Positions 1 to 64,000 of a DNA stretch of 64,000 bases are shown here, one piece after another. Position numbers and translations under genes: made by a program. The stretch spans positions 1,917 to 65,916 of the forward strand of contig JALXCB010000112.1 of the NCBI GenBank assembly GCA_026991225.1, written 5' to 3'. The number at the start of each line of letters is the position of its first letter. Positions within the stretch are counted from its first letter, which is position 1. Below the pieces are notes generated by a model, which was not told the origin of the DNA, ran no database searches, and saw only the letters and a list, made by a program, of their open reading frames with translations. The stretch is from Anaerolineae bacterium (GTDB lineage: Bacteria > Chloroflexota > Anaerolineae > J102).

Positions 1-257
1 TCATCCTCATCGGCCTCTTCCTGGCCCTGCGCGGCCTGTGGCGGCGATGCTATCCCCAGACCGGGCCCGATATCCTCCTCACCCTGGTTTTCATTCTCGT
101 CTACTCGGGCATCCATGTCCTCACCTGGACCCTGATCCGCTACCGCCTGCCCGTGGACGCGGTGCTGCTCATCTACGCATCCCTCGCCCTGGTTACCCTT
201 TGGCATCGCCTCCGTCGTCGTTTTTCGCCATCCACTCGACTGATGACTGAACACTGA
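1..257 (+). CDS. polytopic membrane protein, C-terminal fragment (5' end outside window); possibly GT-C/ArnT-PMT-like glycosyltransferase
   Basis: Frame 3 is open from the window edge to TGA 255-257, with strong GC3 bias. Translation ILIGLFLALRGLW...LTWTLIRYRLPVDAVLLIYASLALVTLWHRLRRR is rich in TM helices. It is absent from the ORF track because no start codon lies in the window. The family assignment is a guess. Confidence 0.45.
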   Translation, partial: ILIGLFLALRGLWRRCYPQTGPDILLTLVFILVYSGIHVLTWTLIRYRLPVDAVLLIYASLALVTLWHRLRRRFSPSTRLMTEH

Positions 258-273
258 TCACGCCTCCTTTACC

Positions 274-1701
274 ATGCCCAGCCGCCTATCCCTTCTCATC
301 CTCCTCCTGGCACTTCTCCTCGCTCCCGCGCAGGCCTTCGCCTCTCCGCCCGACCCGCGCCATCCCCCCCGCTTCGGGGTCTATGTGCGGGATCACGTCC
401 ATCTCACGGGCAGCGAACAGGCCCGGGCCGCGGGCGCGCGTTGGATTCATCTCCTCCTGCTGTGGAATCAGATCGAAAAACGCCCGGGCGAGTATGACTG
501 GTCGGCCAGCGACGCCTATTTGAGCGAGGCCGCGGAGCAGGGTTACACCATCATCCTCACCATTCAGAGCAATCCGGACTGGGCCGCAGCCACCACCTGC
601 GGGCCCATCGATCCCGACCATCTCGACGAATTCGCCGCGTTTCTCTCCGCCGCGGTGCGACGATACAGTGCAGCCCCTTACCGCGTCCGCTTTTGGGCCC
701 TCTACAACGAACCCGACAACGCCGACGCCCGGGAGCACGCGTGGCTGGGCGGATGCTGGGGCAAGGGATTGCCCACCTCGGCCGCAAACGCCGGGGGCGC
801 TGCCTACGCCCACATGCTCGACATCGCCTATCACGCCATCAAAAGTGCGAACCCGCGGGCCATCGTGCTCATCGGCGGCCTGGCCTACGACAACTTCATT
901 TCCTGGGGCGGCATCTTCGATCCCACATTCCTCGATGACTTCCTCGCGACCGGGGGTGGGGGTTTCATGGACATGGTCAACTTTCACTACTTCACCCCCT
1001 GGGCCTGGGCGTGGAACACGGGAAATCCCTACGAGAGCGACCTCATCGGCAAGGCCAACTGGATTCGGGGCGAATTTCAGCGCCTCACAGGCAGAACGTA
1101 TCCCATGCTCACCACCGAATTGGGCAGCCCCAGCAGCGGGCCCGAGTCGGGCGTTCCCCTCAGCGAAGAATTGAGCGCGCGGGACGTGATCAAGCTCTTC
1201 GCCCGCGGCATGGCCGTCAATCTCCACACGATGGTCTGGTTCGAGACCGTGGACGCGGCCAATGATCCCTACAAATATGGCCTGCTGCGCCAGGACCTTT
1301 CTCCCAAGCCCGCCTATGCCGCCTATCGCACCGCTGCGAAGGAACTCAGCGCCGCCCGCTATCTCTTCAATCTGGGTGACATCACCACGCCATCCGAGGG
1401 ACTCACGCCCAACGACCAGGTGGAGGGCTATGTGTTCGATGATCTGGGCCACCGCAAGTATGCGTTCTGGTCCCGCACGGAAGCCACCGTGGACTACACC
1501 TTCCTCTTCGATGCGTCCGATCCGCTCCTGCGAGTTGTGGACAAGGCGGGACAGGTGACCATGGTGCGAGACGGCGGGCCCGGCGATGGGGATGGGGAAG
1601 TCAACGGCGCCATCGTCCTCGCCATTCCCCCCAGCCCTCTCATCATCGAAGACCTCACCTTCGACCTGCGCCTCTTCGCCCCCGCCTTCCTGATGCAATG
1701 A
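274..1701 (+). CDS. secreted clan GH-A (TIM-barrel, GH5/GH39-like) glycoside hydrolase-like protein
   Basis: 475-aa ORF with signal peptide LLILLLALLLAPAQAFA. Carries NEP acid/base motif (LYNEPDN) and nucleophile-like TTELG. Paralog of 25708-27672. Confidence 0.8.
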   Translation: MPSRLSLLILLLALLLAPAQAFASPPDPRHPPRFGVYVRDHVHLTGSEQARAAGARWIHLLLLWNQIEKRPGEYDWSASDAYLSEAAEQGYTIILTIQSNPDWAAATTCGPIDPDHLDEFAAFLSAAVRRYSAAPYRVRFWALYNEPDNADAREHAWLGGCWGKGLPTSAANAGGAAYAHMLDIAYHAIKSANPRAIVLIGGLAYDNFISWGGIFDPTFLDDFLATGGGGFMDMVNFHYFTPWAWAWNTGNPYESDLIGKANWIRGEFQRLTGRTYPMLTTELGSPSSGPESGVPLSEELSARDVIKLFARGMAVNLHTMVWFETVDAANDPYKYGLLRQDLSPKPAYAAYRTAAKELSAARYLFNLGDITTPSEGLTPNDQVEGYVFDDLGHRKYAFWSRTEATVDYTFLFDASDPLLRVVDKAGQVTMVRDGGPGDGDGEVNGAIVLAIPPSPLIIEDLTFDLRLFAPAFLMQ

Positions 1702-2109
1702 ACACTGGCTTTCCTGAAAAACAATTTCACCGCAGAGTGCGCTGAGAACGCTGAGAAAATCATCAGGTTTCGCGGAGAAAACATCCCCGAATCCAACCCT
1801 TTAACCTGATTGACTGACAAATCTTGCAGTCTGCCTTTCCGTACGCTTTTACCGAGTAAACTCGGACTTTTTAGGCGCTTCGCGCCCGGGGTCGACCTTC
1901 GTCGACCTGATTTCCAGCATAAAAATGGACGGCGGAGGCCGTCCACTGGCCGCAGGCCTGCCATGGTGCGACTTCAGTCGACAGTATGAGCGACCAAAGC
2001 AGACCTCAACGCGTTTTGTCAGTCAATCAGCCCTTTAACTCTGCGTTCTCCGCGGTAAGCAACCTTTTTTGCAGCGAAGCCGATCTTCAGCCTTTAGTCT
2101 TTAACCTCC

Positions 2110-3321
2110 GTGCGCATTCTCTTCCTCGTCCCCTACGCCCCCACCCTCATCCGCACCCGCCCCTATAACCTGTTGCGGTTCCTCGCCCGCCGCGGGCATC
2201 GCATCACCCTGGCCACCCTGTGGGAGAACGAGGATGAATGGGCTTTTGTGCAGGTGCTGGGGAAGGAGGAAGGGATTCGCATCCTGGCCGAGCCGCTGGG
2301 GAGTGGGCGAAAACTCCTCAATCTGACCGCGGGCGCATTCAGCCGGGCGCCCATCCAGGCCCGATTCTGCTGGCATCCCGCTCTGGCTCGCGCCGTGCAA
2401 GCCGCCGTGCAGGAGAACGCGTTCGACGTCGTTCATGTCGAGCACCTGCGCGGCGTGCGCTACGCCCTCCATCTGCAGGAGGCCATCCCCGACGACAGCG
2501 CTCGTCCGCCCATCGTCTGGGACAGCGTGGATAGCATCACCTACCTGTTCGAACAGGCCGCGCAGCAAAGCCAGAGTCTGAAGGGACGCATGATGACCGC
2601 GATGGAGCTGGGGCGCACGCGGCGGTATGAAACCTGGCTGTTGACCCGGTTTCCCCAGGTGTTGGTCACCTCCCCTCGCGACAAAGCCGCGTTCCAATCC
2701 CTGCTCGATCACCAGGCGGCAGCATCCATCACCGTCCTGCCCAACGGCGTGGACCTGCACTACTTCTCGCCCGACAGCTTCTTGCGCAAGCCCGCCACCA
2801 TCGTCTTCTCGGGCAAGATGAGCTATCACGCCAACGTCACCGCGGCCGTGTATCTGGTGCGGGAGATCATGCCCCTGGTGTGGCGGCGGCGGCCCGACGT
2901 GCGGGTGGAGATCGTGGGCAAGGACCCGGCCCGGGAGGTGCAGGCCTTGGCCTCGGGCGAGCCGCGCGTCACCGTCACCGGCTTTGTGGCGGACCTGCGG
3001 CCCTATCTGCGCCAGGCCACGGTGGCGGTCTCGCCCATTCGCTACGGCGCCGGCATCCAGAACAAGGTGCTGGAGGCCATGGCCTGCGGCGCGCCCGTCA
3101 TCGCCAGTTCCCTGGCCGTCTCCGCCCTGGCTGTGGAGCCAGATCGCGACCTGGTGATCGCGGATCATCCTTTGGCCTTTGCCAAGGCGATCTTGCAGGT
3201 CATCGAATCGCCTTCTCTGCAGCGCCGGTTGGGCGAAGCGGGCCGGGCCTATGTGGAAACGCACCACGATTGGGCCAAAATCGTCGCCCGCCTGGAGACC
3301 ATCTATCAGGGATTGCTTTGA
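2110..3321 (+). CDS. glycosyltransferase family 4 (GT-B fold)
   Basis: 403-aa ORF with GTG start. N-terminus MRILFLVPYAP and C-terminal GT1/GT4 motif VSPIRYGAGIQNKVLEAMACGAPVIAS. Confidence 0.85.
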   Translation: MRILFLVPYAPTLIRTRPYNLLRFLARRGHRITLATLWENEDEWAFVQVLGKEEGIRILAEPLGSGRKLLNLTAGAFSRAPIQARFCWHPALARAVQAAVQENAFDVVHVEHLRGVRYALHLQEAIPDDSARPPIVWDSVDSITYLFEQAAQQSQSLKGRMMTAMELGRTRRYETWLLTRFPQVLVTSPRDKAAFQSLLDHQAAASITVLPNGVDLHYFSPDSFLRKPATIVFSGKMSYHANVTAAVYLVREIMPLVWRRRPDVRVEIVGKDPAREVQALASGEPRVTVTGFVADLRPYLRQATVAVSPIRYGAGIQNKVLEAMACGAPVIASSLAVSALAVEPDRDLVIADHPLAFAKAILQVIESPSLQRRLGEAGRAYVETHHDWAKIVARLETIYQGLL

Positions 3322-3431
3322 AAACAGGACACGGATGAACACAGAAAAACACGGATAATTCATAGAAATCTGTGACCGAAGGCCGTGTGAATCCGTGTCC
3401 GCATTCTCGCCAGATCTACTGATTACTGCCA

Positions 3432-4088
3432 ATGAACGCCCCTGAACTCGAAGCCATCCTGCCCGCGCCATCGGAAGGGGCGGGGGAAAGCGGCGACATC
3501 GCCAAGCGCCTGCTCGATATCATCGGCGCCACCGTCGGGCTTGTCCTGCTCAGCCCCCTCCTTCTGCTGGTGGCTATCGCCATCAAGCTGGATTCCCGCG
3601 GTCCCATCATCTACCGTCGTCGGGTGATGGCGCGCGGGGGCGGCCAGTTCGACGCTTACAAATTCCGCACCATGGTCGTCAACGGCGATGAGGTGCTGGC
3701 GCAATACCCGGAGCTTCTGGCCCGCTGGCAACGGGAACAGAAGCTGGAAAACGACCCGCGCGTGACCCGCGTGGGCAAATGGCTGCGCAAATTCAGCATC
3801 GACGAACTGCCGCAACTGGTGAACGTCCTCAAGGGGGAGATGAGCCTGGTGGGGCCCAGGATGATCGCACCGGTGGAGGTGGCGCATTTCGGCAGCTATG
3901 CGCAGGAGCGGCTCAGCGTCAAGCCGGGACTGACGGGCCTGTGGCAGATCGCCGGGCGGGCGGACCTGCCCTACGATCAACGTCTCATTTACGATATCCG
4001 CTACGTCCGCACCCGCACCTTCTGGATGGACGTCAAGATCATCCTGCTCACGATTCCCGCCGTGCTCTTGGGCAAGGGAGCGTACTGA
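3432..4088 (+). CDS. small polyprenyl-phosphate sugar-phosphate transferase (bacterial sugar transferase, WbaP C-terminal-domain type)
   Basis: 218 aa with one N-terminal TM. Motifs KFRTM, DPRVTRVGKWLRKFSIDELPQLVNVLKGEMSLVGPR. Confidence 0.9.
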   Translation: MNAPELEAILPAPSEGAGESGDIAKRLLDIIGATVGLVLLSPLLLLVAIAIKLDSRGPIIYRRRVMARGGGQFDAYKFRTMVVNGDEVLAQYPELLARWQREQKLENDPRVTRVGKWLRKFSIDELPQLVNVLKGEMSLVGPRMIAPVEVAHFGSYAQERLSVKPGLTGLWQIAGRADLPYDQRLIYDIRYVRTRTFWMDVKIILLTIPAVLLGKGAY

Positions 4089-5122
4089 TGCTCATCGCAC
4101 GATCCCCGGTTCGGGTCAGCTTCTTCGGCGGAGGCACCGACCTCGCCGCCTACTACACCCGCTATGGCGGTGCCGTGCTCAACACGACCATCGACAAATA
4201 CGTCTACGTCATCCTCTCGGCCAACCGCGGCGACGCCTTGCAGATCACCTCCTCCGACTACCGCACCTTCTACCGACTTTCCAACGGCGAGCCCCTGCTG
4301 TGGGAAAGCGGCGAACTCAGCCTGCCCCGGGCCGTGCTCCATCACTTCGGCATCCACGAGAATCTCTCCATGTTCATCGCTTCCGAGATTCCACCGGGCA
4401 CGGGCCTGGGCTCCTCCAGCGCTGTGACCGTGGCCCTGGTCAAAGGCGTCAGCGCCACGATTGGCCTGCACCTTTCGCCCGCGCAGGTGGCCGAAATCGC
4501 CTGCGAGATCGAGATCGACAAGATGGGAATGCCTATCGGCGTTCAGGATCAGTACGCCGCGGCCTTTGGCGGCTTCAATTGGATGGAGTTCGACAGCGAG
4601 GGCGTCACGGTCACGCCGTTGCAGCTCCCGGCGGAGACCATCAAGCGCCTGGAGGCCAGCGTGCTGCTCATGTTTACGGGCTCCGCCCGCAATTCCTCCG
4701 ATATCCTCAGCAAGCAGCAGCAATCCAGCAAAGAGCGCAAGCCTCAGGTGATCGAGGCCCTGCGCGCGGTGCACGAACTGGCCCTGCGCGCACGCGAGTT
4801 GTTGCTGGCGGGCCAGGTGGACGCCTTCGGTCGGATGCTGGATGAAGCCTGGCAGCACAAAAAACAATTCGCCTCGGGCGTCACGAACCCCATCATCGAT
4901 CGAGCCTATGAGCTGGCCCGGCAGCATGGCGCTTTAGGAGGCAAGATCGCGGGCGCGGGCGGCGGCGGCTTCCTTATTCTCTATTGTGAACCGGACGCAA
5001 CCGATCGCGTGGCCACGGCCCTGGAAGAAGAGATCGGCTTACGTCGCATGGATTATCATTTCGAAACGGATGGCGCTCGCGTGTTGTTCAATGCGGGTTT
5101 ACGACTTCAACTTGTTGATTGA
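4088..5122 (+). CDS. hddA: GHMP-family sugar kinase, likely D-glycero-alpha-D-manno-heptose-7-phosphate kinase
   Basis: ATG 4088 overlaps the upstream stop (TGATG); the track's 3779 start lies inside the previous gene. MLIARSPVRVSFFGGGTDL and GHMP motif PPGTGLGSSSA. Specificity is inferred from the gmhA/hddC/gmhB neighbours. Confidence 0.8.
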   Translation: MLIARSPVRVSFFGGGTDLAAYYTRYGGAVLNTTIDKYVYVILSANRGDALQITSSDYRTFYRLSNGEPLLWESGELSLPRAVLHHFGIHENLSMFIASEIPPGTGLGSSSAVTVALVKGVSATIGLHLSPAQVAEIACEIEIDKMGMPIGVQDQYAAAFGGFNWMEFDSEGVTVTPLQLPAETIKRLEASVLLMFTGSARNSSDILSKQQQSSKERKPQVIEALRAVHELALRARELLLAGQVDAFGRMLDEAWQHKKQFASGVTNPIIDRAYELARQHGALGGKIAGAGGGGFLILYCEPDATDRVATALEEEIGLRRMDYHFETDGARVLFNAGLRLQLVD

Positions 5123-5133
5123 GGGGGTGGAAC

Positions 5134-6636
5134 ATGACCTGGAAAAATTCTTCGTTAACGCTACAAGACCTGCCCGCGTACGCGACTCATGGGCGAGAGG
5201 CGTCGACCCGTCATACGCGGGTGAAACGGCTCGACGTCGCCGCCCGGCCTCGCACCCGTAATTGGGAGCAGCTGGCGTTTCAGAGTATGCTTGTGCTGAC
5301 GGACGCCCTGGCCGTGGGGTTGAGCCTCTTCCTGGCTTACACGCTCCGCCTTTCCAGCGGGGTGCTGACTTATCATGCGGATTACGCCGCCGAGAAATAC
5401 TCCCTGCTGGTGGGCATCAGCATCCCCATCTGGCTAATGCTTTTCTATGCGATGGGGCTGTATGACCTGGACAACCTGCTGGGCGGAGTGGTGGAATATC
5501 AGCAGATGAGCAAGGCGTGCGTGGGAGGCGTCATCGCCGTGATCCTCATCTCCTTCTTCTGGCGAGACTTCGCGCTGGTCTCCCGCGGTTGGATTTTGCT
5601 CTCATTGGGGCTCTCCATTTTCATCCTCAATGGCGATCGCTTCTTCATGCGCCGGGTGGGATACTGGCTGCGACGACGCGGATGGCTCATGTCGCGAACC
5701 CTCATCGTGGGGGCCAACGAGCAGGGACTGGCCATGGCCCGGCAATGGATGGAGCATCCGGAGTCGGGCGTCAAGGTGGTGGGCTTCCTCGATGATTTCA
5801 AGCCGTTGCACATGCCCATCTGCGACGGCGTCGAGGTGTTGGGACGCCCCAGCCAGATCGAGGCCATCGCGAATCAGCATCGGGTGCAAGATGTGATCCT
5901 GGTCTCCAACGCCGTGGCCTGGGAGACCTTCGAGGTGATGATTCGGGAGACGGACGCCCGCGCGCCCTACACCCTGCGCCTCTCCCCCGGCTTCTATGAA
6001 ATCCTCTCCACCCATGTCGCCGTCCACAACAAAACCTTCGTACCTCTCTTCACCGTGTATGGGGAGCGCCTGGTGGGAATCGAGGCCGCCATCAAACTCA
6101 TCGAGGACCTGAGCCTGGGCCTCATTCTCTCGCTGCTCACCCTGCCTATTTCCCTGCCCATCGCTCTGGGCCTGAAGCTACAACGCCCCCATGCGCCTGT
6201 TTTTATCCGCAGCGTCACCCTGGGCCAGGGAGGCGGCTTTTTCCGCATGTTCAAATTCCGCTCCGCCCGAGATATAGAGAAGTGGGGCATGGAGCCGACC
6301 GGTTTGGAGGAATTTCTCTATCGTTCGGGCCTGGACAAGCTGCCCCAGCTCATCAACGTGCTCCGCTGCCAGATGAGCCTGGTGGGCCCGCGGCCCCAGG
6401 TGTTGGGACACGCCCATCCCGATCACCGCTTCCTGCGCCAGTTGCAAACCATCAAACCGGGCATGACCGGGCCCTGGCTTGTCTCGGCGTTTTGGACTTC
6501 CACTGACGAGAAGCGCAACGAGCTCTACTACATTCGTAACTGGACCATCTGGCTGGATTTCCAGATCCTGTTCCAAACCGCCCGGCTGATTTTCTTCGCC
6601 CCCACCCACTCCCGTCAGGAGAGCAAGGTACAGTGA
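5134..6636 (+). CDS. large WbaP/EpsB-type polyprenyl glycosylphosphotransferase (TM + Rossmann-like + sugar transferase domains)
   Basis: ATG 5134 lies 7 nt after GAGGGGG. N-terminal TM segments, TLIVGANEQG region, and C-terminal KFRS...LDKLPQLINVLRCQMSLVGPRP. Confidence 0.85.
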   Translation: MTWKNSSLTLQDLPAYATHGREASTRHTRVKRLDVAARPRTRNWEQLAFQSMLVLTDALAVGLSLFLAYTLRLSSGVLTYHADYAAEKYSLLVGISIPIWLMLFYAMGLYDLDNLLGGVVEYQQMSKACVGGVIAVILISFFWRDFALVSRGWILLSLGLSIFILNGDRFFMRRVGYWLRRRGWLMSRTLIVGANEQGLAMARQWMEHPESGVKVVGFLDDFKPLHMPICDGVEVLGRPSQIEAIANQHRVQDVILVSNAVAWETFEVMIRETDARAPYTLRLSPGFYEILSTHVAVHNKTFVPLFTVYGERLVGIEAAIKLIEDLSLGLILSLLTLPISLPIALGLKLQRPHAPVFIRSVTLGQGGGFFRMFKFRSARDIEKWGMEPTGLEEFLYRSGLDKLPQLINVLRCQMSLVGPRPQVLGHAHPDHRFLRQLQTIKPGMTGPWLVSAFWTSTDEKRNELYYIRNWTIWLDFQILFQTARLIFFAPTHSRQESKVQ

Positions 6637-6901
6637 TTAGTAAACAGTGTTCAGTATTCAGTGTTCAGTTGTAGCAGCATGGGGGCTGGTTTCCTTCGCC
6701 GACCGGAAAAATGGGACGGCGGAGGCCGTCCACTGGCCGCAGGCCTGAAGAGCCCGACTTCAGTCGGCGAGTATCCCGGCGCACTCTGCGGTGAAATGCT
6801 TTCTCCCTTCCCTTTGCGTCTTTGTGAGCTGGCGTGAGGCAAAATTTTTCAGTAGACCATTCGTGTTGCGTTACCCGCATGATCGGGTGAGGAGGTGAAA
6901 G

Positions 6902-8242
6902 GTGAACCTTGACAACCATGTTTCGACTTATCTGGAGGAACTACGGGAATCGTTGCTCCTTCTGGACCAGCAGGCTATCGTTCAGGTGATCGAGGCGTTG
7001 CTGGCGGCGTGGCAGGAGGGGCGCCATATCTTCCTCATGGGGAATGGCGGCAGCGCTGCGCTGGCGTCGCATATGGCCAACGATCTCTCCAAACTCACCA
7101 TCTCGCCCGGACGCCCGCGGCTGCGGGTGACGGCGCTCACCGACAATGTGCCCCTGCTCACGGCCTGGGCCAATGACGAGGGGTATGAGCGGGTGTTCAT
7201 CGAGCCCCTGCAAGGGCATTTGCAGCCGGGCGACGTGGTGTTGGCCATTTCCTGCAGCGGCAACAGCCGCAATGTGATCACCGCGGTGACCTGGGCCAAA
7301 GCGCGCGGGGCCCGGATTCTGGCATTCACCGGGGATCAGGGAGGACGGCTGGCAGAGTTGGCCGATATCGTCGTATTCGCCCCCATCGAGGCGATTTATC
7401 AACAAGAGGATATCCATCTCATCCTCAACCATATCATCGCCAGCGCCATCCAACAGCACATTCGCGAAGTGGCCCGACGCATGGCCCGGCCCGCTCGGGC
7501 GTTGATCCTGGCCGCGGGGGAAGGCACCCGGCTGCGTCCCCTCACCCTGGAGATGCCCAAACCTATGGTGCCCCTGGGTGATCGCCCCCTGCTGGACCAC
7601 ACCGTGCGCTGGCTGCGCTCCCACGGCATCCGCGACATCGCCATCAACCTGCACTACAAGCCCGAAGCGATTACGAGCTATTTCGGCGACGGCAGCGCCT
7701 GGGACGTGCGACTCACCTACGCTTACGAAGACGCGCTTTTGGGCACGGCTGGCGCACTGAAGAACCTGAACGGCTTTCACGCGGATGGGCCCGTGGTGGT
7801 CGTCTATGGCGATGTGCTCACCGATCTGGACCTGAGCGCGCTGCTGGCCTATCATCATCACAACGTGGTGCGGGACCCCAACACGGGCGTCACCCTCAGC
7901 CTCTATCATGTACCCAACCCCACCGAAGTGGGCCTGGTGGACATGGACGAGCGGGGCCGCGTCACTCGCTTTGTGGAAAAACCCCGGCCCGAGGAGGTGT
8001 TCACCGATCTGGCCAACGCCGGCGTCCTGGTGGTGGAACCGCGGGTGCTGGACTTCATCCCCCCGGGCGAATTCTATGATTTCGGGCTGCATCTCTTCCC
8101 CCAACTGTTGGAAGCGGGCGTTTCCATCTACGGCTGGGTCATCCCCCCGGAAACCTATCTCCTGGACATCGGCACGCCCGAGAAATACGCCCAGGCCCGC
8201 CGCGAGTGGCCCGTTCGGGAGCGACAGCAAGCATGGGCCTGA
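6902..8242 (+). CDS. fusion protein: SIS-domain phosphoheptose isomerase (GmhA-like) + sugar-1-phosphate nucleotidyl(guanylyl)transferase (HddC-like)
   Basis: GTG start after GAGGAGG. Residues ~1-195 are SIS-like (LMGNGGSAALASHMANDL, AISCSGNS). Residues ~200-446 are NTP-transferase-like (LILAAGEGTRLRPLTLEMPKPMVPL). Confidence 0.85.
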   Translation: MNLDNHVSTYLEELRESLLLLDQQAIVQVIEALLAAWQEGRHIFLMGNGGSAALASHMANDLSKLTISPGRPRLRVTALTDNVPLLTAWANDEGYERVFIEPLQGHLQPGDVVLAISCSGNSRNVITAVTWAKARGARILAFTGDQGGRLAELADIVVFAPIEAIYQQEDIHLILNHIIASAIQQHIREVARRMARPARALILAAGEGTRLRPLTLEMPKPMVPLGDRPLLDHTVRWLRSHGIRDIAINLHYKPEAITSYFGDGSAWDVRLTYAYEDALLGTAGALKNLNGFHADGPVVVVYGDVLTDLDLSALLAYHHHNVVRDPNTGVTLSLYHVPNPTEVGLVDMDERGRVTRFVEKPRPEEVFTDLANAGVLVVEPRVLDFIPPGEFYDFGLHLFPQLLEAGVSIYGWVIPPETYLLDIGTPEKYAQARREWPVRERQQAWA

Positions 8243-8811
8243 CCCCCGCCATCTTCCTGGACCGGGACGGCGTCATCAACGCCAACCGCGCGGACTACGT
8301 CAAATCCTGGGCGGAATTCGAATTCCTGCCGGGTGCGCTGGCCGCCATCCGCACCCTCAGCGCGCTGGAATGGCCCATCATCGTCGTCACCAACCAGTCG
8401 GCCGTGGGCCGCGGCATCATCACCCGCGCCGATGTGGAGGATATCCACCAGCGCATGGTCGCGGCCATCCGTCGTGCGGGCGGGCGCATCACCGAGGTGC
8501 GCTATTGCCCGCATCGCCCGGAGGATCATTGCCGCTGCCGCAAGCCTCGTCCGGGCATGTTGCTGGACGCCGCCCAACAATGGGGCCTCGATCTGCGTCG
8601 CAGCGTGCTGGTAGGCGACGCCATGAGCGATATCCTGGCCGCGCACGCGGTGGGCGCGACGCCCATCCTCGTCCTCACCGGCCGCGGGTCTGAGCAGTTA
8701 TTTCGGTTGCGAGAGAACCGTATCGACCATTTTCAGGCGCTTCCTGATCTCACCGCCGCAGCCGCCCACATCGTCGAAACCATCCTTCATACCCAACCAG
8801 GGCTCTCTTGA
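8233..8811 (+). CDS. gmhB: D,D-heptose 1,7-bisphosphate phosphatase (HAD family)
   Basis: ATG 8233 overlaps the upstream gene end. HAD motifs FLDRDGVIN and VVTNQS, plus the Zn-finger-like CPHRPEDHCRCRKPRPGM typical of GmhB. Confidence 0.85.
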   Translation: MGLTPAIFLDRDGVINANRADYVKSWAEFEFLPGALAAIRTLSALEWPIIVVTNQSAVGRGIITRADVEDIHQRMVAAIRRAGGRITEVRYCPHRPEDHCRCRKPRPGMLLDAAQQWGLDLRRSVLVGDAMSDILAAHAVGATPILVLTGRGSEQLFRLRENRIDHFQALPDLTAAAAHIVETILHTQPGLS

Positions 8812-8879
8812 GAAAATTCTAACCACAGAGACACAGAGAGCGCGGAGGAAGAAAATGGTGAGATTTGGAGAAGATTTTC

Positions 8880-9033
8880 GTAACTACTAAGGTCGCGTCA
8901 CCACTTTTTGCCACGAAGACACGAAGAGAATGAAGGCACGAAGCCTTTTCCCTTATCTTTTTCTTCGTGTCTTCGCAAAACTTCGAGCCTTCGTGGCTTC
9001 TTGCGGCCTAAAGTCGAGGACGTTAGCAGTTAC
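8880..9033. mobile_element. MITE, type 2 (GTAAC-terminus family), with 8-bp TSD AGATTTTC
   Basis: Termini are GTAACTACTAAGG ... CGTTAGCAGTTAC (inverted). AGATTTTC occurs at 8872-8879 and again at 9034-9041. The internal sequence matches copies at 31606, 31786, 24878 and 55553. Confidence 0.85.
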
Positions 9034-9128
9034 AGATTTTCTCTGTGAATCACCCCTATCCTTCTCTGTGTCCTCCGTTTCTCCGTGGTGAAAAAATCTT
9101 TCATCATCTCCGAGGACATGCACTCAAC

Positions 9129-10055
9129 ATGAAAATCCTTGTCACCGGCGGGGCCGGGTTCATTGGCTCCCACATCGTCGACCGCTACATCGAACTGGGC
9201 CATGACGTCATCGTCGTGGACAACCTGGCCACGGGCAGCAAGGCCAATGTGAATCCCAACGCCCGCTTCTTCCCCCTGGACGTGCGCTCTCCCGAATTCG
9301 CCGCTCTCATCCGCAGCGAAAAGCCCGACGTCATCAACCATCACGCCGCCCAAACCCTGGTGCGCATCTCCACCGAACAGCCCGTCTTCGACGCCGACGT
9401 CAATGTGCTGGGCATCATCAACCTGCTGCAGGCCGCGGCCGAGGCGGACGTGCGCAAGGTCATCTTCGCCTCTTCGGGTGGCACCGTGTACGGCGTTCAG
9501 GACAAACTCCCCATCACCGAGGACACCCCCTTCGCGCCGCAAAGCCCCTACGGCATCAGCAAAACCGCCAGCGAGTTCTATCTGCGCTACTATGCGGCCA
9601 ACTGGGGCGTGGCCTATACCGCCTTGCGCTACGCCAACATCTTCGGCCCGCGCGACACCGTCTCCAGCGAACACGTCATCACCGTCTTCGCCACCCAGAT
9701 GATCCGGGGCGAAACCCCCACCATCCACTGGGATGGCGAACAGGCCAAGGATTATCTTTACGTCGGAGATGTGGTCAATGCCAATGTGCAGGCGTTGACA
9801 AAGGGGGACAACGAAGCCTACAATCTGGGAGCCGGTCAACCTATCTCGGTCAACACCATCTTCAAGCTGATTCGAGACATCCTGGATGTGGATGTGGAAC
9901 CTCGATTCGGCCCCAAACGTATGGGGGACGTGCGCCTGTTCTATCTGGATAGCCGCAAAGCGCAAAGGGAACTGGACTGGCGTCCGCAGGCGCCCTTCCT
10001 CGACGCCCTGACCGAAACCGTGCACTGGTACCGCGACCACCTGTTCCGAAAATAG
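9129..10055 (+). CDS. NAD-dependent sugar epimerase/dehydratase (UDP-glucose 4-epimerase family)
   Basis: ATG 9129 gives MKILVTGGAGFIGSH (Rossmann fold). Catalytic YGISK present. The track's 9045 start lies in repeat DNA. The last codons (LFRK-TAG) lie in a shared repeat junction. Confidence 0.88.
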   Translation: MKILVTGGAGFIGSHIVDRYIELGHDVIVVDNLATGSKANVNPNARFFPLDVRSPEFAALIRSEKPDVINHHAAQTLVRISTEQPVFDADVNVLGIINLLQAAAEADVRKVIFASSGGTVYGVQDKLPITEDTPFAPQSPYGISKTASEFYLRYYAANWGVAYTALRYANIFGPRDTVSSEHVITVFATQMIRGETPTIHWDGEQAKDYLYVGDVVNANVQALTKGDNEAYNLGAGQPISVNTIFKLIRDILDVDVEPRFGPKRMGDVRLFYLDSRKAQRELDWRPQAPFLDALTETVHWYRDHLFRK

Positions 10056-10210
10056 TGTTGTCGTTGGTTGAGGAAGGATCGCCAGGCCGACGTTGGCGAG
10101 GCGGCAACGGGCGTGATGCGTGAAAACGTGAAACGTGAATCTTACGCATCACGCATGACGTTTCACGGCCCGTCAACCTGGCCGCGAGGCGTTTTCATCC
10201 GCATCAACGA
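10056..10210. repeat. intergenic hairpin repeat, 'CGTGATGCGT' family (copy 1 of 3)
   Basis: Near-identical to 59358-59545 and 54094-54300. The core CGTGATGCGTGAAAACGTGAAACGTGA..ACGCATCACG is an inverted repeat. Confidence 0.8.
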
Positions 10211-10277
10211 ACAATCGTTCGTGGTGACTGTTCACTGATTACCATTCACTGATTACTGATAACTGACTACCGAAACC

Positions 10278-12182
10278 GTGCCCAACACCACCCCCTGTCC
10301 CCACCTGGGACTCGCCTACGACCGCAGCCTCCTTCGCACCGAGCCCGACGGGGACCATCGCTGCTACGCCCAACTCCCGCCCGCGCCCATCGACCTGGCG
10401 CATCAGGAAGCCTATTGCCTCACGGCGGAGCATGTCAATTGTCCTTTTTACATTCATCCCGTAGGAACCGAGGGGCCAGAGGAGGAGGAAGATGTCCGCG
10501 CCTGGCAAAAGGCGTATCTGGGCATTATCGGGGTCATTCTCGTGGTCCTGGCCGTGGTGTATGGCCGTACGCTGTTGTTCCCACCCGCCGTCGCCCCGAC
10601 CTCGACGCCGACGGCGATGGCGTTGCCCACAGAAAGGACTTCTTCTCCCACGGTCGTCCCCACGCTGCCGCCGACGCCGCTTCCGGTGACGCCGCCCGCC
10701 GAGGTCAGCACACCTACGCCCGAGCCGGGCGGCCGCAGCTTCACCCTGCGACCCGACGCCGGGGATGTGACCTGGTGGGATAGCCAGGAAGCCGCCCGGG
10801 CCCATGTGGGCGATTCCTTTCTCTATGCAGGATATTTTCAGGGCCGGGTATTCCTCTCCGCCATCCGCTTCGACCTCTCGCGCATCCCTCGCGGCGCGCC
10901 CATCCGCGGGGCCACCCTTTCCCTGACCGGGCTGCAAATCGACCGCTTTGATCCCCGGGCCGGCGGGCAATGGACCGTGCAGATATTGCAACCCGACGCC
11001 ATCGATGGCTGGCCCCGCCTCGATTTCCAGACGGCGCTCAACGTGCCCGCGGCCATCACCCTGGTGCCCTCGCTGACCGCGGACCAGTTGGGCAAGGGCG
11101 TGGAAAATCGCTGGGAGTTAGACGCCAGCGCCCTGGTCTGGATCGAGCAGGCATTGGTTGATGGCAAGGACGCCCTGGTGTTTCGCATCGTGGGGCCCAC
11201 AGGCGGGAAGAGCACGCTGTTTGGGTGGGATAGCGGCGTCGGGCCGGAGAGCCTGGGCGAGCCGCCGCGCTTGTGGCTGAATGTGGGACCGCCGCCGGCC
11301 ACGCCGCCGCCATTGCCCACCCAAGAGCTTATCGTCGCCACCCTCACGCCCACACCCGCCAACGTGCTGACCGTGGCCGCCAACAGTCTCACGGCCACGG
11401 CGGTCGCCCGCACCATCGGGACGTATACGCCGGTTCCTCCCAACATCGCTACGCCCACGCCTACGCCCGCCAATCTGGCCACCATCCAGGCGCTGGCGTT
11501 CCAGCTTGGGTTACCGCCTGTCGCTCCGCCCACCCCCTTCCCTCACAACGACGCCACGGCCACAGCGCAGGCCAACTATGCAACGGCCGTGGCCATCGCC
11601 ACCGGCACTTTTACGCCCACGCCCGAGGACGCGGTCACGCCCTTCTTCCCCACGCCCACGCCCACCGCTGGCAACCTGGCCACGGCCGTCGCCTACGTAT
11701 TGCAGGCCACGGCCCAGGCTCAAACCGCGACGCCCACGCCCTACCCCTATAACGCGCTCGTCCCCACGCCCACCTTCACGCCCTGGTTCATCACCGCCAC
11801 CCCTACGCCAATCAACGCGGCCACGGCCACAGCAGAAAGCTTTTACGCCACGGCTGTGGCGCTGACCACGGGCACGCCCACGCCTCTCCCTCCCAACGCA
11901 ATCATCCTCCCCTACGGCGTCAAGGAGACGCCCGCGCCGCATCCTTTCGTCAGCGGAGAGCAGGTGCAAATCGCGGGCGAAGAGGCTGTGGAGGTCCGTC
12001 GCGCACCCTCTCTCGATGCTTCCATTGTCACGAAATTGACGCCCGGCGCGAAAGTCACGATCGTGGGCGGGCCATATTTCGCAGGACAGTCGATATGGTG
12101 GCTTGTTCGATTCGAGTCAGCATCTGCTATAATGTATGAAGGATGGATTCGAAACCAGCAATTGGCTCCCATCGGTGAATGA
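10278..12182 (+). CDS. membrane-anchored protein: N-terminal Cys/His-rich cytoplasmic motif, one TM, Thr/Pro-rich region, C-terminal SH3b-like domain
   Basis: 634 aa with GTG start. N-terminus CPHLG...HRC...CLTAEHVNCPFY, TM GIIGVILVVLAVVYG, long TPTP-type low-complexity stretches, and C-terminal GEQVQIAG...WWLVRFE...GWI (SH3-like). Confidence 0.7.
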   Translation: MPNTTPCPHLGLAYDRSLLRTEPDGDHRCYAQLPPAPIDLAHQEAYCLTAEHVNCPFYIHPVGTEGPEEEEDVRAWQKAYLGIIGVILVVLAVVYGRTLLFPPAVAPTSTPTAMALPTERTSSPTVVPTLPPTPLPVTPPAEVSTPTPEPGGRSFTLRPDAGDVTWWDSQEAARAHVGDSFLYAGYFQGRVFLSAIRFDLSRIPRGAPIRGATLSLTGLQIDRFDPRAGGQWTVQILQPDAIDGWPRLDFQTALNVPAAITLVPSLTADQLGKGVENRWELDASALVWIEQALVDGKDALVFRIVGPTGGKSTLFGWDSGVGPESLGEPPRLWLNVGPPPATPPPLPTQELIVATLTPTPANVLTVAANSLTATAVARTIGTYTPVPPNIATPTPTPANLATIQALAFQLGLPPVAPPTPFPHNDATATAQANYATAVAIATGTFTPTPEDAVTPFFPTPTPTAGNLATAVAYVLQATAQAQTATPTPYPYNALVPTPTFTPWFITATPTPINAATATAESFYATAVALTTGTPTPLPPNAIILPYGVKETPAPHPFVSGEQVQIAGEEAVEVRRAPSLDASIVTKLTPGAKVTIVGGPYFAGQSIWWLVRFESASAIMYEGWIRNQQLAPIGE

Positions 12183-12227
12183 TGGCGATTTACTCAGAAC
12201 ATCACATTTCACTTCAGGATCAACACC

Positions 12228-13919
12228 GTGGAACTTAGAGAATACCTGCTTCCTCTTCGCAAATGGTGGTGGCTTTTAGTTCTATCGACGATAATAGCGG
12301 CTGTCTTCAGCTTTCTCGCTGTCAGCCAGCAGCCCCCCATCTATCAGACGCATGTGACTTTGATGGTGGGGCGGGCCATCGACAACCCCAACCCCTCCGG
12401 CTCCGATTTCTGGCTGACGCAACAATTGGCCAACACGTATGCCGACATCGCCAAACGCGAGCCGGTCAAGCAGGCTACTATGGACGCGCTGGGGCTGACG
12501 TGGTTGCCCGAATACACCGTAAGGGTGGTTCCCAACACGCAACTCATCGAGATCGCGGTGACCGATACGGACCCGGTGCGGGCGCAGGCTGTAGCCAACG
12601 AACTGGCCAACCAGCTCATCAAACAAAGCCCCACTGGCAGCGGGCCGGATCAGCAGCGCCAGGAATTCATCGAACAGCAATTGAATGAATTGGAGAAGGG
12701 GATCGAGGAGACAAAAGCGCAAATCGATCAGAAACAGGAAGAGTTGGCGTCCATGTTCAGCGCCCGACAGATCGCGGACGCCAAAGCGCAAATCCAGGCC
12801 TTGCAAGACAAGTTGAACACATTGCAGGCCAATTACGCCTCGCTCCTGGCAAATACCGAACAGGGAGCCATCAACACCCTGACCATTATCGAACCTGCCG
12901 TCCTACCCGAGAAGCCCGTGGGCCCCAACAAGCCCATGACTGTGTTGTTGGCCTCGGCCATTGGCCTCATTCTGGCGGCTATGGCGGCCTATTTGTTGGA
13001 TTACCTGGACGACACGATTAAAACGCCCGATGAAGTCAAGAAGCTGTTGGATTTGACGACGTTGGGGGCTGTGCCGCGCATGAAGGATTCCGAGCCGGAG
13101 TTGATCGCTATGAGTAGCTCGCAATCGCCTGCGGTCGAGTCCTACCGCATCCTGCGTACGAATTTGCAATTCGCTGCGGTGAATCACCCCCTGGACGCCT
13201 TGTTGATCACAAGTCCGTCTCCAACCGAGGGCAAATCGATGACCGTGGCCAATCTCGCCATTGCCATGGCCCAGGCGGGAAAGAAGACCATCATCGTTGA
13301 TGCGGACCTTCATCGCCCCCGACAGCACAAACTCTTCTCCCTGCCCAACAATGTTGGCGTCACCACCGCCCTCCTTTCGGAACATCCCGAACCGGATGGC
13401 CTGCTGCAATCGACGCAGACACCCAACCTGTCCGTGCTGACATCCGGGCCGTTACCGCCCAACCCCGCCGAACTGCTCGGCTCTGAACGGATGAAGGCGC
13501 TTTTGCAGCATTTGGCGGAAGAAGCTGACATGATCATTCTAGACAGCCCGCCCGCCACCGTCCTTTCCGACGCCATGATCCTCTCCACCCAAAGCGATGG
13601 CGTGCTTTTGGTGTTGGACGTGGGGCAGACTCGTCGGGATGCAGCACAGCGGGCTGTGGAAGGGCTCCGGCAGGTGAACGCCCGCATCGTTGGCGTTTTG
13701 CTGAATCGCGTGCCCATCAAGGGAAGCGGATATTATTACTATTATTACTACTACAGCAGCGATTATAGCTCCCACGATGGCCGTCGCGGCTCTGGCAAGG
13801 GGCTCTGGGGGCGTCGCAAAAAACGCAAACGGCGCACTTCTCGGCAGGCGGCCGCGCCGGCGCCCGCCCCATCATCTCCCGCGACGCAGCCGGCGCAAAC
13901 CTCCGTCGACCCAAACTGA
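12228..13919 (+). CDS. Wzz-type chain-length determinant fused to BY-kinase (tyrosine autokinase)
   Basis: 563 aa. N-terminal Wzz TM plus coiled coil. Walker A SPSPTEGKSMT, A' DADLHRP, Walker B IILDSPP. C-terminal Tyr cluster GYYYYYYYYSSDYSS followed by a basic tail. Confidence 0.9.
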   Translation: MELREYLLPLRKWWWLLVLSTIIAAVFSFLAVSQQPPIYQTHVTLMVGRAIDNPNPSGSDFWLTQQLANTYADIAKREPVKQATMDALGLTWLPEYTVRVVPNTQLIEIAVTDTDPVRAQAVANELANQLIKQSPTGSGPDQQRQEFIEQQLNELEKGIEETKAQIDQKQEELASMFSARQIADAKAQIQALQDKLNTLQANYASLLANTEQGAINTLTIIEPAVLPEKPVGPNKPMTVLLASAIGLILAAMAAYLLDYLDDTIKTPDEVKKLLDLTTLGAVPRMKDSEPELIAMSSSQSPAVESYRILRTNLQFAAVNHPLDALLITSPSPTEGKSMTVANLAIAMAQAGKKTIIVDADLHRPRQHKLFSLPNNVGVTTALLSEHPEPDGLLQSTQTPNLSVLTSGPLPPNPAELLGSERMKALLQHLAEEADMIILDSPPATVLSDAMILSTQSDGVLLVLDVGQTRRDAAQRAVEGLRQVNARIVGVLLNRVPIKGSGYYYYYYYYSSDYSSHDGRRGSGKGLWGRRKKRKRRTSRQAAAPAPAPSSPATQPAQTSVDPN

Positions 13920-14181
13920 AAGCGCAGGATGACATCCGGGAAGGCGTGCTGACGCATTCAGGCCACAATCGCATATCGACCGCCAACATTGTTCTCATCG
14001 TTCCCTCACGCAAAAGCGCCAGTTGTTGTGAAGACTTTTTGCAATTGCTTGGCTTCACTCCGGGAGACATTCAGGTTGTTCACCGCGGAGCACGCAGAGG
14101 ACGCAGAGTCAACTGAACACTGACGACTGATCACTGATTTCCCCAGCGCCCTTTGCGGTGAGTTGTTGCAAAGCCATCGTC

Positions 14182-15345
14182 ATGTCTGTTCCGAATGCTC
14201 TATTCTACGCTTTGCTCCGGGCCCGATGGGACGAAAGCGCGTGGTCCGAGGCCGCGCAAATCATCCAGGAGGGCTCCATCGATTGGCCCGCGTTCCTTCA
14301 TCTCGCCAAAGCGCGCGGGCTCGCCCCTCTCATCTATAGCGTGACGCGAGATCATGCTCTCCTGCCGCCGCAGGTGGACCGGGCGTTGCAAGCGCACTAT
14401 GTGCACAACGCGGCTCGCTCCACCCTGCTTTTCGACACACTCCACGCCATCCTGGATGCGTTCGAGCGCGAGGGCGTTCAGGTCATCCTGCTCAAAGGCG
14501 CGGCCCTGGCCGAAAGCGTCTACGCCAACCCCGCGTTGCGCCCGATGATGGACCTGGATCTCCTGATCCGGCGCGACAGTCTGGACGCGGCGACGCGGGC
14601 ATTGACAGACCTGGGCTTTGCACCCGACCGGCGCGAACCTCGCCGCGGCGCCATACAGGCATTCGAGAGCCAGATGCGCTTTCATCGCCCCGATCTGACC
14701 GACTCCCTGGTCGAGCTTCATTGGAGCCTGCTGGATTCACCCTACTACCAGGAGCGCCTGAATGAGGCGTGGTTCTGGCAAAGCGCCCGTCCAGTGAGGG
14801 ACAGCCACGCGCACACGCTCGGCCCCGAAGCGCAGATCATCCACCTCAGCGCCCACATGCTGCTCCATCATGGGCGAGCCATCTGGCTGGGGATGCACGA
14901 CATCGCGGAGGTGTGTTATCACGAGAAGGACACCCTGGATTGGGCGCTGCTCCTGGCAAAAGCCAGGGCCATGCACCTCGTATTGCCCCTACAGCACATC
15001 CTGCCACAAGTGAAGCGAGGCTGGCGGGCTTCCATCCCAGACGCAGTCCTCCAGGATCTCCAGCGGCTTCCGGCCTCGGATGACGAACGGCGGGCGTTTC
15101 ACTGGCTCACGCGACAACGGACGTCCGAAGCGCATCATTTCCTGGCGGACCTCCTCACCACGCCCTCCGCCCGCCAGCGATGGCGCTTCGCCCTGGCCAA
15201 CATCTTCCCCTCGCCCGTTTACGTCCGGGAGCGCTACGGCATGAAAACGCCCTGGTTGACGCCCTATGCCTATCTTCGGCGATGGCTGCGCGGCATGGCC
15301 CATCTCCGGCATCTGTTGCGCCCGCCCCAGCCTTTCCGCGAGTGA
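14182..15345 (+). CDS. uncharacterised nucleotidyltransferase (NTP_transf_5-like), copy 1
   Basis: MSVPNALFYALLRARWDE...; motifs LKGAALAESVYANPALRPMMDLDLLIRR and ELHWSL. Paralog of 23386-24561. A GTG at 14158 is an alternative start. Confidence 0.75.
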   Translation: MSVPNALFYALLRARWDESAWSEAAQIIQEGSIDWPAFLHLAKARGLAPLIYSVTRDHALLPPQVDRALQAHYVHNAARSTLLFDTLHAILDAFEREGVQVILLKGAALAESVYANPALRPMMDLDLLIRRDSLDAATRALTDLGFAPDRREPRRGAIQAFESQMRFHRPDLTDSLVELHWSLLDSPYYQERLNEAWFWQSARPVRDSHAHTLGPEAQIIHLSAHMLLHHGRAIWLGMHDIAEVCYHEKDTLDWALLLAKARAMHLVLPLQHILPQVKRGWRASIPDAVLQDLQRLPASDDERRAFHWLTRQRTSEAHHFLADLLTTPSARQRWRFALANIFPSPVYVRERYGMKTPWLTPYAYLRRWLRGMAHLRHLLRPPQPFRE

Positions 15346-15351
15346 GCTTTT

Positions 15352-15782
15352 GTAACTGCTAACGTAGCCCTGTTCACTCGACACGGATAGGAGGAAACGC
15401 GGATAAAATCTTTTGGGTGCGTCCTAAATGAGTTGGCGTTAGCCGGACGTACTGGCCGAGTGAACGGGGCCCTTTAGAGCCTGTTATGAACTTATCGCCA
15501 ATTTGGCGTTGATTTTGTAGATGACGCGCGTTTCAATTCGCCACGGATGAAGCTGATGCGGCGATCTTGGCCTTTGAAGGCGGCAAAATGCATAACAGCC
15601 TCTAGGCGCAAGCCCCCTCCTTTGCTTCCTCCCCCGCTTCGAGACGGGCGGGGGGAGGAAATCAAGTCGCAAGTGGCAAGTCCTTCTGGGAAGACGTTTT
15701 TTCACCCGCCACTTTTTCCTTCGCGCCTTCGTTCTCTTCGTGTCTTCGTGGCAAAAAGTAGCAGCGAGACCTGCGTAGTTAT
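15352..15782. mobile_element. composite/nested repeat: type-1 MITE halves flanking other repeat modules
   Basis: Left end GTAACTGCTAACGTAGCCCTGTTCACTCGACACGGATA matches the 25078 and 62332 copies. The right end CTTCGTGTCTTCGTGGCAAAAAG...GCGTAGTTAT is degenerate. The interior matches the inverted 28440-28540. No clean TSD. Confidence 0.55.
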
Positions 15783-15790
15783 TTTTCAAC

Positions 15791-16258
15791 ATGCTATCCC
15801 CCGCCGCTCTGCACTCCACCGTCTACGCCGCGGTCCTGCGCGACGCCCTCGCCCGAAATCGCGGTTTCTCATGGACGCTGCAGGGCGAAAGCATGTGCCC
15901 GACCCTGCCGCCGGGCTGCGTCGTGACCATCCAGCCGCTGCAGACACCCAGATTGGGCGATATCGTCGTATTTTCCCAGGGGGACAGACTCCTGGCCCAT
16001 CGTCTGGTGCGCCGCCGCGGGGATGGCTGGATCTGCCAGGGCGACGCCCGGCGCACGCCCGACGGTCTTATCACCCGAGAGCACATCATCGGGCGGGTCG
16101 TCGAAGCCCGATGGGGGGAGCGTGTGATCTGGGCCGCACCGGAGTCGGCGCCCACTCGCTATCGTTGGATACTCCGCTATCACCTTTTGCGAGCGTTTCG
16201 ACTTTTTCGAAGACTTCATCGCGAGATCATCGTCCCATGGAAACGGCCTTCGTTCTGA
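15791..16258 (+). CDS. soluble S24/S26-family peptidase (signal-peptidase-like, Ser/His type)
   Basis: 155 aa. Ser motif QGESMCPTLPPG. AHRLV sits where bacterial SPase I has K-R, resembling the SipW/Sec11-type His. GDIVVF and QGD are present. No TM helix seen. Confidence 0.75.
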   Translation: MLSPAALHSTVYAAVLRDALARNRGFSWTLQGESMCPTLPPGCVVTIQPLQTPRLGDIVVFSQGDRLLAHRLVRRRGDGWICQGDARRTPDGLITREHIIGRVVEARWGERVIWAAPESAPTRYRWILRYHLLRAFRLFRRLHREIIVPWKRPSF

Positions 16259-17127
16259 GCTTCGCCGGGCTTTCCTTTCGCATCGACGCCCCAGAACCCG
16301 AGTGGTCCCAACGCTTGCAAGAACGATATCAGGCCTTTCTTGCGGACGAGGCCGCCGCGGATTGGCGCATCGCCCTGCGCCACGCCCCCGATCTTCCCCA
16401 GGCCGCCGCGGATTGGGCCCGGCATGAAGCCACGCGCACCGAGTTTCACATCGCCTCCTACCGGGGGCGGGTGGATTTCGCCACGCGTCGGGCCCAGGTC
16501 CTCACGCCCGACCTGCAACGAGCGCCGTCGGCCCTGGCCCGCACCATCACCTTCATCGCCACGGTGATCTTGCCTCGGGAAAAGGACGGCTTGCTGCTTC
16601 ACGCTTGCGGGCTGGCTAGCGACGCCGCGGCCTTCGCCTTCTGCGGACCTTCGGGCGCGGGCAAGAGCACCATCGCCCAACTGGTCCCGCCTACCCTCCA
16701 GGTCATGAGCGATGAAAACGTGATTGTGCGTTTGAGCGAAGCCGGGCCGATCCTTTACAACACGCCTTTCTGGGGCCAGAATACGCCCGAGACGCGCATC
16801 CATCGTCAACGCATCCATCGCCCCCTGAAAGCGGCGTTCATCCTCAAACAAAGCCCTCGCTGGTCGTTGCGCCCCCTTGCGCCATCCCAGGCGATTCTGG
16901 CATTGCTCGCCACCGAAAAAGTGGCCGTGGAACGCACGCCCAGCGCCCAGGCCTGGCTCGACATCGCCTCCCGGCTCCTGGCCCAAACGCCCATCTTCGA
17001 ACTGGGCTTCCTGCCCGCGCCCGAACTCTGGTCATTTCTCGCCGAACAGGGTTTTCCTATCCCCCTGTCTTCTCCTGAATCTCGCCATGTCCCTCCCCGA
17101 CCATCTCACTCCCCGACGCCATCCTGA
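16237..17127 (+). CDS. HPr-kinase-related P-loop protein (HprK C-terminal-domain-like)
   Basis: ATG 16237 (METAFVLSF...) overlaps the peptidase gene by 22 nt. LLLHACGLASDAAAFAFCGPSGAGKSTIAQL resembles the HprK P-loop. The longer track ORF (15547) runs through repeat DNA. Confidence 0.75.
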   Translation: METAFVLSFAGLSFRIDAPEPEWSQRLQERYQAFLADEAAADWRIALRHAPDLPQAAADWARHEATRTEFHIASYRGRVDFATRRAQVLTPDLQRAPSALARTITFIATVILPREKDGLLLHACGLASDAAAFAFCGPSGAGKSTIAQLVPPTLQVMSDENVIVRLSEAGPILYNTPFWGQNTPETRIHRQRIHRPLKAAFILKQSPRWSLRPLAPSQAILALLATEKVAVERTPSAQAWLDIASRLLAQTPIFELGFLPAPELWSFLAEQGFPIPLSSPESRHVPPRPSHSPTPS

Positions 17128-17368
17128 CACCGCCTTTCGCGTCTTCGAGGGCGAGGCCGTACTCATCTCCCCCGCCCAGAACATGGTGCGCACGTTGAAC
17201 GTCACCGGGTCTCGCATCTGGGAATTGATGGATGGCGAGCACAGCATCGCCGATATCGCCGCCATCCTCAGCCAGGAATTCGAGGTCTCCACCGCCCACG
17301 CCCTGTCCAGCGTGCGGGCTTTCGTGCAGGAACTGGCGGAGCGCCAGCTCGTTCAGCTTGCGTCCTGA
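17087..17368 (+). CDS. PqqD-family protein (RiPP recognition element-like), copy 1
   Basis: 93 aa from ATG 17087, with a 41-nt overlap with the kinase gene. FRVFEGEAVLISPAQNMVRTLNVTGSRIWELMDG..SIADIAAILSQEFEVS is PqqD-like. Confidence 0.8.
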   Translation: MSLPDHLTPRRHPDTAFRVFEGEAVLISPAQNMVRTLNVTGSRIWELMDGEHSIADIAAILSQEFEVSTAHALSSVRAFVQELAERQLVQLAS

Positions 17369-17370
17369 CC

Positions 17371-18423
17371 GTGGACCCCTATCAATCCCTGCTCGATCGC
17401 CTCAAACGACAGCACACGCCCTACGCGGTGACGTGGGAACTGACCCATCGCTGCAACCTGGCCTGCTTCATGTGCTACAACGTCCCCCGCGCCCAGCCGG
17501 AACTCTCTACGGAGGAGGCTCTGGACGTGCTGGAGCAACTGGCCCGGGCCGGGGTGCTGCGCCTCACCTTCACCGGCGGCGAAGTCCTGGCGCGGCGAGA
17601 TTTCCTCACCATTGCCCGCCGCGCCCGTGAACTGGATTTCGCCATCGACATAAAAACAAACGCCACCTTGATCACGCCCGAGCTGGCGGATGAATTGGCC
17701 GCGTTGCATCCGGTGGAGGTGGAAGTCAGCCTTTTGGGCGCCACGCCCGAGACGGTGCAGGGCGTCATGGGCGGCCACCGCACATTGAACCGCATCCTGG
17801 GTGGGGTGCGCCTTTTGCTGAACCGCGGCGTGCGCGTCACCCTGAATTCGCTGATGATGCGCATCAATCTGCACGAACGCGAAGCCATGATGGCCCTGGC
17901 CCGCGAACTGGGCGTCCCCCATCGCATGGTTTTCAAAATCTCGCCCGACGATGACGGCAACGATAAATCCAGGGGCCAACAGCTTCCCTTCGAGGACATG
18001 GTGACGCTGTATGGGGAAATGTGCGAGCCCTTCCAGCCGCGGCCCGGCCATCCCCGCGCCCGCACCTGCTCCGTGGGCCTCCACGCCTGCCTCATCGATC
18101 CCTACGGAGTCGTCTTCCCCTGCATCGAACTGCGCATTCCCGCCGGTAGCCTGCGCCAGCAGCCCTTCGAGACTATCTGGCGGGAAGCCCCCATCTTCCG
18201 CGAACTGCGTGAGCGGCACACGCTGGCCCACATGCCCGCGTGCCGCACCTGTCCCTTGCAGACGTATTGCGAGGGGCGTTGCTCGGGCGCAGCCTGGAAA
18301 GAACGGGGCGATCTGTACGCCCCCCACACCCTGGCCTGCCGCCAGGCCCAGGCCCGATATCACAGCCTGCATCCTGCCGAACCCATCCCATCTCCCGCCT
18401 TCTTCCTGGAACCTGCGCCATGA
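17371..18423 (+). CDS. radical SAM enzyme with C-terminal SPASM domain
   Basis: GTG start 2 nt after the PqqD stop. CNLACFMC (CxxxCxxC). C-terminal Cys clusters CSVGLHACLIDPYGVVFPC and CRTCPLQTYCEGRCSG. Confidence 0.9.
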   Translation: MDPYQSLLDRLKRQHTPYAVTWELTHRCNLACFMCYNVPRAQPELSTEEALDVLEQLARAGVLRLTFTGGEVLARRDFLTIARRARELDFAIDIKTNATLITPELADELAALHPVEVEVSLLGATPETVQGVMGGHRTLNRILGGVRLLLNRGVRVTLNSLMMRINLHEREAMMALARELGVPHRMVFKISPDDDGNDKSRGQQLPFEDMVTLYGEMCEPFQPRPGHPRARTCSVGLHACLIDPYGVVFPCIELRIPAGSLRQQPFETIWREAPIFRELRERHTLAHMPACRTCPLQTYCEGRCSGAAWKERGDLYAPHTLACRQAQARYHSLHPAEPIPSPAFFLEPAP

Positions 18424-18605
18424 AAGACGAGAAAAAGACACGCGATGCAGCGCGGCCGTCACGCAAGCCCTGGATCGAGCCCGCCGTCACTTTCGAGCGC
18501 CCCCTGGAGGTGCACGCGGATGGCCCGCCGGACAAGCGATCGCAACAATCCTTCAGCTTCCTCGGGCCTTTATACGCCTCGCAAAACAGCGGCGTCTGCC
18601 ACTGA
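18420..18605 (+). CDS. 61-aa candidate precursor peptide (hypothetical)
   Basis: ATG overlaps the rSAM stop (ATGA). My count gives GC3 of ~77%, versus ~66% for the overlapping 18445 frame. The ORF ends 8 nt before the signal-peptide start of the next gene. Sequence: MKDEKKTRDAARPSRKPWIEPAVTFERPLEVHADGPPDKRSQQSFSFLGPLYASQNSGVCH. Confidence 0.5.
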   Translation: MKDEKKTRDAARPSRKPWIEPAVTFERPLEVHADGPPDKRSQQSFSFLGPLYASQNSGVCH

Positions 18606-18612
18606 CAGGCGG

Positions 18613-21255
18613 ATGATGAACCAACGTCGATGGGGAACCAGCGCCGGAGCAGCGGCTCTCCTCCTGGCGTGGTGGGTCTGGACCCTGACAGCCTTTCCTG
18701 CGTCCGCCACCGCGGCGACGCCCCAGGCGTTTCGCATCGTCACCCGGCAGGCAGGGCTCTATCACATCACCTACGAGGATTTGCAGCAGGCTGGCGCCGA
18801 CCTGGCCGGGCTCACCCCGGACGCCATCGCCATGACCTACCTGGGACAGCCGGTCGATATCCTCATCATCGGGGGAGAGGATGGGCGTTTCGATCCTGGG
18901 GATGCCGTGCTCTTTTACGCGGCGCCCTATCGCGGACGCTACATGACGGGAAATGTGACCTGGCTTATCCTGGGAGGGGGCCCGGGCGGGCGCATGGCGA
19001 CGCGAGCCCGGCAGCCCGATGGCTCCGAGACCCGGGTGAACGTCATCACCCGCACGTTGCGCCTGGAATACGACCGGGATTATCGCAGCAACTATCATCG
19101 GCCGCGGGATGAAGATCACTGGTTCGATATGCCCCTGAGCGTGGTTGCCTCCTCGCCCGTGGTCACCCGCACCTACCCCTTCACCCTGACGCATCTCGCC
19201 GCGTCAGGCCTGGTAACCATCCGGGCGTTGCTCCACGGCGGACGGAATCAGCCTGCCTCGCCCGATCAATCCCTGGCCCTCACCCTCAACGACCACGCCC
19301 TGGGCCTCTTCCAATGGGATGGCAGCGAGGATTACCTCACTACGGTCGTGACTGAGACCAACGTCTTGCGGGAAGGCGCCAACGCCCTGGACCTGGTGGC
19401 GGGGTTGGACCAGTTCCCCGCGGATGCGGGCGTCGGCAGCTATTGGATTTCGCCCGACTGGGTGGAGATCGACTATCCCGCCCGGGCGTGGGCGCAGAAC
19501 GGGCGTTTATTGGCGCAGGGAATCCCCTCAGGCCCGATGGAAATCGTAGCCGAGGGTTTCCCGTCCTCCGACGTCTGGGCCTTCGACATCACCGATCCCC
19601 GCCACCCTGTGCGCGTGCTCAGCGTTCGGGCGCAAGAGGGCCGCGTTCATCTGTGGGATGACGCGCCCGTCCACGCCCGCTACATCGTCAGCGCTCTCGA
19701 CGCCTTTCTCAGCCCCGTCGCCATCGAGAAGGACCGTCCCTCTCACCTGCGGGAGCCCCGCGGTCATGTGGATTACATCGCCATCGTCCACCGCTCCCTA
19801 TGGGACGCCATCGATCCTTTGCTGGCCCACCGTCGGGCCGAAGGCATGATCGTGGCCAAAGTGGACGTCCAGGATATCTACGACGAATTCAGCTTCGGCC
19901 GGGTGGATCCCGAAGCCATCCGCGATTTTCTGGCTTGCGCGTACGAACACTGGCGCGGCGAGCAAGGGCCGCCCCGCTTCGTCCTCCTGGTGGGAGATGG
20001 CCATTACGATTTTCGCGGGAACTCGGGAACTTCCCTGCCCAACCTCATCCCCCCTTACCTCATCGACGTCGATCCCTGGATCGGCGAGACCGCCGCGGAC
20101 AATCGCTATGTGAGCGTGGACGGGCCCGACAACCTGCCCGACATGAGCATTGGCCGCATCCCCGCCCGCACCCCCGCGGAAGTCGCCGCGGTGGTGGACA
20201 AAATCCTGACCTACGAAGCGGCCCCCGCGGGCGATTGGCAGAAGCGCATCCTGTTCGCGGCGGACCGTGCCACCGATTTCGACGCGGATTTCCCGCGCAT
20301 CAGCGACGCCATTCGCCAGCACTGGCTGCCCCAGGCGTACGATGACCGCCAGCTCTACTATCTGGTGGATGAGCCCGACGCCGCGGCCATGCGCGCCGCG
20401 TTCAAGCGGGCGTTCGACGATCCGCCGTTGATCTTGCAATGGTTCGGCCACGCGTCCCGCTTTCGCTGGGGCTCGGTGAGCATGTTCAACATCTTCGATC
20501 CGCCCGCGCTGACCGAGAACTCGGTCTGGCCCGTGACCTTCACCTACGCCTGTTGGAGCGGCTACTTCATCAATCTCTATCGCGACTGGCAGAGCCTGGG
20601 CGAGACCCTGGTGCTTACCCCCGGCCGCGGCTCGGTGGCCGATCTCTCACCCGCGGGCCTGCATGTGGGCGACAGCCTCACCGCGTTGAATCAGGGCGTC
20701 ATCAAAGCCATCTATCAGGATAAGATCGAACGTCTGGGCCCGGCCATCGATGCGGGCAAACGCCATTTCGCGGCCCACAGCGACGCCTGGCACGACATCA
20801 TCGACACCTCCATCCTCTTCGGCGATCCCGCCTTGCGGCTGCGACGCCCCGAGCATTGGGATTTGGACCGCTCCAACCTGGCGATGAACCCCACGTCCCC
20901 CATCGCCGGGCAGACCCTGACCGCCACCCTGACTGTGCGCAGCGACGCAGCAACGCCCTTGGCGGGCGTCCAGGCCGTCGTCACCTTCGATCCCGCGCTC
21001 CTGAGCGTGGAGGATGCGCCGGGCGCGGAGGTGGAGCCCGGCCGTCTGACCTGGACCCTGACCCTATCGCCAGGCGAAAGCCGACCGCTGCCCTTCTCCT
21101 TGCGCGTCGCCCCTGGATTGGCGGGCGAGGCGAGCGTCCAGGTGCGGGCCGTGATACGTTCCCCGGGCCAGGATGACGTCATCCTGCACCAGACTCTGCA
21201 TCTCCGCGCCGCGGCCTGGCGCGTGTTTTTGCCCTTCACTTTGCAGACGCCATGA
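18613..21255 (+). CDS. secreted peptidase C25 (gingipain/PorU-like) family protein
   Basis: ATG 18613 gives MMNQRRWGTSAGAAALLLAWWVWTLTAFPASA (signal peptide). YIAIVH...RFVLLVGDGHYD, FGHASRF (His) and YACWSGYF (Cys) resemble the C25 catalytic region. Confidence 0.75.
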   Translation: MMNQRRWGTSAGAAALLLAWWVWTLTAFPASATAATPQAFRIVTRQAGLYHITYEDLQQAGADLAGLTPDAIAMTYLGQPVDILIIGGEDGRFDPGDAVLFYAAPYRGRYMTGNVTWLILGGGPGGRMATRARQPDGSETRVNVITRTLRLEYDRDYRSNYHRPRDEDHWFDMPLSVVASSPVVTRTYPFTLTHLAASGLVTIRALLHGGRNQPASPDQSLALTLNDHALGLFQWDGSEDYLTTVVTETNVLREGANALDLVAGLDQFPADAGVGSYWISPDWVEIDYPARAWAQNGRLLAQGIPSGPMEIVAEGFPSSDVWAFDITDPRHPVRVLSVRAQEGRVHLWDDAPVHARYIVSALDAFLSPVAIEKDRPSHLREPRGHVDYIAIVHRSLWDAIDPLLAHRRAEGMIVAKVDVQDIYDEFSFGRVDPEAIRDFLACAYEHWRGEQGPPRFVLLVGDGHYDFRGNSGTSLPNLIPPYLIDVDPWIGETAADNRYVSVDGPDNLPDMSIGRIPARTPAEVAAVVDKILTYEAAPAGDWQKRILFAADRATDFDADFPRISDAIRQHWLPQAYDDRQLYYLVDEPDAAAMRAAFKRAFDDPPLILQWFGHASRFRWGSVSMFNIFDPPALTENSVWPVTFTYACWSGYFINLYRDWQSLGETLVLTPGRGSVADLSPAGLHVGDSLTALNQGVIKAIYQDKIERLGPAIDAGKRHFAAHSDAWHDIIDTSILFGDPALRLRRPEHWDLDRSNLAMNPTSPIAGQTLTATLTVRSDAATPLAGVQAVVTFDPALLSVEDAPGAEVEPGRLTWTLTLSPGESRPLPFSLRVAPGLAGEASVQVRAVIRSPGQDDVILHQTLHLRAAAWRVFLPFTLQTP

Positions 21256-21304
21256 GCCATGCAGAAAGGGTACTTACCGCAGAGAGCGCAGAGGACGCAG
21301 AGTC

Positions 21305-21349
21305 AACTGAACACTGATTACTGATCACTGATAACTGATTACTGATAAC
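21305..21349 (+). repeat. tandem heptad repeat NACTGAT x ~6.5
   Basis: aactgaa cactgat tactgat cactgat aactgat tactgat aac, with exact 7-nt period. Shorter versions occur at 239-262, 3417-3430, 10226-10270, 14111-14139 and (inverted) 6631-6672. Confidence 0.85.
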
Positions 21350-21394
21350 TTTCTCCGCGCCTTCGTGGCTCTATTTACAAAGCTGAATTACACC

Positions 21395-23377
21395 ATGTCT
21401 TCTCACCGCTTTCTCCTGTTTTTACTCATCGCAATCACGGGCCTGATGGTGGTGGCGGGAATCCTGCCCTCATCTGTGCACGCAGCCGATTGCGCCACCG
21501 CCCAAAATGGCGACTGGAACGACCCAAACACCTGGACTGGCTGCAGCGGCGGGACGCCCGGGGCGGGGGATAACGTCAGCATCAGCCATACAGTGACGCT
21601 CACACAAAACGAAAGCGCCGCGAACGTCACCATCAACGCCAGCGGCACGCTGAACCTGGCGGGATACACCCTGGACGTCAAGGGCAATTGGGATAACAGC
21701 CATGGCGGAACCTTCAATCATGAAAATGGCACAGTCCAATTCAGCGCCTCCAGCGGCTCGCAGAGCCTGAGCGGGGACACGACCTTTTGTGACGTCATCA
21801 TGGATCTATCCTCCTATGTGACCTTCGATTGGGGAAGCAACACAACCACTGTCATCGCCGGGAATCTCACTAAACCCAGCGGCGGCACTTTGAACGCTGG
21901 AACCAATACGACGGTTCGCTTCACCGGCGCCTGCAAACCCAATAACACGGCCGCTATCGATGGCGGCGGGGCCAAACGTTTCGTCCATCTCGAAATCGCC
22001 TCGGGGGCGACGGTTCAACATTCAGGAGGCGGTTTATACGTATTTGGCGACTTCACCAATGACGGCGTTTTCTCTCAATCCAGCAGTTCAGGAATCACTT
22101 TCGATGACGACGCCTCCCTTACAAGCCATACGTTATCGGGCAGTGGTTCCACAACTCTTGAAAGCTTGTATGTGGGCGGGGGGGGCAATACACTGACAGC
22201 GCAAGCGGATGTAACCATCCAGGGAGACAATTTCAATGTGGCCAGCGACAGCACATTCGATGGGGGGAGCCATACGGTTACCTTTGATGGCGACACCTCC
22301 CTGGGAGGAGCAGGCGCTTACAATTTTCACAATGTTGTCATCAATTCTGGAAAGACGTTGAATGGCAAAACGGCCGGGGATGGCGTCATCAACGTCTCAG
22401 GAGACTGGACGAACAACGGGACGTTCACGCACAATAACAGCCAGGTCACCTTCGATGGAACGAGCGTACAAACCATTGGCGGCTCCGCGACCACGACATT
22501 TTATGACCTGGTCGTGAACGCCGGGGCGATTGTGGACGCGCCAGCCGCCAATCAGCCTCTGGCTGACAATGATGTCGCCAATAACGGCGAAATGCGCCAG
22601 ACGCGTAGCGTCGGCGGCGCCACATCGTTCCTGCATCTCACCAGCAGCAGCGCCGCCGACAGGTATTTTGGCATGGATTTGGACGGCAGCGTGGGGAGCA
22701 CGGAGGCGGCCATTCGCGGCAATCAGGATTCCTGTCCCAATGTGCCCGCAGGCAGTTATCCCGTGAAACGCTGTTACGCCATCACCCCCGGCAGCGCTGG
22801 CGCGGTCACGGCCAAATTCTACTACGAATATGGCGAATTGCGCTCGGGCCAGGACCCGGCCACCCTGTTCGTGTGGAAGGACAATGGCGACGGCACGTGG
22901 ACCAAGATCACGCCCGACAGCCGCAGCGCCTGCAATACGGACGATATCGGCTGTTCGGTGACGGTGAACAGCCTGTCGCTGGGAACGGGCGTCAACCGCT
23001 TCGTGCTGGCCCACACCAATCCCCAGGCCGTGAGCATGGCCCGGTTCGAGGGGCAATGGTTGCCCACAGGCGGTGCGCTGCTCTCCTGGGAGACGGTCAG
23101 CGAGTTCGATTTGCTGGGCTTCAATCTCTACCGACGGACGTCGGCTGCCCAGCCCTGGAAGAAGCTCAATGATGCGCTCATCCTCAGCCCCTCGCCCGGC
23201 TCCTCCCAGGGGCGCACTTACGCCTGGCGGGATATCGATCCCTCGGAGGGGGCGAGGATCGCCTATCGGTTGGAGTGGGTGGACATGAACGGCGTCGCCT
23301 CGCCCGTGGGAGAAGCGCAGGTCGTCAATCTGTCCGACGAGCTTCCCTATCGAGGCTGGCTTCCCATGCTGCGCTGA
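21395..23377 (+). CDS. secreted repeat protein (beta-helix-like G-x-T/N repeats) with C-terminal Ig/Fn3-like domain
   Basis: ATG 21395 gives MSSHRFLLFLLIAITGLMVVAGILPSSVHA. A ~100-aa unit recurs: (V/I)xGxWxNxGTFxHxNxxVxFxG...Q(S/T)(L/I)xG..TF.D(V/L). The tail reads LSWETVSEFDLLGFNLYRR...WLPMLR. Confidence 0.7.
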   Translation: MSSHRFLLFLLIAITGLMVVAGILPSSVHAADCATAQNGDWNDPNTWTGCSGGTPGAGDNVSISHTVTLTQNESAANVTINASGTLNLAGYTLDVKGNWDNSHGGTFNHENGTVQFSASSGSQSLSGDTTFCDVIMDLSSYVTFDWGSNTTTVIAGNLTKPSGGTLNAGTNTTVRFTGACKPNNTAAIDGGGAKRFVHLEIASGATVQHSGGGLYVFGDFTNDGVFSQSSSSGITFDDDASLTSHTLSGSGSTTLESLYVGGGGNTLTAQADVTIQGDNFNVASDSTFDGGSHTVTFDGDTSLGGAGAYNFHNVVINSGKTLNGKTAGDGVINVSGDWTNNGTFTHNNSQVTFDGTSVQTIGGSATTTFYDLVVNAGAIVDAPAANQPLADNDVANNGEMRQTRSVGGATSFLHLTSSSAADRYFGMDLDGSVGSTEAAIRGNQDSCPNVPAGSYPVKRCYAITPGSAGAVTAKFYYEYGELRSGQDPATLFVWKDNGDGTWTKITPDSRSACNTDDIGCSVTVNSLSLGTGVNRFVLAHTNPQAVSMARFEGQWLPTGGALLSWETVSEFDLLGFNLYRRTSAAQPWKKLNDALILSPSPGSSQGRTYAWRDIDPSEGARIAYRLEWVDMNGVASPVGEAQVVNLSDELPYRGWLPMLR

Positions 23378-23385
23378 CCGAAATC

Positions 23386-24561
23386 ATGCTTGCCGCTCCG
23401 GCTGACGATCCCGTCACCCACTTCCTGATCCTCTGCCTGCGCGGGCGGTTCGATACAGGCGCGTTGGACGAGGCCCGGGATTGGGCGGTCGCTCAGGAAT
23501 TGGATTGGCGGGCCATCGACGATCTGGCCACACGAGCGTCGCTCGCTCCCATCCTCTACGCCCTGCTACGAAAACAGACATGGTTTCCGGCTGATATCCT
23601 CCAACGCTGGCATCGGGCCTATCTGACGACGGCCCTGATCAATACGCTCTCTCTGCTGGAACTGGCGCGAATCGGCGACGCGTTCGGTGAGGCGGGCATT
23701 CCCTTCATCACCCTCAAGGGAGCGGCCCTGCTGGGGCAAGTCTACAAAAATGTCGCTTTGCGCCCGATGGCCGATCTCGATCTCCTGGTTCATCGGGAGC
23801 ACATGGCGCAGGCTTCCGGCATCATCCAGGCCATGGGCTATGCTCCCAACCACGAGGAAGAGCATCCGGGCATGTTTCTGGCCTATGAGAACGAAATCGC
23901 CTTGCAGCGGCCCGGAACGCGCCATACGATGATCGTGGAGCTTCATTGGAGCCTGATCGATTCGCCCTACTATCAGGAACGTCTGCCCATGGCCTGGTTC
24001 TGGAAGACGGTCATCTCCGAACGGGTGGGCGAACTCACCACGCTCATACTGGGGCCCGAAGCAACGCTGCTGCATCTGACCGCCCATCTCATGCTGCATC
24101 ATCAGGGCAAGGGGCTGCGCTGGCTGCATGATATAGCCGAGGTGATATGCCATTTCGACGCCGCGATAGACTGGGATTTGTTGCTGAAGCAGGCGAGCGA
24201 TTTTCGTCTGACGCTGCCCGTGCAACAGGCATTGCCCGTCGTGGCGACGCGCTGGCGTGCGCCTGTCCCGACCGCGGCCTTGGAGGCGCTGGCCCGGCTG
24301 GAAGCCTCGCCCGAAGAGCAACGCATCTTTGCCCAAATGACTCGAGCCAACGCCTCGCCGGGGCGTCGGTTGCTGAGGGATCTTTCAGGCATGTCCGGGC
24401 GTCGCAGGCGGATGCGTTTTTTGTGGTTGAAGTTGTTTCCATCGCCCGCCTACATGCAAAGGCGGTACGGCGTCTCTCATCCCGGTTTGACGCTCTTTTA
24501 CTATCCTTATCGATGGCTGCAGGGACTCACCGACTTGTTCAGAGGAGGGAAGCATGAATGA
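23386..24561 (+). CDS. uncharacterised nucleotidyltransferase (NTP_transf_5-like), copy 2
   Basis: ATG 23386 (MLAAPADDPV...). Shares LKGAALLGQVYKNVALRPMADLDLLVHR, ELHWSLIDSPYYQERL and the FPSPAYMQRRYG tail with copy 1. Confidence 0.75.
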   Translation: MLAAPADDPVTHFLILCLRGRFDTGALDEARDWAVAQELDWRAIDDLATRASLAPILYALLRKQTWFPADILQRWHRAYLTTALINTLSLLELARIGDAFGEAGIPFITLKGAALLGQVYKNVALRPMADLDLLVHREHMAQASGIIQAMGYAPNHEEEHPGMFLAYENEIALQRPGTRHTMIVELHWSLIDSPYYQERLPMAWFWKTVISERVGELTTLILGPEATLLHLTAHLMLHHQGKGLRWLHDIAEVICHFDAAIDWDLLLKQASDFRLTLPVQQALPVVATRWRAPVPTAALEALARLEASPEEQRIFAQMTRANASPGRRLLRDLSGMSGRRRRMRFLWLKLFPSPAYMQRRYGVSHPGLTLFYYPYRWLQGLTDLFRGGKHE

Positions 24562-24856
24562 GGTAAACGCATCGCAAAAAATCGTGTTGACGAAAGACAC
24601 GTTGTTTCAGCCACTTGAGGAGGATGCCGTCCTGCTCAATCTCGAAAGGGAACAATACTTTGGCCTCGATGAAGTGGGCACGCGCATGTTGCAGGTGATG
24701 CTGGAATCCCCCAATCTGGGCGCGGCCTACGAGGCGCTGCTGGCGGAATATGAGGTGACTCCCGGACGGTTGGAAGCGGATATGGCCCGTTTCCTCGATG
24801 AACTGCTGGAAAATGGGCTGGTGAGGGTGTTGCCCGATGGCGACGTTGCAGGATGA
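24554..24856 (+). CDS. PqqD-family protein, copy 2
   Basis: 100 aa, overlapping the upstream gene by 8 nt. LEEDAVLLNLEREQYFGLDEVGTRMLQVM..LGAAYEALLAEYEV is PqqD-like. Confidence 0.75.
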   Translation: MNEVNASQKIVLTKDTLFQPLEEDAVLLNLEREQYFGLDEVGTRMLQVMLESPNLGAAYEALLAEYEVTPGRLEADMARFLDELLENGLVRVLPDGDVAG

Positions 24857-24877
24857 TAGGGCTTTTCCTCTTCGAGT

Positions 24878-25034
24878 GTAACTGCTAACGTACTTGACTT
24901 TAGGCCGCCAAAAGCCACGAAGGCTCGAAGTTTTTCGAAGACACGAAGGAAAAATCAAGGAAAATACGTCGCGCCTTGGCTTTTCTTCGTGCCTTCGTGA
25001 TAAAAACGTCTTGCAGAAGGAGTTGTATAGTTAC
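24878..25034. mobile_element. MITE, type 2 (degenerate right end)
   Basis: GTAACTGCTAACGTACTTGACTTTAGGCCGCCAAAAGCCACGAAGGCTCGAAG... is near-identical to 31786-31931. The right terminus is degraded (TATAGTTAC). No TSD. Confidence 0.65.
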
Positions 25035-25077
25035 GATTACAAAACCATGCCAGGGGAATTCGACGTTTCTATGAGTC

Positions 25078-25221
25078 ATAACTGCTAACGTAGTCCTGTT
25101 CACTCGACACGGATACGAGGAAACACGGATAAAATCTTTTTTGAATGACTTCGCGTCTTCGTTTCCTTCGTGTCTTCGTGGCAAAAGAGGGGCGATTGGG
25201 GCCAACTACCTTAGCAGTTAC
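25078..25221. mobile_element. MITE, type 1, with 8-bp TSD TATGAGTC
   Basis: ATAACTGCTAACG...CCTTAGCAGTTAC. TATGAGTC occurs at 25070-25077 and 25222-25229. Near-identical to 62332-62475. Confidence 0.85.
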
Positions 25222-25707
25222 TATGAGTCGGCTCTACTCCCCGTAGGCGCGTTCCAGATATTTGGCGGACGCACCCTTTCCCATTTATGATTGGACATCT
25301 TTTACCGGATTGTGTTAATATATATCCAAATTTTTTCTTCTCATTTTCGGGTATGTTCAAAATCGCAACTACTCACGTAGCGAGATCAAAAATCACGACG
25401 ACACGAAGGCACGAAGGAGAAAAGTGGCAAGTGGCAGGTAGCAAGTGGCAGGTAGCAAGTGGCAGGTGAGAAACGTCGCTGCTAGAAGAACTTGCGACTT
25501 GCAAACCTGCAAACCTACATTGTCTTCGTCCCCTCCACCTGAGCATAGCTCGGGAGGAGCCGGAGGGGGGCCGAGCCTTCGTGGCAAGGCATTTTCGATG
25601 CCGAACCAGGCTACCTTAGCGGTTACAAGATTAGAGTTACAACTGCGCACATCTCAACTCATTGGAATATCTTGCCAATCTATCTGTTGCGTCCTTAGGA
25701 GGGAGTC

Positions 25708-27672
25708 ATGTCAACTCAATTCCATTCCAACCGGGTGTCGTTGGGGGCGCCGCGCGTCTTGTTCGCAATCCTCTTGCTTTTCATCGCAGGATTGTTTCTA
25801 GTCGCGAGCCTCTCGTTTGCCAGCGGATCGGGAGACGCCCCCAAATCCATTCTGGGGCCCGAAGCCATTGAAGCCAACGCCGAAGCATCTCTAGGCGTCT
25901 ACGTCGACAATTATCAGCCAGACGCCAGCCAGGCCCGGCAGAACATGATCGATGCAGGCGCGCTATGGACCCGGGTCGTGATTGACTGGGACCAGGTGGA
26001 GCCCACCCAGGGGGCTGCCTATGACTGGAGCTACTATGATACGGTGATCAACGATGTGATCCAGGACGGCTTCTCGCCTTCGCACATCATCATTTCCTTG
26101 CAAACCTATCCAAGTTGGTCCTGGGCGCCGAATGGTCACTCCTGTGGCCCCGTTCATCCCGATTACTTCGATGACTTTGCGAACTTCGCGGCTGCGGCAG
26201 TGGATCGCTATTTCAACGCCCACGGCATCATCTATTACGAACTGGGCAACGAACCCGACAATCAAGACCCCGTAAACTACGAATGGTTGGGCGGTTGTTG
26301 GGGCAATGGGCCGGACCAAACTGCGAATCCAGCTTATGCCGGCGGGGATGATTATGCAGATTTCATGGGAGCCGCATATAACCCCATGAAAAACGTTGAT
26401 CCCAGTATCGTGGTCACCATGGGGGGGTTGGCTTATGACAACTTCTGGAATAAAAACGGTCAGTTCCCGGAAGATGGCCCCATCGATCCCGACTTTCTTG
26501 ACAACTTCCTGGGCAACGGTGGCGGGAATTACGTGGATATCATTAACTTCCATTACTTCGATGACTGGTCGTTCCGATGGGGCACCATCATCGGCAAAGC
26601 GCAATGGTTGCAAAAGGAATTCGATGGTCCGCAGGGACCATGGCGGCCGGTGATGGTTACGGAATTCGGCGTCGCCAGCCAGGATCCCACATCGGGCCCG
26701 GGCAACGATCCCCACACGCCTAACCTGTCTCCCGATGCCCAAGTATCCCCGTTTGTGACGGCCAATGGCGATTACTGGTCCGATCTCTCTGCCATGCTGG
26801 CTGCGAATAGCCCGACAGCGTCGCCCCATACTGAGGAATACCAGGCGCGATATGTGATCAAGGGCTTTACTCGCGGCATGTCCTATCAAGACAACAACAC
26901 GGATTATCAAATCATCCCCATGCTCTGGTTCCAGGCGGTCGACCGTCCTGACAAAACCGGGGGATACTACTATGGCTTGATGGATAGCAACCTGACCCCC
27001 AAACCATCCTACAACGCCTACAACACCCTGGCCACCGAATTGACCGGTCGGGCTTTCTTCCAGAATCACAACTTTATCACAGGCGATACAGCCGCCGAGG
27101 GATATGATTTCTCCGGGGGCGGTGAGGAACGCTGGGTGGTCTGGCGGAATGAGGACGCCACTGTGAGCCACGACTTCGACGTCAATGGCAATGGCAACGC
27201 CCTCCGCGTGGTGGAAAAAGATGGCGCAGAAACCATTGTCGTCGATGGTTCTTCCGACGATTTGGATGGCGCAGAAAATGGCATCGTTCGGATCGGACTT
27301 GGCCCCAGTCCCCTTATCCTCCAACCCCTGGTCTGCAATGCGGTCAGCGCCATCACCGATCTGAAATCCACAATCCCCACCGACGTCACCGATGTCGAAC
27401 TTCAATGGACCTCGGTGGCCAATGCCGAGAATTACGATATCTGGCGAGATGACGCCGAACCCTACTTCATGCCCGACACCAGCACCGCGGGTGGGACCTA
27501 CTATTACGACACCACCGATAGCCCGCCCTACACCGATGACGGCGCGCTCAGCTATCCACCTCGCAATCAGCACTTCTACCTGGTCACCGGGCGCAATGTC
27601 TGTCTCCAGGCGGGTGATATCTCCAACCGCGTAGGCGCCTTCCAGTTCGATCTCGTACCAGGCACGCCTTGA
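25708..27672 (+). CDS. secreted clan GH-A glycoside hydrolase-like protein with C-terminal Fn3-like extension
   Basis: 654 aa, with GGAGGG 6 nt upstream. Signal/TM VLFAILLLFIAGLFLVASLSFA. YELGNEPDN and VTEFG motifs. Paralog of 274-1701. Confidence 0.8.
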   Translation: MSTQFHSNRVSLGAPRVLFAILLLFIAGLFLVASLSFASGSGDAPKSILGPEAIEANAEASLGVYVDNYQPDASQARQNMIDAGALWTRVVIDWDQVEPTQGAAYDWSYYDTVINDVIQDGFSPSHIIISLQTYPSWSWAPNGHSCGPVHPDYFDDFANFAAAAVDRYFNAHGIIYYELGNEPDNQDPVNYEWLGGCWGNGPDQTANPAYAGGDDYADFMGAAYNPMKNVDPSIVVTMGGLAYDNFWNKNGQFPEDGPIDPDFLDNFLGNGGGNYVDIINFHYFDDWSFRWGTIIGKAQWLQKEFDGPQGPWRPVMVTEFGVASQDPTSGPGNDPHTPNLSPDAQVSPFVTANGDYWSDLSAMLAANSPTASPHTEEYQARYVIKGFTRGMSYQDNNTDYQIIPMLWFQAVDRPDKTGGYYYGLMDSNLTPKPSYNAYNTLATELTGRAFFQNHNFITGDTAAEGYDFSGGGEERWVVWRNEDATVSHDFDVNGNGNALRVVEKDGAETIVVDGSSDDLDGAENGIVRIGLGPSPLILQPLVCNAVSAITDLKSTIPTDVTDVELQWTSVANAENYDIWRDDAEPYFMPDTSTAGGTYYYDTTDSPPYTDDGALSYPPRNQHFYLVTGRNVCLQAGDISNRVGAFQFDLVPGTP

Positions 27673-27698
27673 TCGCCCCCTAACCTGATTCTGTGAGG

Positions 27699-27733
27699 AC
27701 GCGTGGCCGAGATAAGGGAGCTCGGCCACGCGT
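27699..27733 (+). terminator. perfect 13-bp stem hairpin downstream of the GH gene
   Basis: ACGCGTGGCCGAG-ataagggag-CTCGGCCACGCGT. The T-tract is weak, so terminator function is uncertain. Confidence 0.4.
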
Positions 27734-27760
27734 TATGCGTCTTTCAGGAAGCATCTTCCC

Positions 27761-28201
27761 ATGATTCTATCTCGCTTCAAACAAAGCCTGATTCTTTTGG
27801 CCATTGGCGTTCTGGTCTTGCAACTCATGTTGTTCGGTGGCGGAGTTGCGGATGGGATGATCGCGGCGTCAGGAGAAAGCGGCGCTTCTCAGCCGGCCAT
27901 GCCTTTACCGCCCCCGACCTCTCCGCCCTCGGGCACGCCCACCCTGACTCCCACTTTCACGCCGACGCCTGAGCCGACTGACACGCCCGTTCCAACGGAC
28001 ACCCCCACGCCCCAACCCACCAACACGCCCATCCCCACGGACACGTCTACGCCTCAACCCACCAACACGCCACGCCCCAGTCCCACCCCAACGCCCACCA
28101 ATACGCCCACGCCCACCCCAACGTCTACGGCGACGCCCACGCCTACACCAACGCCTACTCCAACACCTTATTTGTATTATTTCCCGTTGATATACTTCTG
28201 A
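27761..28201 (+). CDS. small secreted Thr/Pro-rich (mucin-like) protein
   Basis: 146 aa. N-terminal TM/signal [19 protein letters not shown], ~90 aa of (T/P)-rich repeats, and a hydrophobic tail [10 protein letters not shown]. Confidence 0.6.
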
Positions 28202-28254
28202 CCGACTGACTCTTAGTCAGCGGGTTCGGGGTTCGAGTCCCTGGCGGGTCACCA
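28201..28254 (+). other. tRNA-Lys(CUU)-like 3' fragment (anticodon arm, T arm, 3' acceptor, CCA); likely att remnant
   Basis: ACTGA-CTCTTAG-TCAGC anticodon arm (CTT), CGGGG-TTCGAGT-CCCTG T arm, GCGGGTC-A-CCA. No D arm and no matching 5' acceptor strand upstream. Confidence 0.65.
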
Positions 28255-28255
28255 G

Positions 28256-28292
28256 AAAGCCCTCGGAGGCGCCTCCGGGGGCTTTTTCTTTT
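28256..28292 (+). terminator. rho-independent terminator-like hairpin
   Basis: AAAGCCCTCGGAGG-cg-CCTCCGGGGGCTTT followed by TTTTTCTTTT. Confidence 0.65.
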
Positions 28293-28513
28293 GGGTGTGT
28301 CCTTTTTCGGTTGAGGAGTCTCACCGCAGTACTCGCCGACTGAAGTCGGACTCTTCTGGCCTACGGCCGGTGGACGGCCTCCGCCGTCCAGTTTTCCGGT
28401 CGACGAAGGTCGACCATCGGCGCCATCGCATCCTCCTGCCTTATCTCTTCTCCCGCCCGTCTCGAAGCGGGGGAGGAAGCAAAGGAGGGGGCTTGCGCCT
28501 AAAGGGCCTGAGT

Positions 28514-28978
28514 TCACTCGGAAAATGTCTGCCAATAATCTGGGACGCACTCCTGTTCCGGGCTGATGCTCCTCCGCGGCCCGAAGCCGGGGATGGGCCA
28601 GGGGATCACGTAGAAGTCGCCCTGGTGCAGCCAGACCACCAGCGACAGACCCCCCAGGGCCGCGTGTTCGTCCAGGGCCTCGCGCTGATGCGGCTAGAAG
28701 TCGCTCCAGCGCAGGTTGCGATCCCGTTCCTTGACTTCTACCAACACGCTGCGCCCGCCAGGGGCCACGGCGCGAATGTCCCCGCTCACCTTTTCCAGGG
28801 GATAGGCCCGGATAATGCGGCCATGCCGGTCACACACCACCCGCCAGCCGGTCTGGATGGGCTCTACCATGCGGAAGCCCAACGCGCGAAGCTGCGCGGC
28901 CGCGGCTTCCTCGCTGCTGTACCCGGCCTTGCGGTTGCGGCGGTTGGTGATACTTCGATAGGGAAGACTTACGGCCAT
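28514..28978 (-). pseudogene. PD-(D/E)xK (VRR-NUC-like) nuclease gene interrupted by an in-frame TAG
   Basis: ATG 28978 gives MAVSLPYRS...SGDIRAVAPGGRSVLVEVKERDRNLRWSDF, then TAG at 28694-28696. The same frame continues PHQREALDEHAALGGLSLVVWLHQGDFYVIPWP to TGA 28514-28516. The D...EVK...Q pattern fits a VRR-NUC-type fold. Confidence 0.5.
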
Positions 28979-28988
28979 AGAAATAGTT

Positions 28989-29717
28989 TCACTGTTGTTG
29001 AGAAGGGGATTGATTTTGGGCCGCAAAACGTTCTTCGTAAGTCTCCAAGATAAACAAGCCAATGGTGGTTAATGCATTTACTGCTAGTCTGGCATGCCTG
29101 CTCTCAAGCCGATATTGCTTGCCACTGGTTCCTTTTCCATGGCAGCTACTATATTTCGTTCTCATGGCTCCTAATCCAGCGCCTACATTGATCAAACCTC
29201 CTAGGACCCTTTTAATGTCTTCATCAGCGTATCCATTAGGTGATAACTTCATTTTTTGAAAAACTGCTTTTTGAAGTGACTGAACGTCTTGTTTGGATGG
29301 ATACGACTCCCCAAAAGCGTCAAGGATCGCTTTGTAAATGCTTTCAAGTGTTGTACAAGCCAGACAGATTGCATTGTCAGGGCGAGTTTCTATGTCTGCA
29401 AGGGCCTGTTCAAAATCCCTTTTTGCAAAATAATAAGCGCTTCCATCCAACAAAGTCTGAAGGGTATAGACAGATTTAATTGTCCCCCTGTATGGAATTT
29501 CCAAACCCAAATCATCCGCTATGCGGAGAATAGTTGAGTTATCCGCATCTTGCAAAAGCTCTTCCACGTAAACACGTTTACTGTCAACTCGTGAGGCTTT
29601 TCCTTGAATTTTGTAATTGGCAAGAAATTGATTTATCTGTCTTGTAGTCATTTCCTGCTGAAGCTTCAATGCAATTTCATGAACTAAGTTCATTCTTTGA
29701 TATCCATCCAGTATCAT
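28989..29717 (-). CDS. Abi_C-domain (abortive-infection C-terminal domain)-like protein
   Basis: 242 aa in a markedly AT-rich segment. The C-terminus GAGLGAMRTKYSSCHGKG...ESRHARLAVNALTTIGLFILE resembles the Abi_C signature as I recall it. Confidence 0.6.
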   Translation of the reverse strand: MILDGYQRMNLVHEIALKLQQEMTTRQINQFLANYKIQGKASRVDSKRVYVEELLQDADNSTILRIADDLGLEIPYRGTIKSVYTLQTLLDGSAYYFAKRDFEQALADIETRPDNAICLACTTLESIYKAILDAFGESYPSKQDVQSLQKAVFQKMKLSPNGYADEDIKRVLGGLINVGAGLGAMRTKYSSCHGKGTSGKQYRLESRHARLAVNALTTIGLFILETYEERFAAQNQSPSQQQ

Positions 29718-29729
29718 AAATTCCCTCCT

Positions 29730-30524
29730 TCATGTGAGACCGTTCACCGCCCGCAGCAGGTCCTCCCGGCTGGGGCGGGTGTAAATGGCCAGGGTGTTCA
29801 GGCTCTCATGGCCCATGTGCGCGGCCACTACGGTCAGGGGCTCGCCCGCGTCGATGAGGTTCTTGGCGAAGGTGTGGCGCAGGGTGTGAGGCGTCAGACT
29901 CTCAATGCCCGCCAGCCGCCCGTACTTGGTCACGATGCGGTAGATGCCCGGCCCCGACAGGGGCCCTCGCTGGCCCAGAAAGAGGTGCGGATCATCGGCA
30001 TAGGGATGCCGTTCACGAGCTTCCAGCCATGCGGCCAGGGCCTTGCGCGCGTCCAGCGACAGAGGCACTTCCCGCGCCTTGCCCCCCTTGCCGTAGCGCA
30101 CCTGCACCCAGCCGCTGCAGGCGTTGAGGGTCACGTCGTCCAGGCCCAGGCGGATGATCGCCATGTCCCGCACCCGGTCTTTCTTGCCGTATTCCCGCAC
30201 GGCCCGCAGCAGGCGGCGCTGCTCCTTCTCGGTCAGCCATTTGGGCGCGGCCTGCTTCTGCGCCTTCACGCCCACCCGCAGGCCCTCGAATGGACTTTCG
30301 TCGATCAACCCCTTGCGCACGGCCCATTTGTAGAAGCGGCGCATGGCGTTGAGGCGGCGGTTGATGGTAGCGGGCTTCAGGCCCTGGCGCACCATGGTGC
30401 CCTGGTAGTCGCGGATGTCCCGCGGATCCGCGGCGGTCAGGGCCTGGCCGCCTGTGGTCTGGTCATACCATTTTGCCCAGGCCCGCAGGTCGGCGCCGTA
30501 AGCGCGCACCATGTTAGGACTCAC
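29730..30524 (-). CDS. tyrosine recombinase/integrase (XerC/D-like), N-terminus possibly truncated
   Basis: HTLRHTFAKNL, HMGHESLNTLAIYTRP and an ARKALAAWL core. The frame stays open upstream (..IPDPIPTFFNDLEAEG-V) with no ATG/GTG/TTG, running into vapC. This suggests a lost native start. Confidence 0.8.
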   Translation of the reverse strand: MSPNMVRAYGADLRAWAKWYDQTTGGQALTAADPRDIRDYQGTMVRQGLKPATINRRLNAMRRFYKWAVRKGLIDESPFEGLRVGVKAQKQAAPKWLTEKEQRRLLRAVREYGKKDRVRDMAIIRLGLDDVTLNACSGWVQVRYGKGGKAREVPLSLDARKALAAWLEARERHPYADDPHLFLGQRGPLSGPGIYRIVTKYGRLAGIESLTPHTLRHTFAKNLIDAGEPLTVVAAHMGHESLNTLAIYTRPSREDLLRAVNGLT

Positions 30525-30574
30525 GCCCTCGGCTTCTAAGTCGTTGAAGAAGGTGGGAATAGGGTCGGGTATGG

Positions 30575-30982
30575 CTACGGTTCCACGCGAGTTATCTGGG
30601 GAAAGCGGTCGAAGTCCCGGTCGTAGCTGATGATTTCGTCGATGCCCATTTGCTCCATGTGGGCCACAGCCAGGGCGTCTTCAAAATCCACGTTATGGCT
30701 TTCATACAGTTCCAGCGCCCGCAACACCACCGATCGCTTGGGCAACCGCAGGCCGGGCAAGGTGAGCAAAGGCATCAGCCGATTGCGTACATCCTGGCGT
30801 GAAAGATTGTATAAACGCGGGGAAGAAAGCACATAGACGATCTCGGCGATGATGGTTTCGGTTGTAAACAGCGTCACCTCGCCCCTCTCCGCTTGCTGGA
30901 AGAGTAACAGACACGCCTGCGCTTTCTCAGGATCATCTCGGGTAAGATAACGCAGGAAAATGTTGGCGTCCACGAATTGCAT
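30575..30982 (-). CDS. vapC: PIN-domain toxin VapC
   Basis: MQFVDANIFLRYL...TTETIIAEIVY...SYDRDFDRF (PIN acidic residues). An alternative ATG at 30997 overlaps the antitoxin gene. Confidence 0.85.
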   Translation of the reverse strand: MQFVDANIFLRYLTRDDPEKAQACLLLFQQAERGEVTLFTTETIIAEIVYVLSSPRLYNLSRQDVRNRLMPLLTLPGLRLPKRSVVLRALELYESHNVDFEDALAVAHMEQMGIDEIISYDRDFDRFPQITRVEP

Positions 30983-30986
30983 TGCC

Positions 30987-31256
30987 TTACTCCTCATCCA
31001 TCTCGTCTAAGACTTTCTCGGCGTGCTCTTCCCATGCGGCTTGGCCCTGGGCCTCGAAATCCTCGGGACGGTTCAGAGGCGGCACTGAGCCAAAGGCTTC
31101 TTCCAGACTCATAGGCGCACGATCCAGTTCGACCCGGTCCTCGCGGATGCGAAAGACGATGGTCTCACCGGGCTTGACGCCCAACTTGCGGCGCACATCA
31201 GCGGGCACAGTGACCTGCCCCTTGCTGGTGATACGACGGATGTGTTCCTTGAGCAT
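30987..31256 (-). CDS. AbrB/MazE/SpoVT-family antitoxin (VapB-like)
   Basis: ATG 31256 gives MLKEHIRRITSKGQVTVPADVRRKLGVKPGETIVF (swapped-hairpin barrel motif), with an acidic C-terminal tail. Confidence 0.85.
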   Translation of the reverse strand: MLKEHIRRITSKGQVTVPADVRRKLGVKPGETIVFRIREDRVELDRAPMSLEEAFGSVPPLNRPEDFEAQGQAAWEEHAEKVLDEMDEE

Positions 31257-31461
31257 GATATTGTCCTTCCTCTTGAAAAGTGCAAGGAAATTATTTGAGG
31301 TAATTCTATCATGATTCACATTTCCTTTCAACTCAAACGTCTGCCACCTCTCGTCACTTTGAAGTTCTTTTATTATGTTATCTTGTGAGTTTTTCGGGCC
31401 TTAGTACAGCTTTTCGTAAATAAGTTCCGAGTTTTGGTATACTTGGGCAAGGAGGTGAACA

Positions 31462-31605
31462 ATGCGAGGTCCCAAGCCTAAGTATCCAATACAATTAACA
31501 ATTGAAGAAGAGCAAGCGCTTCAACGGTTGGTGCGAGCCCGAACCACCCCCCAAGGCAAGGTGCGGCGAGCTCGTATTATCCTTTTAGCGAATGCGCATC
31601 CAGAG
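31462..31605 (+). pseudogene. IS630-family transposase N-terminal (HTH) fragment, cut by a MITE insertion
   Basis: [48 protein letters not shown] matches typical IS630 N-termini. The frame then runs straight into the MITE terminus GTAACTACTAACG at 31606. Confidence 0.7.
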
Positions 31606-31758
31606 GTAACTACTAACGTACTCGATTTCAGGCCTCGAAAAGCCACGAAGGCTCGAAGTTTTTCGAAGACACGAAGGAAAAATCAAGGAAAAACTTCGTG
31701 CCTTCGTTTTTCTTCGTATCTTCGTGGCAAAAAGCGGTGGCGAGACCTTAGTAGTTAC
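31606..31758. mobile_element. MITE, type 2 (inserted in the IS630 fragment)
   Basis: GTAACTACTAACG...CCTTAGTAGTTAC. The interior matches 31786, 24878 and (inverted) 8880 and 55553. No matching TSD. Confidence 0.8.
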
Positions 31759-31785
31759 GGTGATTCAATGAATTGCCCCTGTTTT

Positions 31786-31931
31786 GTAACTGCTAACGTA
31801 CTTGACTTTAGGCCGCCGAAAGCCACGAAGGCTCGAAGTTTTTCGAAGACACGAAGGAAAAATCAAGGAAAATACGTCGTGCCTTGGCTTTTCTTCGTGG
31901 CAAAAAATGGTGGCGATACCTTAGCAGTTAC
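31786..31931. mobile_element. MITE, type 2, with 8-bp TSD CCTGTTTT
   Basis: GTAACTGCTAACG...CCTTAGCAGTTAC. CCTGTTTT occurs at 31778-31785 and 31932-31939. Confidence 0.85.
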
Positions 31932-32172
31932 CCTGTTTTTGCGTCTCTTGTGTTTTGTGGTGGATTAAGGATGAAGAGCAAGCGTATGGGAATGCGTGGT
32001 TTTGTCGTCTTATTGAGTGAGGATGTTTGATAATTTTACGAAGATTGCCGATTTGTTGAATTGTTATTCTTGGGCGATAATTAGCTGGCAATCTTTTTGC
32101 CTCTTGCATGGACAAAACAAAAATTTTCTGCTTTTTACATGCTAACAACTTGAATTCTCCGGAGGCGTTTTC

Positions 32173-32448
32173 ATGCCCGAATTCCAAAAGCTCTCCCGCG
32201 AAGAGGTCAATAAAATTTTAATGGCAAAAGAAAAAGGTCACGGTCTTTCACAACGCGAATTGATTCTCCGAGCCTATATGGAACAATTGAAGGGCCTGGA
32301 GGTGGGGGAAGGGCTGGAGATCAAGCTGGATAAGTCGGAGAACCGGCAAACGGTGAAGAACCGGCTGCTGCGCGCGGCGGATCGACTGGGCATCGAGATC
32401 GAATTCATCCGCTCGCGCAACGTCATCCGGCTGCGCCGTACGAAATAG
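32173..32448 (+). CDS. hypothetical small basic protein
   Basis: 91 aa, with GGAGG 7 nt upstream of the ATG. Lies at the edge of the AT-rich island. No recognisable motif. Confidence 0.5.
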   Translation: MPEFQKLSREEVNKILMAKEKGHGLSQRELILRAYMEQLKGLEVGEGLEIKLDKSENRQTVKNRLLRAADRLGIEIEFIRSRNVIRLRRTK

Positions 32449-34845
32449 CTACGGTTGCCACGATAACGCCCGCTTCACTGCTTCGTACGCGTCGACGACG
32501 CCGTAGCCGAAGCTGGCTTCGGGCCGTTGGTTGGGATCGCCGCACTCGTCCTGCATCCCGCGGTAATCCTGCACGCTTTCCAAAAGGATGCGCTCGGTGG
32601 CCTCGACTTCGCCGCGCAGGGCCGGATTGGCCGACCACATGAGCGCGACGACGCCCGCGACATGGGGCGCGGCCATGCTCGTGCCTGCGGCGCGCTTCCA
32701 TCCGCCTTGCGGCCACGCGCCCAACACGTCCACGCCGGGCGCGATGAGGTCCGGCCCGCGAGCGCCGTCCGGAGAGAGGGTTTCGGGCCCGCGGCTGGAG
32801 AATTCGGCCAGATTTCCGTCGGGCTTCATGGCCCCCACGGTGAGGATGGTGTTGCTGTAATTGCCGGGCGGGGTCTGTTCCGAATTGCAGGCCGGGCCGT
32901 CGTTGCCCGCGGCCGCCACGAAGAAAATGCCCGCCGCGCGCAGGGCTTTTGTCGCCGGCCACAGGACAAACTCATCGCAGCCTTCCAGCCGGGGCGGGCA
33001 TCCCCATGAATTCGTGCTCACGTCCGAGGCCAGGTCGGGACGCCCATCCTGGAAAGGATCGCCATCCAGGGGCCAGGGCGCCAGCATGAATTGCATGCAC
33101 GTGAGGTAATAGGCGGGGCTGCCGAAGGCCCGCACCAGGTTGGCGCACGCGAACCATTCCGCATCGGGCGCGACGCCCACGTTCATGTCGCCCAGGACGG
33201 TGGAGAGCGTATGGGTGCCGTGGCCGTTAGCGTCGTATGGGCGGGTGACGCCATACCAGGGATCGAACCAATTGTAGTCGTGCGTGTTCATGCGCTTGCC
33301 GCGATAGCTGGCCGCCAGGGCCTTGTGGGTGAATTCGACGCCCGAATCGGACTGGCCCACGACGACGCCCGCACCCCGCACGCCGAACTCCTCCCACACC
33401 TGGGGGACGTGCATGGCCTCCAGTCCCCAGGTGGGACCCTCGGGCGGCGAAGCGTCGCCCGGCTCCAGGGGCGGCGGCTCGGGAATGGGGCGGAGTTCGG
33501 GGGAGTAGAGAATGCGTTCCACGTCTGGGCGACGGGCGATCTGCCAGCGACGCAGGGCCGAGGCGTGGACTTCGACGCCGTTGGTGATGTAGTAGGGGGT
33601 GTAGGGGATGCCGCGGGCGTCCAGCCAGGCCCGCAGGTCGGTTTGGGTGGATTCAGCGTGATCGACCAGGGTCTCATAGACCCACTGCCGCCGTTGGTCC
33701 ACGTCGGCGATCTCGCGGGCGGGCGTGAGGTCGGCCTGCGATTTCATCACCACGAAGAAATCATCGCCGAAGAAGCCGGGCTGTCCGGCCAGTACATACA
33801 CGCCCATGGCGATGGCCGCGGTCGCTCCCGCCGCGGCCAGCCAGACTTTGCCCAGACGGGGACGCAACAGCCGGTCGGCGAGGATGAAGCTCAGCAGGCT
33901 GGCGATGACGCCCCAGAGCGCGCTCCAGCTCAGGGCTACATAGGCCCATTTGGCCGCTTCCTGCGTGATCAGATTGTAGAGGTTGAGTTCGATGGGATCG
34001 ACGAAAGCCAACGGCCCGAACGCGGCCAGTCCGACCAGCGCCAGCCCCGCGCCGACGGGATAGCGGGCGTGGCGCATCCCGAACAGGGCCAGGGGGAAGG
34101 CCAGCAGGGGCAGCAACGCCATCAACAGGGCCTGATAATCCATCTGGCCCCAACTGCCGCCGATGAGGAAGAACGCGGTTCCCAGGCCCAGGCCGCCCCA
34201 GAGGAGATTGTAGCGCACGCGGGGCGAAGTGCGGGCCAGTTGGGGCATGAGGAAGGCGCTGAGGCCCGCCAGCGTCAGGGCCAGGGCCAGGGCCTGCACC
34301 CCATCCACGCACACGTCCCAGCCGTTGCCCAGCGCCCCGAACCGCAGCCAGGGGATGAGGAAGAGGAGTCCGGTCAGCAGGGCCAGGCCCAGGGCGGCCA
34401 GGTCGCATCGACCGAGAAAGCCTTGTCGCCTGGCCGCGGCCAGGAGCAAGCCCCCCAAGAGGAAACCCAGGCCCGATCGCAGCAGGATGGGCGCGTAGGA
34501 GGCGACAGGCGGGAAGACCGCGCGGGGGATGAGAAAGAGCGCGGCTGCCAGCGTCGCCCAAAGCAGGGTGGTTATCAGCGCCCGCGGGCGAGGGGCCTGG
34601 ATCAACAATCCCAGCAGCAAGGGAAGCCCGACCACGGGGACGATGATCAGGCCCAGGGCGAGGATGGTTGGCTGGGAGATGGTCATTTTGGTGACATCGC
34701 CCATCCAGGCTGCGCCCAGGGTGCCGCCCAGGATGACCAGCGTCCAGAAGCCGGTCCAACCCATGAGGGCGAGGGCGGCGATCCAGGTCAGGGTGGAGGC
34801 GGATTGGTTGGCGGTTGGGGTGGCGGGGGCGGGTGGTGTGGTCAT
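32449..34845 (-). CDS. membrane-embedded S8 (subtilisin-like) serine peptidase
   Basis: A polytopic N-terminal half (~400 aa, many TM helices) followed by an S8 domain: VVGQSDSG (Asp), GHGTHT (His), GTSMAAPHVAG (Ser). ATG 34845 forms an ATGA overlap with the upstream stop; ATG 34860 is an alternative. Confidence 0.85.
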   Translation of the reverse strand: MTTPPAPATPTANQSASTLTWIAALALMGWTGFWTLVILGGTLGAAWMGDVTKMTISQPTILALGLIIVPVVGLPLLLGLLIQAPRPRALITTLLWATLAAALFLIPRAVFPPVASYAPILLRSGLGFLLGGLLLAAARRQGFLGRCDLAALGLALLTGLLFLIPWLRFGALGNGWDVCVDGVQALALALTLAGLSAFLMPQLARTSPRVRYNLLWGGLGLGTAFFLIGGSWGQMDYQALLMALLPLLAFPLALFGMRHARYPVGAGLALVGLAAFGPLAFVDPIELNLYNLITQEAAKWAYVALSWSALWGVIASLLSFILADRLLRPRLGKVWLAAAGATAAIAMGVYVLAGQPGFFGDDFFVVMKSQADLTPAREIADVDQRRQWVYETLVDHAESTQTDLRAWLDARGIPYTPYYITNGVEVHASALRRWQIARRPDVERILYSPELRPIPEPPPLEPGDASPPEGPTWGLEAMHVPQVWEEFGVRGAGVVVGQSDSGVEFTHKALAASYRGKRMNTHDYNWFDPWYGVTRPYDANGHGTHTLSTVLGDMNVGVAPDAEWFACANLVRAFGSPAYYLTCMQFMLAPWPLDGDPFQDGRPDLASDVSTNSWGCPPRLEGCDEFVLWPATKALRAAGIFFVAAAGNDGPACNSEQTPPGNYSNTILTVGAMKPDGNLAEFSSRGPETLSPDGARGPDLIAPGVDVLGAWPQGGWKRAAGTSMAAPHVAGVVALMWSANPALRGEVEATERILLESVQDYRGMQDECGDPNQRPEASFGYGVVDAYEAVKRALSWQP

Positions 34846-35465
34846 GGCAGGGTCTGACATGGGAGACGGTTGTGGGGCGTAGGAGAGAGGAAGAGGTTGC
34901 CTTTGAGGTAGAAGCGCCAGGGGCGGTTGAGGGCGAGATCGTCCCCGCGTACGCCCACGCGCGGCCCGGCGCAGATGGGCTCCGCGGGCGGGCGGCCTGC
35001 TTCCAGCCACAGCGTTTCGCCCAGGCAGAGATCATGCCCGTCCAGCCGCTTGTCGATGCCCAGGGCCTGGCACAGCTTGCCCGGGCCGTTGGTGAGCCGC
35101 CGGTCGGGAACGCCCCCGCGGCGGGCGCGCATGATCTCGATCCCTTCCAGCGGCTCCAGCGCCCGGATGAGCACGGCCTGGCCGTCGCCCTCCGGGCCGG
35201 TGACGATGTTCAGGCAGTGGTGCATCCCGTAGATGAGGTAGACGTAGGCGTGGCCGGGCGGGCCGAACATGCTGCGGTTGCGAGGCGTGGGCCCGCGAAA
35301 GGCGTGGGAGGCGGCGTCTTCGGAGCCGAGATAGGCTTCCACCTCGACGATGCGGCCGGTGAGGCGGCGCCCTTCTATCTCACGCACCAGCACTTTCCCC
35401 AACAGGTCAGGAGCCACCTCAACGGCGGAGCGGGCATAGAAGGCGCGGGGGAGAGGGTTAGTCAT
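34842..35465 (-). CDS. DNA-3-methyladenine glycosylase (MPG/AAG family)
   Basis: ATG 35465 gives MTNPLPRAFY...LLGKVLVRE..GRIVEVEAYLG..DAASHAF.G.TPRN..MFGPPGHAYVYLIYGMHHCLNIV, the characteristic MPG family core. Confidence 0.88.
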   Translation of the reverse strand: MTNPLPRAFYARSAVEVAPDLLGKVLVREIEGRRLTGRIVEVEAYLGSEDAASHAFRGPTPRNRSMFGPPGHAYVYLIYGMHHCLNIVTGPEGDGQAVLIRALEPLEGIEIMRARRGGVPDRRLTNGPGKLCQALGIDKRLDGHDLCLGETLWLEAGRPPAEPICAGPRVGVRGDDLALNRPWRFYLKGNLFLSPTPHNRLPCQTLP

Positions 35466-35748
35466 GCTTCCCTCCCACCACGGGCATGACGATGTGAACG
35501 ACGTCGCCATGTTGCAGACGGACGCTTTCGTAATGGGGCTGCGTGACGGGCCGACCGCGGACGAAGATGATGTACGGGAATTCCCGGCCCAGGTCATCCC
35601 CCCGAAAAGCGGTTTCGAAGCCGGGATAGCTCTCCGCCAGGGCAGCGAGCATGTCGGCGAGGGTGGCGTCTTCGGGCAGGGACAGGGTGATGCGGCGCGA
35701 ACCCACGGTTTTGCGCAGAGGGTCGCCAAAACGGACGGTGATTTCCAT
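35458..35748 (-). CDS. MoaD/ThiS-like beta-grasp (ubiquitin-like) protein with GG followed by a 3-residue extension
   Basis: ATG 35748 gives MEITVRFGDPLRK...RLQHGDVVHIVMPVVGGKHD. 8-nt overlap with the glycosylase gene. Confidence 0.65.
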   Translation of the reverse strand: MEITVRFGDPLRKTVGSRRITLSLPEDATLADMLAALAESYPGFETAFRGDDLGREFPYIIFVRGRPVTQPHYESVRLQHGDVVHIVMPVVGGKHD

Positions 35749-36016
35749 GGTCGATGATGGGTTCATGCCGGAAAAAGATGTCAGGAGGCGTTGATAAGAT
35801 GAAGGAAAAAGCCGAATATGATCATTTTGTCATCATTTTATCTCATTTTTTCAAGCAATTTTCACGTTGGTTCGCGATACTGTAATCAGGATTGATTCAT
35901 TGCGGTATTCATCGTTCGGAGATCTTTTCATCATGACCGTTCTTATCCTCATTGTTATCGGCGCATTGCTGGCCTGGACCTTCCTCCAGGATGCCAGCGC
36001 GCCCCGATAGCGGCTC

Positions 36017-36859
36017 TTATCCAGGTTGGGAACTGGCCCGGGCGATGGCTCGGTCCAATGTTTCTCGAATAAGGTGTGCAGAGAGGGCGAGAGAAAAGAG
36101 TGGGGAAGAGGCTCGGGGCTGCGGACACATCCGTTGGGCGAGGCGGACCGCAGCCTCGATAGCCTCGCGTCCAGGGGCGGAGCCGATGAGGTCGGTCAGG
36201 GCCTCTTCGCACGCGTCGGGCCAGGCGTCGCCCGCAGCCAGGGCCAGGCGGGCGGCGGTGATGACGCGAGCGTCGGGGTCGATGACCAGCCAGGCCGCGG
36301 CGGCCCAGGCGTCGGGCTGAAGCGCGCCCAGATCGGCTTCCCGCCAGAGGGCGCTGGTTGCGCCTGCGGGCCCGGCCGCGAAGCGCACGTTGAGCAGCAG
36401 GTGGGGCGCTTCGGGCGGGGTGAGGATGGCGTCTTTCAGGGGGAACAGAACCCGTTCCACCGCGTGGTTCTGCGCCCGCACCGCCATCTCTACCCGCGCG
36501 TCCAGCGCGGTCAGGGCCAGGAGGATGGGGTTGTCGAGGTGCTCCGGAGTCAGGTTGTGGATGAGCGCGCCGCCGGGAAGGTCGTCTTCCTGCAGGCGGC
36601 AGGCGTCCACCAGACAGGCGGCCGCGGGCCACAGCAGCCGGGAGCGGATGAGGGCGGCGTGGGGCGTGTTGACGCCGATGATCATCTCCCCGCCCGCGCG
36701 CTGGATGCCGGACATGGCGCTCAACCGGCTGGCGTCCAGGATGAGGGCGTGGGGATGGGGGTTGGGGGGCGGTCCGCCCGCGGTGATCTGGACGAGCGCG
36801 GGCCGGGCCAGGATGTCCAGGGCCTCTTCCAGGGTGTTTGGGCGGAAGATAATGGTCAT
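36017..36859 (-). CDS. FAD-binding subunit-like protein (CoxM/XdhB, FAD_binding_5-like), divergent
   Basis: 280 aa. MTIIFRPNTLEEALDILARP and the overall Ala/Leu-rich pattern resemble medium subunits of molybdo-hydroxylases. No large or small subunit genes lie adjacent. Confidence 0.5.
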   Translation of the reverse strand: MTIIFRPNTLEEALDILARPALVQITAGGPPPNPHPHALILDASRLSAMSGIQRAGGEMIIGVNTPHAALIRSRLLWPAAACLVDACRLQEDDLPGGALIHNLTPEHLDNPILLALTALDARVEMAVRAQNHAVERVLFPLKDAILTPPEAPHLLLNVRFAAGPAGATSALWREADLGALQPDAWAAAAWLVIDPDARVITAARLALAAGDAWPDACEEALTDLIGSAPGREAIEAAVRLAQRMCPQPRASSPLFSLALSAHLIRETLDRAIARASSQPG

Positions 36860-38025
36860 GTAGCCAGGATGTCGTCGTACAGGGCGAGGAGCTTGGCCAT
36901 TTCCTGTTCGGCGTTGAGCTCTTTGGCGGCTTCCAGCGACCGTTGTTTCATGATCTCGATGGCTTCGAGCGAGAGGGCGTTGATCATGCGGGCCAGGGTT
37001 TCGGGGGCGAAGTCGGGAGCGATGACGCCCAGGCCATATTTTTCGACGATGGCGGCCATCGCGGGCGAGGGGCCGATGGCCACGGCCAGCCCGGCCATGA
37101 TGAATTCGAAGAATTTGTTGGGCAGGGTCATCTCATAGCTGTAGTTGACCGGAGGCAGCAGGTGGATGCCGATATCGTACGCGTGGATGGTGCGGGCGAT
37201 CTCGGCTGGAGGGACCGTCTCGCGGAAGTGGATGCGGTCGGGGGCGCGGGACTGGGCCAGGGCCTGAAGCTCCTCCAGATAGCCGTCGCCTTTGGAGCGA
37301 AGCATGAAGTCGAGGGTGAAGCGGGCGTCGAGCCGGGCCAACGCGTCGATCATGATCTCCAGGCGGCGTTCGCGGATGGCCGTGCCGTGATGGATGAGGC
37401 GGATGCGGTGGGGATCGACGGGTCGGAAGGGAAGGGCCTGGTAGGAGGGGATGTTGCGGATGACGCCCACCGGGCGGCCCAGCTCCTTTTCGTAGCGCCG
37501 GGCGATGTGCGCTTCGACCGTGATCATGGCGTCGGCCTGGGGCGCGTAGCGGTGGATGAGGTGGGTGTAGAGGGGTTGGGCCAGGATGCGCCACCACAGG
37601 GAGTTGGCCCGATGGTCGGGGCTGTATTCGTGGGCGTCGAACAGGACTTTGGCGCCCGTTTGTCGGGCGGCTTCGATGGCGATGGGCAGGCCGATGGCCT
37701 CGTTGGCGTGGATGAGGTCGGGTTGAGAAGCGATGACGGCCTGCAGGGCCTGGTGATGGTCGGGCTTGGCCCAATACCATTGTTCGAAGGCCCGGGGCGT
37801 GAGGCGACCTCCCAGCATCCGGGCGGCCTGCAAGGCCCGTTGCGGCGGCGGCAGGATCACTCGCTGCACGGGCCGCATGGTCACATGGGGCCGCTCCCGG
37901 TCGAGATGGCCCCATCCCACCACGGTGATGTCGTACCGGCGGGCGGCGAAGTCGATCTGGCGGAGGACGCGGCTGTCACGGTGGATGACGGAGAGGGAGA
38001 GGATGGTGAGTCGGGGACGGGGCAT
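36856..38025 (-). CDS. glycosyltransferase (GT4-like, GT-B fold)
   Basis: 389 aa. RLTILSLSVIHRDSRVLRQ..., a C-terminal E-x7-E-like region (PNKFFEFIMAGLAV). 4-nt overlap with the downstream gene. Confidence 0.8.
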   Translation of the reverse strand: MPRPRLTILSLSVIHRDSRVLRQIDFAARRYDITVVGWGHLDRERPHVTMRPVQRVILPPPQRALQAARMLGGRLTPRAFEQWYWAKPDHHQALQAVIASQPDLIHANEAIGLPIAIEAARQTGAKVLFDAHEYSPDHRANSLWWRILAQPLYTHLIHRYAPQADAMITVEAHIARRYEKELGRPVGVIRNIPSYQALPFRPVDPHRIRLIHHGTAIRERRLEIMIDALARLDARFTLDFMLRSKGDGYLEELQALAQSRAPDRIHFRETVPPAEIARTIHAYDIGIHLLPPVNYSYEMTLPNKFFEFIMAGLAVAIGPSPAMAAIVEKYGLGVIAPDFAPETLARMINALSLEAIEIMKQRSLEAAKELNAEQEMAKLLALYDDILAT

Positions 38026-38026
38026 G

Positions 38027-39031
38027 TCAGCGGGTGGGCCGGAGGGTGCGGGCGGCGCGGGCCATCCCGCGCAGACGGTTGAAGAAGGCGCTGCCGGGTA
38101 TGGAGACGAGCAGGAGGATCAGGGCGCGCAGGTTGCGTTTGTCCCAGCGCAGGGCTTGTTTCCAGGCCGCGCGGGCCTGGGCCATTTCGCCCTGGTAGGC
38201 GAGATGACGGCCTGCGGCCTCATAGTGGGCGCTGATGGCTTCATCGAAACGGCGCGGCTCGATCCGATGGCCGAGATGGCGGCGCAGCAAGAGCAGCGTA
38301 TCGACGTGCCGCAGATTGGGGGCGGCCACGTCGTCGTAAATGTGTTGGGTGACGCCCCCCGCGTGGCGCTGATACACGCCCATGACCTCATCGATGTAGC
38401 CGATGTCGCCGTGCGCGGCGTTGAGGATATGGAGAGGCCAGTCCGCGTAGCGGGTTTCCCGGAACCAGTCGGGCAGGGGGTGGTGTTCGGGCCGGTTGCG
38501 GAACATGACCGAGAGCGCGGCGATGGAGTTGTGCCGCATCACGTCGCGCAGGCGATAGACGGGCTTGCGTCCGGGCGGGCGGACGGTGCGAATGCGCTGG
38601 CCCTGGGCGTCCACTTCATCCACAGCGTGAAAGCAGAGTGCGTAGTCGGGATGGGCGTCGAGCAGGTCGGCCTGTTTTTGCAATTTGCGGGGGTCGGTCC
38701 AGTAGTCGTCCCCATCCAGCAGGGCGACGTACTGGCCCCGGGCTGCGTTCAGGTTCTGGATGAAGTTGTAGCGCCCGGTGGGCCGCCCGCCCAGATAAAT
38801 CACGTCTTCGCGGGAGCGCAGGAAGAGACGGATGCGGTCGGGATAGCGGCGGGCGTAGTCGATGCAGATCTCACGCGTCCCGTCCGAGCTCTCGTCCTCG
38901 CCCAGGATGATTTCATAGTCGAAGTCGGTTTCCTGCATGAGGACGCTATCCAGGGCGCGGGCGATGTAGGGCGCGTGGTTGTAGGTTTGCAGGCAGACGC
39001 TGACTTTGATGGGGTATGGTTCAGCGTTCAT
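38027..39031 (-). CDS. glycosyltransferase family 2 with C-terminal helical (TPR-like) extension
   Basis: VSVCLQTYNHAPYIARALDSVLMQETDFDYEIILGEDESSDGT (GT-A with DxD-like EDE). Confidence 0.88.
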   Translation of the reverse strand: MNAEPYPIKVSVCLQTYNHAPYIARALDSVLMQETDFDYEIILGEDESSDGTREICIDYARRYPDRIRLFLRSREDVIYLGGRPTGRYNFIQNLNAARGQYVALLDGDDYWTDPRKLQKQADLLDAHPDYALCFHAVDEVDAQGQRIRTVRPPGRKPVYRLRDVMRHNSIAALSVMFRNRPEHHPLPDWFRETRYADWPLHILNAAHGDIGYIDEVMGVYQRHAGGVTQHIYDDVAAPNLRHVDTLLLLRRHLGHRIEPRRFDEAISAHYEAAGRHLAYQGEMAQARAAWKQALRWDKRNLRALILLLVSIPGSAFFNRLRGMARAARTLRPTR

Positions 39032-40232
39032 TTTCCATGGCCCGGGTGATGTCGTGGCCGTGAGCTACGGCGAAGCGGATCAGCCCGGCGATGCGTTCGA
39101 TGGCGCCCTCGTCTACGGCTGTGCCCGTAGGCAGGGAGAGCACCCGATCTACCAGGCGCTCGGTTTCGGGGAGCAGCAGCCCGGCGTGGGGATAGAGGGA
39201 GCGGTAGGGCTCCATGCGGTGGACGCCAGGGTAGAAATAGCGCCGGGCGCGGACGCGTTCGGCATGGAGCAGGCGCATGAGCAGGTCGCGATGGATGCCC
39301 GTGACCTCTGCGTCGATCTCCAGGACGATGTACTGGTAGTTGTTGCGCTCCTGGTCGTCGTAGGCGATCATGTCCACGCCGGGGATGTCGGCCAGATGGG
39401 CGCGGTAGGCCTCGTAGTTGCGGCGGTTGATGGCGATGAACGCGTCCAGGCTGTCCAGGGCGGTGAGTCCGGCCGCGGCCGTAAACTCGTGCATCTTGCC
39501 ATTCGTGCCGATGTAGATGACGTTATCCATGCCCGCGAAGCCGAAATTCCGCATCAGCCGCAGCTTCTCGGCCAGGGCGTCGTCGTTGGTGGCGATGGCG
39601 CCGCCTTCGAAGGCGTTGAAGAATTTGGTGGCGTGGAAGCTGAAGACCTCGGCCTGGCCAAACCGCCCGATCATGCGCCCGCGGTGGCTGACGCCGAAGG
39701 CGTGGGCCGCATCGAACAGCAAGGCGAGGTTGTGTTTGCGGGCGATGGCCTCCAGGGCTTCGATGTCGCAGGGCCGCCCCCACACGTGCACGCCGATGAC
39801 GCCCGTGGTGCGGGGGGTGATCATCCGCTCGATGCGGGCGGGGTCCAGGTTGTGGGTGGCGGGGTCGATGTCGCTGAAGACGGGCGTGATCTCCTGCCAT
39901 TGCAGGGCGTGGGCCGTGGCCACGAAGGTGAAGGCGGGAACGATGACTTCGCCTTGCAGGCCCAGGGCGCGGATGACCAGTTCCAGGCCGATGGTGGCGT
40001 TGACCACGGTCACGACGTGTTTCACGCCCAGGAACTCGGCCAAACGCGCTTCGAATTCCTGGACCACAGGCCCGTTGTTGGTCAGCCAGCGGCGGTCGAG
40101 GATGGCGTTGAGCCGGGCGATGAGCTTGTCCCGGTCGCCGATGTTGGGCCGGCCCACATGCAGCATCTCGTCGAAGGCGGGTTCGCCTCCGAACAGGGCC
40201 AGGTCGGTAAGGGTATGTTTGGGGTTCGTCAT
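39021..40232 (-). CDS. DegT/DnrJ/EryC1/StrS-family sugar aminotransferase
   Basis: ATG 40232 (MTNPKHTL...). NNGPVVQEFEARLAEFLG, and FSFHATKFF containing the PLP lysine. Confidence 0.9.
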   Translation of the reverse strand: MTNPKHTLTDLALFGGEPAFDEMLHVGRPNIGDRDKLIARLNAILDRRWLTNNGPVVQEFEARLAEFLGVKHVVTVVNATIGLELVIRALGLQGEVIVPAFTFVATAHALQWQEITPVFSDIDPATHNLDPARIERMITPRTTGVIGVHVWGRPCDIEALEAIARKHNLALLFDAAHAFGVSHRGRMIGRFGQAEVFSFHATKFFNAFEGGAIATNDDALAEKLRLMRNFGFAGMDNVIYIGTNGKMHEFTAAAGLTALDSLDAFIAINRRNYEAYRAHLADIPGVDMIAYDDQERNNYQYIVLEIDAEVTGIHRDLLMRLLHAERVRARRYFYPGVHRMEPYRSLYPHAGLLLPETERLVDRVLSLPTGTAVDEGAIERIAGLIRFAVAHGHDITRAMENER

Positions 40233-40345
40233 GGGGATTGGGGAGGGTGTGTCGACCGGGAAACCGGGAGACCGGTACACCAGAAAACCAGGAAACCCGT
40301 AGACCGGCGCCGGCTCATCATTTTACAGATATCGGCGAAGTAGAG

Positions 40346-41044
40346 TCATGTGTGTTGTTCCAGATGCGCCCGCACCTGGGCGGGGTCGTTCCACATGAGG
40401 ACGTCGATGATGGAGAGGTGGGGGATGAATTCGTAGCCGGGGGTGGGGTATTCCAGCGGTGGCAAGTTGCGGATGGTGAGTTTGACGCCGGCGCGGGCGT
40501 ATTTCTGCGGGTCGTAAAGGCCTTTGCCGCCGGGCGGGTTGACGTATTCGTCCGCGCCCAGGGCCAGGGCGATCTGCAAGGCCCAGTCGTCGGGCGCGTG
40601 GATGGGGCCCAAGGTCAGGTCCATCTCTGAAAAGTAGCGGTAGGTGAAGGGGATGGCGAGGTAGTCGCACACGGCTTCCAGACAGCGCACGTTCAGTCGG
40701 GCGATGGCGGCGTCGCCCGCGTGCAGACAATCTTTCACCAGAGCGATGACGTCTTTGTAGAAAGGAGCGTGACGCCTGTAATGATCGAGCTGGCCCAGGA
40801 TTTTCTCCCGCCAGGGGTGGGTTTCGGCGATGCGAATGGCCTCGATGGGCGTGGCGCGGGCGTGTTTTTGCACAGGGACGGTGATGTATTGCCAGCCCGA
40901 CTGCTGATGCAACACCCGGTTGCGGTTGATCCAACCGCGGGTGTATTGCACGGTGTCGAACACGATCCAGAGGTCGGTCTGGAAGATGAGGTCGAAGTAG
41001 CCCAGGTAGGGGAAGAAATAGGGCTGCATGAGGCCGAGTTTCAT
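40346..41044 (-). CDS. WbqC-family protein
   Basis: MKLGLMQPYFFPYLGYFDLI... is the canonical WbqC-like N-terminus. 232 aa. Confidence 0.85.
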   Translation of the reverse strand: MKLGLMQPYFFPYLGYFDLIFQTDLWIVFDTVQYTRGWINRNRVLHQQSGWQYITVPVQKHARATPIEAIRIAETHPWREKILGQLDHYRRHAPFYKDVIALVKDCLHAGDAAIARLNVRCLEAVCDYLAIPFTYRYFSEMDLTLGPIHAPDDWALQIALALGADEYVNPPGGKGLYDPQKYARAGVKLTIRNLPPLEYPTPGYEFIPHLSIIDVLMWNDPAQVRAHLEQHT

Positions 41045-41868
41045 GCCAGAAAGCGCTCCAGTGGGGTTCCTTGCACGTCATTGAGGATGGCGCGGGCGAT
41101 GCGCGGGTCGAGTTCCCGCCGCCAGCGGGCCGCCCGGTCGGGGCGCTTGAGCACAGCGTAGGGATCGGGATCGTGGCCGCTGCGGCTGAGGCGGATGAAT
41201 TCGCGGGTCTGCGGGGGCAGGGTCAGGCCGACGAAGTCGAACAGGGCCGCAATCTGCGCCTCGGGCCGGGCGATGAGGTCTTCGTAGCGAATCAGACGGA
41301 ACTGGTGGGGATGCGTGCGTTCCAGGTCGAGAAACATGGTGGCGACTTCTTTCCATTTTTCGAAGCCGTTGTATTCTTCGATGCGGCCCGCGTTCTTTTT
41401 GGGCGCGTCACGCCATTCCTCCAGGGGATCCCAGCCGGGGCGAAATTCCTTGGGGGCCTGCAGCCAGGAATTGATGACCGCGCAGGGGTGGCGCACGATG
41501 CCGATGATGCGGATGCCGGGCGCGCTTTCCAAAAAGAGGGGAATGAGGTGATGGTAGCGCACCATCTTCATTACAAGAAAGGATGGATGGGGCGACTTCT
41601 GCGCCCGGGCCCAGAAATCGGCCAGGGCCGCCTTGCGCTCTTCATCCAGAATGAAGGGATCATCCCGCACCGCGTACAATTCCTGCAGGAATTGGATCAC
41701 CTCGTCCGGGCTGGAGTCCGCGTGCAGGCGGTCTTTGAACCGGTAGGCGAAGAGGGGTTGCAGGCGATAGGCCACGTCGGGATGGCTGGCGAAGACCTGG
41801 CCCAGCCAGGAGGTGCCGGAGCGGGGGACGCCGTGGATGGAGACGATCTGGAAATCGAGTTCGGGCAT
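41041..41868 (-). CDS. sulfotransferase family protein
   Basis: 5'-PSB-like loop HGVPRSGTSWLGQV and 3'-PB-like IVRHPCAVINSW. 275 aa. Confidence 0.8.
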   Translation of the reverse strand: MPELDFQIVSIHGVPRSGTSWLGQVFASHPDVAYRLQPLFAYRFKDRLHADSSPDEVIQFLQELYAVRDDPFILDEERKAALADFWARAQKSPHPSFLVMKMVRYHHLIPLFLESAPGIRIIGIVRHPCAVINSWLQAPKEFRPGWDPLEEWRDAPKKNAGRIEEYNGFEKWKEVATMFLDLERTHPHQFRLIRYEDLIARPEAQIAALFDFVGLTLPPQTREFIRLSRSGHDPDPYAVLKRPDRAARWRRELDPRIARAILNDVQGTPLERFLA

Positions 41869-41871
41869 GGG

Positions 41872-43344
41872 TCAGCGGGAGGAAGCGGGACGGATGGATC
41901 GGAGTCGGCGGCGGAAGATGGCCCAGCCTTCCATGAATTCGGGGAAGCGCAGGCCGCGGCAAAGGAGCAGATAGACGCTGGCGCCGATGAGGCCCTGCAA
42001 TAGCAGCAAGGCGGGCGCGGGCAGCGTCAGCCAGTTCAGAGGATAGACCAGCAGGCCTATGACGCCCGCAGCGCCGAGATAGGGTGCGAGATCGCGAAGC
42101 TGTGTAAGAAACGCGTAGCTGATGAGTGATTGATTGTAATGCGCATTCAGATAGTAAGCAATCCCGGCGGTGATGATTTGGCCCCAGATGATGGCTTCGA
42201 TGCCCCAGCGCCAGGAGATGCCCAGGGCAATGACGATGAGGGTCTTCTTGATGATCTCCAGCCGGAAGAAGAGATCGGAGCGGCCGCGGGCCAGCAGCAC
42301 GTTCAGGTTGATGGCGCTGAGGGGATAGAACAATCCCACCACGGCCAGCAATTGCAGGTAGGGGACGGCGGGCAGCCATTTCTCGCCGATGAGGGTGATG
42401 ATCAGGGGCCGGGCCGTGACCATGAGTCCGATCATCAGCGGGAAGTTGACCAGGGCCACCGTGCGCAGGGCCTTGCGCACGCCGTTGCGGATGCGGTCGG
42501 GCTCATCCTGAATTTCGGAAAAGAGGGGAAAGGTGACCCGGCTGAGGACATTGCCCAGGGTTTGGGCGGGAATCTGCTGCAAGGAGTTGGCGCGGGTGTA
42601 GTAGCCCAAATCCGCGGGCAGGAACAGCTTGCCGATGACGATGTTGTAGATATTGCGAAAAATGACGTCGATCACGCCGGAGGCCAACATGCGGGAGCCG
42701 AATCCGAACAGCTCCCGCAGCGCCCCCAGGTCGAAGACGCGGCGAGGCCGCCAGCGGGAAAAGCCCCAGAGCAAGAGGGAATCGAACAGGGTGTTGCTGA
42801 GGCTTTGAAAGACCAGGCTCCAGATGCCCGCGCCCAGCAGGGCCATGCTGATCCCGACCACGCCCGATCCCCCCACCGCCATGAGCCGCACCTTGGCCTG
42901 GGTCTTGAAATCCATGCGTTTGGTGAGCAGGGTGGTCTGGATCAGCCCGAACGCGGCGAAGATGAAGTTGAGGCCCAGCACGCGGGTGGGCGCGATGAGC
43001 GCGGGTTGGGCGTAGAAGCGGGCGATCCAGGGCGCTGCCAGCCCTAGCGCGGCCGCGGCCGCCAGGCTGAGCAGGATGTTGGCGTAGAAGACGGAGCTGT
43101 AATGGGTTTCGGTCGCGTCCTGTTTCTGGATCAAAGCTGCGCCGAAGCCGCTGTTCAGGAACACCTTTCCTAATGCGATGAAGACCATGATCATGCCGAT
43201 GAGCCCGAACTCGGTGGGGGTCAGCAGCCGCGCCAGCACCACGGCGACGATGAACTGCATCCCCTTGGGGCCCAGACGTTCGATCGCGCTCCAGAAAACG
43301 CCGTGGACAGCTTTCTTGCGCAGGGAAGGGGGTTGATCCATCAC
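41872..43344 (-). CDS. wzx: Wzx-type polysaccharide flippase (MOP superfamily)
   Basis: 490 aa with ~12-14 TM helices. N-terminus LRKKAVHGVFWSAIERLGPKGMQFIVAVVLARLLTPTEFG is typical of polysaccharide biosynthesis proteins. Confidence 0.88.
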   Translation of the reverse strand: MMDQPPSLRKKAVHGVFWSAIERLGPKGMQFIVAVVLARLLTPTEFGLIGMIMVFIALGKVFLNSGFGAALIQKQDATETHYSSVFYANILLSLAAAAALGLAAPWIARFYAQPALIAPTRVLGLNFIFAAFGLIQTTLLTKRMDFKTQAKVRLMAVGGSGVVGISMALLGAGIWSLVFQSLSNTLFDSLLLWGFSRWRPRRVFDLGALRELFGFGSRMLASGVIDVIFRNIYNIVIGKLFLPADLGYYTRANSLQQIPAQTLGNVLSRVTFPLFSEIQDEPDRIRNGVRKALRTVALVNFPLMIGLMVTARPLIITLIGEKWLPAVPYLQLLAVVGLFYPLSAINLNVLLARGRSDLFFRLEIIKKTLIVIALGISWRWGIEAIIWGQIITAGIAYYLNAHYNQSLISYAFLTQLRDLAPYLGAAGVIGLLVYPLNWLTLPAPALLLLQGLIGASVYLLLCRGLRFPEFMEGWAIFRRRLRSIRPASSR

Positions 43345-44585
43345 GCATCCAGCAAGGCCCGCAGGCGGCGGGTGAAGTCAGGATATTGCACCTCGGCGTT
43401 CACGCGCTGGCGCCAAAGCTGCCAGGAAGCGTCCCGCATGGCCTGTTTGGCGTCGTCGGGCAGGGCGTGGAAGGCGCGCAGGGTCTCGGCGATGGCCGCG
43501 GGCGGGACGTTCGCGGCCCACAGGTAGCCGTTGCGGCCCGGCTCGACCAGTTCGGGCACGCCGCCCACGGCGGTGGCAGCGATGGGAATGCCGTAGCTCA
43601 TGGCTTCCATCATGCTCACGGGCAGGCCCTCCGAGGCGCTGACGCTGACGAACAGGTCCATCGGGTGTTCCTGGTAGAAGCGCAGGATGTCGCGGTTGGG
43701 CAGGGGGCCGGTGATCCGCCAGTCGATGTGGGCGGGCAGCGACGCGGCCCGGGCCCGCAGTTCCTGCTCCAGCCCGCCGCCGCCGAGATGCGTCCAGTGA
43801 ATGGGAAAGTCGCAGCGGGCCAGGGCGTCCACCAGCAGGTGGAGGCGTTTCACGGGGGCCAAGTAGGCGCAGGAGACGAGATGCAGCCGCCCGTCCCGGG
43901 AGGGCGCGTTGCGCGCGGGCGTGGGCCTGACGCCGTGCCGGGCGACCTCGAATTTGTCTCGATACTGAGGATAGCGTCCTTGCAGATAGCGTTGGATGAA
44001 GGCGGCGACGCCGTACACCCTGTCCAGACGGGCGACAGCCAGGGCCTGGCCGGGCAGATATCCCAAAGACGCCCGCTCGTGATACACATCGCCGCCCTGA
44101 CCTCGGGCCACGGCGACCCGCGTCAGCCCGTGCTCTTTGAGCAGCGCCACGGCCAGCGCGGCCGGCGAAAGCCAGTAACTGTACGCCGCGTCGAAAGGCT
44201 GATCCCGAAACGCGTCGGTCAACAACTGGCTCAGACGCAAGGCCCGCAGCAGAAAGCTGGCCTCACCCCGCCACAACGCGGGGGACGCTCCCAGCGCCTT
44301 GCGCTCCTCCAGGCTCAACCCAGGCAGGGACGCCAGCGCCCGCGGATGGCGGAGCAGCCATGCGCTCAGGGCTTTCCCGCCCACAGGGAAGGCGCGCAGG
44401 ATATCGGTGCGCACTGCGACGCCTGCGGGCGCATCCCGCCGCACGCTCAGGTCCGCGTCGGGAAACCAGGGAACGATGACGACGTCGAAGGCGTCGGCCA
44501 GGTAGTGGATCTCGGTCTCCAGGAATTCTTCGCCGCGGTCGAAGGGAAAGCGGGCGGTGACCAGCAACAGGCGGGGACGAGACAT
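43341..44585 (-). CDS. glycosyltransferase family 4
   Basis: ATG 44585 (MSRPRLLLVTARFPF...). SASEGLPVSMMEAMSYGIPIAATAVGG is a GT4 motif. Confidence 0.85.
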   Translation of the reverse strand: MSRPRLLLVTARFPFDRGEEFLETEIHYLADAFDVVIVPWFPDADLSVRRDAPAGVAVRTDILRAFPVGGKALSAWLLRHPRALASLPGLSLEERKALGASPALWRGEASFLLRALRLSQLLTDAFRDQPFDAAYSYWLSPAALAVALLKEHGLTRVAVARGQGGDVYHERASLGYLPGQALAVARLDRVYGVAAFIQRYLQGRYPQYRDKFEVARHGVRPTPARNAPSRDGRLHLVSCAYLAPVKRLHLLVDALARCDFPIHWTHLGGGGLEQELRARAASLPAHIDWRITGPLPNRDILRFYQEHPMDLFVSVSASEGLPVSMMEAMSYGIPIAATAVGGVPELVEPGRNGYLWAANVPPAAIAETLRAFHALPDDAKQAMRDASWQLWRQRVNAEVQYPDFTRRLRALLDA

Positions 44586-44611
44586 GATGGGTTCGGAGGC
44601 TGTTTTTACAG

Positions 44612-44754
44612 GCAACTACGAATGCAGCCCTTTTGACTCAACACGGATACGAAGAAACACGGATACGATCCTTTTTGAATGACTTCGTGCCTTCGTTTCC
44701 TTCGTGTCTTCGTGGCAAAAAAGGGATATTGGGGCCAACCACCTTAGCAGTTAC
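44612..44754. mobile_element. MITE, type 1 (divergent left end); right terminus supplies the pepF stop codon
   Basis: ...CACGGATACGAAGAAACACGGATA...CTTCGTGTCTTCGTGGCAAAAAAGG...CCTTAGCAGTTAC. The TAA stop of 44751-46469 is the reverse complement of the TTA in the terminal GTTAC. Confidence 0.7.
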
Positions 44755-46469
44755 CTTGATAGATGTTTTTCCAGTTCGCGGCGCACCAGGCCCATCAGCT
44801 CGCCCACGGTCTTGCGGTCGAAGGCGAAGCGGGCGTTGGCGAGCTGGAAGAGTTCGGGCAGGGGGCGGGTGTAGCCCGCGGCCAGGGCCCGGCGATAGTC
44901 CGCCACCGCTCTTTCCTGATCCTCCAGGGCGTTGCGCCACACCTGCAATGCGCCCATCTGGGCCAGGCCGTATTCGATGTAGTAGAAGGGCGAGCCGAAA
45001 ATGTGCCCCTTGCGATGCCAGCCTGTGGCTTTCTCCGCATCCAGGCCCGTGTAATCCACCCCCGGCAGGAAGCGATCCCACAACTCCGACCATTTGGCGT
45101 CGATATCGGCTGCGCGCACGTCCTCGGGCGCTTCGGTGTAGAGCCAGTGCTGCATCTTGTCCACCACGGCCATGTAGGGCAGGAAGGTGACGATGCCCGT
45201 GAGCTGTTCCACCACCGCCCGGCGATAGTCGGCCTCGTCATAAAAGCCGCCCTCTTCCTTGCGCCAATAGGGCATGCTGAGCTGTTCCATGCTCATAGAG
45301 GCCACTTCGGAGAACTCCATGGGCGAATGATAATTCCAGATCAGGCTTTGGTGCTGAAAGGCTTCGAAGAAGTGGAAGGCGTGGCCGCCCTCGTGCATCA
45401 ACGTGCGGAAGTTGCGATGGGTGCCCACCGCGTTCATGAAGATATACGCTTTGCCGCTGATGGGGAAGCTGTTCATGTAGCCGCCCGGCGCTTTGTTGGG
45501 GCGGGAGGCCAGGTCGAGGAAGCCGTCGCGCATGGATTGGAAATAGCGCCCGAAGTCGGGATGCACCCGCGTGAAAACCCGCTGACCCACCTCTTTCAAT
45601 TCGCTGACGTCATCGAAAGGATGCAGGGGCGCGTCGTAGGGGTCCACAGTGGGCAGCCAGGGACTGCCGATGCCCGTCTCCCACGGGCGCAGACGGTCGA
45701 GGCCCACCTGCCGGGCCAGAGTCTCGTACATTTCCGTGGCCAGGGGGACGACTTCCTGCTCGATGGCGTCGTGGAAGACCGCGCAATCCTCGGGCGTGTA
45801 GTCGAAACGCCCCTTGCGCAGCCACTGATAGCTGCGGAAATCGGGATAGCCCGCGTTTTTCGCCAGTTGTCGCCGTTTGGCCAGCAGGTCCATGAAGAGC
45901 TCGTTCAGTTCGTCGCGATGGGCGAGATAAGCGTCCATGCTCTTGCGCCACACCTGCTCCCGCACGTCACGATCCCGGTCGGAAAGATGGGCTTCGGCCT
46001 GGGGAATGGTCAGCTGCTCGCCCTCCCATTCGATGTTGAGCCCGCCCGTGATCTCCTGATACCGCTTGCTCCGCAATTGCAGCTCGGTGATGATGGGAAT
46101 GTTTTCCTCGGTGAAAAGCTCGATCTCGGCCTTGACCCGTCGGTAGACCTGCGCGGTCTCCTGGTCGGGCTTGTAGCCTTCCACCGCAACCCACTTTTCG
46201 TTGAGTTGCTGCTCCGCCACCTGCCACTTGGGGAACACCTCGCCTACAACCTTTTGGAAGCGAGCGTTGGCCTCCTCGTCCGCTGTGTTCTCGGTAATGG
46301 CCCGATAGATCCAGGACATCTCCTCATCCAGGACGCTCTCCAGATCGCTCCATTGCTGGAGCCATTCCCGCACGTTTTTCGGCGTCAGCTCCGCCGCCAG
46401 CAGCGCGTCCACATGCGGCTGGATGCTTTGCCAATCCATGATATCGATTTTGGGGTAGTTGTGCTTCAT
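44751..46469 (-). CDS. pepF: oligoendopeptidase F (M3B metallopeptidase)
   Basis: ATG 46469 (MKHNYPKIDIMDWQSIQPHVDALL). HEGGHAFH zinc motif. The track's longer start (46673) runs through repeat DNA. Confidence 0.9.
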   Translation of the reverse strand: MKHNYPKIDIMDWQSIQPHVDALLAAELTPKNVREWLQQWSDLESVLDEEMSWIYRAITENTADEEANARFQKVVGEVFPKWQVAEQQLNEKWVAVEGYKPDQETAQVYRRVKAEIELFTEENIPIITELQLRSKRYQEITGGLNIEWEGEQLTIPQAEAHLSDRDRDVREQVWRKSMDAYLAHRDELNELFMDLLAKRRQLAKNAGYPDFRSYQWLRKGRFDYTPEDCAVFHDAIEQEVVPLATEMYETLARQVGLDRLRPWETGIGSPWLPTVDPYDAPLHPFDDVSELKEVGQRVFTRVHPDFGRYFQSMRDGFLDLASRPNKAPGGYMNSFPISGKAYIFMNAVGTHRNFRTLMHEGGHAFHFFEAFQHQSLIWNYHSPMEFSEVASMSMEQLSMPYWRKEEGGFYDEADYRRAVVEQLTGIVTFLPYMAVVDKMQHWLYTEAPEDVRAADIDAKWSELWDRFLPGVDYTGLDAEKATGWHRKGHIFGSPFYYIEYGLAQMGALQVWRNALEDQERAVADYRRALAAGYTRPLPELFQLANARFAFDRKTVGELMGLVRRELEKHLSR

Positions 46470-46584
46470 CGAACAAGTCTCTCCGTGGGTGAATTTGGGA
46501 CCTGTGTGACCAAAGTCCTGTGCCATTATACCCGCGAATGATAGAATGGGGATAAAGGCGTCGCGAATGAAGGCTCGTCGATGC

Positions 46585-46711
46585 GAACGAAAATGAGAAC
46601 GCTGATAACGCTGATGCTTCGCAACGCAGATTTTCACAGACTTTTTCTTTTCATCTGCGTTCATCCGTTTCAATCTGCGTCATCTGCGTTCCCTGATCCT
46701 ATTTTCATAGC
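46585..46711. repeat. intergenic 'GCAGATG' word-repeat module (copy 1)
   Basis: GAAAATGAGAACGCTGATAACGCTGATGCTTCGCAACGCAGAT...CATCTGCGTTCATCCGTTTCAATCTGCGTCATCTGCGTTCCCTGATCCTATTTTCATAGC. Matches 50710-50839 and, inverted, 63158-63440. Confidence 0.8.
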
Positions 46712-46723
46712 AGGAGGCAACTC

Positions 46724-48130
46724 ATGAAACTCACATTCTGGGGTGCGGCCCGCACTGTCACCGGCTCCATGCACCTGTTGGAAGTCAACGATACAAAGAT
46801 TTTATTGGATTGCGGGTTGTTTCAAGGCAAGCGCAAGCTCAGCTATGAACGGAATCTAAACTTCCCCTTCGATCCCAAGGATATCGACGTGCTGGTGCTC
46901 TCCCACGCGCACATCGACCACTCGGGCAACATCCCCAATTTGGTGCGCCAAGGGTTCAAAGGGAACATTTACGCCACCCACGCCACCCGCGATCTGTGCG
47001 CAGCCATGCTGGAGGATAGCGCCCGCATCCAGGAGCAGGACATCGGCTTTCTGAACAAGAAGCGGCGGCGCAAGGGGGAACCGCCTCTGGAGCCCCTCTA
47101 TACCGTCCAGGACGCGCTGGCTTCGCTGCCCTACTTCATCGGCGTGCCCTATTGGCGACCTATCCTCATTGCTCCGGGCGTCACCCTGACGTTCCATGAC
47201 GCCGGCCACATCCTGGGCAGCGCCATCGTCGTGCTGGATATCGAGGAGCGGGGCAAGAAGCCCGTGCGCCTGGTCTTCTCGGGCGACCTGGGACGCCGGG
47301 GGCTGGCCATCCTGCGGGACCCCGAGTTCATCGACCGGGCCGACTATCTCATCATGGAAAGCACCTATGGCAGCCGCTACCACGAGACCTTCGACGACGC
47401 CACCCAAAAGCTGCGGGAAATCAGCATCCGCGCCTTTCGGCAGCGCGGGCGCATTCTTGTGCCCTCCTTCGCGGTGGGGCGCACCCAGGAACTGGTCTAT
47501 CGCCTCAATCGCCTGCGCTCCGACCACGACATCCCCGAATTTCCCATCTACGTGGACTCCCCCCTGGCCGTCAACGTGACCGAAGTCTTCCGCCTGCACC
47601 CCGAATGCTACGACAAGGAGATTCGCGATTTCATGGCGGCGAACGACCATCGCAGCCCCTTCGGCTTCCATCTCTTGCGCTATGTGCGCAGCGTGGAAGA
47701 TTCCAAAGCCCTGAATTTCACGCCCGACCCCATCATGGTCATCGCGGCCTCGGGCATGTGCGAGGGCGGGCGCATCCTCCATCACCTCAAGCAGCGCATC
47801 TCCGACCCCAACGCCATCATCCTGTTCGTGGGCTATCAGGCGGAGAACACGCTGGGGCGCAAGATTTTGGATGGCGTGAGTCCGGTGCGCATCTTCGGCG
47901 AACTGCACGAAGTGCGGGCCCAGGTGGAGCGCATCGAGGGGTACAGCGCCCACGCCGATCGGGCTGAGCTGCTGGATTGGGCCAACCACTTCGATCGGAG
48001 CCAGCTCAAGCGCGTGTTCATCGTCCACGGTGAGGAGGAGGGCTACACCGCCCTCAAGTCGGGCCTGGAGCAGATGGGTTTCCGGGAGGTGGTTGTTCCC
48101 GACCGGGGCGATGCGTTCGAGTTGGAATGA
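46724..48130 (+). CDS. MBL-fold beta-CASP ribonuclease (CPSF/RNase J-like)
   Basis: GGAGG upstream. MKLTFWGAARTVTGS, SHAHIDHSGNIP (HxHxDH), and beta-CASP/RMMBL C-terminal motifs (GYSAHAD). Confidence 0.9.
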   Translation: MKLTFWGAARTVTGSMHLLEVNDTKILLDCGLFQGKRKLSYERNLNFPFDPKDIDVLVLSHAHIDHSGNIPNLVRQGFKGNIYATHATRDLCAAMLEDSARIQEQDIGFLNKKRRRKGEPPLEPLYTVQDALASLPYFIGVPYWRPILIAPGVTLTFHDAGHILGSAIVVLDIEERGKKPVRLVFSGDLGRRGLAILRDPEFIDRADYLIMESTYGSRYHETFDDATQKLREISIRAFRQRGRILVPSFAVGRTQELVYRLNRLRSDHDIPEFPIYVDSPLAVNVTEVFRLHPECYDKEIRDFMAANDHRSPFGFHLLRYVRSVEDSKALNFTPDPIMVIAASGMCEGGRILHHLKQRISDPNAIILFVGYQAENTLGRKILDGVSPVRIFGELHEVRAQVERIEGYSAHADRAELLDWANHFDRSQLKRVFIVHGEEEGYTALKSGLEQMGFREVVVPDRGDAFELE

Positions 48131-48230
48131 CCGTGGCGGCGAGACCTCCCGGAGGTAGGGGAAGCTTCGTTGGTTCCTCTCGCTGACAAAGCCATAGCAA
48201 TTTTTGCATATTCTCATCATTTTTGTCCTC

Positions 48231-48800
48231 ACCTCCGGGAGGTCGGGAAAAGCCCGGGCATCGGTCTTCGACCAGGAGACCTCCCGGAGGTGGGAAAGCG
48301 CCTGCTGATCGCTTGCCACCTGGCCATCGTCCCGACGTTTTGGCTGTTGCACAAATCCTCGCATCCACCTCCGGGAGGTCGGGAAAAACCCGGGCATCGG
48401 TCTTCGACCAGGAGACCTCCCGGAGGTGGGAGATCGCCCGCTGATCGCTTGCCCCCTGGCCATCGTCCCGACGTTTTGGCTGTTGCACAAATCCTCGCAT
48501 CCACCTCCGGGAGGTCGGGAAAAACCCGGGCATCGGTCTTCGACCAGGAGACCTCCCGGAGGTGGGAAAGCGCCTGCTGATCGCTTGCCACCTGGCCATC
48601 GTCCCGACGTTTTGGCTGTTGCACAAATCCTCGCACCCACCTCCGGGAGGTCGGGAAAAGCCCGGGCATCGGTCTTCGACCAGGAGACCTCCCGGAGGTG
48701 GGAAAGCGCCCGCTGATCGCTTGCCACCTGGCCATCGTCCCGACGTTTTGGCTGTTGCACAAATCCTCGCATCCACCTCCGGGAGGTCGGGAAAAGCCAC
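48231..48800. repeat. tandem array of 136-bp units (4 full + 1 partial), each containing an inverted REP pair (REPIN-like)
   Basis: Unit starts (ACCTCCGGGAGGT) at 48231, 48367, 48503, 48639 and 48775, an exact 136-bp period. Each unit also holds the complementary ACCTCCCGGAGGT 48 nt downstream. Units differ by only a few bases. Confidence 0.95.
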
Positions 48801-48862
48801 ATTGCTTGCAAAAAAAGGCGCCGTTATAATATGCCTATATCCAGTTCTTCCGGAGGCCATTG

Positions 48863-49453
48863 ATGCCACGCCGCAACGATACGTTTTATCCAGGGGGTAT
48901 CTTTCATATCTTCAACCGGGGAGCGCATCGGATGCGCATTTTTTATGATGAGCAAGATTATCTGCGCCTGCTGCGTTACGTAAAAAAATACGCATCGCGA
49001 TACGAAATCGCCATCCTTGCCTACTCCTTGCTTCCCAACCATTACCACTTTCTCTTTCGCCAGGATGGGGTGACGCCCATTTCCAAATTCATGGGCGTCG
49101 TATTCAACGCTTACACGCAATACTTCAATGTCAGACATGATCACAGCGGCACCCTGTTCGAGGGGCGTTTCAAACACCGTCATGTCACCAACGAACCCTA
49201 CCTCCTCAACCTCATCCGCTACATCCACGCCAACCCGGTGCTGCATGGGCTGGTGGATGATCCGGGCGTGTGGGCGTTCTCCAACTATCTGGAATGGGTG
49301 GGCGAACGCTCGGGCAAGCTGGTGGACCGGGACTTTATCGCCGCGTATTTCGACACGCCCGCGGCCTACCGGGCTTTCGTGCTCGACTATCTGCGCGAGC
49401 GGAAGCTACCCCAGCCTCTGGCCGAGTATTTGCAAATCCTGGGCGGGGAATAA
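48863..49453 (+). CDS. REP-associated tyrosine transposase (RAYT; IS200/IS605 Y1 HUH family)
   Basis: GGAGG 6 nt before ATG 48863. HUH motif LLPNHYHFLF and catalytic Tyr motif LIRYIHANPV. REP palindromes flank the gene on both sides (48144-48800 and 49472-49483). Confidence 0.88.
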   Translation: MPRRNDTFYPGGIFHIFNRGAHRMRIFYDEQDYLRLLRYVKKYASRYEIAILAYSLLPNHYHFLFRQDGVTPISKFMGVVFNAYTQYFNVRHDHSGTLFEGRFKHRHVTNEPYLLNLIRYIHANPVLHGLVDDPGVWAFSNYLEWVGERSGKLVDRDFIAAYFDTPAAYRAFVLDYLRERKLPQPLAEYLQILGGE

Positions 49454-49543
49454 GTCGAAGAACGGCGTCAGACCTCCGGGAGGCCGGCGAGCCGTTTGGG
49501 CCTGAGGCGGTTAGGGGGCGCCTCCCGATGTTCAAAAAGCATC

Positions 49544-50320
49544 CTACAACTTCGACAAAATCACCGGCCCTTTGGGCGTGATGGCGATGGTGTGTTCGAA
49601 CTGGGCGGAGAGGGATCGGTCCTTGGTGATGACCGTCCAGCCATCCTGCAACAGCACCCACTCGGGGCGGCCCAGGTTGATCATGGGCTCGATGGTGAAG
49701 ACCATGCCCGGACGGATTTTGGGCCCGCGCGTGGGCATGCGCACGTGGGAGACCGAAGGCGGTTCGTGCAGCTCCCGCCCGATGCCGTGACCGCCCCATT
49801 CCCGCACCACGCTCATCCCCTGCGCTTCCACGAAATCCTGAATGGCCGCGCCGATATCGTGCAGATACGCGCCCGGCTGCGCGGCTTTGATGCCGACAAA
49901 GAGGGCCTGTTCCGTCACTTGCAGCAGCCGCCGGGCCTCTTCCGAAATCTCGCCCACGGGATAGGTGACGCAGGCGTCGCCGCACCAGCCCCGCAGCCGC
50001 AGGCCGATATCCACGCCGATGATGTCCCCCTCCTCCAGAGTGCGGTCGTTGGGGATGCCATGGCAGATCTCCTCGTTGACCGAGGCGCAGATGGTGCCAG
50101 GGAAGGGAGGGGTGTTGCGGCTGCCGCCCGTATAGCCCTTGTAGAGCACCTTGGCCCCGTGTTTGACAATGAACTCCTCGGCGATGCGGTCGAGATCGCT
50201 GAGCTTCGCTCCCGGCTGCACATACTCGCGCAGCATCTCGAAGGTCTCCGCCACCAGGCGGTTGGCGTCCCGCAGGCGCTGGATATCTTTCTTGGATTTG
50301 ATGGGGATGCGTTGGAACAT
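49544..50320 (-). CDS. map: type I methionine aminopeptidase
   Basis: 258 aa. IKSKKDIQRLRDANRLVAE, metal ligands in DIIGVDIG..RGWCGDA, HGIGRELHE, FTIEP. Confidence 0.93.
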   Translation of the reverse strand: MFQRIPIKSKKDIQRLRDANRLVAETFEMLREYVQPGAKLSDLDRIAEEFIVKHGAKVLYKGYTGGSRNTPPFPGTICASVNEEICHGIPNDRTLEEGDIIGVDIGLRLRGWCGDACVTYPVGEISEEARRLLQVTEQALFVGIKAAQPGAYLHDIGAAIQDFVEAQGMSVVREWGGHGIGRELHEPPSVSHVRMPTRGPKIRPGMVFTIEPMINLGRPEWVLLQDGWTVITKDRSLSAQFEHTIAITPKGPVILSKL

Positions 50321-50541
50321 GGGTTTTGGATGGGTTTGAATCGTGAGTGAGGAAGTGATTGGATGTCAATCTGGCGCGGAAAGCCGATTTCGTAAAACGT
50401 CAAACGTCATGCGTCATGTTTTGACGTTTTACGCTTGACGTTTGACTCCCGTTGCAGACTCGCCCAACATTGACTTCGAGGCGCCTTTGCAAACGGAATG
50501 AACACTATTTTCGAAACAGTCCGACGGCGGGCACGCCCGCG

Positions 50542-50660
50542 GCCGATACGAACGAAAATGGCGGGCGACGTAGCCCTGTAAACCGGTAAACCAGGAACCC
50601 AGGGAAACCGGGCCGATTCACACCGCCCGGTCTACTGGTCTACCGGTTTCCCGGTCTACC
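50542..50660. repeat. 'CCGGTAAACC/GGTCTACC' repeat module; ~90% identical inverted partner at 54312-54413
   Basis: The reverse complement of 54312-54413 aligns base-for-base with 50542-50645 apart from ~10 mismatches. The pair brackets selB and the coiled-coil gene. Confidence 0.8.
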
Positions 50661-50832
50661 AACTCTATTTTCAAAGCAGTCCAATGGCGGGCAAGCCCGC
50701 GCCGATACCGACGAAAATGAGAACGCTGATAACGCGGATGCTTCGCAACGCAGATCTACGCAGATCATTTTTTGATTTTTATCTGCGTTCATCTGCTGCA
50801 ATCTGCGTCATCTGCGTTCCCTAATCTTATTT

Positions 50833-52719
50833 TCAAAGCAACACCCGATAATCGCCCTGGCGGCGGGTGGTGCGCTCTCTGTCGAGATGCTCCAGGAAGG
50901 CGAGGATGTATTTGCGACTGGCTCCAAACAGATCGCGGCACTCGGCCACCGTGATCTGGCCGTGGGTTTGCAGGTAATCGAGGGTGCGGGCCAGCATGTC
51001 GTCGTAGGTCGCTTTCAGGAAGAGCACGTCCGGCCCGACGCGCACCAGGTCGCCCCGTTGTAGCAGCGCGGTCAGGGTTTCGTCATCCACCATCTCCAGG
51101 GCCTGTCGGTAGGAGGGCGGGGTGTAGGGCTGCGCATGGAATTGGGCCAGCAGCCGGTCTGCCGCGGCTTGCTGACGGGGCGTGAATCGGGGCTGGAAAT
51201 CGGTCAGGGCCAGAAAGCCCCGGTCTTCCCGCAAAACGCCTTGGGCCAATGCCCGATCCACAACGGCATTGAATACGCGCACACTCCAGCCGCTTCGCGG
51301 CTCCAGGCGGCCCTTGAGCGCGTCGCGGGGCATGCCCAGCCAGGCGGGATGCTCCTCGTGGTAGGCAGTCAGAATGCGTTGCATCCGGGCAACGATCCGC
51401 TCCCACGCGGGATCGCTCATCAGCTCGGGCAGGTCGTCGGCCAGCCGCCACGCCCGCCCCGAATCCAGCAGGTTGGTCAGGGCCGCGTCCACCTGCTCGG
51501 GCGTGAGTTGCAGGGCCTCGGCAATGGCTTTGGGCGGCACAGGCCCCCGCCCGTCGATGGTCAGGGCCGCCAGTTCGATGGGATCGTTGCGAAGCAGGGC
51601 CTCGAAGCGACGGAAGAGGTCGGGACGGCGGCGCTTGTGGCGGCGGCGGGGCGCGGGATCGACGATGACGCCGCCGCCTAACGTGGCGCTGGGGGAGGGA
51701 CGGCGGATGATGAAGCGATCGCCGCGGCTCACGGCCACGGGATCGCGCAGCTCGATCTGGGCCCAGGTCGCTTCTCCGGGCAACAGCTCATCCCCTTCCA
51801 GCAGCCGCAGCTTGCCGATGGTCTCGGCCGAACCGCTGTGGAAGGTGATCTCCATGTTGTGGCGGAGGATGGCGGGCGCGTCCTCCCAGGCCCGCAGACG
51901 CACATCCACCCGTTTGGAGCTCTTCACCCGGCCCGGAGCCGTGAGCACCTGGCCGCGATGCAGTTGGCTGGGATGGAGGCCCGTGAGGTTGACGGCCACG
52001 CGCGAGCCGGGCAAGGCGGTTTCGATGCGTTGTTTGTGGGATTGCAGGCCGCGGATGCGGGCCTGGAGGCCTCCCGGTTCGATGACGATCTCATCCCCCA
52101 CCTGCAGCACGCCCTCCTTGAGCGTGCCCGTGACCACCGTGCCAAACCCGGCCATGCTGAAGGCCCGGTCGATGAACAGCCGCGGCGGGCCTTCGGCGGG
52201 GTGAGGTGGGGCTTGCGCCAGCGCATCCTGCAAGGCGAGCAGCAGATCGTCCAGGCCCTGGCCCGTGTAGGCCGACACGGGCACGATGGGCGCTTCCGCC
52301 AGCGTGGTTCCCTGCAATTCCTCCCGCAGTTCTTCCTCCACCAGCTCCAGCCAGCCCTCTTCCTCGACCAGATCGATCTTGGTCAGGGCCACCACCCCGC
52401 GCGGCACAGCCAGCAGGTCGAGCACCGCCAGATGCTCATGGGTTTGCGGCATGACGCCCTCGTCCGCGGCCACCACCAACAGGGCCGCGTCCACCGCGCC
52501 CACGCCCGCCACCATGTTCTTGATGAAGTCGATATGGCCGGGCACATCGACGATGCCCACGGGCTCGCCATCAGGCAGGGTGAGCCAGGCGAAGCCCAAA
52601 TCGATGGTCATGCCCCGACGTTTTTCCTCGGCCAGCCGGTCGGGATCGATGCCGGTGAGAGCCTGGATGAGGGTGGATTTCCCGTGGTCGACATGGCCGG
52701 CCGTGGCGATGACTTTCAT
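50833..52719 (-). CDS. selB: selenocysteine-specific translation elongation factor
   Basis: 628 aa. MKVIATAGHVDHGKSTLIQALTGIDPDRLAEEKRRGMTIDLGF, DVPGH, TKIDL, plus a long winged-helix C-terminal extension. Confidence 0.9.
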   Translation of the reverse strand: MKVIATAGHVDHGKSTLIQALTGIDPDRLAEEKRRGMTIDLGFAWLTLPDGEPVGIVDVPGHIDFIKNMVAGVGAVDAALLVVAADEGVMPQTHEHLAVLDLLAVPRGVVALTKIDLVEEEGWLELVEEELREELQGTTLAEAPIVPVSAYTGQGLDDLLLALQDALAQAPPHPAEGPPRLFIDRAFSMAGFGTVVTGTLKEGVLQVGDEIVIEPGGLQARIRGLQSHKQRIETALPGSRVAVNLTGLHPSQLHRGQVLTAPGRVKSSKRVDVRLRAWEDAPAILRHNMEITFHSGSAETIGKLRLLEGDELLPGEATWAQIELRDPVAVSRGDRFIIRRPSPSATLGGGVIVDPAPRRRHKRRRPDLFRRFEALLRNDPIELAALTIDGRGPVPPKAIAEALQLTPEQVDAALTNLLDSGRAWRLADDLPELMSDPAWERIVARMQRILTAYHEEHPAWLGMPRDALKGRLEPRSGWSVRVFNAVVDRALAQGVLREDRGFLALTDFQPRFTPRQQAAADRLLAQFHAQPYTPPSYRQALEMVDDETLTALLQRGDLVRVGPDVLFLKATYDDMLARTLDYLQTHGQITVAECRDLFGASRKYILAFLEHLDRERTTRRQGDYRVLL

Positions 52720-52725
52720 CTCGGA

Positions 52726-53943
52726 TCAAGCGGGCTGTTCGGTTTCCTTGTATTTGCGGGCGATGGCCTCTCGGGCCTCGGCCGACTTTTGAATCTCCGC
52801 CAGCCATTGCTGGGCGGAGCGCAACCCCGCCCGACTCTGCTCGTCGAGGATCGCCCAGAACAGCTCCAGCAGTTCTTCCGCCTGGTCGAGTTGACGTTGG
52901 AGCGCGGGAAAACGGTCGTTGATGGCCGCGTTGAGCTGATCCTGGCGATCCCAGCGATATTGCCATTCCAGAAGTTGTTTCTTCCAGCGCTTCTCGTTGT
53001 CGGCCAGGAAAACCTCCATTTCCTTCTTCATCCGCTCCTCCGCCAGACGCTGCAATGCCGCCACCTGCTCTTGCTCCCGTTTCAGGGTCTCGCGGAATTT
53101 CTCCAGGTCGACCAGCATCCGCCGGATTTCATCCTTGAGCCCCAGCATTTCAGCAAATCGCTCGCGGGATTCCTCAATGAGCTTGAATTGCGTCTCCAGC
53201 GTCTCCTGCCACTCCGCCATCTGGCGCTGACGGTCGGCGTCGGCCAGCTTCAGGGATTCGATGAACTGGGCCTGGGTGCGTTTCAGGTCTTCGATGGCCT
53301 CGGGGATGGGGGCCATGCTCCCCTCCATCTTCTGCAACCGATACTCCAGCGTCTGCAATTTGTTGGCGGCGGCGTCCAGGCGTTTGAACAGCTCGATGTT
53401 TTCCTGCTGAAGCTGGGCGATGCGTCGGTTGTCGTGATTGCGCTGTTCGATGAGGTAAGGCAGCCCGCGCGTGCGTTCATCGATGTCCTTGTTGAGGTTG
53501 GTGAAGTCGTGGCGCAGGGCGATGGTGAGCTCGCTCAGACGCTGCACTTCGGCCTTGCGGATCTTCAGCTCCTCTTCGATAGGGCGAAGGCGGCCCAGTT
53601 CCTTGCGCAGTTCGGCGATGGAACGGGAGAGGGCCTGGCGGTCGGTCATCCGGGCCTGTTCCAGCTCCCGACGCGTCTTGGCAAGCTCTTCCGATTGGCT
53701 GGTGACCATGAGGGTGAGCTCGTTGCGCATGTTCTGCATCGATTCATCGATCTGATCGAAGCGCCCAAGCTGCATCCGGGCCGCGGAAAGCTGCGTCTCC
53801 AGGGTTTTGATGCGGCGGGCCTGTTCCTGGATGGTGTTCGTTTGGGCCTCGACGCGTTGCTGCAATTTCGTAAGCTCTTCCCGGTCCCGGCGGTGCTGCT
53901 CGTCGAGCCAGGTTACCATTTGGGCCAGTTGGGTGATATCCAT
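52726..53943 (-). CDS. coiled-coil protein, function unknown
   Basis: 405 aa, heptad-rich and rich in E/R/Q/L throughout. Co-directional with selB, 6 nt upstream of it. Confidence 0.7.
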   Translation of the reverse strand: MDITQLAQMVTWLDEQHRRDREELTKLQQRVEAQTNTIQEQARRIKTLETQLSAARMQLGRFDQIDESMQNMRNELTLMVTSQSEELAKTRRELEQARMTDRQALSRSIAELRKELGRLRPIEEELKIRKAEVQRLSELTIALRHDFTNLNKDIDERTRGLPYLIEQRNHDNRRIAQLQQENIELFKRLDAAANKLQTLEYRLQKMEGSMAPIPEAIEDLKRTQAQFIESLKLADADRQRQMAEWQETLETQFKLIEESRERFAEMLGLKDEIRRMLVDLEKFRETLKREQEQVAALQRLAEERMKKEMEVFLADNEKRWKKQLLEWQYRWDRQDQLNAAINDRFPALQRQLDQAEELLELFWAILDEQSRAGLRSAQQWLAEIQKSAEAREAIARKYKETEQPA

Positions 53944-54093
53944 AAGCGTTCGGGTTTATGGGCGGAGGGATGGAAAGAATCATCTCGCGGCGCTGAAGAG
54001 GCCGCGCGGCATGGCGTTCAGATTTCGCATTATAACATAATTCGGGACGAGAGGCGCGAAAAAGCAGGGCGCTTCGATTTCAGAACGCCCTGC

Positions 54094-54300
54094 TATGAAA
54101 ATAGGATGATCATCGGTTGCGGAAGGATCGCCAGGCCGACGTCGAGCGAGTCTGCGACAGACGTGATGCGTGAAAATGTGAAACGTGAGAGCGTTACGCA
54201 TCACGCATTACGCATTACGTGCCTGGCTTCCCGCGCCAACCTGGCCGGGGGGCGTTTTCATCGGTATCGGTGCGGGTTTGCCCGCCGTCGGACTGTTTTG
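54094..54300. repeat. 'CGTGATGCGT' hairpin repeat (copy 2)
   Basis: GAAGGATCGCCAGGCCGACG...GACGTGATGCGTGAAAATGTGAAACGTGAGAGCGTTACGCATCACGCATTACG...AACCTGGCCGGGGGGCGTTTTCATCGGTATCGG. Matches the 10056 and 59358 copies. Confidence 0.8.
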
Positions 54301-54431
54301 AAAAGGATTTGGTAAACCGGTAGACCGGGCGGTGTGAATCGGCCTGGTTTCCCTGGTTTCCTGGTCTACAGGTTTACAGGGCTACGCAGCCCGCCACTTT
54401 CGTTCGTATCGGCGAGCGTCGCTCGCGGCGC

Positions 54432-55286
54432 CTATTTCCGCCAATCATAGAACCCCTGGCCCGATTTGCGACCCAGCAGGCCCGCGGCCACCATCTGCCG
54501 CAGCAGGGGCGGCGCTTTGAAGTTGGGATCGCCGTATTCCTCGTAGAGCACGTCCGCCACGAACAGGGTCGTGTCCAGGCCCACGAAATCGGCCAGGGTG
54601 AGCGGGCCCATGGGGTGGTTCAGGCCCAGCTTCACGCCCGTGTCGATATCCTCCTTGGTGGCCAGGCCCGATTCATACATGCGGATGGCGTCCAGCAGGA
54701 AGGGGATGAGCAGGCGGTTGACGATGAAGCCGGGGCTATCCTTGGCCACGACGGGCGTTTTGCCCATGCGCTCGCCAATGGCCCGGGCGGTGGCCAGGGT
54801 CTCGTCGCTGGTGAGAATGCCGCGCACCAGCTCCAGCAGGGCCATGACGGGCACGGGATTGAAGAAGTGCATGCCTACGACTTTGTCGGGCCGTTGGGTG
54901 GCCGCGGCCAGGGCCGCGATGCTGATGGAGGAGGTGTTGGAGGCCAGGATCACATCGGGGCGGGTGATTTCATCCAGGGTGCGGAAGATATCCCGCTTGA
55001 GGTCCATGTTCTCGGACACGGCCTCGATGACCAGATCGACGTCCTTGAACGCGTCCAGCCCCACGACGCCCGTGATGCGGGCCTTGATAGCGGCCGCGTC
55101 CTCCTCGCTCAATTTGCCCTTCTTCACCGCCCGCGCCAGGGATTTGTCGATGCGGGCGAGGCCGGCCTGCAGAAAATCGTCATTGGCCTCGGACACGATA
55201 ACATCGAAGCCCGACCGGGCCGCGACTTCGACGATGCCGGAGCCCATCAGGCCGCAGCCGACGACGCCGATAGTTTGGATAGTCAT
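54432..55286 (-). CDS. hbd: 3-hydroxybutyryl-CoA / 3-hydroxyacyl-CoA dehydrogenase
   Basis: IGVVGCGLMGSGI (Rossmann), ASNTSS, and MHFFNPVPVM..LELV motifs. 284 aa. Confidence 0.92.
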   Translation of the reverse strand: MTIQTIGVVGCGLMGSGIVEVAARSGFDVIVSEANDDFLQAGLARIDKSLARAVKKGKLSEEDAAAIKARITGVVGLDAFKDVDLVIEAVSENMDLKRDIFRTLDEITRPDVILASNTSSISIAALAAATQRPDKVVGMHFFNPVPVMALLELVRGILTSDETLATARAIGERMGKTPVVAKDSPGFIVNRLLIPFLLDAIRMYESGLATKEDIDTGVKLGLNHPMGPLTLADFVGLDTTLFVADVLYEEYGDPNFKAPPLLRQMVAAGLLGRKSGQGFYDWRK

Positions 55287-55552
55287 GTTTTTTCTCCTTG
55301 AAAGATGCAGTAACTACTAAACTAAACGCATTTTGAAATCAGGTGTTTTCGGTCACGGCCACCCGGAGCTGAAGCCCGGGCTATGAAACGACGCCGGGTG
55401 AACCCGGCTTCCTGCGGCGAGAGACCTGCGCCGTAGCCCCATTCATGGGGCGTCGTTTTTAGCCCGCAGGTTCACCTGCGGGCGGCAGCGCGGCCAGAGA
55501 ATCGCCTTTCATGGATGATCCAATGCAAACCAAAAGCCTTGGTTTCATTTTG

Positions 55553-55708
55553 CTTTCAGTTTAAGGTCGCGCCGCCGCTTTTTGCCACAAAGACACGAAG
55601 AAAAGCGAAGGTGCGACGTATTTTTCTTTATTTTTCCCTTCGTGTCTTCGAAAAACTTCGAGCCTTCGTGGCTTTTGGCGGCCTAAAGTCAAGTACGTTA
55701 GCAGTTAC
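55553..55708. mobile_element. MITE, type 2 (degenerate left end)
   Basis: ..TTTAAGGTCGCGCCGCCGCTTTTTGCCACAAAGACACGAAG...GGCCTAAAGTCAAGTACGTTAGCAGTTAC. Collinear with 8880-9033. Confidence 0.65.
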
Positions 55709-55812
55709 CAAGCCAAAAGTTGCTTGTTCGCCTCCCGGAGGCGCGAAGACAATGGGATGACAATGGAAGAGGAAAAACGACTGCGCGACCGAATGACTGC
55801 GCGACCGAACGA

Positions 55813-56418
55813 CTACTCCTCCATCTCCCGGATCTGGTGGGCCAGGATGATGGCTTCGGCGACGACGCGCATGGGCTTGCGCGAGTCCATGGAGAGCTTC
55901 TGGATACGGCGGAACGCCTCCGCCTCGGTCATGCCCTCCTTGTCCATGAGCAAACCCTTGGCCCGGTCCACGGCTTTACGCGTCTCCAACGCCCGCTTCA
56001 GGTCCGCAGCTTCCTTCTTGATGGCCCGAAATTCATGAAAGCGCTCCAACGCCGTCTCGATGGCGGGGGCCAGGTCCGCTTCGGAGAAGGGCTTGACCAG
56101 ATAGCCGACCACGCCCGCCTCCTTGGCCCGGTCCACCAGGTCCCGTTGGCTGTAAGCGCTGAGGAGCAGCACCGGCGCGATATCCTCCGCGGTCAGCACC
56201 CGGGCCGCATCGATGCCGTCGAAGTCATCCCCCTCGAAGCGAATGTCCATGATCACCAGGTCGGGCTTGAGCTTGCGGGCCATCTCCACCGCGGTGCGAC
56301 CATCGCTGGCTTCGCCGACCACCAGATAGCCCTGTTCCTCCAGCATCTCCCGCAGATCCCGCCGGATCAGCGATTCATCATCAGCAATAATGATTCGTGT
56401 GCGTTGTGATTGCGTCAT
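55813..56418 (-). CDS. response regulator with ANTAR RNA-binding output domain (PdtaR/AmiR-like)
   Basis: REC domain IIIADDESLIRRDL...PDLVIMDI. ANTAR domain AVDRAKGLLMDKEGMTEAEAFRRIQKLSMDSRKPMRVVAEAII. Confidence 0.9.
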   Translation of the reverse strand: MTQSQRTRIIIADDESLIRRDLREMLEEQGYLVVGEASDGRTAVEMARKLKPDLVIMDIRFEGDDFDGIDAARVLTAEDIAPVLLLSAYSQRDLVDRAKEAGVVGYLVKPFSEADLAPAIETALERFHEFRAIKKEAADLKRALETRKAVDRAKGLLMDKEGMTEAEAFRRIQKLSMDSRKPMRVVAEAIILAHQIREMEE

Positions 56419-57989
56419 TGCAGTTGACCTCCAGGGGCTTCTTTGGGGAAGAGCAGCCTTGCTCTCACGCCCCCCTGTGGAAGGGTAGTAAATTCGATGG
56501 TTCCTTTTAGATCATCCTGCACCAAGGTGCGGATAATGTCAAGCCCGATGCTGGCGCTTTTCTCGGGTGAAAAGTCCTCGGGCAGGCCGCGACCGGTGTC
56601 TTCCATGATCAGCTCCACCTGATCGTCGCGGTCGTATAGTTGAATACGGATCTCGCCCGACGCATGTTCCCCAAACCCGTGCTTCACCGAGTTGAGCAGC
56701 AATTCGTTGAAGACCAGGGCACAGGCCGTGACCTTGTTCGTGGGCAGTTGGATGTCATCGACATGGGTGAAGCGGATGCGGATCTGGCGATGGGGCGCAG
56801 CGATGCTCATCTGGGTCTGGGCCGCGATCTGGGTGAGCACGTCGCTGAGGTTCAGCGTTTCGCTTTCGCCATGAGCGAGGGAATCATGGATGACGGCCAT
56901 GCTTTTGAGGCGATTCATGGCCTCGCCCAGCAGCTCGCGGGCCTCCTCGGTTTGGGCCCGGCGGCGCTGCATGCGCATAATGGAGATCAGCAGTTGCAGA
57001 TTGTTTTTCAGTCGATGATGCACCTCTTTGATCATCGCCGTCTTGATTTTGATCTCCGCCTCGGTCTCGCGCAATTCGGTGACGTCGTCCACCAGCAGCA
57101 GCGCACCATAGCGATCGCGCATCCGCCCGCGCCAGCGTCTGCGCTCCCACAGGGTGAGGTGATCGGGCTGGCCGAACAGGGGGATGACGCTGCGTTGCAG
57201 GATGCGCTTCCGCACCGTCGACTCTTCGGTCAGGCACCGGCGCGTCTCCCAGGCCCGATGCACCAGCTCCTGGTCGCCCGCGGCCACCTCATCCAGCGTC
57301 CTCATGCGCAAATCATCCAGATATCCCAGCCTGCGATAAATGTTGGCGGCGATGCCGCTGAGATAGCGGTAACGCCCCAGCCCATCGATGAAGAGGATGC
57401 CGCTGCGGTCGGTGAAGGGCGGCAGGCTCCCGCAGCCCGCGAGTTCGCCGCGGGCCAGTTCCTTGAAGAATTGGGTGAGCGCCAGTTGAAAGGATCGGGA
57501 CCGTCGCTTGTGCCGCTCCAGTTCCACGGCATTGGTGTAAATCCCGATGGCGGCGATGACCTCGTCCGACTCCCCCATCACCGGCCACACCTGTTGCTGC
57601 ACCTGACCCAGCGCGTCCGGGATATCCTTCAACATGCGGCGCATGTAGTCCCCGCGAGAGATCGCCTGCCAGATCCATGGCCGATCCTCCGCAGCCAGGC
57701 AGCGCCCGGCCTGCCGATTGGGGAAGAGGGTGGCCATGGCGTGAGAACGGGCATGGATCGCCACACAGAACTCATCCTCCCCGGGTTGAAAGAGGAAGAG
57801 GTCGGAGCGGGAGATATCCGCGGCAATAGGCAGCGCCTCCTTCACCTGTCCCAGCAAGGCCCGATCTCCCTCCGTCAATGGGGCGGTCAATTGGTCCCAA
57901 ATTGCGTCATCGAAATCCAGATAAGAGATGTCCACGGGAATCATCAACGAGCGGGGGCGGCTGATTGCGCCTGGTTCAGGCATCATCAT
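56415..57989 (-). CDS. sensor histidine kinase, HisKA_2/HWE-like (PdtaS-like)
   Basis: H-box EVHHRLKNNLQLLISIM and an ATPase domain (DTGRGLPEDF). The start is set at the ATG cluster 57981-57989 because the track's longer N-terminus overlaps tRNA-Pro. 4-nt overlap with the regulator gene. Confidence 0.85.
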   Translation of the reverse strand: MMMPEPGAISRPRSLMIPVDISYLDFDDAIWDQLTAPLTEGDRALLGQVKEALPIAADISRSDLFLFQPGEDEFCVAIHARSHAMATLFPNRQAGRCLAAEDRPWIWQAISRGDYMRRMLKDIPDALGQVQQQVWPVMGESDEVIAAIGIYTNAVELERHKRRSRSFQLALTQFFKELARGELAGCGSLPPFTDRSGILFIDGLGRYRYLSGIAANIYRRLGYLDDLRMRTLDEVAAGDQELVHRAWETRRCLTEESTVRKRILQRSVIPLFGQPDHLTLWERRRWRGRMRDRYGALLLVDDVTELRETEAEIKIKTAMIKEVHHRLKNNLQLLISIMRMQRRRAQTEEARELLGEAMNRLKSMAVIHDSLAHGESETLNLSDVLTQIAAQTQMSIAAPHRQIRIRFTHVDDIQLPTNKVTACALVFNELLLNSVKHGFGEHASGEIRIQLYDRDDQVELIMEDTGRGLPEDFSPEKSASIGLDIIRTLVQDDLKGTIEFTTLPQGGVRARLLFPKEAPGGQLQ

Positions 57990-58091
57990 CGATGCTTGAA
58001 TCGGAGAGACGCATGCGCCCTGACGAGGATCGCCGCACCCTGAAAAAGGCGAAGATAGAACAAGGGCCGATGGTTGCCCATCGGCCCAGTC

Positions 58092-58168
58092 TGGTCGGGG
58101 CGGGGCGATTCGAACGCCCGACCTCTTGAACCCCATTCAAGCGCGCTACCGAGCTGCGCTACGCCCCG
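58092..58168 (-). tRNA. tRNA-Pro (anticodon GGG)
   Basis: Minus-strand sequence CGGGGCG-TA-GCGC-AGCTCGGTA-GCGC-G-CTTGA-ATGGGGT-TCAAG-AGGTC-GGGCG-TTCGAAT-CGCCC-CGCCCCG-A-CCA. Full cloverleaf, 77 nt, with encoded CCA. Confidence 0.93.
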
Positions 58169-58232
58169 ACAGCAAAGGTAAGTATAGTCAAACGGGGCGC
58201 GAATGTCAAGTCCTCTGTGCTATAATCGGCCC

Positions 58233-59357
58233 ATGGTCTCCCTCGCCATCGTTCACGACTGGTTGAATCAGGTGGGCGGCGCGGAGGATGTGCTGGCCGA
58301 AATGCACGCACTTTATCCCTCCGCTCCCATCTACACCTCCATCTACGCGCCCGAAAAAATGCCCGCGGCCATGCGCGGCTGGGATATCCGCACGACCTGG
58401 ATGGATCGTTTGCCGGGCGTCTACGATCATCACCAGCCCTACCTGCCCTTTTACCCCCTGGCCTTTGGCCGACTCGACCTCACCGCCTACGATGTCGTGC
58501 TCAGCAACAAGTCGGGATTTTGTCATGGCGTGCGGGTGCGGGAGGACGCGTATCACATCGACTACTGTCTGACTCCCACCCGTTATGTGTGGATGCCCGA
58601 CGCCTACATGGCGCGGGAGGGCTTCGGCAAGGCGGTGGAGTGGGGCGCAAAGCCGCTGCTGGCCTGGCTGAAGCGCTGGGATTACGAAGCCGCCCAGCGG
58701 GTGACCCACTTCGTGGCGATTTCGCACGAAGTGCAGGATCGCATCCGCCGCTACTATCAGCGGGAGAGCGTGATCATCTATCCGCCCGTGGACACAAGCC
58801 GCTTTCGTCCCAACGACCGTCCTCCCGAGCCCTTTTTCCTCGTCCTCAGCCGCCTCATCCCCTACAAGCGCATCGATCTGGCGGTGCGGGCGTGCAATCG
58901 GGTCGGATGTCGGCTGATTGTGGCGGGAGATGGCCGGGATCGGGCGGCGCTGGAAGCCATCGCCGGCCCCACCATCGAATTCCGCGGCCGGGTGTCCGAC
59001 GCGGAGGCGGAAGACCTCATGGCCCGCTGTCAGGCTTTTCTCTTCCCGGGCCTGGAAGATTTCGGCATCACGCCCTTGCAAGCCCAGGCCGCGGGCCGTC
59101 CCGTCATCGCCTATGGCGCGGGCGGCGCGCTGGATACGGTCATCCCCGGCGTCACGGGCGAATTCTTCCACGAACCAACGCCCGAGGCCCTGGCCGAACT
59201 CCTGGCGGATTTCGATCGCGCTCGCTATGACCCGGCTGCATGCCGCGCCAACGCCGAACGTTTCAGCGTCGAGCGCTTTCGCCGCGAGTTGGGGGAGTAT
59301 GTGGCGCGCGTGGCCTCGGGCCAGGAGCCGCCTTCGGCGTATCTGTTCCGAAAATAG
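58233..59357 (+). CDS. glycosyltransferase family 4
   Basis: ATG 58233 gives MVSLAIVHDWLNQVGGAEDVL. EDFGITPLQAQAAGRPVIAYGAGG motif. The final codons LFRK-TAG lie in the shared repeat junction. Confidence 0.88.
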   Translation: MVSLAIVHDWLNQVGGAEDVLAEMHALYPSAPIYTSIYAPEKMPAAMRGWDIRTTWMDRLPGVYDHHQPYLPFYPLAFGRLDLTAYDVVLSNKSGFCHGVRVREDAYHIDYCLTPTRYVWMPDAYMAREGFGKAVEWGAKPLLAWLKRWDYEAAQRVTHFVAISHEVQDRIRRYYQRESVIIYPPVDTSRFRPNDRPPEPFFLVLSRLIPYKRIDLAVRACNRVGCRLIVAGDGRDRAALEAIAGPTIEFRGRVSDAEAEDLMARCQAFLFPGLEDFGITPLQAQAAGRPVIAYGAGGALDTVIPGVTGEFFHEPTPEALAELLADFDRARYDPAACRANAERFSVERFRRELGEYVARVASGQEPPSAYLFRK

Positions 59358-59545
59358 CGTTGTGGTTGGTTGAGAAAGGATCGCCAAGCCAAGATTGGCC
59401 GAGGCGGCAACGGGCGTGATGCGTGAAAAGGTGAAACGTGAGATCGTTACGCATCACGCATCACGCATTACGTGCCTGGCTTCCCGCGCCAACCTGGCCG
59501 CGGGGCGTTTTCATCGGTATCGGCGCGGGCCTGCCCGCCATTGGG
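59358..59545. repeat. 'CGTGATGCGT' hairpin repeat (copy 3)
   Basis: Collinear with 10056-10210, starting immediately after an identical TGTTCCGAAAATAG gene end. Confidence 0.8.
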
Positions 59546-59585
59546 CTTCATCCCCCCGTTCACACACTTTCTCACGAATTCACTT

Positions 59586-60659
59586 ATGCGATTCTTCTCC
59601 CTCATTCTCATCGGCTTGGGTTCTGTGCACCAGGCCTTCGCCCAACTGCTTCTGGACAAGCGTGATGTGCTGGCCCGACGCTACGATCTCGCCTTTCGCG
59701 TGGTCGGTGCGGCGGACAGCCGCGGCGCGGTCGTCCAGGATGACGGCCTGGATCTGGCCGCTCTGCTCGCGCACAAAGCCGCGGGCCAGAGCGTGACTAC
59801 GTTCCCTGGCGGCAATCCTTTGCCCGACGCGCGCACCCTGGCCCAAACCGCGGCCTACGACCTGTTGCTGGAGGCTTCGCCCGTGAATCTGACCGACGGC
59901 GAGCCCGCGCTGAGCTGCGTGCGGGCCGCGTTGCGGCGGGGCAAAGCCGCCGTGCTGGCCAACAAAGCCCCTCTCGCGCTCGATTTCACCGGGCTGCACG
60001 CCCTGGCCGAGGCGCATGGGGCAGGACTGGCCTTCAGCGCCACCGTCTGCGGCGGGCTGCCTGTCATCAATGTGGGGCGGCGCGACCTGGTGGCCGCGGA
60101 CATCCACCGCGTCGAAGGCATCTTCAATTCCACCAGCAACTACATCCTCACCCGCATGGCCGCGGGCGAAAGCTATGAGGAGGCGCTGGCCGAGGCCCAG
60201 CGTCGCGGTCTGGCCGAGACCGACCCCAGCCTGGATGTGGATGGCTGGGACACGGCCAACAAGCTGGTCATCATCGCCAATGCGATATTGGGCCTGTCCA
60301 TCCGCCTGGAGAATGTGCGCGTGAGGGGCATCCGCGGGGTGACGAAAGCGCAGATCGACCGCGCCAGGACTGAGGGGCAGATGGTGAGGCTCATCGCCAC
60401 CGCGGAGAAATCGGAATCTGGATGGCGTTTGGACGTGCGCCCGCAAAGCGTTCCCATGAACAGCTTTCTGGGCGGCGTCGACCTGTGGGAGATGGGCGTC
60501 GTGTTCCATACCGACATCTTCGAGGACATCTATTTGAAGATCGATGAGCGCGGGCCGATGGCGACGGCTGCCGCCATGCTGCGCGATGCGGTCCATCTTG
60601 GGTGCGTCCCAACTTTTTGGCAAGACCTCCGGGAGGTGGCGTCAAACGCTTCATTTTGA
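59586..60659 (+). CDS. homoserine dehydrogenase-family protein
   Basis: ATG 59586 (MRFFSLILIGLGSVHQAF). FSATVCGGLPVIN, IEGIFNSTSNYILTRM and ETDPSLDVDGWDTANKLVIIAN are homoserine-DH catalytic-domain motifs. The 3' end overlaps a REP pair. Confidence 0.8.
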   Translation: MRFFSLILIGLGSVHQAFAQLLLDKRDVLARRYDLAFRVVGAADSRGAVVQDDGLDLAALLAHKAAGQSVTTFPGGNPLPDARTLAQTAAYDLLLEASPVNLTDGEPALSCVRAALRRGKAAVLANKAPLALDFTGLHALAEAHGAGLAFSATVCGGLPVINVGRRDLVAADIHRVEGIFNSTSNYILTRMAAGESYEEALAEAQRRGLAETDPSLDVDGWDTANKLVIIANAILGLSIRLENVRVRGIRGVTKAQIDRARTEGQMVRLIATAEKSESGWRLDVRPQSVPMNSFLGGVDLWEMGVVFHTDIFEDIYLKIDERGPMATAAAMLRDAVHLGCVPTFWQDLREVASNASF

Positions 60660-60688
60660 CCCAAACCCTGTTGCCACCTCCCGGAGGT
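60625..60688. repeat. REPIN-like inverted REP pair
   Basis: ACCTCCGGGAGGT (60625-60637) and ACCTCCCGGAGGT (60676-60688) are exact reverse complements, the same 13-mers as in the 48231 array. Confidence 0.85.
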
Positions 60689-60814
60689 CGTCTACGGCGC
60701 CAATTTTCTGGGACGCACCCGTCCATCTTGTCTCGTTTGCATCGCGTCATGAGTGATGATAGGATTTCCTAAGCTCCCTCAACGCTCCATTCACCCTGTT
60801 CGTAAGGTCTGGAT

Positions 60815-62269
60815 ATGAAATCGACATCGCCCATCACGCCTCCAAACCGGCCCACGCCTGTGGATCGGATCGGATTTCGATTCCAGCGATTTACGCATAT
60901 CGAGGGCGTCAGCGGCATCCTGTTGGTGGGGGCGACTCTGCTCGCGCTGGCCTGGGCCAATTCTCCCTGGGCAGACGCCTATTTCCATCTCCTCAATCTC
61001 CATTTCAATGTGGGCGTTCCCGGCGGCATAACCATCGATGAGCCGTTAGAATTATGGATCAATGACGCGCTGATGGCGATTTTCTTCTTTGTGGTGGGGT
61101 TAGAGCTGAAACGGGAGGTGGCCATAGGGGAGCTTTCTTCCTTTCGCAAAGCCATCCTCCCGGCGATGGCGGCCATCGGGGGCATGGTGATCCCCGTGCT
61201 CATCTTCTGGGGGCTCAATCGAGGGAATCCCGCAGCGTTGGAGGGGTGGGCGATCCCGATGGCGACGGATATCGCCTTCGCCATCGGCGTGCTGGCCCTG
61301 GCGGGGAAACGCGCGCCGTTGTCTCTGGCTGTCTTCCTGACGGCGCTGGCCATCGTCGATGACATCGGCGCCATCCTCATTATCGCCACGGTCTATACAG
61401 AAGCGATCGATTTTAGGATGTTGGCGGCGGCCCTGGGGATCGTCTTGTTTCTGTTGCTGTACGCCCGTATGGGGGGACGCAGCCTCATTATTTACTTCAT
61501 TCTGGGCGGCGTCACCTGGTTCGCGGTCTTTCAGTCGGGCATTCACGCCACTATCGCTGGCGTGCTGGTGGCTCTGACGATTCCTGTGCGAACGAAGATC
61601 GACGCCAGGGACTTCAGCGATTGGATGCGGAAGCTGTTGGACTGGTTCGACAGTGAAAGCGAGGAGAACGGCAAATGCGTGCCTACGTCGGTGCAGCGCA
61701 CCGCGCTCTTCGAGATGAATCGGGCCATCGAACATGCGGATTCGCCTCTCCATCGCCTGGAGCACGTTCTGCATCCGTGGGTGGCGTTTTTGATTATGCC
61801 TGTCTTTGCTTTGGCCAATGCCGGCATCACCATCAATACAAAGTTGCTGGGCGCGCTGATGACGCCGCTGGCGCTGGGCATCATCCTTGGGTTGGTGGTG
61901 GGCAAACCCCTTGGCATCTTTTTTGCCACCTGGCTGGGGGCCAAGCTCAAGCTCGGTTCGCTGCCCAAAGGGGTGACATGGCGGCATATCCTGGGCGCAG
62001 GCGTGCTGGCTGGCATGGGCTTCACCATGTCCATTTTCATCACGACGCTGGCGTTCGGCGCGGGCGGACATGCCGAGTTGTTCGGTTTTCGATTGGCCAG
62101 CCCGGCGATTCTGGCCACCGCCAGCGCCGAGGAGATCACCGATCTGGCCAAACTCGCCATTCTTGTCGCCTCGACGATGGCGGGGGTGGCGGGCTACCTC
62201 ATTTTGCGCACGGCTCCTGAAAGTGCGGTGGAGACGCCCAAAGTGATTCTGCCAGCACATAAAGAATAG
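60815..62269 (+). CDS. nhaA: Na+/H+ antiporter NhaA
   Basis: LWINDALMAIFFFVVGLELKRE, ATDIAFA and IVDDIGAI motifs. ~12 TM helices. 484 aa. Confidence 0.92.
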   Translation: MKSTSPITPPNRPTPVDRIGFRFQRFTHIEGVSGILLVGATLLALAWANSPWADAYFHLLNLHFNVGVPGGITIDEPLELWINDALMAIFFFVVGLELKREVAIGELSSFRKAILPAMAAIGGMVIPVLIFWGLNRGNPAALEGWAIPMATDIAFAIGVLALAGKRAPLSLAVFLTALAIVDDIGAILIIATVYTEAIDFRMLAAALGIVLFLLLYARMGGRSLIIYFILGGVTWFAVFQSGIHATIAGVLVALTIPVRTKIDARDFSDWMRKLLDWFDSESEENGKCVPTSVQRTALFEMNRAIEHADSPLHRLEHVLHPWVAFLIMPVFALANAGITINTKLLGALMTPLALGIILGLVVGKPLGIFFATWLGAKLKLGSLPKGVTWRHILGAGVLAGMGFTMSIFITTLAFGAGGHAELFGFRLASPAILATASAEEITDLAKLAILVASTMAGVAGYLILRTAPESAVETPKVILPAHKE

Positions 62270-62331
62270 CTGGGGGCGGGGGGGCATCGGTTTCGCACTC
62301 GTTGCCCGTTCTGTTGGGACGGTGTACAATG

Positions 62332-62475
62332 GTAACTGCTAACGTAGCCCTGTTCACTCGACACGGATACGAGGAAACACGGATAAAATCTTTTTTGAAT
62401 GACTTCGCGCCTTTGTTTCCTTCGTGTCTTCGTGGCAAAAGAGGGGCGATTGGGGCCAACCACCTTAGCAGTTAC
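62332..62475. mobile_element. MITE, type 1, with 8-bp TSD GTACAATG
   Basis: GTAACTGCTAACG...CCTTAGCAGTTAC. GTACAATG occurs at 62324-62331 and 62476-62483. Confidence 0.88.
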
Positions 62476-62515
62476 GTACAATGGCAGAAGACACTCATTC
62501 ATTCGAGTTGTTGTT

Positions 62516-63157
62516 ATGAAAAATCGTCCTCTGTTTTTCCTCTTCGTTGGGATGCTGTTGGGCTTGTGGATTATCCTCTGGCCGACCGATATCCAGGCCC
62601 AAACGCCCGCCACGGAAACCGAACTCGTCATCGATGAGGGTATGGCGAGCGAGGCGGGCCCGCCCTGCCAACAGCTCATTCAGAATCCCGATTTCGATCA
62701 CGGGTACGACGGCTGGACACAGAATCTCTATCTTACCGCCCGCTACAAAGACGAAACGGGGCAGGAGCACGAAGGGGCCTGGTTTGGCGGCGCCGAATAT
62801 GTGGACCAGTATCTCTATCAGGATGTCACCATCCCGGCGGGCAGCTCCTCGGCCCGGCTGAGCTTCCTGTGGGTCTTCGATCCGGGAGAGGGCATCGGGC
62901 CGGGCGAGGCGCTCACCATCACCCTACGCCGGACAGATGGCGCCGTTCTGGCGACATTGATCACCCTGGACCAGACCAGCACGCCCCGGCGCTGGCAATC
63001 TGCGAACTTCGATCTCAGCCCCTACATCGGCCAGACGGTTCGGTTTTACGCACGGGCGACGACCAACGCCTCCGTCACCTCCTGGTATCTCGATCAGATT
63101 CAAATCTTCAATTGCGGATTGGATTACCAGACCTACCTGCCCATGTTCCGAAAATAG
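62516..63157 (+). CDS. secreted hypothetical protein
   Basis: ATG 62516 gives MKNRPLFFLFVGMLLGLWIILWPTDIQA (signal peptide). 213 aa. Tail ..DYQTYLPMFRK. The track's 62399 start lies inside the MITE. Confidence 0.65.
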   Translation: MKNRPLFFLFVGMLLGLWIILWPTDIQAQTPATETELVIDEGMASEAGPPCQQLIQNPDFDHGYDGWTQNLYLTARYKDETGQEHEGAWFGGAEYVDQYLYQDVTIPAGSSSARLSFLWVFDPGEGIGPGEALTITLRRTDGAVLATLITLDQTSTPRRWQSANFDLSPYIGQTVRFYARATTNASVTSWYLDQIQIFNCGLDYQTYLPMFRK

Positions 63158-63440
63158 GATGAGGGAACGCAGATGACGCAGATCGAGATTGAAACAGATG
63201 AACGCAGATAAAAAGAAACGCTCATATGGAGAAGCCGACACAGAAACGTCATTCCGAGGGAGCGTAGCGACCGAGGAATCTAGCGAAGCGCAAAAATCAC
63301 GGCATGGCGCTCGCTTCGCTCCCCCCGGTCGCTCAGCATGACGTAATCAAAGTGTTGTGAATTCCAATATGAGCGAAAAGAAAAATCTGCGCTGATCTGT
63401 GTTGCGAAGCATCTGCGATCTCTGCGTTCTCAATTTCATC
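63158..63440. repeat. 'GCAGATG' word-repeat module, inverted copy with an internal insert
   Basis: GGATGAGGGAACGCAGATGACGCAGATCGAGATTGAAACAGATGAACGCAGATAAAAAG ... GCGTTGCGAAGCATC.. is the reverse complement of the 46585 and 50710 copies. Confidence 0.7.
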
Positions 63441-63472
63441 CGTAACGGCGCGGGCTTGCCCGCCGTCGGATC

Positions 63473-64000
63473 TTATTGTCGAGATATCGCCCGGCGGAAG
63501 GCGGCGATATTCTCCGCGATGCTGGCCTGGGCGTTGAAGATGGCCGAGCCAGCCACGATGATATTCGCTCCGGCCTCCACCACCTCCCGCACGTTATCCG
63601 GTTTGATCCCGCCATCCACCTCGATATCCACGTGGCGCAACCCGCGGGCGTTGAGCTGACGCCGCAGCCGGGCGATCTTCTCGGTGCTGGTGGGAATGTA
63701 GCTCTGCCCACCAAAGCCGGGATTCACTGACATGACCAGGATTTGATCCACGTAAGGCATGATTTCCTCCAGCGTGACCAGCGGGGTGGCGGGGTTCAGG
63801 GTCACGCCGGGCTTCGCACCCAGTTCGCGTATCTGCTGCACCGTGCGATGCAGGTGCGGGCAGGTCTCCACGTGCACGGTGAGGATGTCCGCGCCCGCCT
63901 GGGCGAACGCAGGGAGCAAGCGCTCCGGTTGTTCGATCATCAGGTGCACGTCCAACGTTAGATCGAGTTCGTCGGCGATGGGGCGCAGGGCCCGAACGAC
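63473..64000 (-). CDS. rpe: ribulose-phosphate 3-epimerase (5' end outside window)
   Basis: The frame is open to the window edge (..VVRALRPIADELDLTLDVHLMIEQPE...). Motifs MSVNPGFGGQ, EVDGGI and VAGSAIF. Confidence 0.9.
   Translation of the reverse strand, partial: VVRALRPIADELDLTLDVHLMIEQPERLLPAFAQAGADILTVHVETCPHLHRTVQQIRELGAKPGVTLNPATPLVTLEEIMPYVDQILVMSVNPGFGGQSYIPTSTEKIARLRRQLNARGLRHVDIEVDGGIKPDNVREVVEAGANIIVAGSAIFNAQASIAENIAAFRRAISRQ

Follow-up and report, generated by a model that had tools for sequence, protein, structure and literature searches.

The closest catalogued system to the gene cluster described here is the SynChlorMet (SCM) cassette, which is defined computationally by the TIGRFAMs/NCBIfam models ScmC (TIGR04249), ScmD (TIGR04248), ScmE (TIGR04250) and ScmF (TIGR04251) and for which our literature search found no experimental study. 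In both SCM and the window (the whole 64,000-nucleotide stretch of Anaerolineae DNA analysed here), a ScmC-family P-loop protein, a PqqD-family protein and radical SAM/SPASM enzymes are encoded in one operon. The likeness extends to the near-canonical SCM locus L066 (ScmF 474 bits, cutoff 400), where an S26 archaeal-type signal-peptidase-like gene related to the S24 peptidase of the window follows ScmC and the precursor has a KK-x-Y-x-x-P-x-I leader and a Cys in the core. However, the window cassette has one radical SAM gene where SCM has two, the four models give 29-110 bits here against cutoffs of 100-400, and the single core Cys, NTP_transf_5, the PorU-like C25 peptidase, the EPS locus and the lack of an ABC transporter also set it apart. 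The sequence-only reading had mentioned the uncharacterised HPr-rel-A grouping, but SCM is the closer match. Leaders of the form KK-x-(W/Y)-x-x-P-x-(L/I/V) and Cys-containing cores were found in the precursors of related cassettes (L051, L053, L055, L063 and L066); L052, the single cassette without a radical SAM gene, has a core without Cys, a correlation drawn from very few independent cassettes.

Systems for phosphorylated or glycosylated lasso peptides, such as paeninodin and pseudomycoidin, share a PqqD-like leader-binding protein and an aromatic-x-x-P leader motif with the window. YxxPxL leaders are bound by the PqqD-like B1 proteins of lasso systems, a parallel to the leader binding proposed below. 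The lasso systems also pair an HprK-superfamily kinase with an 'uncharacterised nucleotidyltransferase' (PMC6993621), PsmN being matched to NTP_transf_5 by description. The window differs in having a radical SAM enzyme, and lasso PqqD models give 41 bits against 80; its scanned ORFs include neither a lasso cyclase or B2 protease nor a YcaO or Lan enzyme. Sactipeptide and ranthipeptide systems (SkfB, AlbA, StsB, CteB, PapB) combine a radical SAM/SPASM enzyme, a PqqD-type leader-binding element and a Cys-containing core, whereas here each core has one Cys, PqqD stands as its own protein, scores stay under all family cutoffs and the thioether is a proposal. The PQQ (PqqA/D/E) and mycofactocin (MftA/B/C) pathways resemble the cassette in their stand-alone PqqD-type protein, radical SAM/SPASM enzyme and short peptide, but a Glu/Tyr pair, a C-terminal GVY and equivalents of PqqB, PqqC or MftD-F are missing here and scores stay below the cutoffs. 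As every NCBIfam match of the window genes also lay far below its cutoff, the proposal of a RiPP-like cassette outside the characterised classes was borne out, and no named family covers the system.

The analysis, which shows the genes present, their conservation and co-occurrence, and their motifs and folds, confirmed the cassette in the window, and the six ORFs, motifs and overlaps that the sequence-only reading had listed were all found as given. All genes lie on the forward strand. The first encodes an NTP_transf_5 'uncharacterised nucleotidyltransferase', copy 1 (14182..15345, alternative start 14158; PF14907, E 4.6e-49), and is set off from the others by 445 nt (15346-15790), so the tight packing ascribed to six genes holds for five only. 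These begin with a small S24/S26-type peptidase (15791..16258; PF00717, 34.2 bits against a cutoff of 23.3), whose gene overlaps by 22 nt that of the ScmC-family P-loop protein (16237..17127; GPSGAGKST; PF27840). A 41-nt overlap joins the latter to the PqqD-family protein (17087..17368; PF05402, E 2.5e-18), and a 2-nt gap separates this from the radical SAM/SPASM enzyme (17371..18423; Radical_SAM E 1.5e-25, SPASM E 2.8e-9; CNLACFMC), which shares an ATGA overlap with a 61-aa putative precursor peptide (18420..18605). Identical calls of 155, 296, 93, 350 and 61 aa were made by independent gene callers on four public contigs. Directly after the peptide lies the gene for a secreted PorU-like cysteine peptidase of family C25 (18613..21255; PF01364, E 5.6e-73), then a secreted protein of 670 aa with an FN3-like domain at its C-terminus (21365..23377; C-terminal-domain HMM match 1.8e-27) and NTP_transf_5 copy 2 (23386..24561; PF14907, E 2.4e-52), the longest ORF of which begins at 23275 within the preceding gene and the position of which is also filled in loci L005 and L039.

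The 61-aa ORF, MKDEKKTRDAARPSRKPWIEPAVTFERPLEVHADGPPDKRSQQSFSFLGPLYASQNSGVCH, is a real gene. Its conserved relatives comprise 63 distinct sequences with the common pattern (R/K)K-x-W-x-x-P-x-I-x-L-E-R-x-L-x-(V/A)-x-A-(Q/D)…GP(L/F)… and with one Cys at the C-terminal end or adjacent to it; the family has no match in Pfam or NCBIfam. Among these sequences W, P and L never vary, E occurs in 62/63 and R in 61/63, while position +13 is V/A/T/I and +15 is A in 60/63. Exactly one core Cys is present in 59 of the 63 peptides; in 47 of the 63 the Cys occupies the final or penultimate position, and a mid-core GP(L/F)-x-x-S block equals it in conservation. A library of 1.84e9 representatives yielded 22 further called peptides of 56-70 aa. 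The peptide diverges more than its enzymes, with 63% identity to L005 against 88-89%. The sequence-only reading had staked itself beforehand on a conserved small downstream ORF, and in 42/46 loci the 700 nt downstream of the radical SAM gene contain a homologue. Its companions are PqqD and the radical SAM enzyme rather than C25, as seen from second peptide copies upstream of PqqD in L027 and L030 and from Acidimicrobiales loci without C25.

Across 48 Chloroflexota loci the conserved core consists of PqqD (directly upstream of the radical SAM gene in 46/46 loci with enough flank), the radical SAM/SPASM enzyme, the peptide and the secreted PorU-like C25 peptidase (downstream of the radical SAM gene in 30/32), and the same gene order is seen in 46 species-level Chloroflexota genomes. 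The cassette as first delimited thus held the PqqD, radical SAM and peptide core but left out the C25 gene, the cassette's best-conserved partner, and counted in NTP_transf_5, the S24 peptidase and the P-loop protein, which are accessory. The radical SAM enzyme carries CxxxCxxC and eight further C-terminal Cys, invariant across 12 homologues; homologues number more than 300, the best 120 being 55-88% identical and mainly from Chloroflexota. Its best PDB sequence match was PqqE (6c8v), SkfB was matched as well, and its AF2 model resembles BlsE, SuiB, PqqE, SkfB and anSME. The top NCBIfam matches included StsB, over the full length, MftC (128.5 bits) and PqqE (105 bits). Two observations count against a RiPP reading: the tetrapyrrole enzymes AhbD and NirJ2 score equally with peptide maturases, all well below cutoff, and fold search cannot tell SPASM enzymes that form thioethers from those that form C-C bonds or oxidise.

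As the best named matches include MftC and PqqE, the product might be a peptide-derived small molecule or cofactor like mycofactocin or PQQ, in which case the radical SAM enzyme would transform only the C-terminal G-x-C(-x) end, S24 or C25 would release the product, NTP_transf_5 might glycosylate it and the remainder would be a scaffold. A stand-alone PqqD partner like MftB and PqqD, an invariant residue at the very C-terminal end, like that of MftA, and loci that in some lineages lie among housekeeping genes and look vertically inherited are consistent with this. We consider it unlikely, as all scores are below half of the family cutoffs, the conservation of GP(L/F)-x-x-S speaks for a functional core of greater length, redox partner enzymes are not conserved near the loci and a secreted peptidase would be an odd partner for an intracellular cofactor; likeness to PqqA is confined to W-x-x-P-x (hhalign probability 1.4%) and is not significant.

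The accessory genes ScmC, NTP_transf_5 and S24 co-occur in about half of the loci (about 15/26 of those with 6 kb or more of flank on each side; 15 with ScmC, 11 without). NTP_transf_5 was found in 12/15 ScmC loci against 0/11 non-ScmC loci (Fisher p = 4.9e-5) and S24 in 6/15 against 0/11 (Fisher p = 0.024; tblastn detection may be incomplete). As all three are absent within 10 kb in 11/26 loci, the core can do without them. A PRMT-like methyltransferase adjoins PqqD instead in L003, L006, L019 and L026, with overlapping genes in L003 and L006, so that the tailoring sets are swappable. The P-loop protein had been called an HprK-like kinase, and this kinship stands at the superfamily and fold level, whereas PF07475 (HprK C-terminal domain) gave no match and the family is PF27840 (ScmC). 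In precomputed annotation PF27840 is carried by all but one of 120 listed P-loop homologues, and it occurs on a 296-aa gene in the equivalent position of contigs L070-L073, whose 61-aa peptide is identical to that of the window; NCBIfam HprK_rel_A, ScmC and HprK_rel_B gave only 27-31 bits. Its AF2 model (pLDDT 94.6; Foldseek top matches ATP-dependent PEPCK, E 3e-10) has a predicted PEPCK/HprK-superfamily fold, and the protein is a candidate peptide kinase. NTP_transf_5 copy 1, which matched nothing in NCBIfam or by PDB sequence, is a candidate tailoring enzyme. The S24/S26-like peptidase has a Ser (GESMCPT)/His (AHRL) pair, the His aligning where lambda cI has its FKKL lysines, and weak matches to archaeal-type SPase I and the NiSOD maturation protease; it is a candidate leader peptidase.

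The C25 enzyme scores 188.7 bits with the NCBIfam T9SS_sortase PorU model (cutoff 420), and its sole PDB match is PorU (6za2, E 9.8e-15), to which its His (FGHAS) and Cys (YACWSG) align. Its N-terminus is signal-peptide-like as judged by eye. As in PorU, the C25 catalytic domain is preceded by a PorU-like N-terminal region, is secreted and adjoins secreted proteins with common C-terminal domains; unlike PorU, it lacks the C-terminal third, has a Chloroflexota host and is coupled to a radical SAM/peptide cassette, and the scanned ORFs revealed no other T9SS genes. The 670-aa protein, without a Pfam or NCBIfam match and ending in ...YRGWLPMLR, is by association a possible cargo of the C25 enzyme. 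At least 27 loci encode secreted proteins that share the FN3-like C-terminal domain and have one of two tail types, P(T/N)AV followed by a TM helix and RRR, or a terminal [FYW]LPx[LIV]. The juxtaposition of an EPS locus (Wzz, Wzx, glycosyltransferases) and proteins ending in a motif, TM helix and Arg-rich tail resembles PEP-CTERM/exosortase systems, in which the motif is PEP rather than P(T/N)AV.

PorU attaches its cargo to an amino-acid-bearing sugar of A-LPS, and the cassette could likewise serve protein sorting, with C25 as a transpeptidase for tail-bearing proteins and the matured peptide as their acceptor or anchor to polysaccharide or envelope, through the new N-terminus left by (V/A)-x-A cleavage and perhaps phosphoglycosylated via ScmC and NTP_transf_5. 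The conserved catalytic residues, the two tail types, a choice-of-anchor K domain on one tail-bearing protein, the recurring Wzz/EPS setting and the failure to call an exosortase in L001, L003 and L004 point that way. The case is purely associative, a peptide export route is not evident, the C25 enzyme is below the PorU cutoff, Acidimicrobiales polysaccharide loci carry the module with peptide and EPS genes but no C25, and a different sorting enzyme encoded elsewhere could serve the tails, all of which make such a role quite improbable. Action of the radical SAM enzyme and its neighbours on a glycan or other non-peptide substrate, the small ORF being perhaps an upstream regulatory ORF of C25, would fit the heptose/EPS locus around the window cassette and the nearness of AhbD, NirJ2 and BlsE-type small-molecule enzymes by sequence and fold, but it is very improbable given the constant PqqD partner, the amino-acid-level conservation and leader-like N-terminal half of the ORF, its presence with PqqD and the radical SAM gene even where C25 is absent or distant, and the half of loci that lie outside glycan loci.

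We therefore favour, as the probable reading, a RiPP-type maturation pathway with the 61-aa ORF as substrate, a probable Cys cross-link and a cell-envelope role; the interpretation made from sequence is partly supported. PqqD, a predicted RiPP recognition element, would bind the leader through the (R/K)K-x-W-x-x-P-x-I-x-L-E-R motif and present the core to the radical SAM/SPASM enzyme, which would most likely link the C-terminal Cys to a carbon of GP(L/F)-x-x-S, 8-15 residues upstream, giving a sacti- or ranthipeptide-like thioether ring. Where present, as in the window, the soluble Ser/His S24/S26-type peptidase may remove the leader after (V/A)-x-A and before Q/D, a site predicted from the signal-peptidase rule alone. 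The ScmC-family enzyme and NTP_transf_5 might together modify a hydroxyl in the S/T-rich core, by analogy with PsmK/PsmN of pseudomycoidin, which phosphorylate and then add hexose (PMC6993621). The secreted C25 enzyme would act extracellularly, either on the product or together with it; the cassette encodes no exporter that would bring a cytoplasmic peptide to this enzyme, which counts against the RiPP pathway. The suggested link to glycan or envelope loci held up, as it recurs in three lineages, with Wzz nearby only in loci carrying the ScmC/NTP_transf_5/S24 block. These recurrent Wzz/EPS genes and the secreted proteins with shared tails suggest that the product would have a role in the cell envelope rather than as an antibiotic.

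The cassette is real and conserved, and every gene and motif that the sequence-only reading had named was borne out by the ORF listing and by direct reading. It comprises a nucleotidyltransferase of the NTP_transf_5 family (14182-15345; PF14907, E 4.6e-49), a small S24/S26-type peptidase with GESMCPT and AHRL motifs (15791-16258), a P-loop protein with GPSGAGKST (16237-17127), a PqqD protein (17087-17368; PF05402, E 2.5e-18), a radical SAM (rSAM)/SPASM enzyme with CNLACFMC (17371-18423; PF04055 and PF13186) and a 61-aa ORF that overlaps the rSAM stop by ATGA (18420-18605); the matches of NTP_transf_5, PqqD and rSAM are to the very models that the reading had put forward. The tight packing described for six genes holds for five of them, NTP_transf_5 being set off by a 445-nt gap (15346-15790) in which no ORF of at least 20 aa matched the peptide HMM, no Rfam match was found, and promoter and terminator scans stayed at background level. 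The end of the cassette, which had been placed at the 61-aa ORF, has to be moved outwards, since a peptidase gene of family C25 (18613-21255) starts 8 nt after it and belongs with the set. On four public contigs that code for the very same 61-aa peptide, genes of 155, 296, 93, 350 and 61 aa are called in relative positions matching those of the window. What is established of the cassette is its gene content and order, its conservation and co-occurrence, its motifs and the folds of its proteins.

As the longest-ORF gene caller picks antisense ORFs in the high-GC DNA analysed, we took co-occurrence counts from tblastn with the window proteins together with HMM matches. A scan of one genome per species yielded 46 Chloroflexota loci from Anaerolineales, Caldilineales, Thermoflexales, Ardenticatenaceae and Ca. 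Amarolinea. PqqD was located upstream of the rSAM gene in 46 of 46 loci that had enough flank (tblastn), the peptide lay within 700 nt downstream of it in 42 of 46, confirming the proposed conservation of the small downstream ORF, and a C25 peptidase was found downstream of it in 30 of 32 loci (tblastn). PqqD, rSAM, peptide and C25 therefore make up the invariant core. Accessory genes were counted in the 26 loci having at least 6 kb on both sides, of which 15 carried the ScmC-like P-loop gene. NTP_transf_5 was present in 12 loci (12/15 with ScmC, 0/11 without; Fisher p = 4.9e-5), the S24-type peptidase in six (6/15 and 0/11; p = 0.024) and Wzz in ten (10/15 and 0/11; p = 7e-4). The NTP_transf_5, S24 and P-loop genes are a co-inherited accessory block tied to exopolysaccharide (EPS) loci, so that of the gene set originally listed PqqD, rSAM and the small ORF stand as core and the other three do not. 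Loci devoid of the block adjoin MreB, Lon, NfeD and RNase genes. Swappable tailoring sets are typical of RiPP clusters, and four loci lacking ScmC, NTP_transf_5 and S24 carry a PRMT/PrmA-like methyltransferase gene directly upstream of PqqD (L003 6475-7461, L006 5452-6444, L019 8435-9439 and L026 7901-8866), overlapping it in L003 and L006; this enzyme may serve for tailoring in place of the block, and the Arg of the leader is nearly invariant. In the closest species-level relative (L005, rSAM 89% identical), the place upstream of PqqD that ScmC takes in the window is occupied by a 326-aa ORF (307-1287) whose C-terminus is a Glu/Gly/Leu-rich repeat; this ORF may be an inserted element.

The small ORF represents a peptide family to which neither Pfam nor NCBIfam gave a match for any member, even at E = 10. 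An ORF of 63-67 aa followed the rSAM gene in all three contexts fetched by exact protein, and an HMM built from three peptides recovered a homologue directly downstream of rSAM in almost every Chloroflexota locus. A word-indexed protein search with the 61-aa peptide returned only itself and one relative; 22 further peptides of 56-70 aa, each called independently, came from a profile search against 1.84 billion representative proteins, and a 488-aa repeat protein (P0255) was discarded as a false positive of the profile. Across 63 distinct sequences, W, P and one L are invariant, the leader E is found in 62 and the R in 61, and the consensus of the leader half is (R/K)K-x-W-E-x-P-x-I-x-L-E-R-x-L-E-(V/A)-x-A-(Q/D). 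The motif of the leader stays constant across the family, and core length varies; the core contains GP(L/F)-x-x-S and, in 59 of 63 peptides, exactly one Cys, which is the last or next-to-last residue in 47 of 63 and lies 8-15 residues after GP(L/F), the precursors ending in G-x-C(-x). Homology of the leader to PqqA was rejected, hhalign giving a probability of 1.4% with only W-x-x-P-x aligned to PqqA sequences. Two precursor copies were seen in L027 (9144-9329 and 11191-11343), L030 (9112-9294 and 11186-11338) and L036 (11189-11356 and 14629-14757), the second copy in L027 and L030 lying upstream of PqqD and directly after a tail-bearing secreted protein. The two copies in L004 (9392-9581 and 12044-12308) are each split over two reading frames and may be indel errors or pseudogenes, as the contig name suggests a long-read assembly.

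The PqqD protein is a predicted recognition element of the PqqD type, which would bind the leader. In the rSAM enzyme, C28, C32 and C35 form the CxxxCxxC motif and eight further C-terminal Cys are invariant among 12 homologues, in agreement with its rSAM and SPASM domain matches. Its homologues fill more than 300 clusters, the best 120 being 55-88% identical. The best named NCBIfam matches (NirJ2, AhbD, MftC, StsB, ScmE and PqqE) scored 105-137 bits against cutoffs of 265-625, the best PDB sequence match was PqqE, and the structural model was about equally similar to BlsE, SuiB, PqqE, SkfB and anSME. Homology hence does not tell which chemistry the enzyme performs.

With a short precursor adjoining the maturase, its leader conserved and its core more variable, and with a PqqD protein and the rSAM and SPASM cysteines, the cassette has the generic features of a RiPP system in which an rSAM/SPASM enzyme depends on a recognition element, and modification of the peptide is predicted. 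Uncharacterised rSAM-RiPP families are common, and neither the Pfam and NCBIfam models nor the literature searched covers this cassette. SynChlorMet comes closest among the known systems. Here the window P-loop protein falls within the broader Pfam family PF27840 but scores 29.2 bits against 125 with the ScmC model TIGR04249, ScmD (TIGR04248) reaches 40.7 against 100, and ScmE and ScmF reach 109.9 and 86.4 against 400 each; SynChlorMet has two rSAM/SPASM proteins (ScmE and ScmF), whereas the window has one rSAM gene. Pyrroloquinoline quinone synthesis shares the PqqD (34.6 bits against 46) and PqqE (105.3 against 381) types of protein below the cutoffs of their models, and the Glu-x3-Tyr pair carried by PqqA is missing from the window precursor. 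Mycofactocin differs as well, with MftC at 128.5 bits against 265 and a precursor ending in GVY instead of G-x-C(-x). Sactipeptides and ranthipeptides are defined by a Cys-to-carbon thioether, for which the family offers its one conserved core Cys, but StsB scores 110.8 bits against 625 and AlbA 50 against 850. A lasso peptide pathway was not supported, as neither the Asn-synthetase-like cyclase nor the transglutaminase-like B2 protease turned up in the window ORFs that the Pfam scan covered, as already noticed from the sequence, and the corresponding PqqD models gave 41 bits against 80 and 27 against 70. The feature comparisons thus make the window cassette a divergent, un-modelled relative of the SynChlorMet kind, whose members have in common an aromatic-x-x-P leader, PqqD and ScmC, to which an rSAM enzyme and a core containing Cys are usually added. 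By its sequence features the cassette is probably a recognition element-dependent rSAM/SPASM peptide maturation of the SynChlorMet type, from which its new precursor family, the constant presence of a PorU-like partner and the recurrent EPS context set it apart.

The accessory proteins were compared with the families previously proposed for them. PF27840 (ScmC) was precomputed on all but one of 120 homologues of the P-loop protein among the matches listed, and on the gene of 296 aa that occupies its position in the four contigs with the identical peptide (L070-L073); a scan with a ScmC sub-alignment keyed on the P-loop retrieved only 16 loci, from metagenomes. An HPr kinase/phosphorylase identity was not upheld for this protein, PF07475 giving no match at E <= 0.01, and the HPr-rel-A grouping (TIGR04352-04355) failed likewise, with HprK_rel_A at 30.5 bits against 200 and PqqD_rel_X at 16.9 against 35. 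Its AF2 model (42 sequences, pLDDT 94.6) best matched ATP-dependent PEPCK (E 3e-10, TM about 0.5). The PEPCK superfamily also holds the HprK catalytic domain, and the modelled fold places the protein in the PEPCK/HprK superfamily only, not in the HPr kinase/phosphorylase family. PDB sequence searches with ScmC and NTP_transf_5 returned only P-loop noise or nothing. Of the two Pfam models suggested for the peptidase, PF00717 matched (34.2 bits, cutoff 23.3) and PF10502 fell short (19.4, cutoff 22.9). The enzyme has a GxSMxPT serine box and a His placed, in the alignment, where lambda cI has the FKKL lysines, a Ser/His arrangement known in archaeal/ER-type signal peptidases; no clear TM segment was visible by eye, and type I signal peptidase (S26) identity was not supported (TIGR02228 30.6 bits against 51.85, TIGR02227 18.2 against 47). 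The (V/A/T)-x-A before Q/D in the peptides would fit the -3/-1 rule for such an enzyme.

The C25 protein, with PF01364 at 246.8 bits (cutoff 23) and FGHAS and YACWSG aligning with the PorU His and Cys motifs, has the sequence hallmarks of a family C25 peptidase, and its N-terminus is signal-peptide-like as judged by eye. The only solved relative is PorU (PDB 6za2, E 9.8e-15), with catalytic His and Cys aligned. Membership in the PorU family of T9SS sortases was not supported, as model NF033707 reached 188.7 bits against 420 over positions 4-737 of 1095.

Related modules were also found in other lineages. In Acidimicrobiales (L051 and L053) the order is Wzz, ScmC, PqqD, rSAM/SPASM, peptide, (S24), NTP_transf_5, Wzy and glycosyltransferases, with no C25 in these loci; the ScmC proteins are distant homologues and the peptides read KK-x-W-x-R-P-Q-L-R-S-E-x-V-D-E-T-L-A-x-P-A-C-Q…. 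Locus L055 encodes ScmC, PqqD, rSAM, a 53-aa peptide (KKPYTKPSV…ETLALACGK…C…) and S24. Another locus (L052, 7001-11907) lacks an rSAM gene. It encodes ScmC, an ABC transporter, NTP_transf_5, an S24-like protein, PqqD and a peptide of 50 aa that has a KKAYKKPKL leader and a core free of Cys, and it may represent a separate RiPP-like class of which the kinase/transferase pair would be the hallmark. A near-canonical SynChlorMet cassette (L066; ScmF 474 bits, cutoff 400; ScmE 379 bits) also contains a ScmC-like gene, an ABC transporter and a gene resembling signal peptidases of the S26 archaeal type (66 bits, cutoff 51.85); the precursor of this cassette, MKKRYEKPISIDL…, contains five Cys.

In the window, a glycan locus on the plus strand (3.8-13.9 kb) encodes a GHMP kinase, a priming sugar transferase, a SIS and NTP_transferase fusion, an epimerase and a Wzz/BY-kinase-like protein. 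Its second arm lies on the minus strand (36-44.6 kb; 36856-44615) and encodes glycosyltransferases of types GT4 and GT2, a DegT-type aminotransferase, a sulfotransferase and a Wzx-like flippase, a gene set that suggests a polymer bearing sulfate and amino sugars. A 634-aa protein (10278-12182) combines an N-terminus rich in Cys and His, one hydrophobic segment, a long stretch rich in Pro and Thr and an SH3_3-like match at the C-terminus, and proteins of its type are encoded immediately upstream of Wzz in a number of loci (L001, L011, L015, L027, L030 and L039). GC content is 0.54-0.57 in 24001-32000 against 0.60-0.66 in the flanks, and the ORFs there (25708-27672, 28295-29053, 29697-30539 and 31462-31968) had no Pfam match. 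Elsewhere, a SelB selenocysteine elongation factor (50833-52719, minus strand) implies selenoprotein use, and apart from tRNA-Pro (GGG) at 58092-58168 no RNA gene was found in the window.

Secreted proteins adjoining the core have in common an FN3-like C-terminal domain of about 100 aa, found in at least 27 loci including the window (21365-23377), L003 (13461-15146), L004 (9493-10881 and 12314-14038) and L011 (17039-18793). The domain is followed by P(T/N)AV, a hydrophobic helix and RRR, or by a terminal [FYW]LPx[LIV]; the former looks like a tripartite sorting signal in its layout, NCBIfam sorting-signal models matched neither tail, and one tail-bearing protein has a choice-of-anchor K domain. 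Many C25 peptidases, like the neighbouring secreted proteins, end in [FYW]LPx[LIV], as seen in the window (21200-21255, ...WRVFLPFTLQTP) and in L027, L030, L039, L040 and L050; in other C25 forms the C-terminus consists of dockerin-like repeats or of a ...NRVGEFDFALVPG domain. A 654-aa signal-peptide-bearing protein (25708-27672), also free of NCBIfam matches, has a C-terminus ...NRVGAFQFDLVPGTP matching the domain that ends long C25 forms (L003, L010, L024, L028, L045, L047 and L050). A domain shared by the C25 protein, the 670-aa protein (21365-23377) and the 25708-27672 protein was rejected, as BLASTP found none and the link in a crude clustering ran via proteins of other loci.

Taken as a pathway, PqqD would bind the W-x-x-P-x-I leader and the rSAM enzyme would form a cross-link between the one Cys and the GP(L/F)-x-x-S segment, with a thioether as the leading candidate among the possible rSAM chemistries at a chance somewhat short of even. 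S24 would then cut the leader off after (V/A)-x-A, ScmC and NTP_transf_5 would form a kinase/transferase pair, and the C25 enzyme would act extracellularly. A precedent for the pair is pseudomycoidin, in which PsmK and PsmN provide for a phosphorylated Ser that receives a hexose (PMC6993621). Export is the main gap in this mechanism, as the cassette encodes no transporter. Because of the two tail types, the C-terminal domain shared by the secreted neighbours and the C25 tails, we also considered a reading, unlikely when taken as a whole, in which the cassette is one arm of an undescribed Anaerolineae cell-surface assembly system. The ribosomal peptide would be cross-linked by rSAM, trimmed at (V/A)-x-A and, in some lineages, phospho-glycosylated by ScmC and NTP_transf_5; it would serve as acceptor or anchor to which the PorU-like C25, acting as a transpeptidase, attaches secreted proteins carrying the new C-terminal tails, and these would end up tied to the exopolysaccharide or the envelope.

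To our knowledge, almost no peptide chemistry has been characterised in Anaerolineae, which include the filamentous Candidatus Amarolinea (locus L011), and a sizeable un-modelled precursor family with a dedicated PqqD/rSAM pair is a ready target for characterisation. ScmC (PF27840), NTP_transf_5 (PF14907) and Ser/His S24/S26 peptidases are widespread orphans whose function becomes testable through the co-inherited block. The constant linkage of an rSAM peptide to a PorU-like peptidase and EPS loci suggests RiPP-type chemistry serving envelope biology, not antibiosis, and the sorting idea, if true, would mean a new protein-anchoring mechanism in the phylum Chloroflexota.

Follow-up and report, generated by a model that had tools for sequence, protein, structure and literature searches.

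A conserved family of precursor-type peptides encoded beside radical SAM/SPASM and PorU-like C25 peptidase genes in Chloroflexi

Gene content of the locus

The window, meaning the whole 64,000-nucleotide stretch of Anaerolineae DNA analysed here, carries a run of genes around a short frame of the precursor type (Table 1). The ATG of this frame (18420-18422) overlaps the TGA of the radical SAM (rSAM)/SPASM gene (18421-18423), and the coordinates thus confirm the ATGA overlap given in a preliminary description of the locus. That description also had the frame stopping 8 nt short of the next gene; its stop codon (18603-18605) does lie just 5' of the C25 ATG, but the spacer measures 7 nt (18606-18612). 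Likewise, GC3 is higher in the peptide frame than in an overlapping frame that starts at 18445, as had been claimed, with values of 75.8% and 62.3% rather than ~77% and ~66%. The translation is exactly MKDEKKTRDAARPSRKPWIEPAVTFERPLEVHADGPPDKRSQQSFSFLGPLYASQNSGVCH, in which a leader of approximately residues 1-37 (R15-K-P-W18-I-E-P21-A-V-T-F-E26-R27-P-L29-E-V) is followed by a variable linker (residues 38-45) and a core (F47-L-G-P-L51-Y-A-S54-Q-N-S-G58-V-C60-H). Rfam, promoter and terminator scans returned nothing relevant around this ORF.

Table 1. Genes at the locus, with positions in the window
Feature	Coordinates	Strand	Basis
NTP_transf_5 nucleotidyltransferase, putative optional tailoring enzyme	14158..15345	+	Pfam PF14907 4.6e-49
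S24/S26-type serine peptidase-like protein, 155 aa, GESMCPT; optional	15791..16258	+	Pfam Peptidase_S24 2.2e-08
HprK-related/ScmC-like P-loop protein, 296 aa, Walker A GPSGAGKST; optional	16237..17127	+	weak NCBIfam HprK_rel_A, HprK_rel_B, ScmC
Stand-alone PqqD-family chaperone (RRE), 93 aa	17087..17368	+	Pfam PqqD 1.1e-17
Radical SAM/SPASM enzyme, 350 aa, GTG start	17371..18423	+	Pfam Radical_SAM 1.5e-25, SPASM 2.8e-09
Precursor-type peptide, 61 aa	18420..18605	+	translation, homologues, family profile, dN/dS
Secreted C25-family cysteine peptidase, PorU-like, 880 aa, signal peptide	18613..21255	+	Pfam Peptidase_C25 5e-73
Secreted repeat-rich surface protein, ~660 aa, signal peptide	21395..23377	+	sequence; companion of peptide and C25 genes
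Second NTP_transf_5 nucleotidyltransferase	23386..24561	+	Pfam PF14907 2.4e-52

The rSAM enzyme carries a CX3CX2C cluster motif and a SPASM CX2CX5CX3C motif. It has no N-terminal RRE domain, the AlbA and StsB profile matches beginning at model positions 98-112, and such an unfused arrangement would fit dependence on the discrete PqqD protein. The start of the latter was set by alignment with its homologue in a related locus (L001; loci are numbered L001 onwards), and its product weakly matches the models for lasso PqqD and for ScmD. The best solved relatives of the rSAM enzyme are PqqE (6c8v, 5.7e-14) and then SkfB (6efn, 7.6e-11), and 207 homologues were found at E<=1e-30. All of its matches to NCBIfam equivalogs fall far below the cutoffs. 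Because it scores alike against NirJ2, AhbD, MftC, StsB, ScmE and PqqE, each time below cutoff, its chemistry is not assignable by homology.

The C25 gene starts with ATGATG and its product belongs to family C25 (PF01364, 246.9 bits, cutoff 23). Its only PDB match is PorU (6za2, 9.8e-15), with the catalytic GH and C positions kept, while its score against the NCBIfam model of the T9SS sortase PorU (8.9e-56, 189 bits) lies below the cutoff of 420. Among the optional genes, the S24/S26-type protein is a candidate leader peptidase with homologues at the same position in L010, L012, L017, L024 and L027, and Pfam ScmC is recorded on homologues of the P-loop protein in related loci. The first nucleotidyltransferase recurs in L012, L013, L017 and L024, and the second is conserved in L001 and L024. 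The surface protein has no Pfam or NCBIfam match; its homologues adjoin the peptide gene in L001, L013, L018, L019, L024, L026 and L029, and those of L019, L026 and L029 end in a TM helix and an Arg-rich tail.

A conserved peptide family under purifying selection

An ORF of 61 codons is not in itself beyond chance in this GC-rich window, where 126 ORFs of at least 50 aa lie between positions 10000 and 28000. The status of the frame as a gene therefore depends on conservation and not on length, and by that measure it is a real gene under selection. A homologue retrieved from 5.8 billion proteins, P0002, has 64 aa and is 63% identical (E=1.6e-16). A profile of these two sequences gave 23 further small-protein matches; it also matched P0135, a 488-aa repeat protein that is unrelated. 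A 27-sequence profile then retrieved at least 202 protein clusters (a lower bound, with clustering at 90% identity), all of 56-94 aa and none of them named. When 27 members were scanned against Pfam and NCBIfam (E<=10), nothing relevant emerged; the family is previously unnamed and without a Pfam or NCBIfam model. Members with organism names come from Chloroflexi/Anaerolineae MAGs. Gene callers miss the peptide gene in some loci, and in L012, for example, it is uncalled. A metagenome scan with a 10-sequence subset alignment yielded mostly short contigs, and a genome scan with the rSAM enzyme as sole query yielded one true relative.

The family consensus is RKPWEEPAIVLERSLEVSAQGGPPG, a Gly/Pro-rich linker of variable length, and then GFLGPLGTSGGSGTC(x). 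W, P, E-R, L, P-L and C are invariant (n=108 sequences), and both the leader W-x-E-P...ER-x-LE and the C-terminal G-x-C are conserved across homologues. Exactly one Cys is present in 115/132 members, a Cys occurs in the tail of 130/132, and the last tail Cys stands exactly 9 residues after GPL (GPL-x8-C) in 100/128. The core Ser is found in 100/101 cores, and the 0-10 residues after the tail Cys are variable and unconserved. Antibiotic RiPPs usually show far less conservation in their cores. Against the closest relative, dN/dS is 0.22 for the peptide, 0.16 for the rSAM gene and 0.24 for the C25 gene, which places the peptide frame under purifying selection similar to that on its neighbours.

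The preliminary description had named two findings that would speak against the peptide, namely a reading frame that is not conserved and a C25 gene that actually starts at 18445. The former was looked for and the frame proved conserved, as the dN/dS value indicates. As for the latter, the C25 frame is open from 18424 in the window, and ORFs of this length are common in this GC-rich stretch, so that a chance ORF, or the 5' end of a C25 gene beginning at 18445, might be imagined. However, in L001, L010, L017 and L024 a stop codon directly behind that of the peptide interrupts the C25 frame ahead of the C25 ATG, which excludes any start corresponding to 18445 in those loci; the C25 homologues begin with a signal peptide, and GC3 is highest in the peptide frame and lower, as given above, in the 18445 frame. 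A family of 202 clusters with a conserved motif and consistent length, together with the dN/dS value, equally opposes a chance ORF. The comparative data refute both possibilities, to which we assign a negligible probability. The frame was also considered as a frameshifted tail of longer rSAM proteins (390-410 vs 350 aa), a reading that was rejected, as those tails (..QQHPGEPIPETPLQARLR..QPIPLL) are unrelated to the peptide.

Synteny and the Cys-bearing tail

The order PqqD-rSAM-peptide-C25 is found in the window and in L001, L010, L012, L017, L024, L025, L026 and L030, and modules that are rearranged and still linked occur in L013, L019 and L029. In 12 distinct loci an rSAM homologue of 56-89% identity adjoins the peptide gene or is in its vicinity, with the leader and the C-terminal G-x-C kept, which is the recurrence that the preliminary description had suggested looking for. 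Between these two genes the gap ranges from -26 to +163 nt across eight loci, and the translational coupling seen here is therefore a feature of the window's lineage only. Wherever a locus offers sufficient sequence, the C25 gene adjoins the peptide gene or lies close to it. PqqD is present in most loci that extend upstream (window, L001, L010, L012, L024-L028 and L030; weak in L013). These two are the only partners found in all locus types, those lacking rSAM included. In L013 the peptide gene is beside the C25 gene and the rSAM gene is ~3.7 kb away. Minimal loci (L025, L026 and L030) are devoid of ScmC, kinase and nucleotidyltransferase genes are absent from them, and no transporter was seen in them. 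Larger loci lie within polysaccharide clusters containing Wzc, Wzy_C, glycosyltransferases and Bac_transf. A lasso gene set is located next door in L001.

The locus has the features by which RiPP precursors are generally recognized: a short ORF adjoins a modifying enzyme and is conserved with it across genomes, and the cluster encodes a PqqD-like RRE alongside a conserved leader motif. The original proposal, a precursor peptide that goes with the rSAM/SPASM gene, is hence supported by recurrence, by the conserved leader and G-x-C, and by purifying selection.

Two members are without Cys: P0141 in L027, which ends GPLSASL, and P0144 in L028 (21 contigs), which ends GPLTT, and both peptides stop just after the conserved Ser. 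Their loci read ScmC-PqqD-peptide-C25 with no rSAM gene, and L027 also has the S24 gene. Because both Cys-less members are in rSAM-less loci, the Cys tail and the rSAM gene go together. Among the loci retrieved via the peptide instead of the rSAM enzyme, seven have the Cys tail and rSAM, two have neither and none is discordant (Fisher exact estimate, p ~0.03 for 7 vs 2 loci); the rSAM-less set consists of two loci on contigs of 9-10 kb, and an rSAM gene could lie elsewhere in those genomes. The co-occurrence lends indirect support to the earlier suggestion that the lone Cys is the reactive residue, given a tail Cys in all members except these two.

This co-variation also bears on whether the peptide is modified at all. 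It might instead act as an unmodified small protein, for example a staphostatin-like cytoplasmic inhibitor or chaperone of C25, placed after the rSAM gene incidentally. A cysteine protease gene next to or near the peptide gene throughout, together with the highly conserved C-terminal segment, would suit such a role. Nevertheless, PqqD accompanies the peptide, whose leader has an RRE-type motif, the Cys tail follows the rSAM gene, and the Gly/Pro-rich linker varies in length. Structure prediction from a 108-sequence alignment showed neither secondary structure nor an autonomous fold (pTM 0.17), as would be expected of a precursor. We therefore hold an unmodified protein to be very unlikely.

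A possible maturation pathway and its relatives

We consider it probable that 18420..18605 encodes a genuine RiPP-type precursor of an uncurated family, acted on by PqqD, rSAM, tailoring enzymes and C25. Its most likely role is that of substrate for the neighbouring rSAM enzyme, which would act at the single Cys. We infer PqqD-leader binding, thioether chemistry, Ser tailoring and a C25 role as follows. PqqD would bind the leader R-K-x-W-x-x-P-x-I-x-L-E-R-x-L and present the core G-F-L-G-P-L-x-x-S-G-x-x-G-x-C to the RRE-less rSAM/SPASM enzyme. The latter would then modify the Cys-bearing tail, the most likely product being one intramolecular thioether from Cys to a residue in GPL-x-x-S-G, which would form a small C-terminal ring. 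Where present, the HprK/ScmC-like kinase and NTP_transf_5 enzymes may tailor the conserved Ser, as in phosphorylated or glycosylated lasso peptides; the core Ser is a plausible target of both enzyme types, as the preliminary description had proposed. Finally, the secreted PorU-like C25 peptidase might remove the leader or use the product. Some features weigh against this route. C25 is secreted whereas the peptide carries no signal peptide, and C25 could serve as leader peptidase only with a further export step; no transporter was seen in the minimal loci, the core is conserved beyond the level common in antibiotic RiPPs, and the Cys stands at the very C-terminus.

Several precedents are consistent with this route. 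Discrete lasso-type RREs co-occur with rSAM enzymes, following the RRE/PqqD logic (PMC7470986). Actinobacterial lasso precursors keep a Y-x-x-P-x-L leader motif, and a PqqD-like B1 protein binds their leaders (PMC6784204); the aromatic-x-x-P-x-aliphatic spacing of the family leader (W-x-x-P-x-I) equals that of the lasso motif. SPASM enzymes form Cys thioethers, with SkfA as a case of a single bridge (PMC5682303), and HPr-kinase homologues and nucleotidyltransferases modify a precursor Ser (PMC8498205).

Comparison with characterized systems shows partial likeness in each case. The PQQ system shares a short precursor whose leader has an aromatic-x-x-P motif, a stand-alone PqqD with an RRE-less SPASM enzyme, PqqE as the best solved relative, and a strongly conserved core that suggests one conserved product. 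PqqA carries W-x-K-P, which resembles the leader motif of the present peptide. In contrast, the peptide lacks the E-x3-Y core, PqqB, PqqC and PqqF genes are not present, and its conserved reactive-looking residue is a single Cys. The rSAM enzyme scores 105.3 against the PqqE model (cutoff 381), and the Pfam PqqA model matches 0/27 peptide members even at E<=10.

Sacti- and ranthipeptide systems (AlbA/subtilosin, SkfB/SkfA, StsB, CteB/SCIFF and QhpD/QhpC) likewise combine an rSAM/SPASM enzyme and an RRE with a Cys-containing peptide, and the alignments to the StsB and AlbA models span the entire catalytic and SPASM region of our enzyme. In these classes it is unusual for the Cys donor to stand at the very C-terminus, whereas here the one Cys is so placed and the core hardly varies within the family. 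Further, the RRE is a separate protein instead of a fused domain, and the peptide is paired obligately with a C25 peptidase, not with an ABC transporter or C39 protease. Scores against curated maturases stay far below the cutoffs (StsB 110.8 vs 625, AlbA 50 vs 850, ScmE 109.9 vs 400). SkfA with its single Cys thioether (PMC5682303) is a parallel, and among the solved relatives of the rSAM enzyme SkfB ranks second.

The SynChlorMet system (ScmC, the PqqD-like ScmD, and the rSAM/SPASM enzymes ScmE and ScmF) has the same order of ScmC-like, PqqD-like and rSAM/SPASM genes, but the loci described here have one rSAM gene rather than two and ScmC is dispensable. Scores are again far below cutoff (ScmC 27.7 vs 125, ScmD 38.8 vs 100, ScmE 109.9 vs 400), and to our knowledge neither a C25 peptidase nor this peptide family is part of the SCM description. 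Mycofactocin (MftA, MftB and MftC) resembles our system in its C-terminal core, PqqD-like chaperone, rSAM/SPASM enzyme and conserved product, and MftC is among the top NCBIfam matches of the rSAM enzyme. However, the peptide has no Val-Tyr terminus, mftD, mftE and mftF genes are absent, and no NCBIfam peptide model matches. With an MftC score of 128.5 bits against a cutoff of 265 and a variable stretch after the Cys, the mycofactocin-type C-terminal chemistry suggested earlier is not supported.

Lasso peptides such as paeninodin and pseudomycoidin share the PqqD-type leader reader and the leader motif, and in phosphorylated or glycosylated forms an HPr-kinase homologue and a nucleotidyltransferase modify a Ser near the C-terminus (PMC8498205, PMC6784204). 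Unlike in those systems, the modifying enzyme here is an rSAM protein. No lasso cyclase or B2 peptidase is next to the peptide in any locus, and tblastn of the B2, C and precursor sequences of L001 against the window gave no match. Literature searches (rSAM with C25, SynChlorMet/ScmC, exosortase with PqqD, and Chloroflexi rSAM RiPP mining) found no description of the module.

We know of no T9SS in the Chloroflexi, the host group, and no PorV, PorZ or CTD cargo was seen, in contrast to the PorU system that the C25 protein resembles in its solved relative, its catalytic His and Cys and its signal peptide. PorU removes a C-terminal signal by cleavage and links the cargo to A-LPS (PMC8545088, PMC4560394). 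This likeness raises the alternative that the peptide is chiefly a dedicated partner of C25 which, once modified, would act in a Chloroflexota sorting system as a regulator, as an acceptor or anchor, or as a subunit resembling a cofactor; this system would process surface proteins with C-terminal sorting-type signals, often in exopolysaccharide loci. The constancy of C25 and PqqD as the only partners in all locus types, the L013 arrangement, the surface-protein family that travels with the module, the setting of larger loci in polysaccharide clusters, and a core conserved like a cofactor or structural element all point in this direction. On the other hand, the peptide is without a signal peptide or an evident exporter, nothing ties the peptide chemically to C25, their adjacency is equally explained by C25 as a leader peptidase, and we found no paper on sortase activity of any Chloroflexi C25 protein. 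We think this alternative unlikely. A combined form, in which a PorU-like C25 transpeptidase works with an rSAM-cross-linked and optionally phospho-glycosylated peptide that is its acceptor, anchor or cofactor, and the two thereby make up a new Chloroflexota sorting/attachment system for such surface proteins, often in exopolysaccharide loci, strikes us as quite unlikely.

Under the preferred reading of a modified RiPP-type precursor, at least 202 clusters of an uncurated precursor family with a clear consensus are added to the rSAM-RiPPs, and the Cys-less, rSAM-less variants constitute a natural control. The near-invariant core and the ties to polysaccharide loci, to a surface protein and to a secreted PorU-like peptidase favour as product a conserved physiological molecule (a cofactor, a signal or a constituent of the envelope) over a variable antibiotic. 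A role in the Chloroflexi for PorU-type C25 enzymes would be new, and a sorting or attachment function, if true, would represent a functional analogue of the PorU/A-LPS or exosortase systems built around a RiPP.

Evidence that the 61-codon frame is a gene

In the window, an ATG at 18420 shares bases with the TGA of the preceding radical SAM/SPASM (rSAM) gene (ccATGAaa), an overlap already reported in the preliminary description, and opens 61 codons ending at a TGA stop (18603-18605). The translation is identical to the peptide reported earlier. The frame fills the gap to the next gene as described, although the spacer (caggcgg) measures 7 nt and not 8; ATGATG at 18613 then opens a PorU-like C25 cysteine peptidase with a typical signal peptide. 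GC3 is 75.8% in the peptide frame, compared with 62.3% for the 18445-ATG frame and 50.8% for the remaining one, which keeps the direction of the earlier estimates (~77% versus ~66%) at slightly different values; adjoining genes have a GC3 of 70-81%. Because the local DNA is 61% G+C, with 126 ORFs of >=50 aa within 10000-28000, a 61-codon ORF carries little weight alone, and the case must therefore be comparative.

A search of 5.8 billion proteins returned a 64-aa protein from an Anaerolineae MAG (63% identity, E=1.6e-16), whose gene is placed identically in its locus (L001): its start overlaps, by ATGA, an rSAM gene of 89% identity, and the C25 gene follows after 7 nt. Codon comparison gave dN/dS values of 0.22 for the peptide, 0.16 for rSAM and 0.24 for C25. 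Further, the loci of distant rSAM homologues (56-69% identity) each hold an ORF of 57-73 aa that belongs to this family. A two-sequence profile retrieved 23 additional small proteins of 56-70 aa from 1.84 billion representatives, together with an unrelated repeat protein (P0135), and a 27-sequence profile retrieved 202 clusters, all 'hypothetical protein' where named, with named members deriving from MAGs of Anaerolineae or Chloroflexi. Scans of the 27 family members against Pfam and NCBIfam gave no match, even at E<=10. In one homologous locus (L012, 11074..11247), the peptide gene was missed by the source annotation and an antisense 40-aa ORF called in its place; thus, small genes of this family are under-annotated.

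These comparisons show that the frame at 18420..18605 is a gene, and its earlier interpretation as the precursor peptide of the rSAM gene holds, as the family is conserved beside rSAM under purifying-range dN/dS. The competing possibility that C25 starts at 18445 is excluded because a stop directly upstream of the C25 ATG closes that frame in L001, L010, L017 and L024. Similarly, the ORF is not a frameshifted C-terminal tail of longer rSAM homologues, as those tails are unrelated.

Organization of the locus

All genes of the window cassette lie on the plus strand, downstream of sugar-nucleotide and glycosyltransferase-type genes.

Genes of the window cassette
Feature	Position	Strand
Wzc-like tyrosine autokinase / chain-length determinant	12228-13919	+
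NTP_transf_5 nucleotidyltransferase (first)	14158-15345	+
S24/S26-like peptidase	15791-16258	+
HprK-related / ScmC-like P-loop protein	16237-17127	+
PqqD	17087-17368	+
Radical SAM/SPASM	17371-18423	+
61-aa ORF	18420-18605	+
C25 peptidase	18613-21255	+
Secreted repeat protein, no family	21395-23377	+
NTP_transf_5 nucleotidyltransferase (second)	23386-24561	+
PqqD (second)	24554-24856	+

The rSAM carries CX3CX2C and a full SPASM CX2CX5CX3C motif, and its closest solved structures are PqqE and SkfB. It lacks an N-terminal RRE (PqqD-type peptide-binding) domain, with AlbA/StsB profile alignments starting at model positions 98-112, and stays below every NCBIfam cutoff (NirJ2 137, AhbD 133, MftC 128.5, StsB 111, ScmE 110, PqqE 105). 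The T9SS sortase PorU is the sole solved relative of the C25 protein, in which the catalytic-motif His and Cys are conserved. The S24/S26-like protein has the serine motif GESMCPT and, apparently, a His (..LLAHRLV..) at the catalytic-Lys position of bacterial signal peptidases, as in ER-type/SipW-type enzymes. The ~445 bp that separate its gene from the first NTP_transf_5 gene (15346..15790) contain no convincing ORF and nothing in Rfam, and probably serve as the cassette promoter region. Downstream of the cassette lie an Abi_C (abortive infection C-terminal domain) protein (28989..29717, minus strand) and a large S8 subtilase (32449..35010, minus strand).

The commonest order is PqqD-rSAM-peptide-C25, found in the window, L001, L010, L012, L017, L024, L025, L026 and L030. 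Other orders, built from these parts too, are rSAM ... surface protein-peptide-C25 (L013) and peptide-surface protein-rSAM-C25 (L019, L021). In L029 (1..1230 and 6816..9192) the peptide gene occurs twice, with a surface-protein gene next to each copy, and the rSAM gene consists of frameshifted fragments adjoining a DDE transposase. The larger loci, located in polysaccharide clusters, carry ScmC-like, S24 and NTP_transf_5 genes; because these are missing from the minimal loci (L025, L026, L030), PqqD and C25 are the invariant companions of the peptide gene.

Peptide family and co-variation with rSAM

Family members begin with 12-20 variable residues, followed by a leader (consensus R-K-P-W-E-E-P-A-I-V-L-E-R-S-L-E-V-S-A-Q-G-G-P-P-G) whose W, P, E-R and L never vary among 108 sequences, a Gly/Pro-rich linker that differs in length, the core G-F-L-G-P-L-G-T-S-G-G-S-G-T-C and 0-10 unconserved residues. 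Exactly one Cys occurs in 115 of the 132 members read, and a tail Cys in 130; the last tail Cys lies precisely nine residues past GPL in 100 of 128, a spacing that the window peptide obeys (GPL-YASQNSGV-C-H). AlphaFold2 with the 108-sequence alignment gave a pTM of 0.17 and zero secondary structure, predicting no autonomous fold for this small protein.

The two members without a Cys tail, P0141 (..FLGPLSASL) and P0144 (..GPFGPLTT; on 21 contigs), show no continuation of the tail in another frame. Their loci read ScmC-PqqD-peptide-C25, with an S24 gene ahead in L027, and rSAM is absent from the contigs bearing them. Among loci found via the peptide, a restriction that avoids rSAM-retrieval bias, seven have both Cys tail and rSAM (L001, L015, L017, L019, L024, L029, L030), the other two lack both, and no locus is discordant (Fisher's exact test, ~0.03). 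This co-variation is the best available evidence that rSAM would work on the Cys-bearing tail. In addition, the Cys-less loci keep PqqD and C25 without rSAM, which shows that the leader-PqqD-C25 relationship is independent of rSAM.

Proposed maturation and relation to known systems

Discrete PqqD-like RREs act by binding the leader peptide and recruiting the enzymes that modify it; some of the lasso type co-occur with rSAM enzymes (PMC7470986). Actinobacterial lasso leaders, to which a PqqD-like B1 protein binds, contain a conserved Y-x-x-P-x-L (PMC6784204); the invariant W-x-x-P-x-I here has the same spacing. Linking the sulfur of a Cys to carbon in a second residue is common among SPASM enzymes, including a single-Cys thioether bridge in SkfA and bridges made in a protein subunit by QhpD (PMC5682303). 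Based on these precedents, we propose that PqqD binds the leader and that rSAM would form one thioether from the invariant Cys to a residue within the invariant GPL-x-x-S-G; another fate of the Cys, such as formylglycine-type oxidation, is conceivable. Lasso-precursor Ser is phosphorylated by HPr-kinase homologues, and a nucleotidyltransferase puts a hexose on the phosphate (PMC8498205). The invariant Ser, which in the rSAM-less variants lies <=3 residues from the C-terminus, could be modified likewise by the ScmC-like and NTP_transf_5 products. C25 is the obvious candidate leader peptidase, but it is secreted, whereas the peptide lacks a signal peptide and a transporter is not evident; its role is the weakest of the proposed steps. 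The mycofactocin-type terminal chemistry suggested earlier is unlikely, as residues past the Cys are unconserved.

Lasso membership is excluded because B2 and C genes are absent from the window. The second PqqD is an orphan that shares 88.5% identity with the B1-like PqqD from the lasso gene set of L001 (9361..13106), which comprises a Transglut_core3 B2, an Asn_synthase cyclase, a ScmC-like gene and a 50-aa precursor-like ORF with KPYSPPKLTLYG; the precursor and kinase of this set, like its B2 and cyclase, are absent from the window.

The C25 peptidase (..AAAWRVFLPFTLQTP; window 21200..21255) and the co-encoded surface protein (..PYRGWLPMLR; 23340..23377) have a short C-terminal motif in common, W-x-x-[FW]-L-P. 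Surface-protein homologues in L019, L026 and L029 end in a TM helix and Arg-rich tail, resembling classical C-terminal sorting signals. A 654-aa ORF (25708..27672, plus strand) without a Pfam match ends in NRVGAFQFDLVPGTP, matching C25-paralogue C-termini in L025 and L026 (SNRVGRFVYDLAP, SNRVGEFDFALVPGE), and this likeness may represent a further common C-terminal tag or domain. A function for the peptide as a component of a C25-based system that sorts surface proteins in Chloroflexota seems improbable.

The module works like the PqqA/D/E, MftA/B/C, sactipeptide and ranthipeptide systems and the SynChlorMet (SCM) cassette, but falls below every curated membership threshold tested (PqqE, MftC, sacti-/ranthipeptide and SCM models). 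Our literature searches, of incomplete coverage, turned up no account of an rSAM-PqqD-peptide-C25 module, and an earlier description may exist. Among known kinds of system it falls with the RRE-dependent rSAM/SPASM peptide systems, as a variant with notable traits: the near-invariant core, the fixed GPL-x8-C spacing, the naturally occurring members that lack both the Cys tail and rSAM, and a PorU-like C25 peptidase and surface protein with which it is obligately paired.
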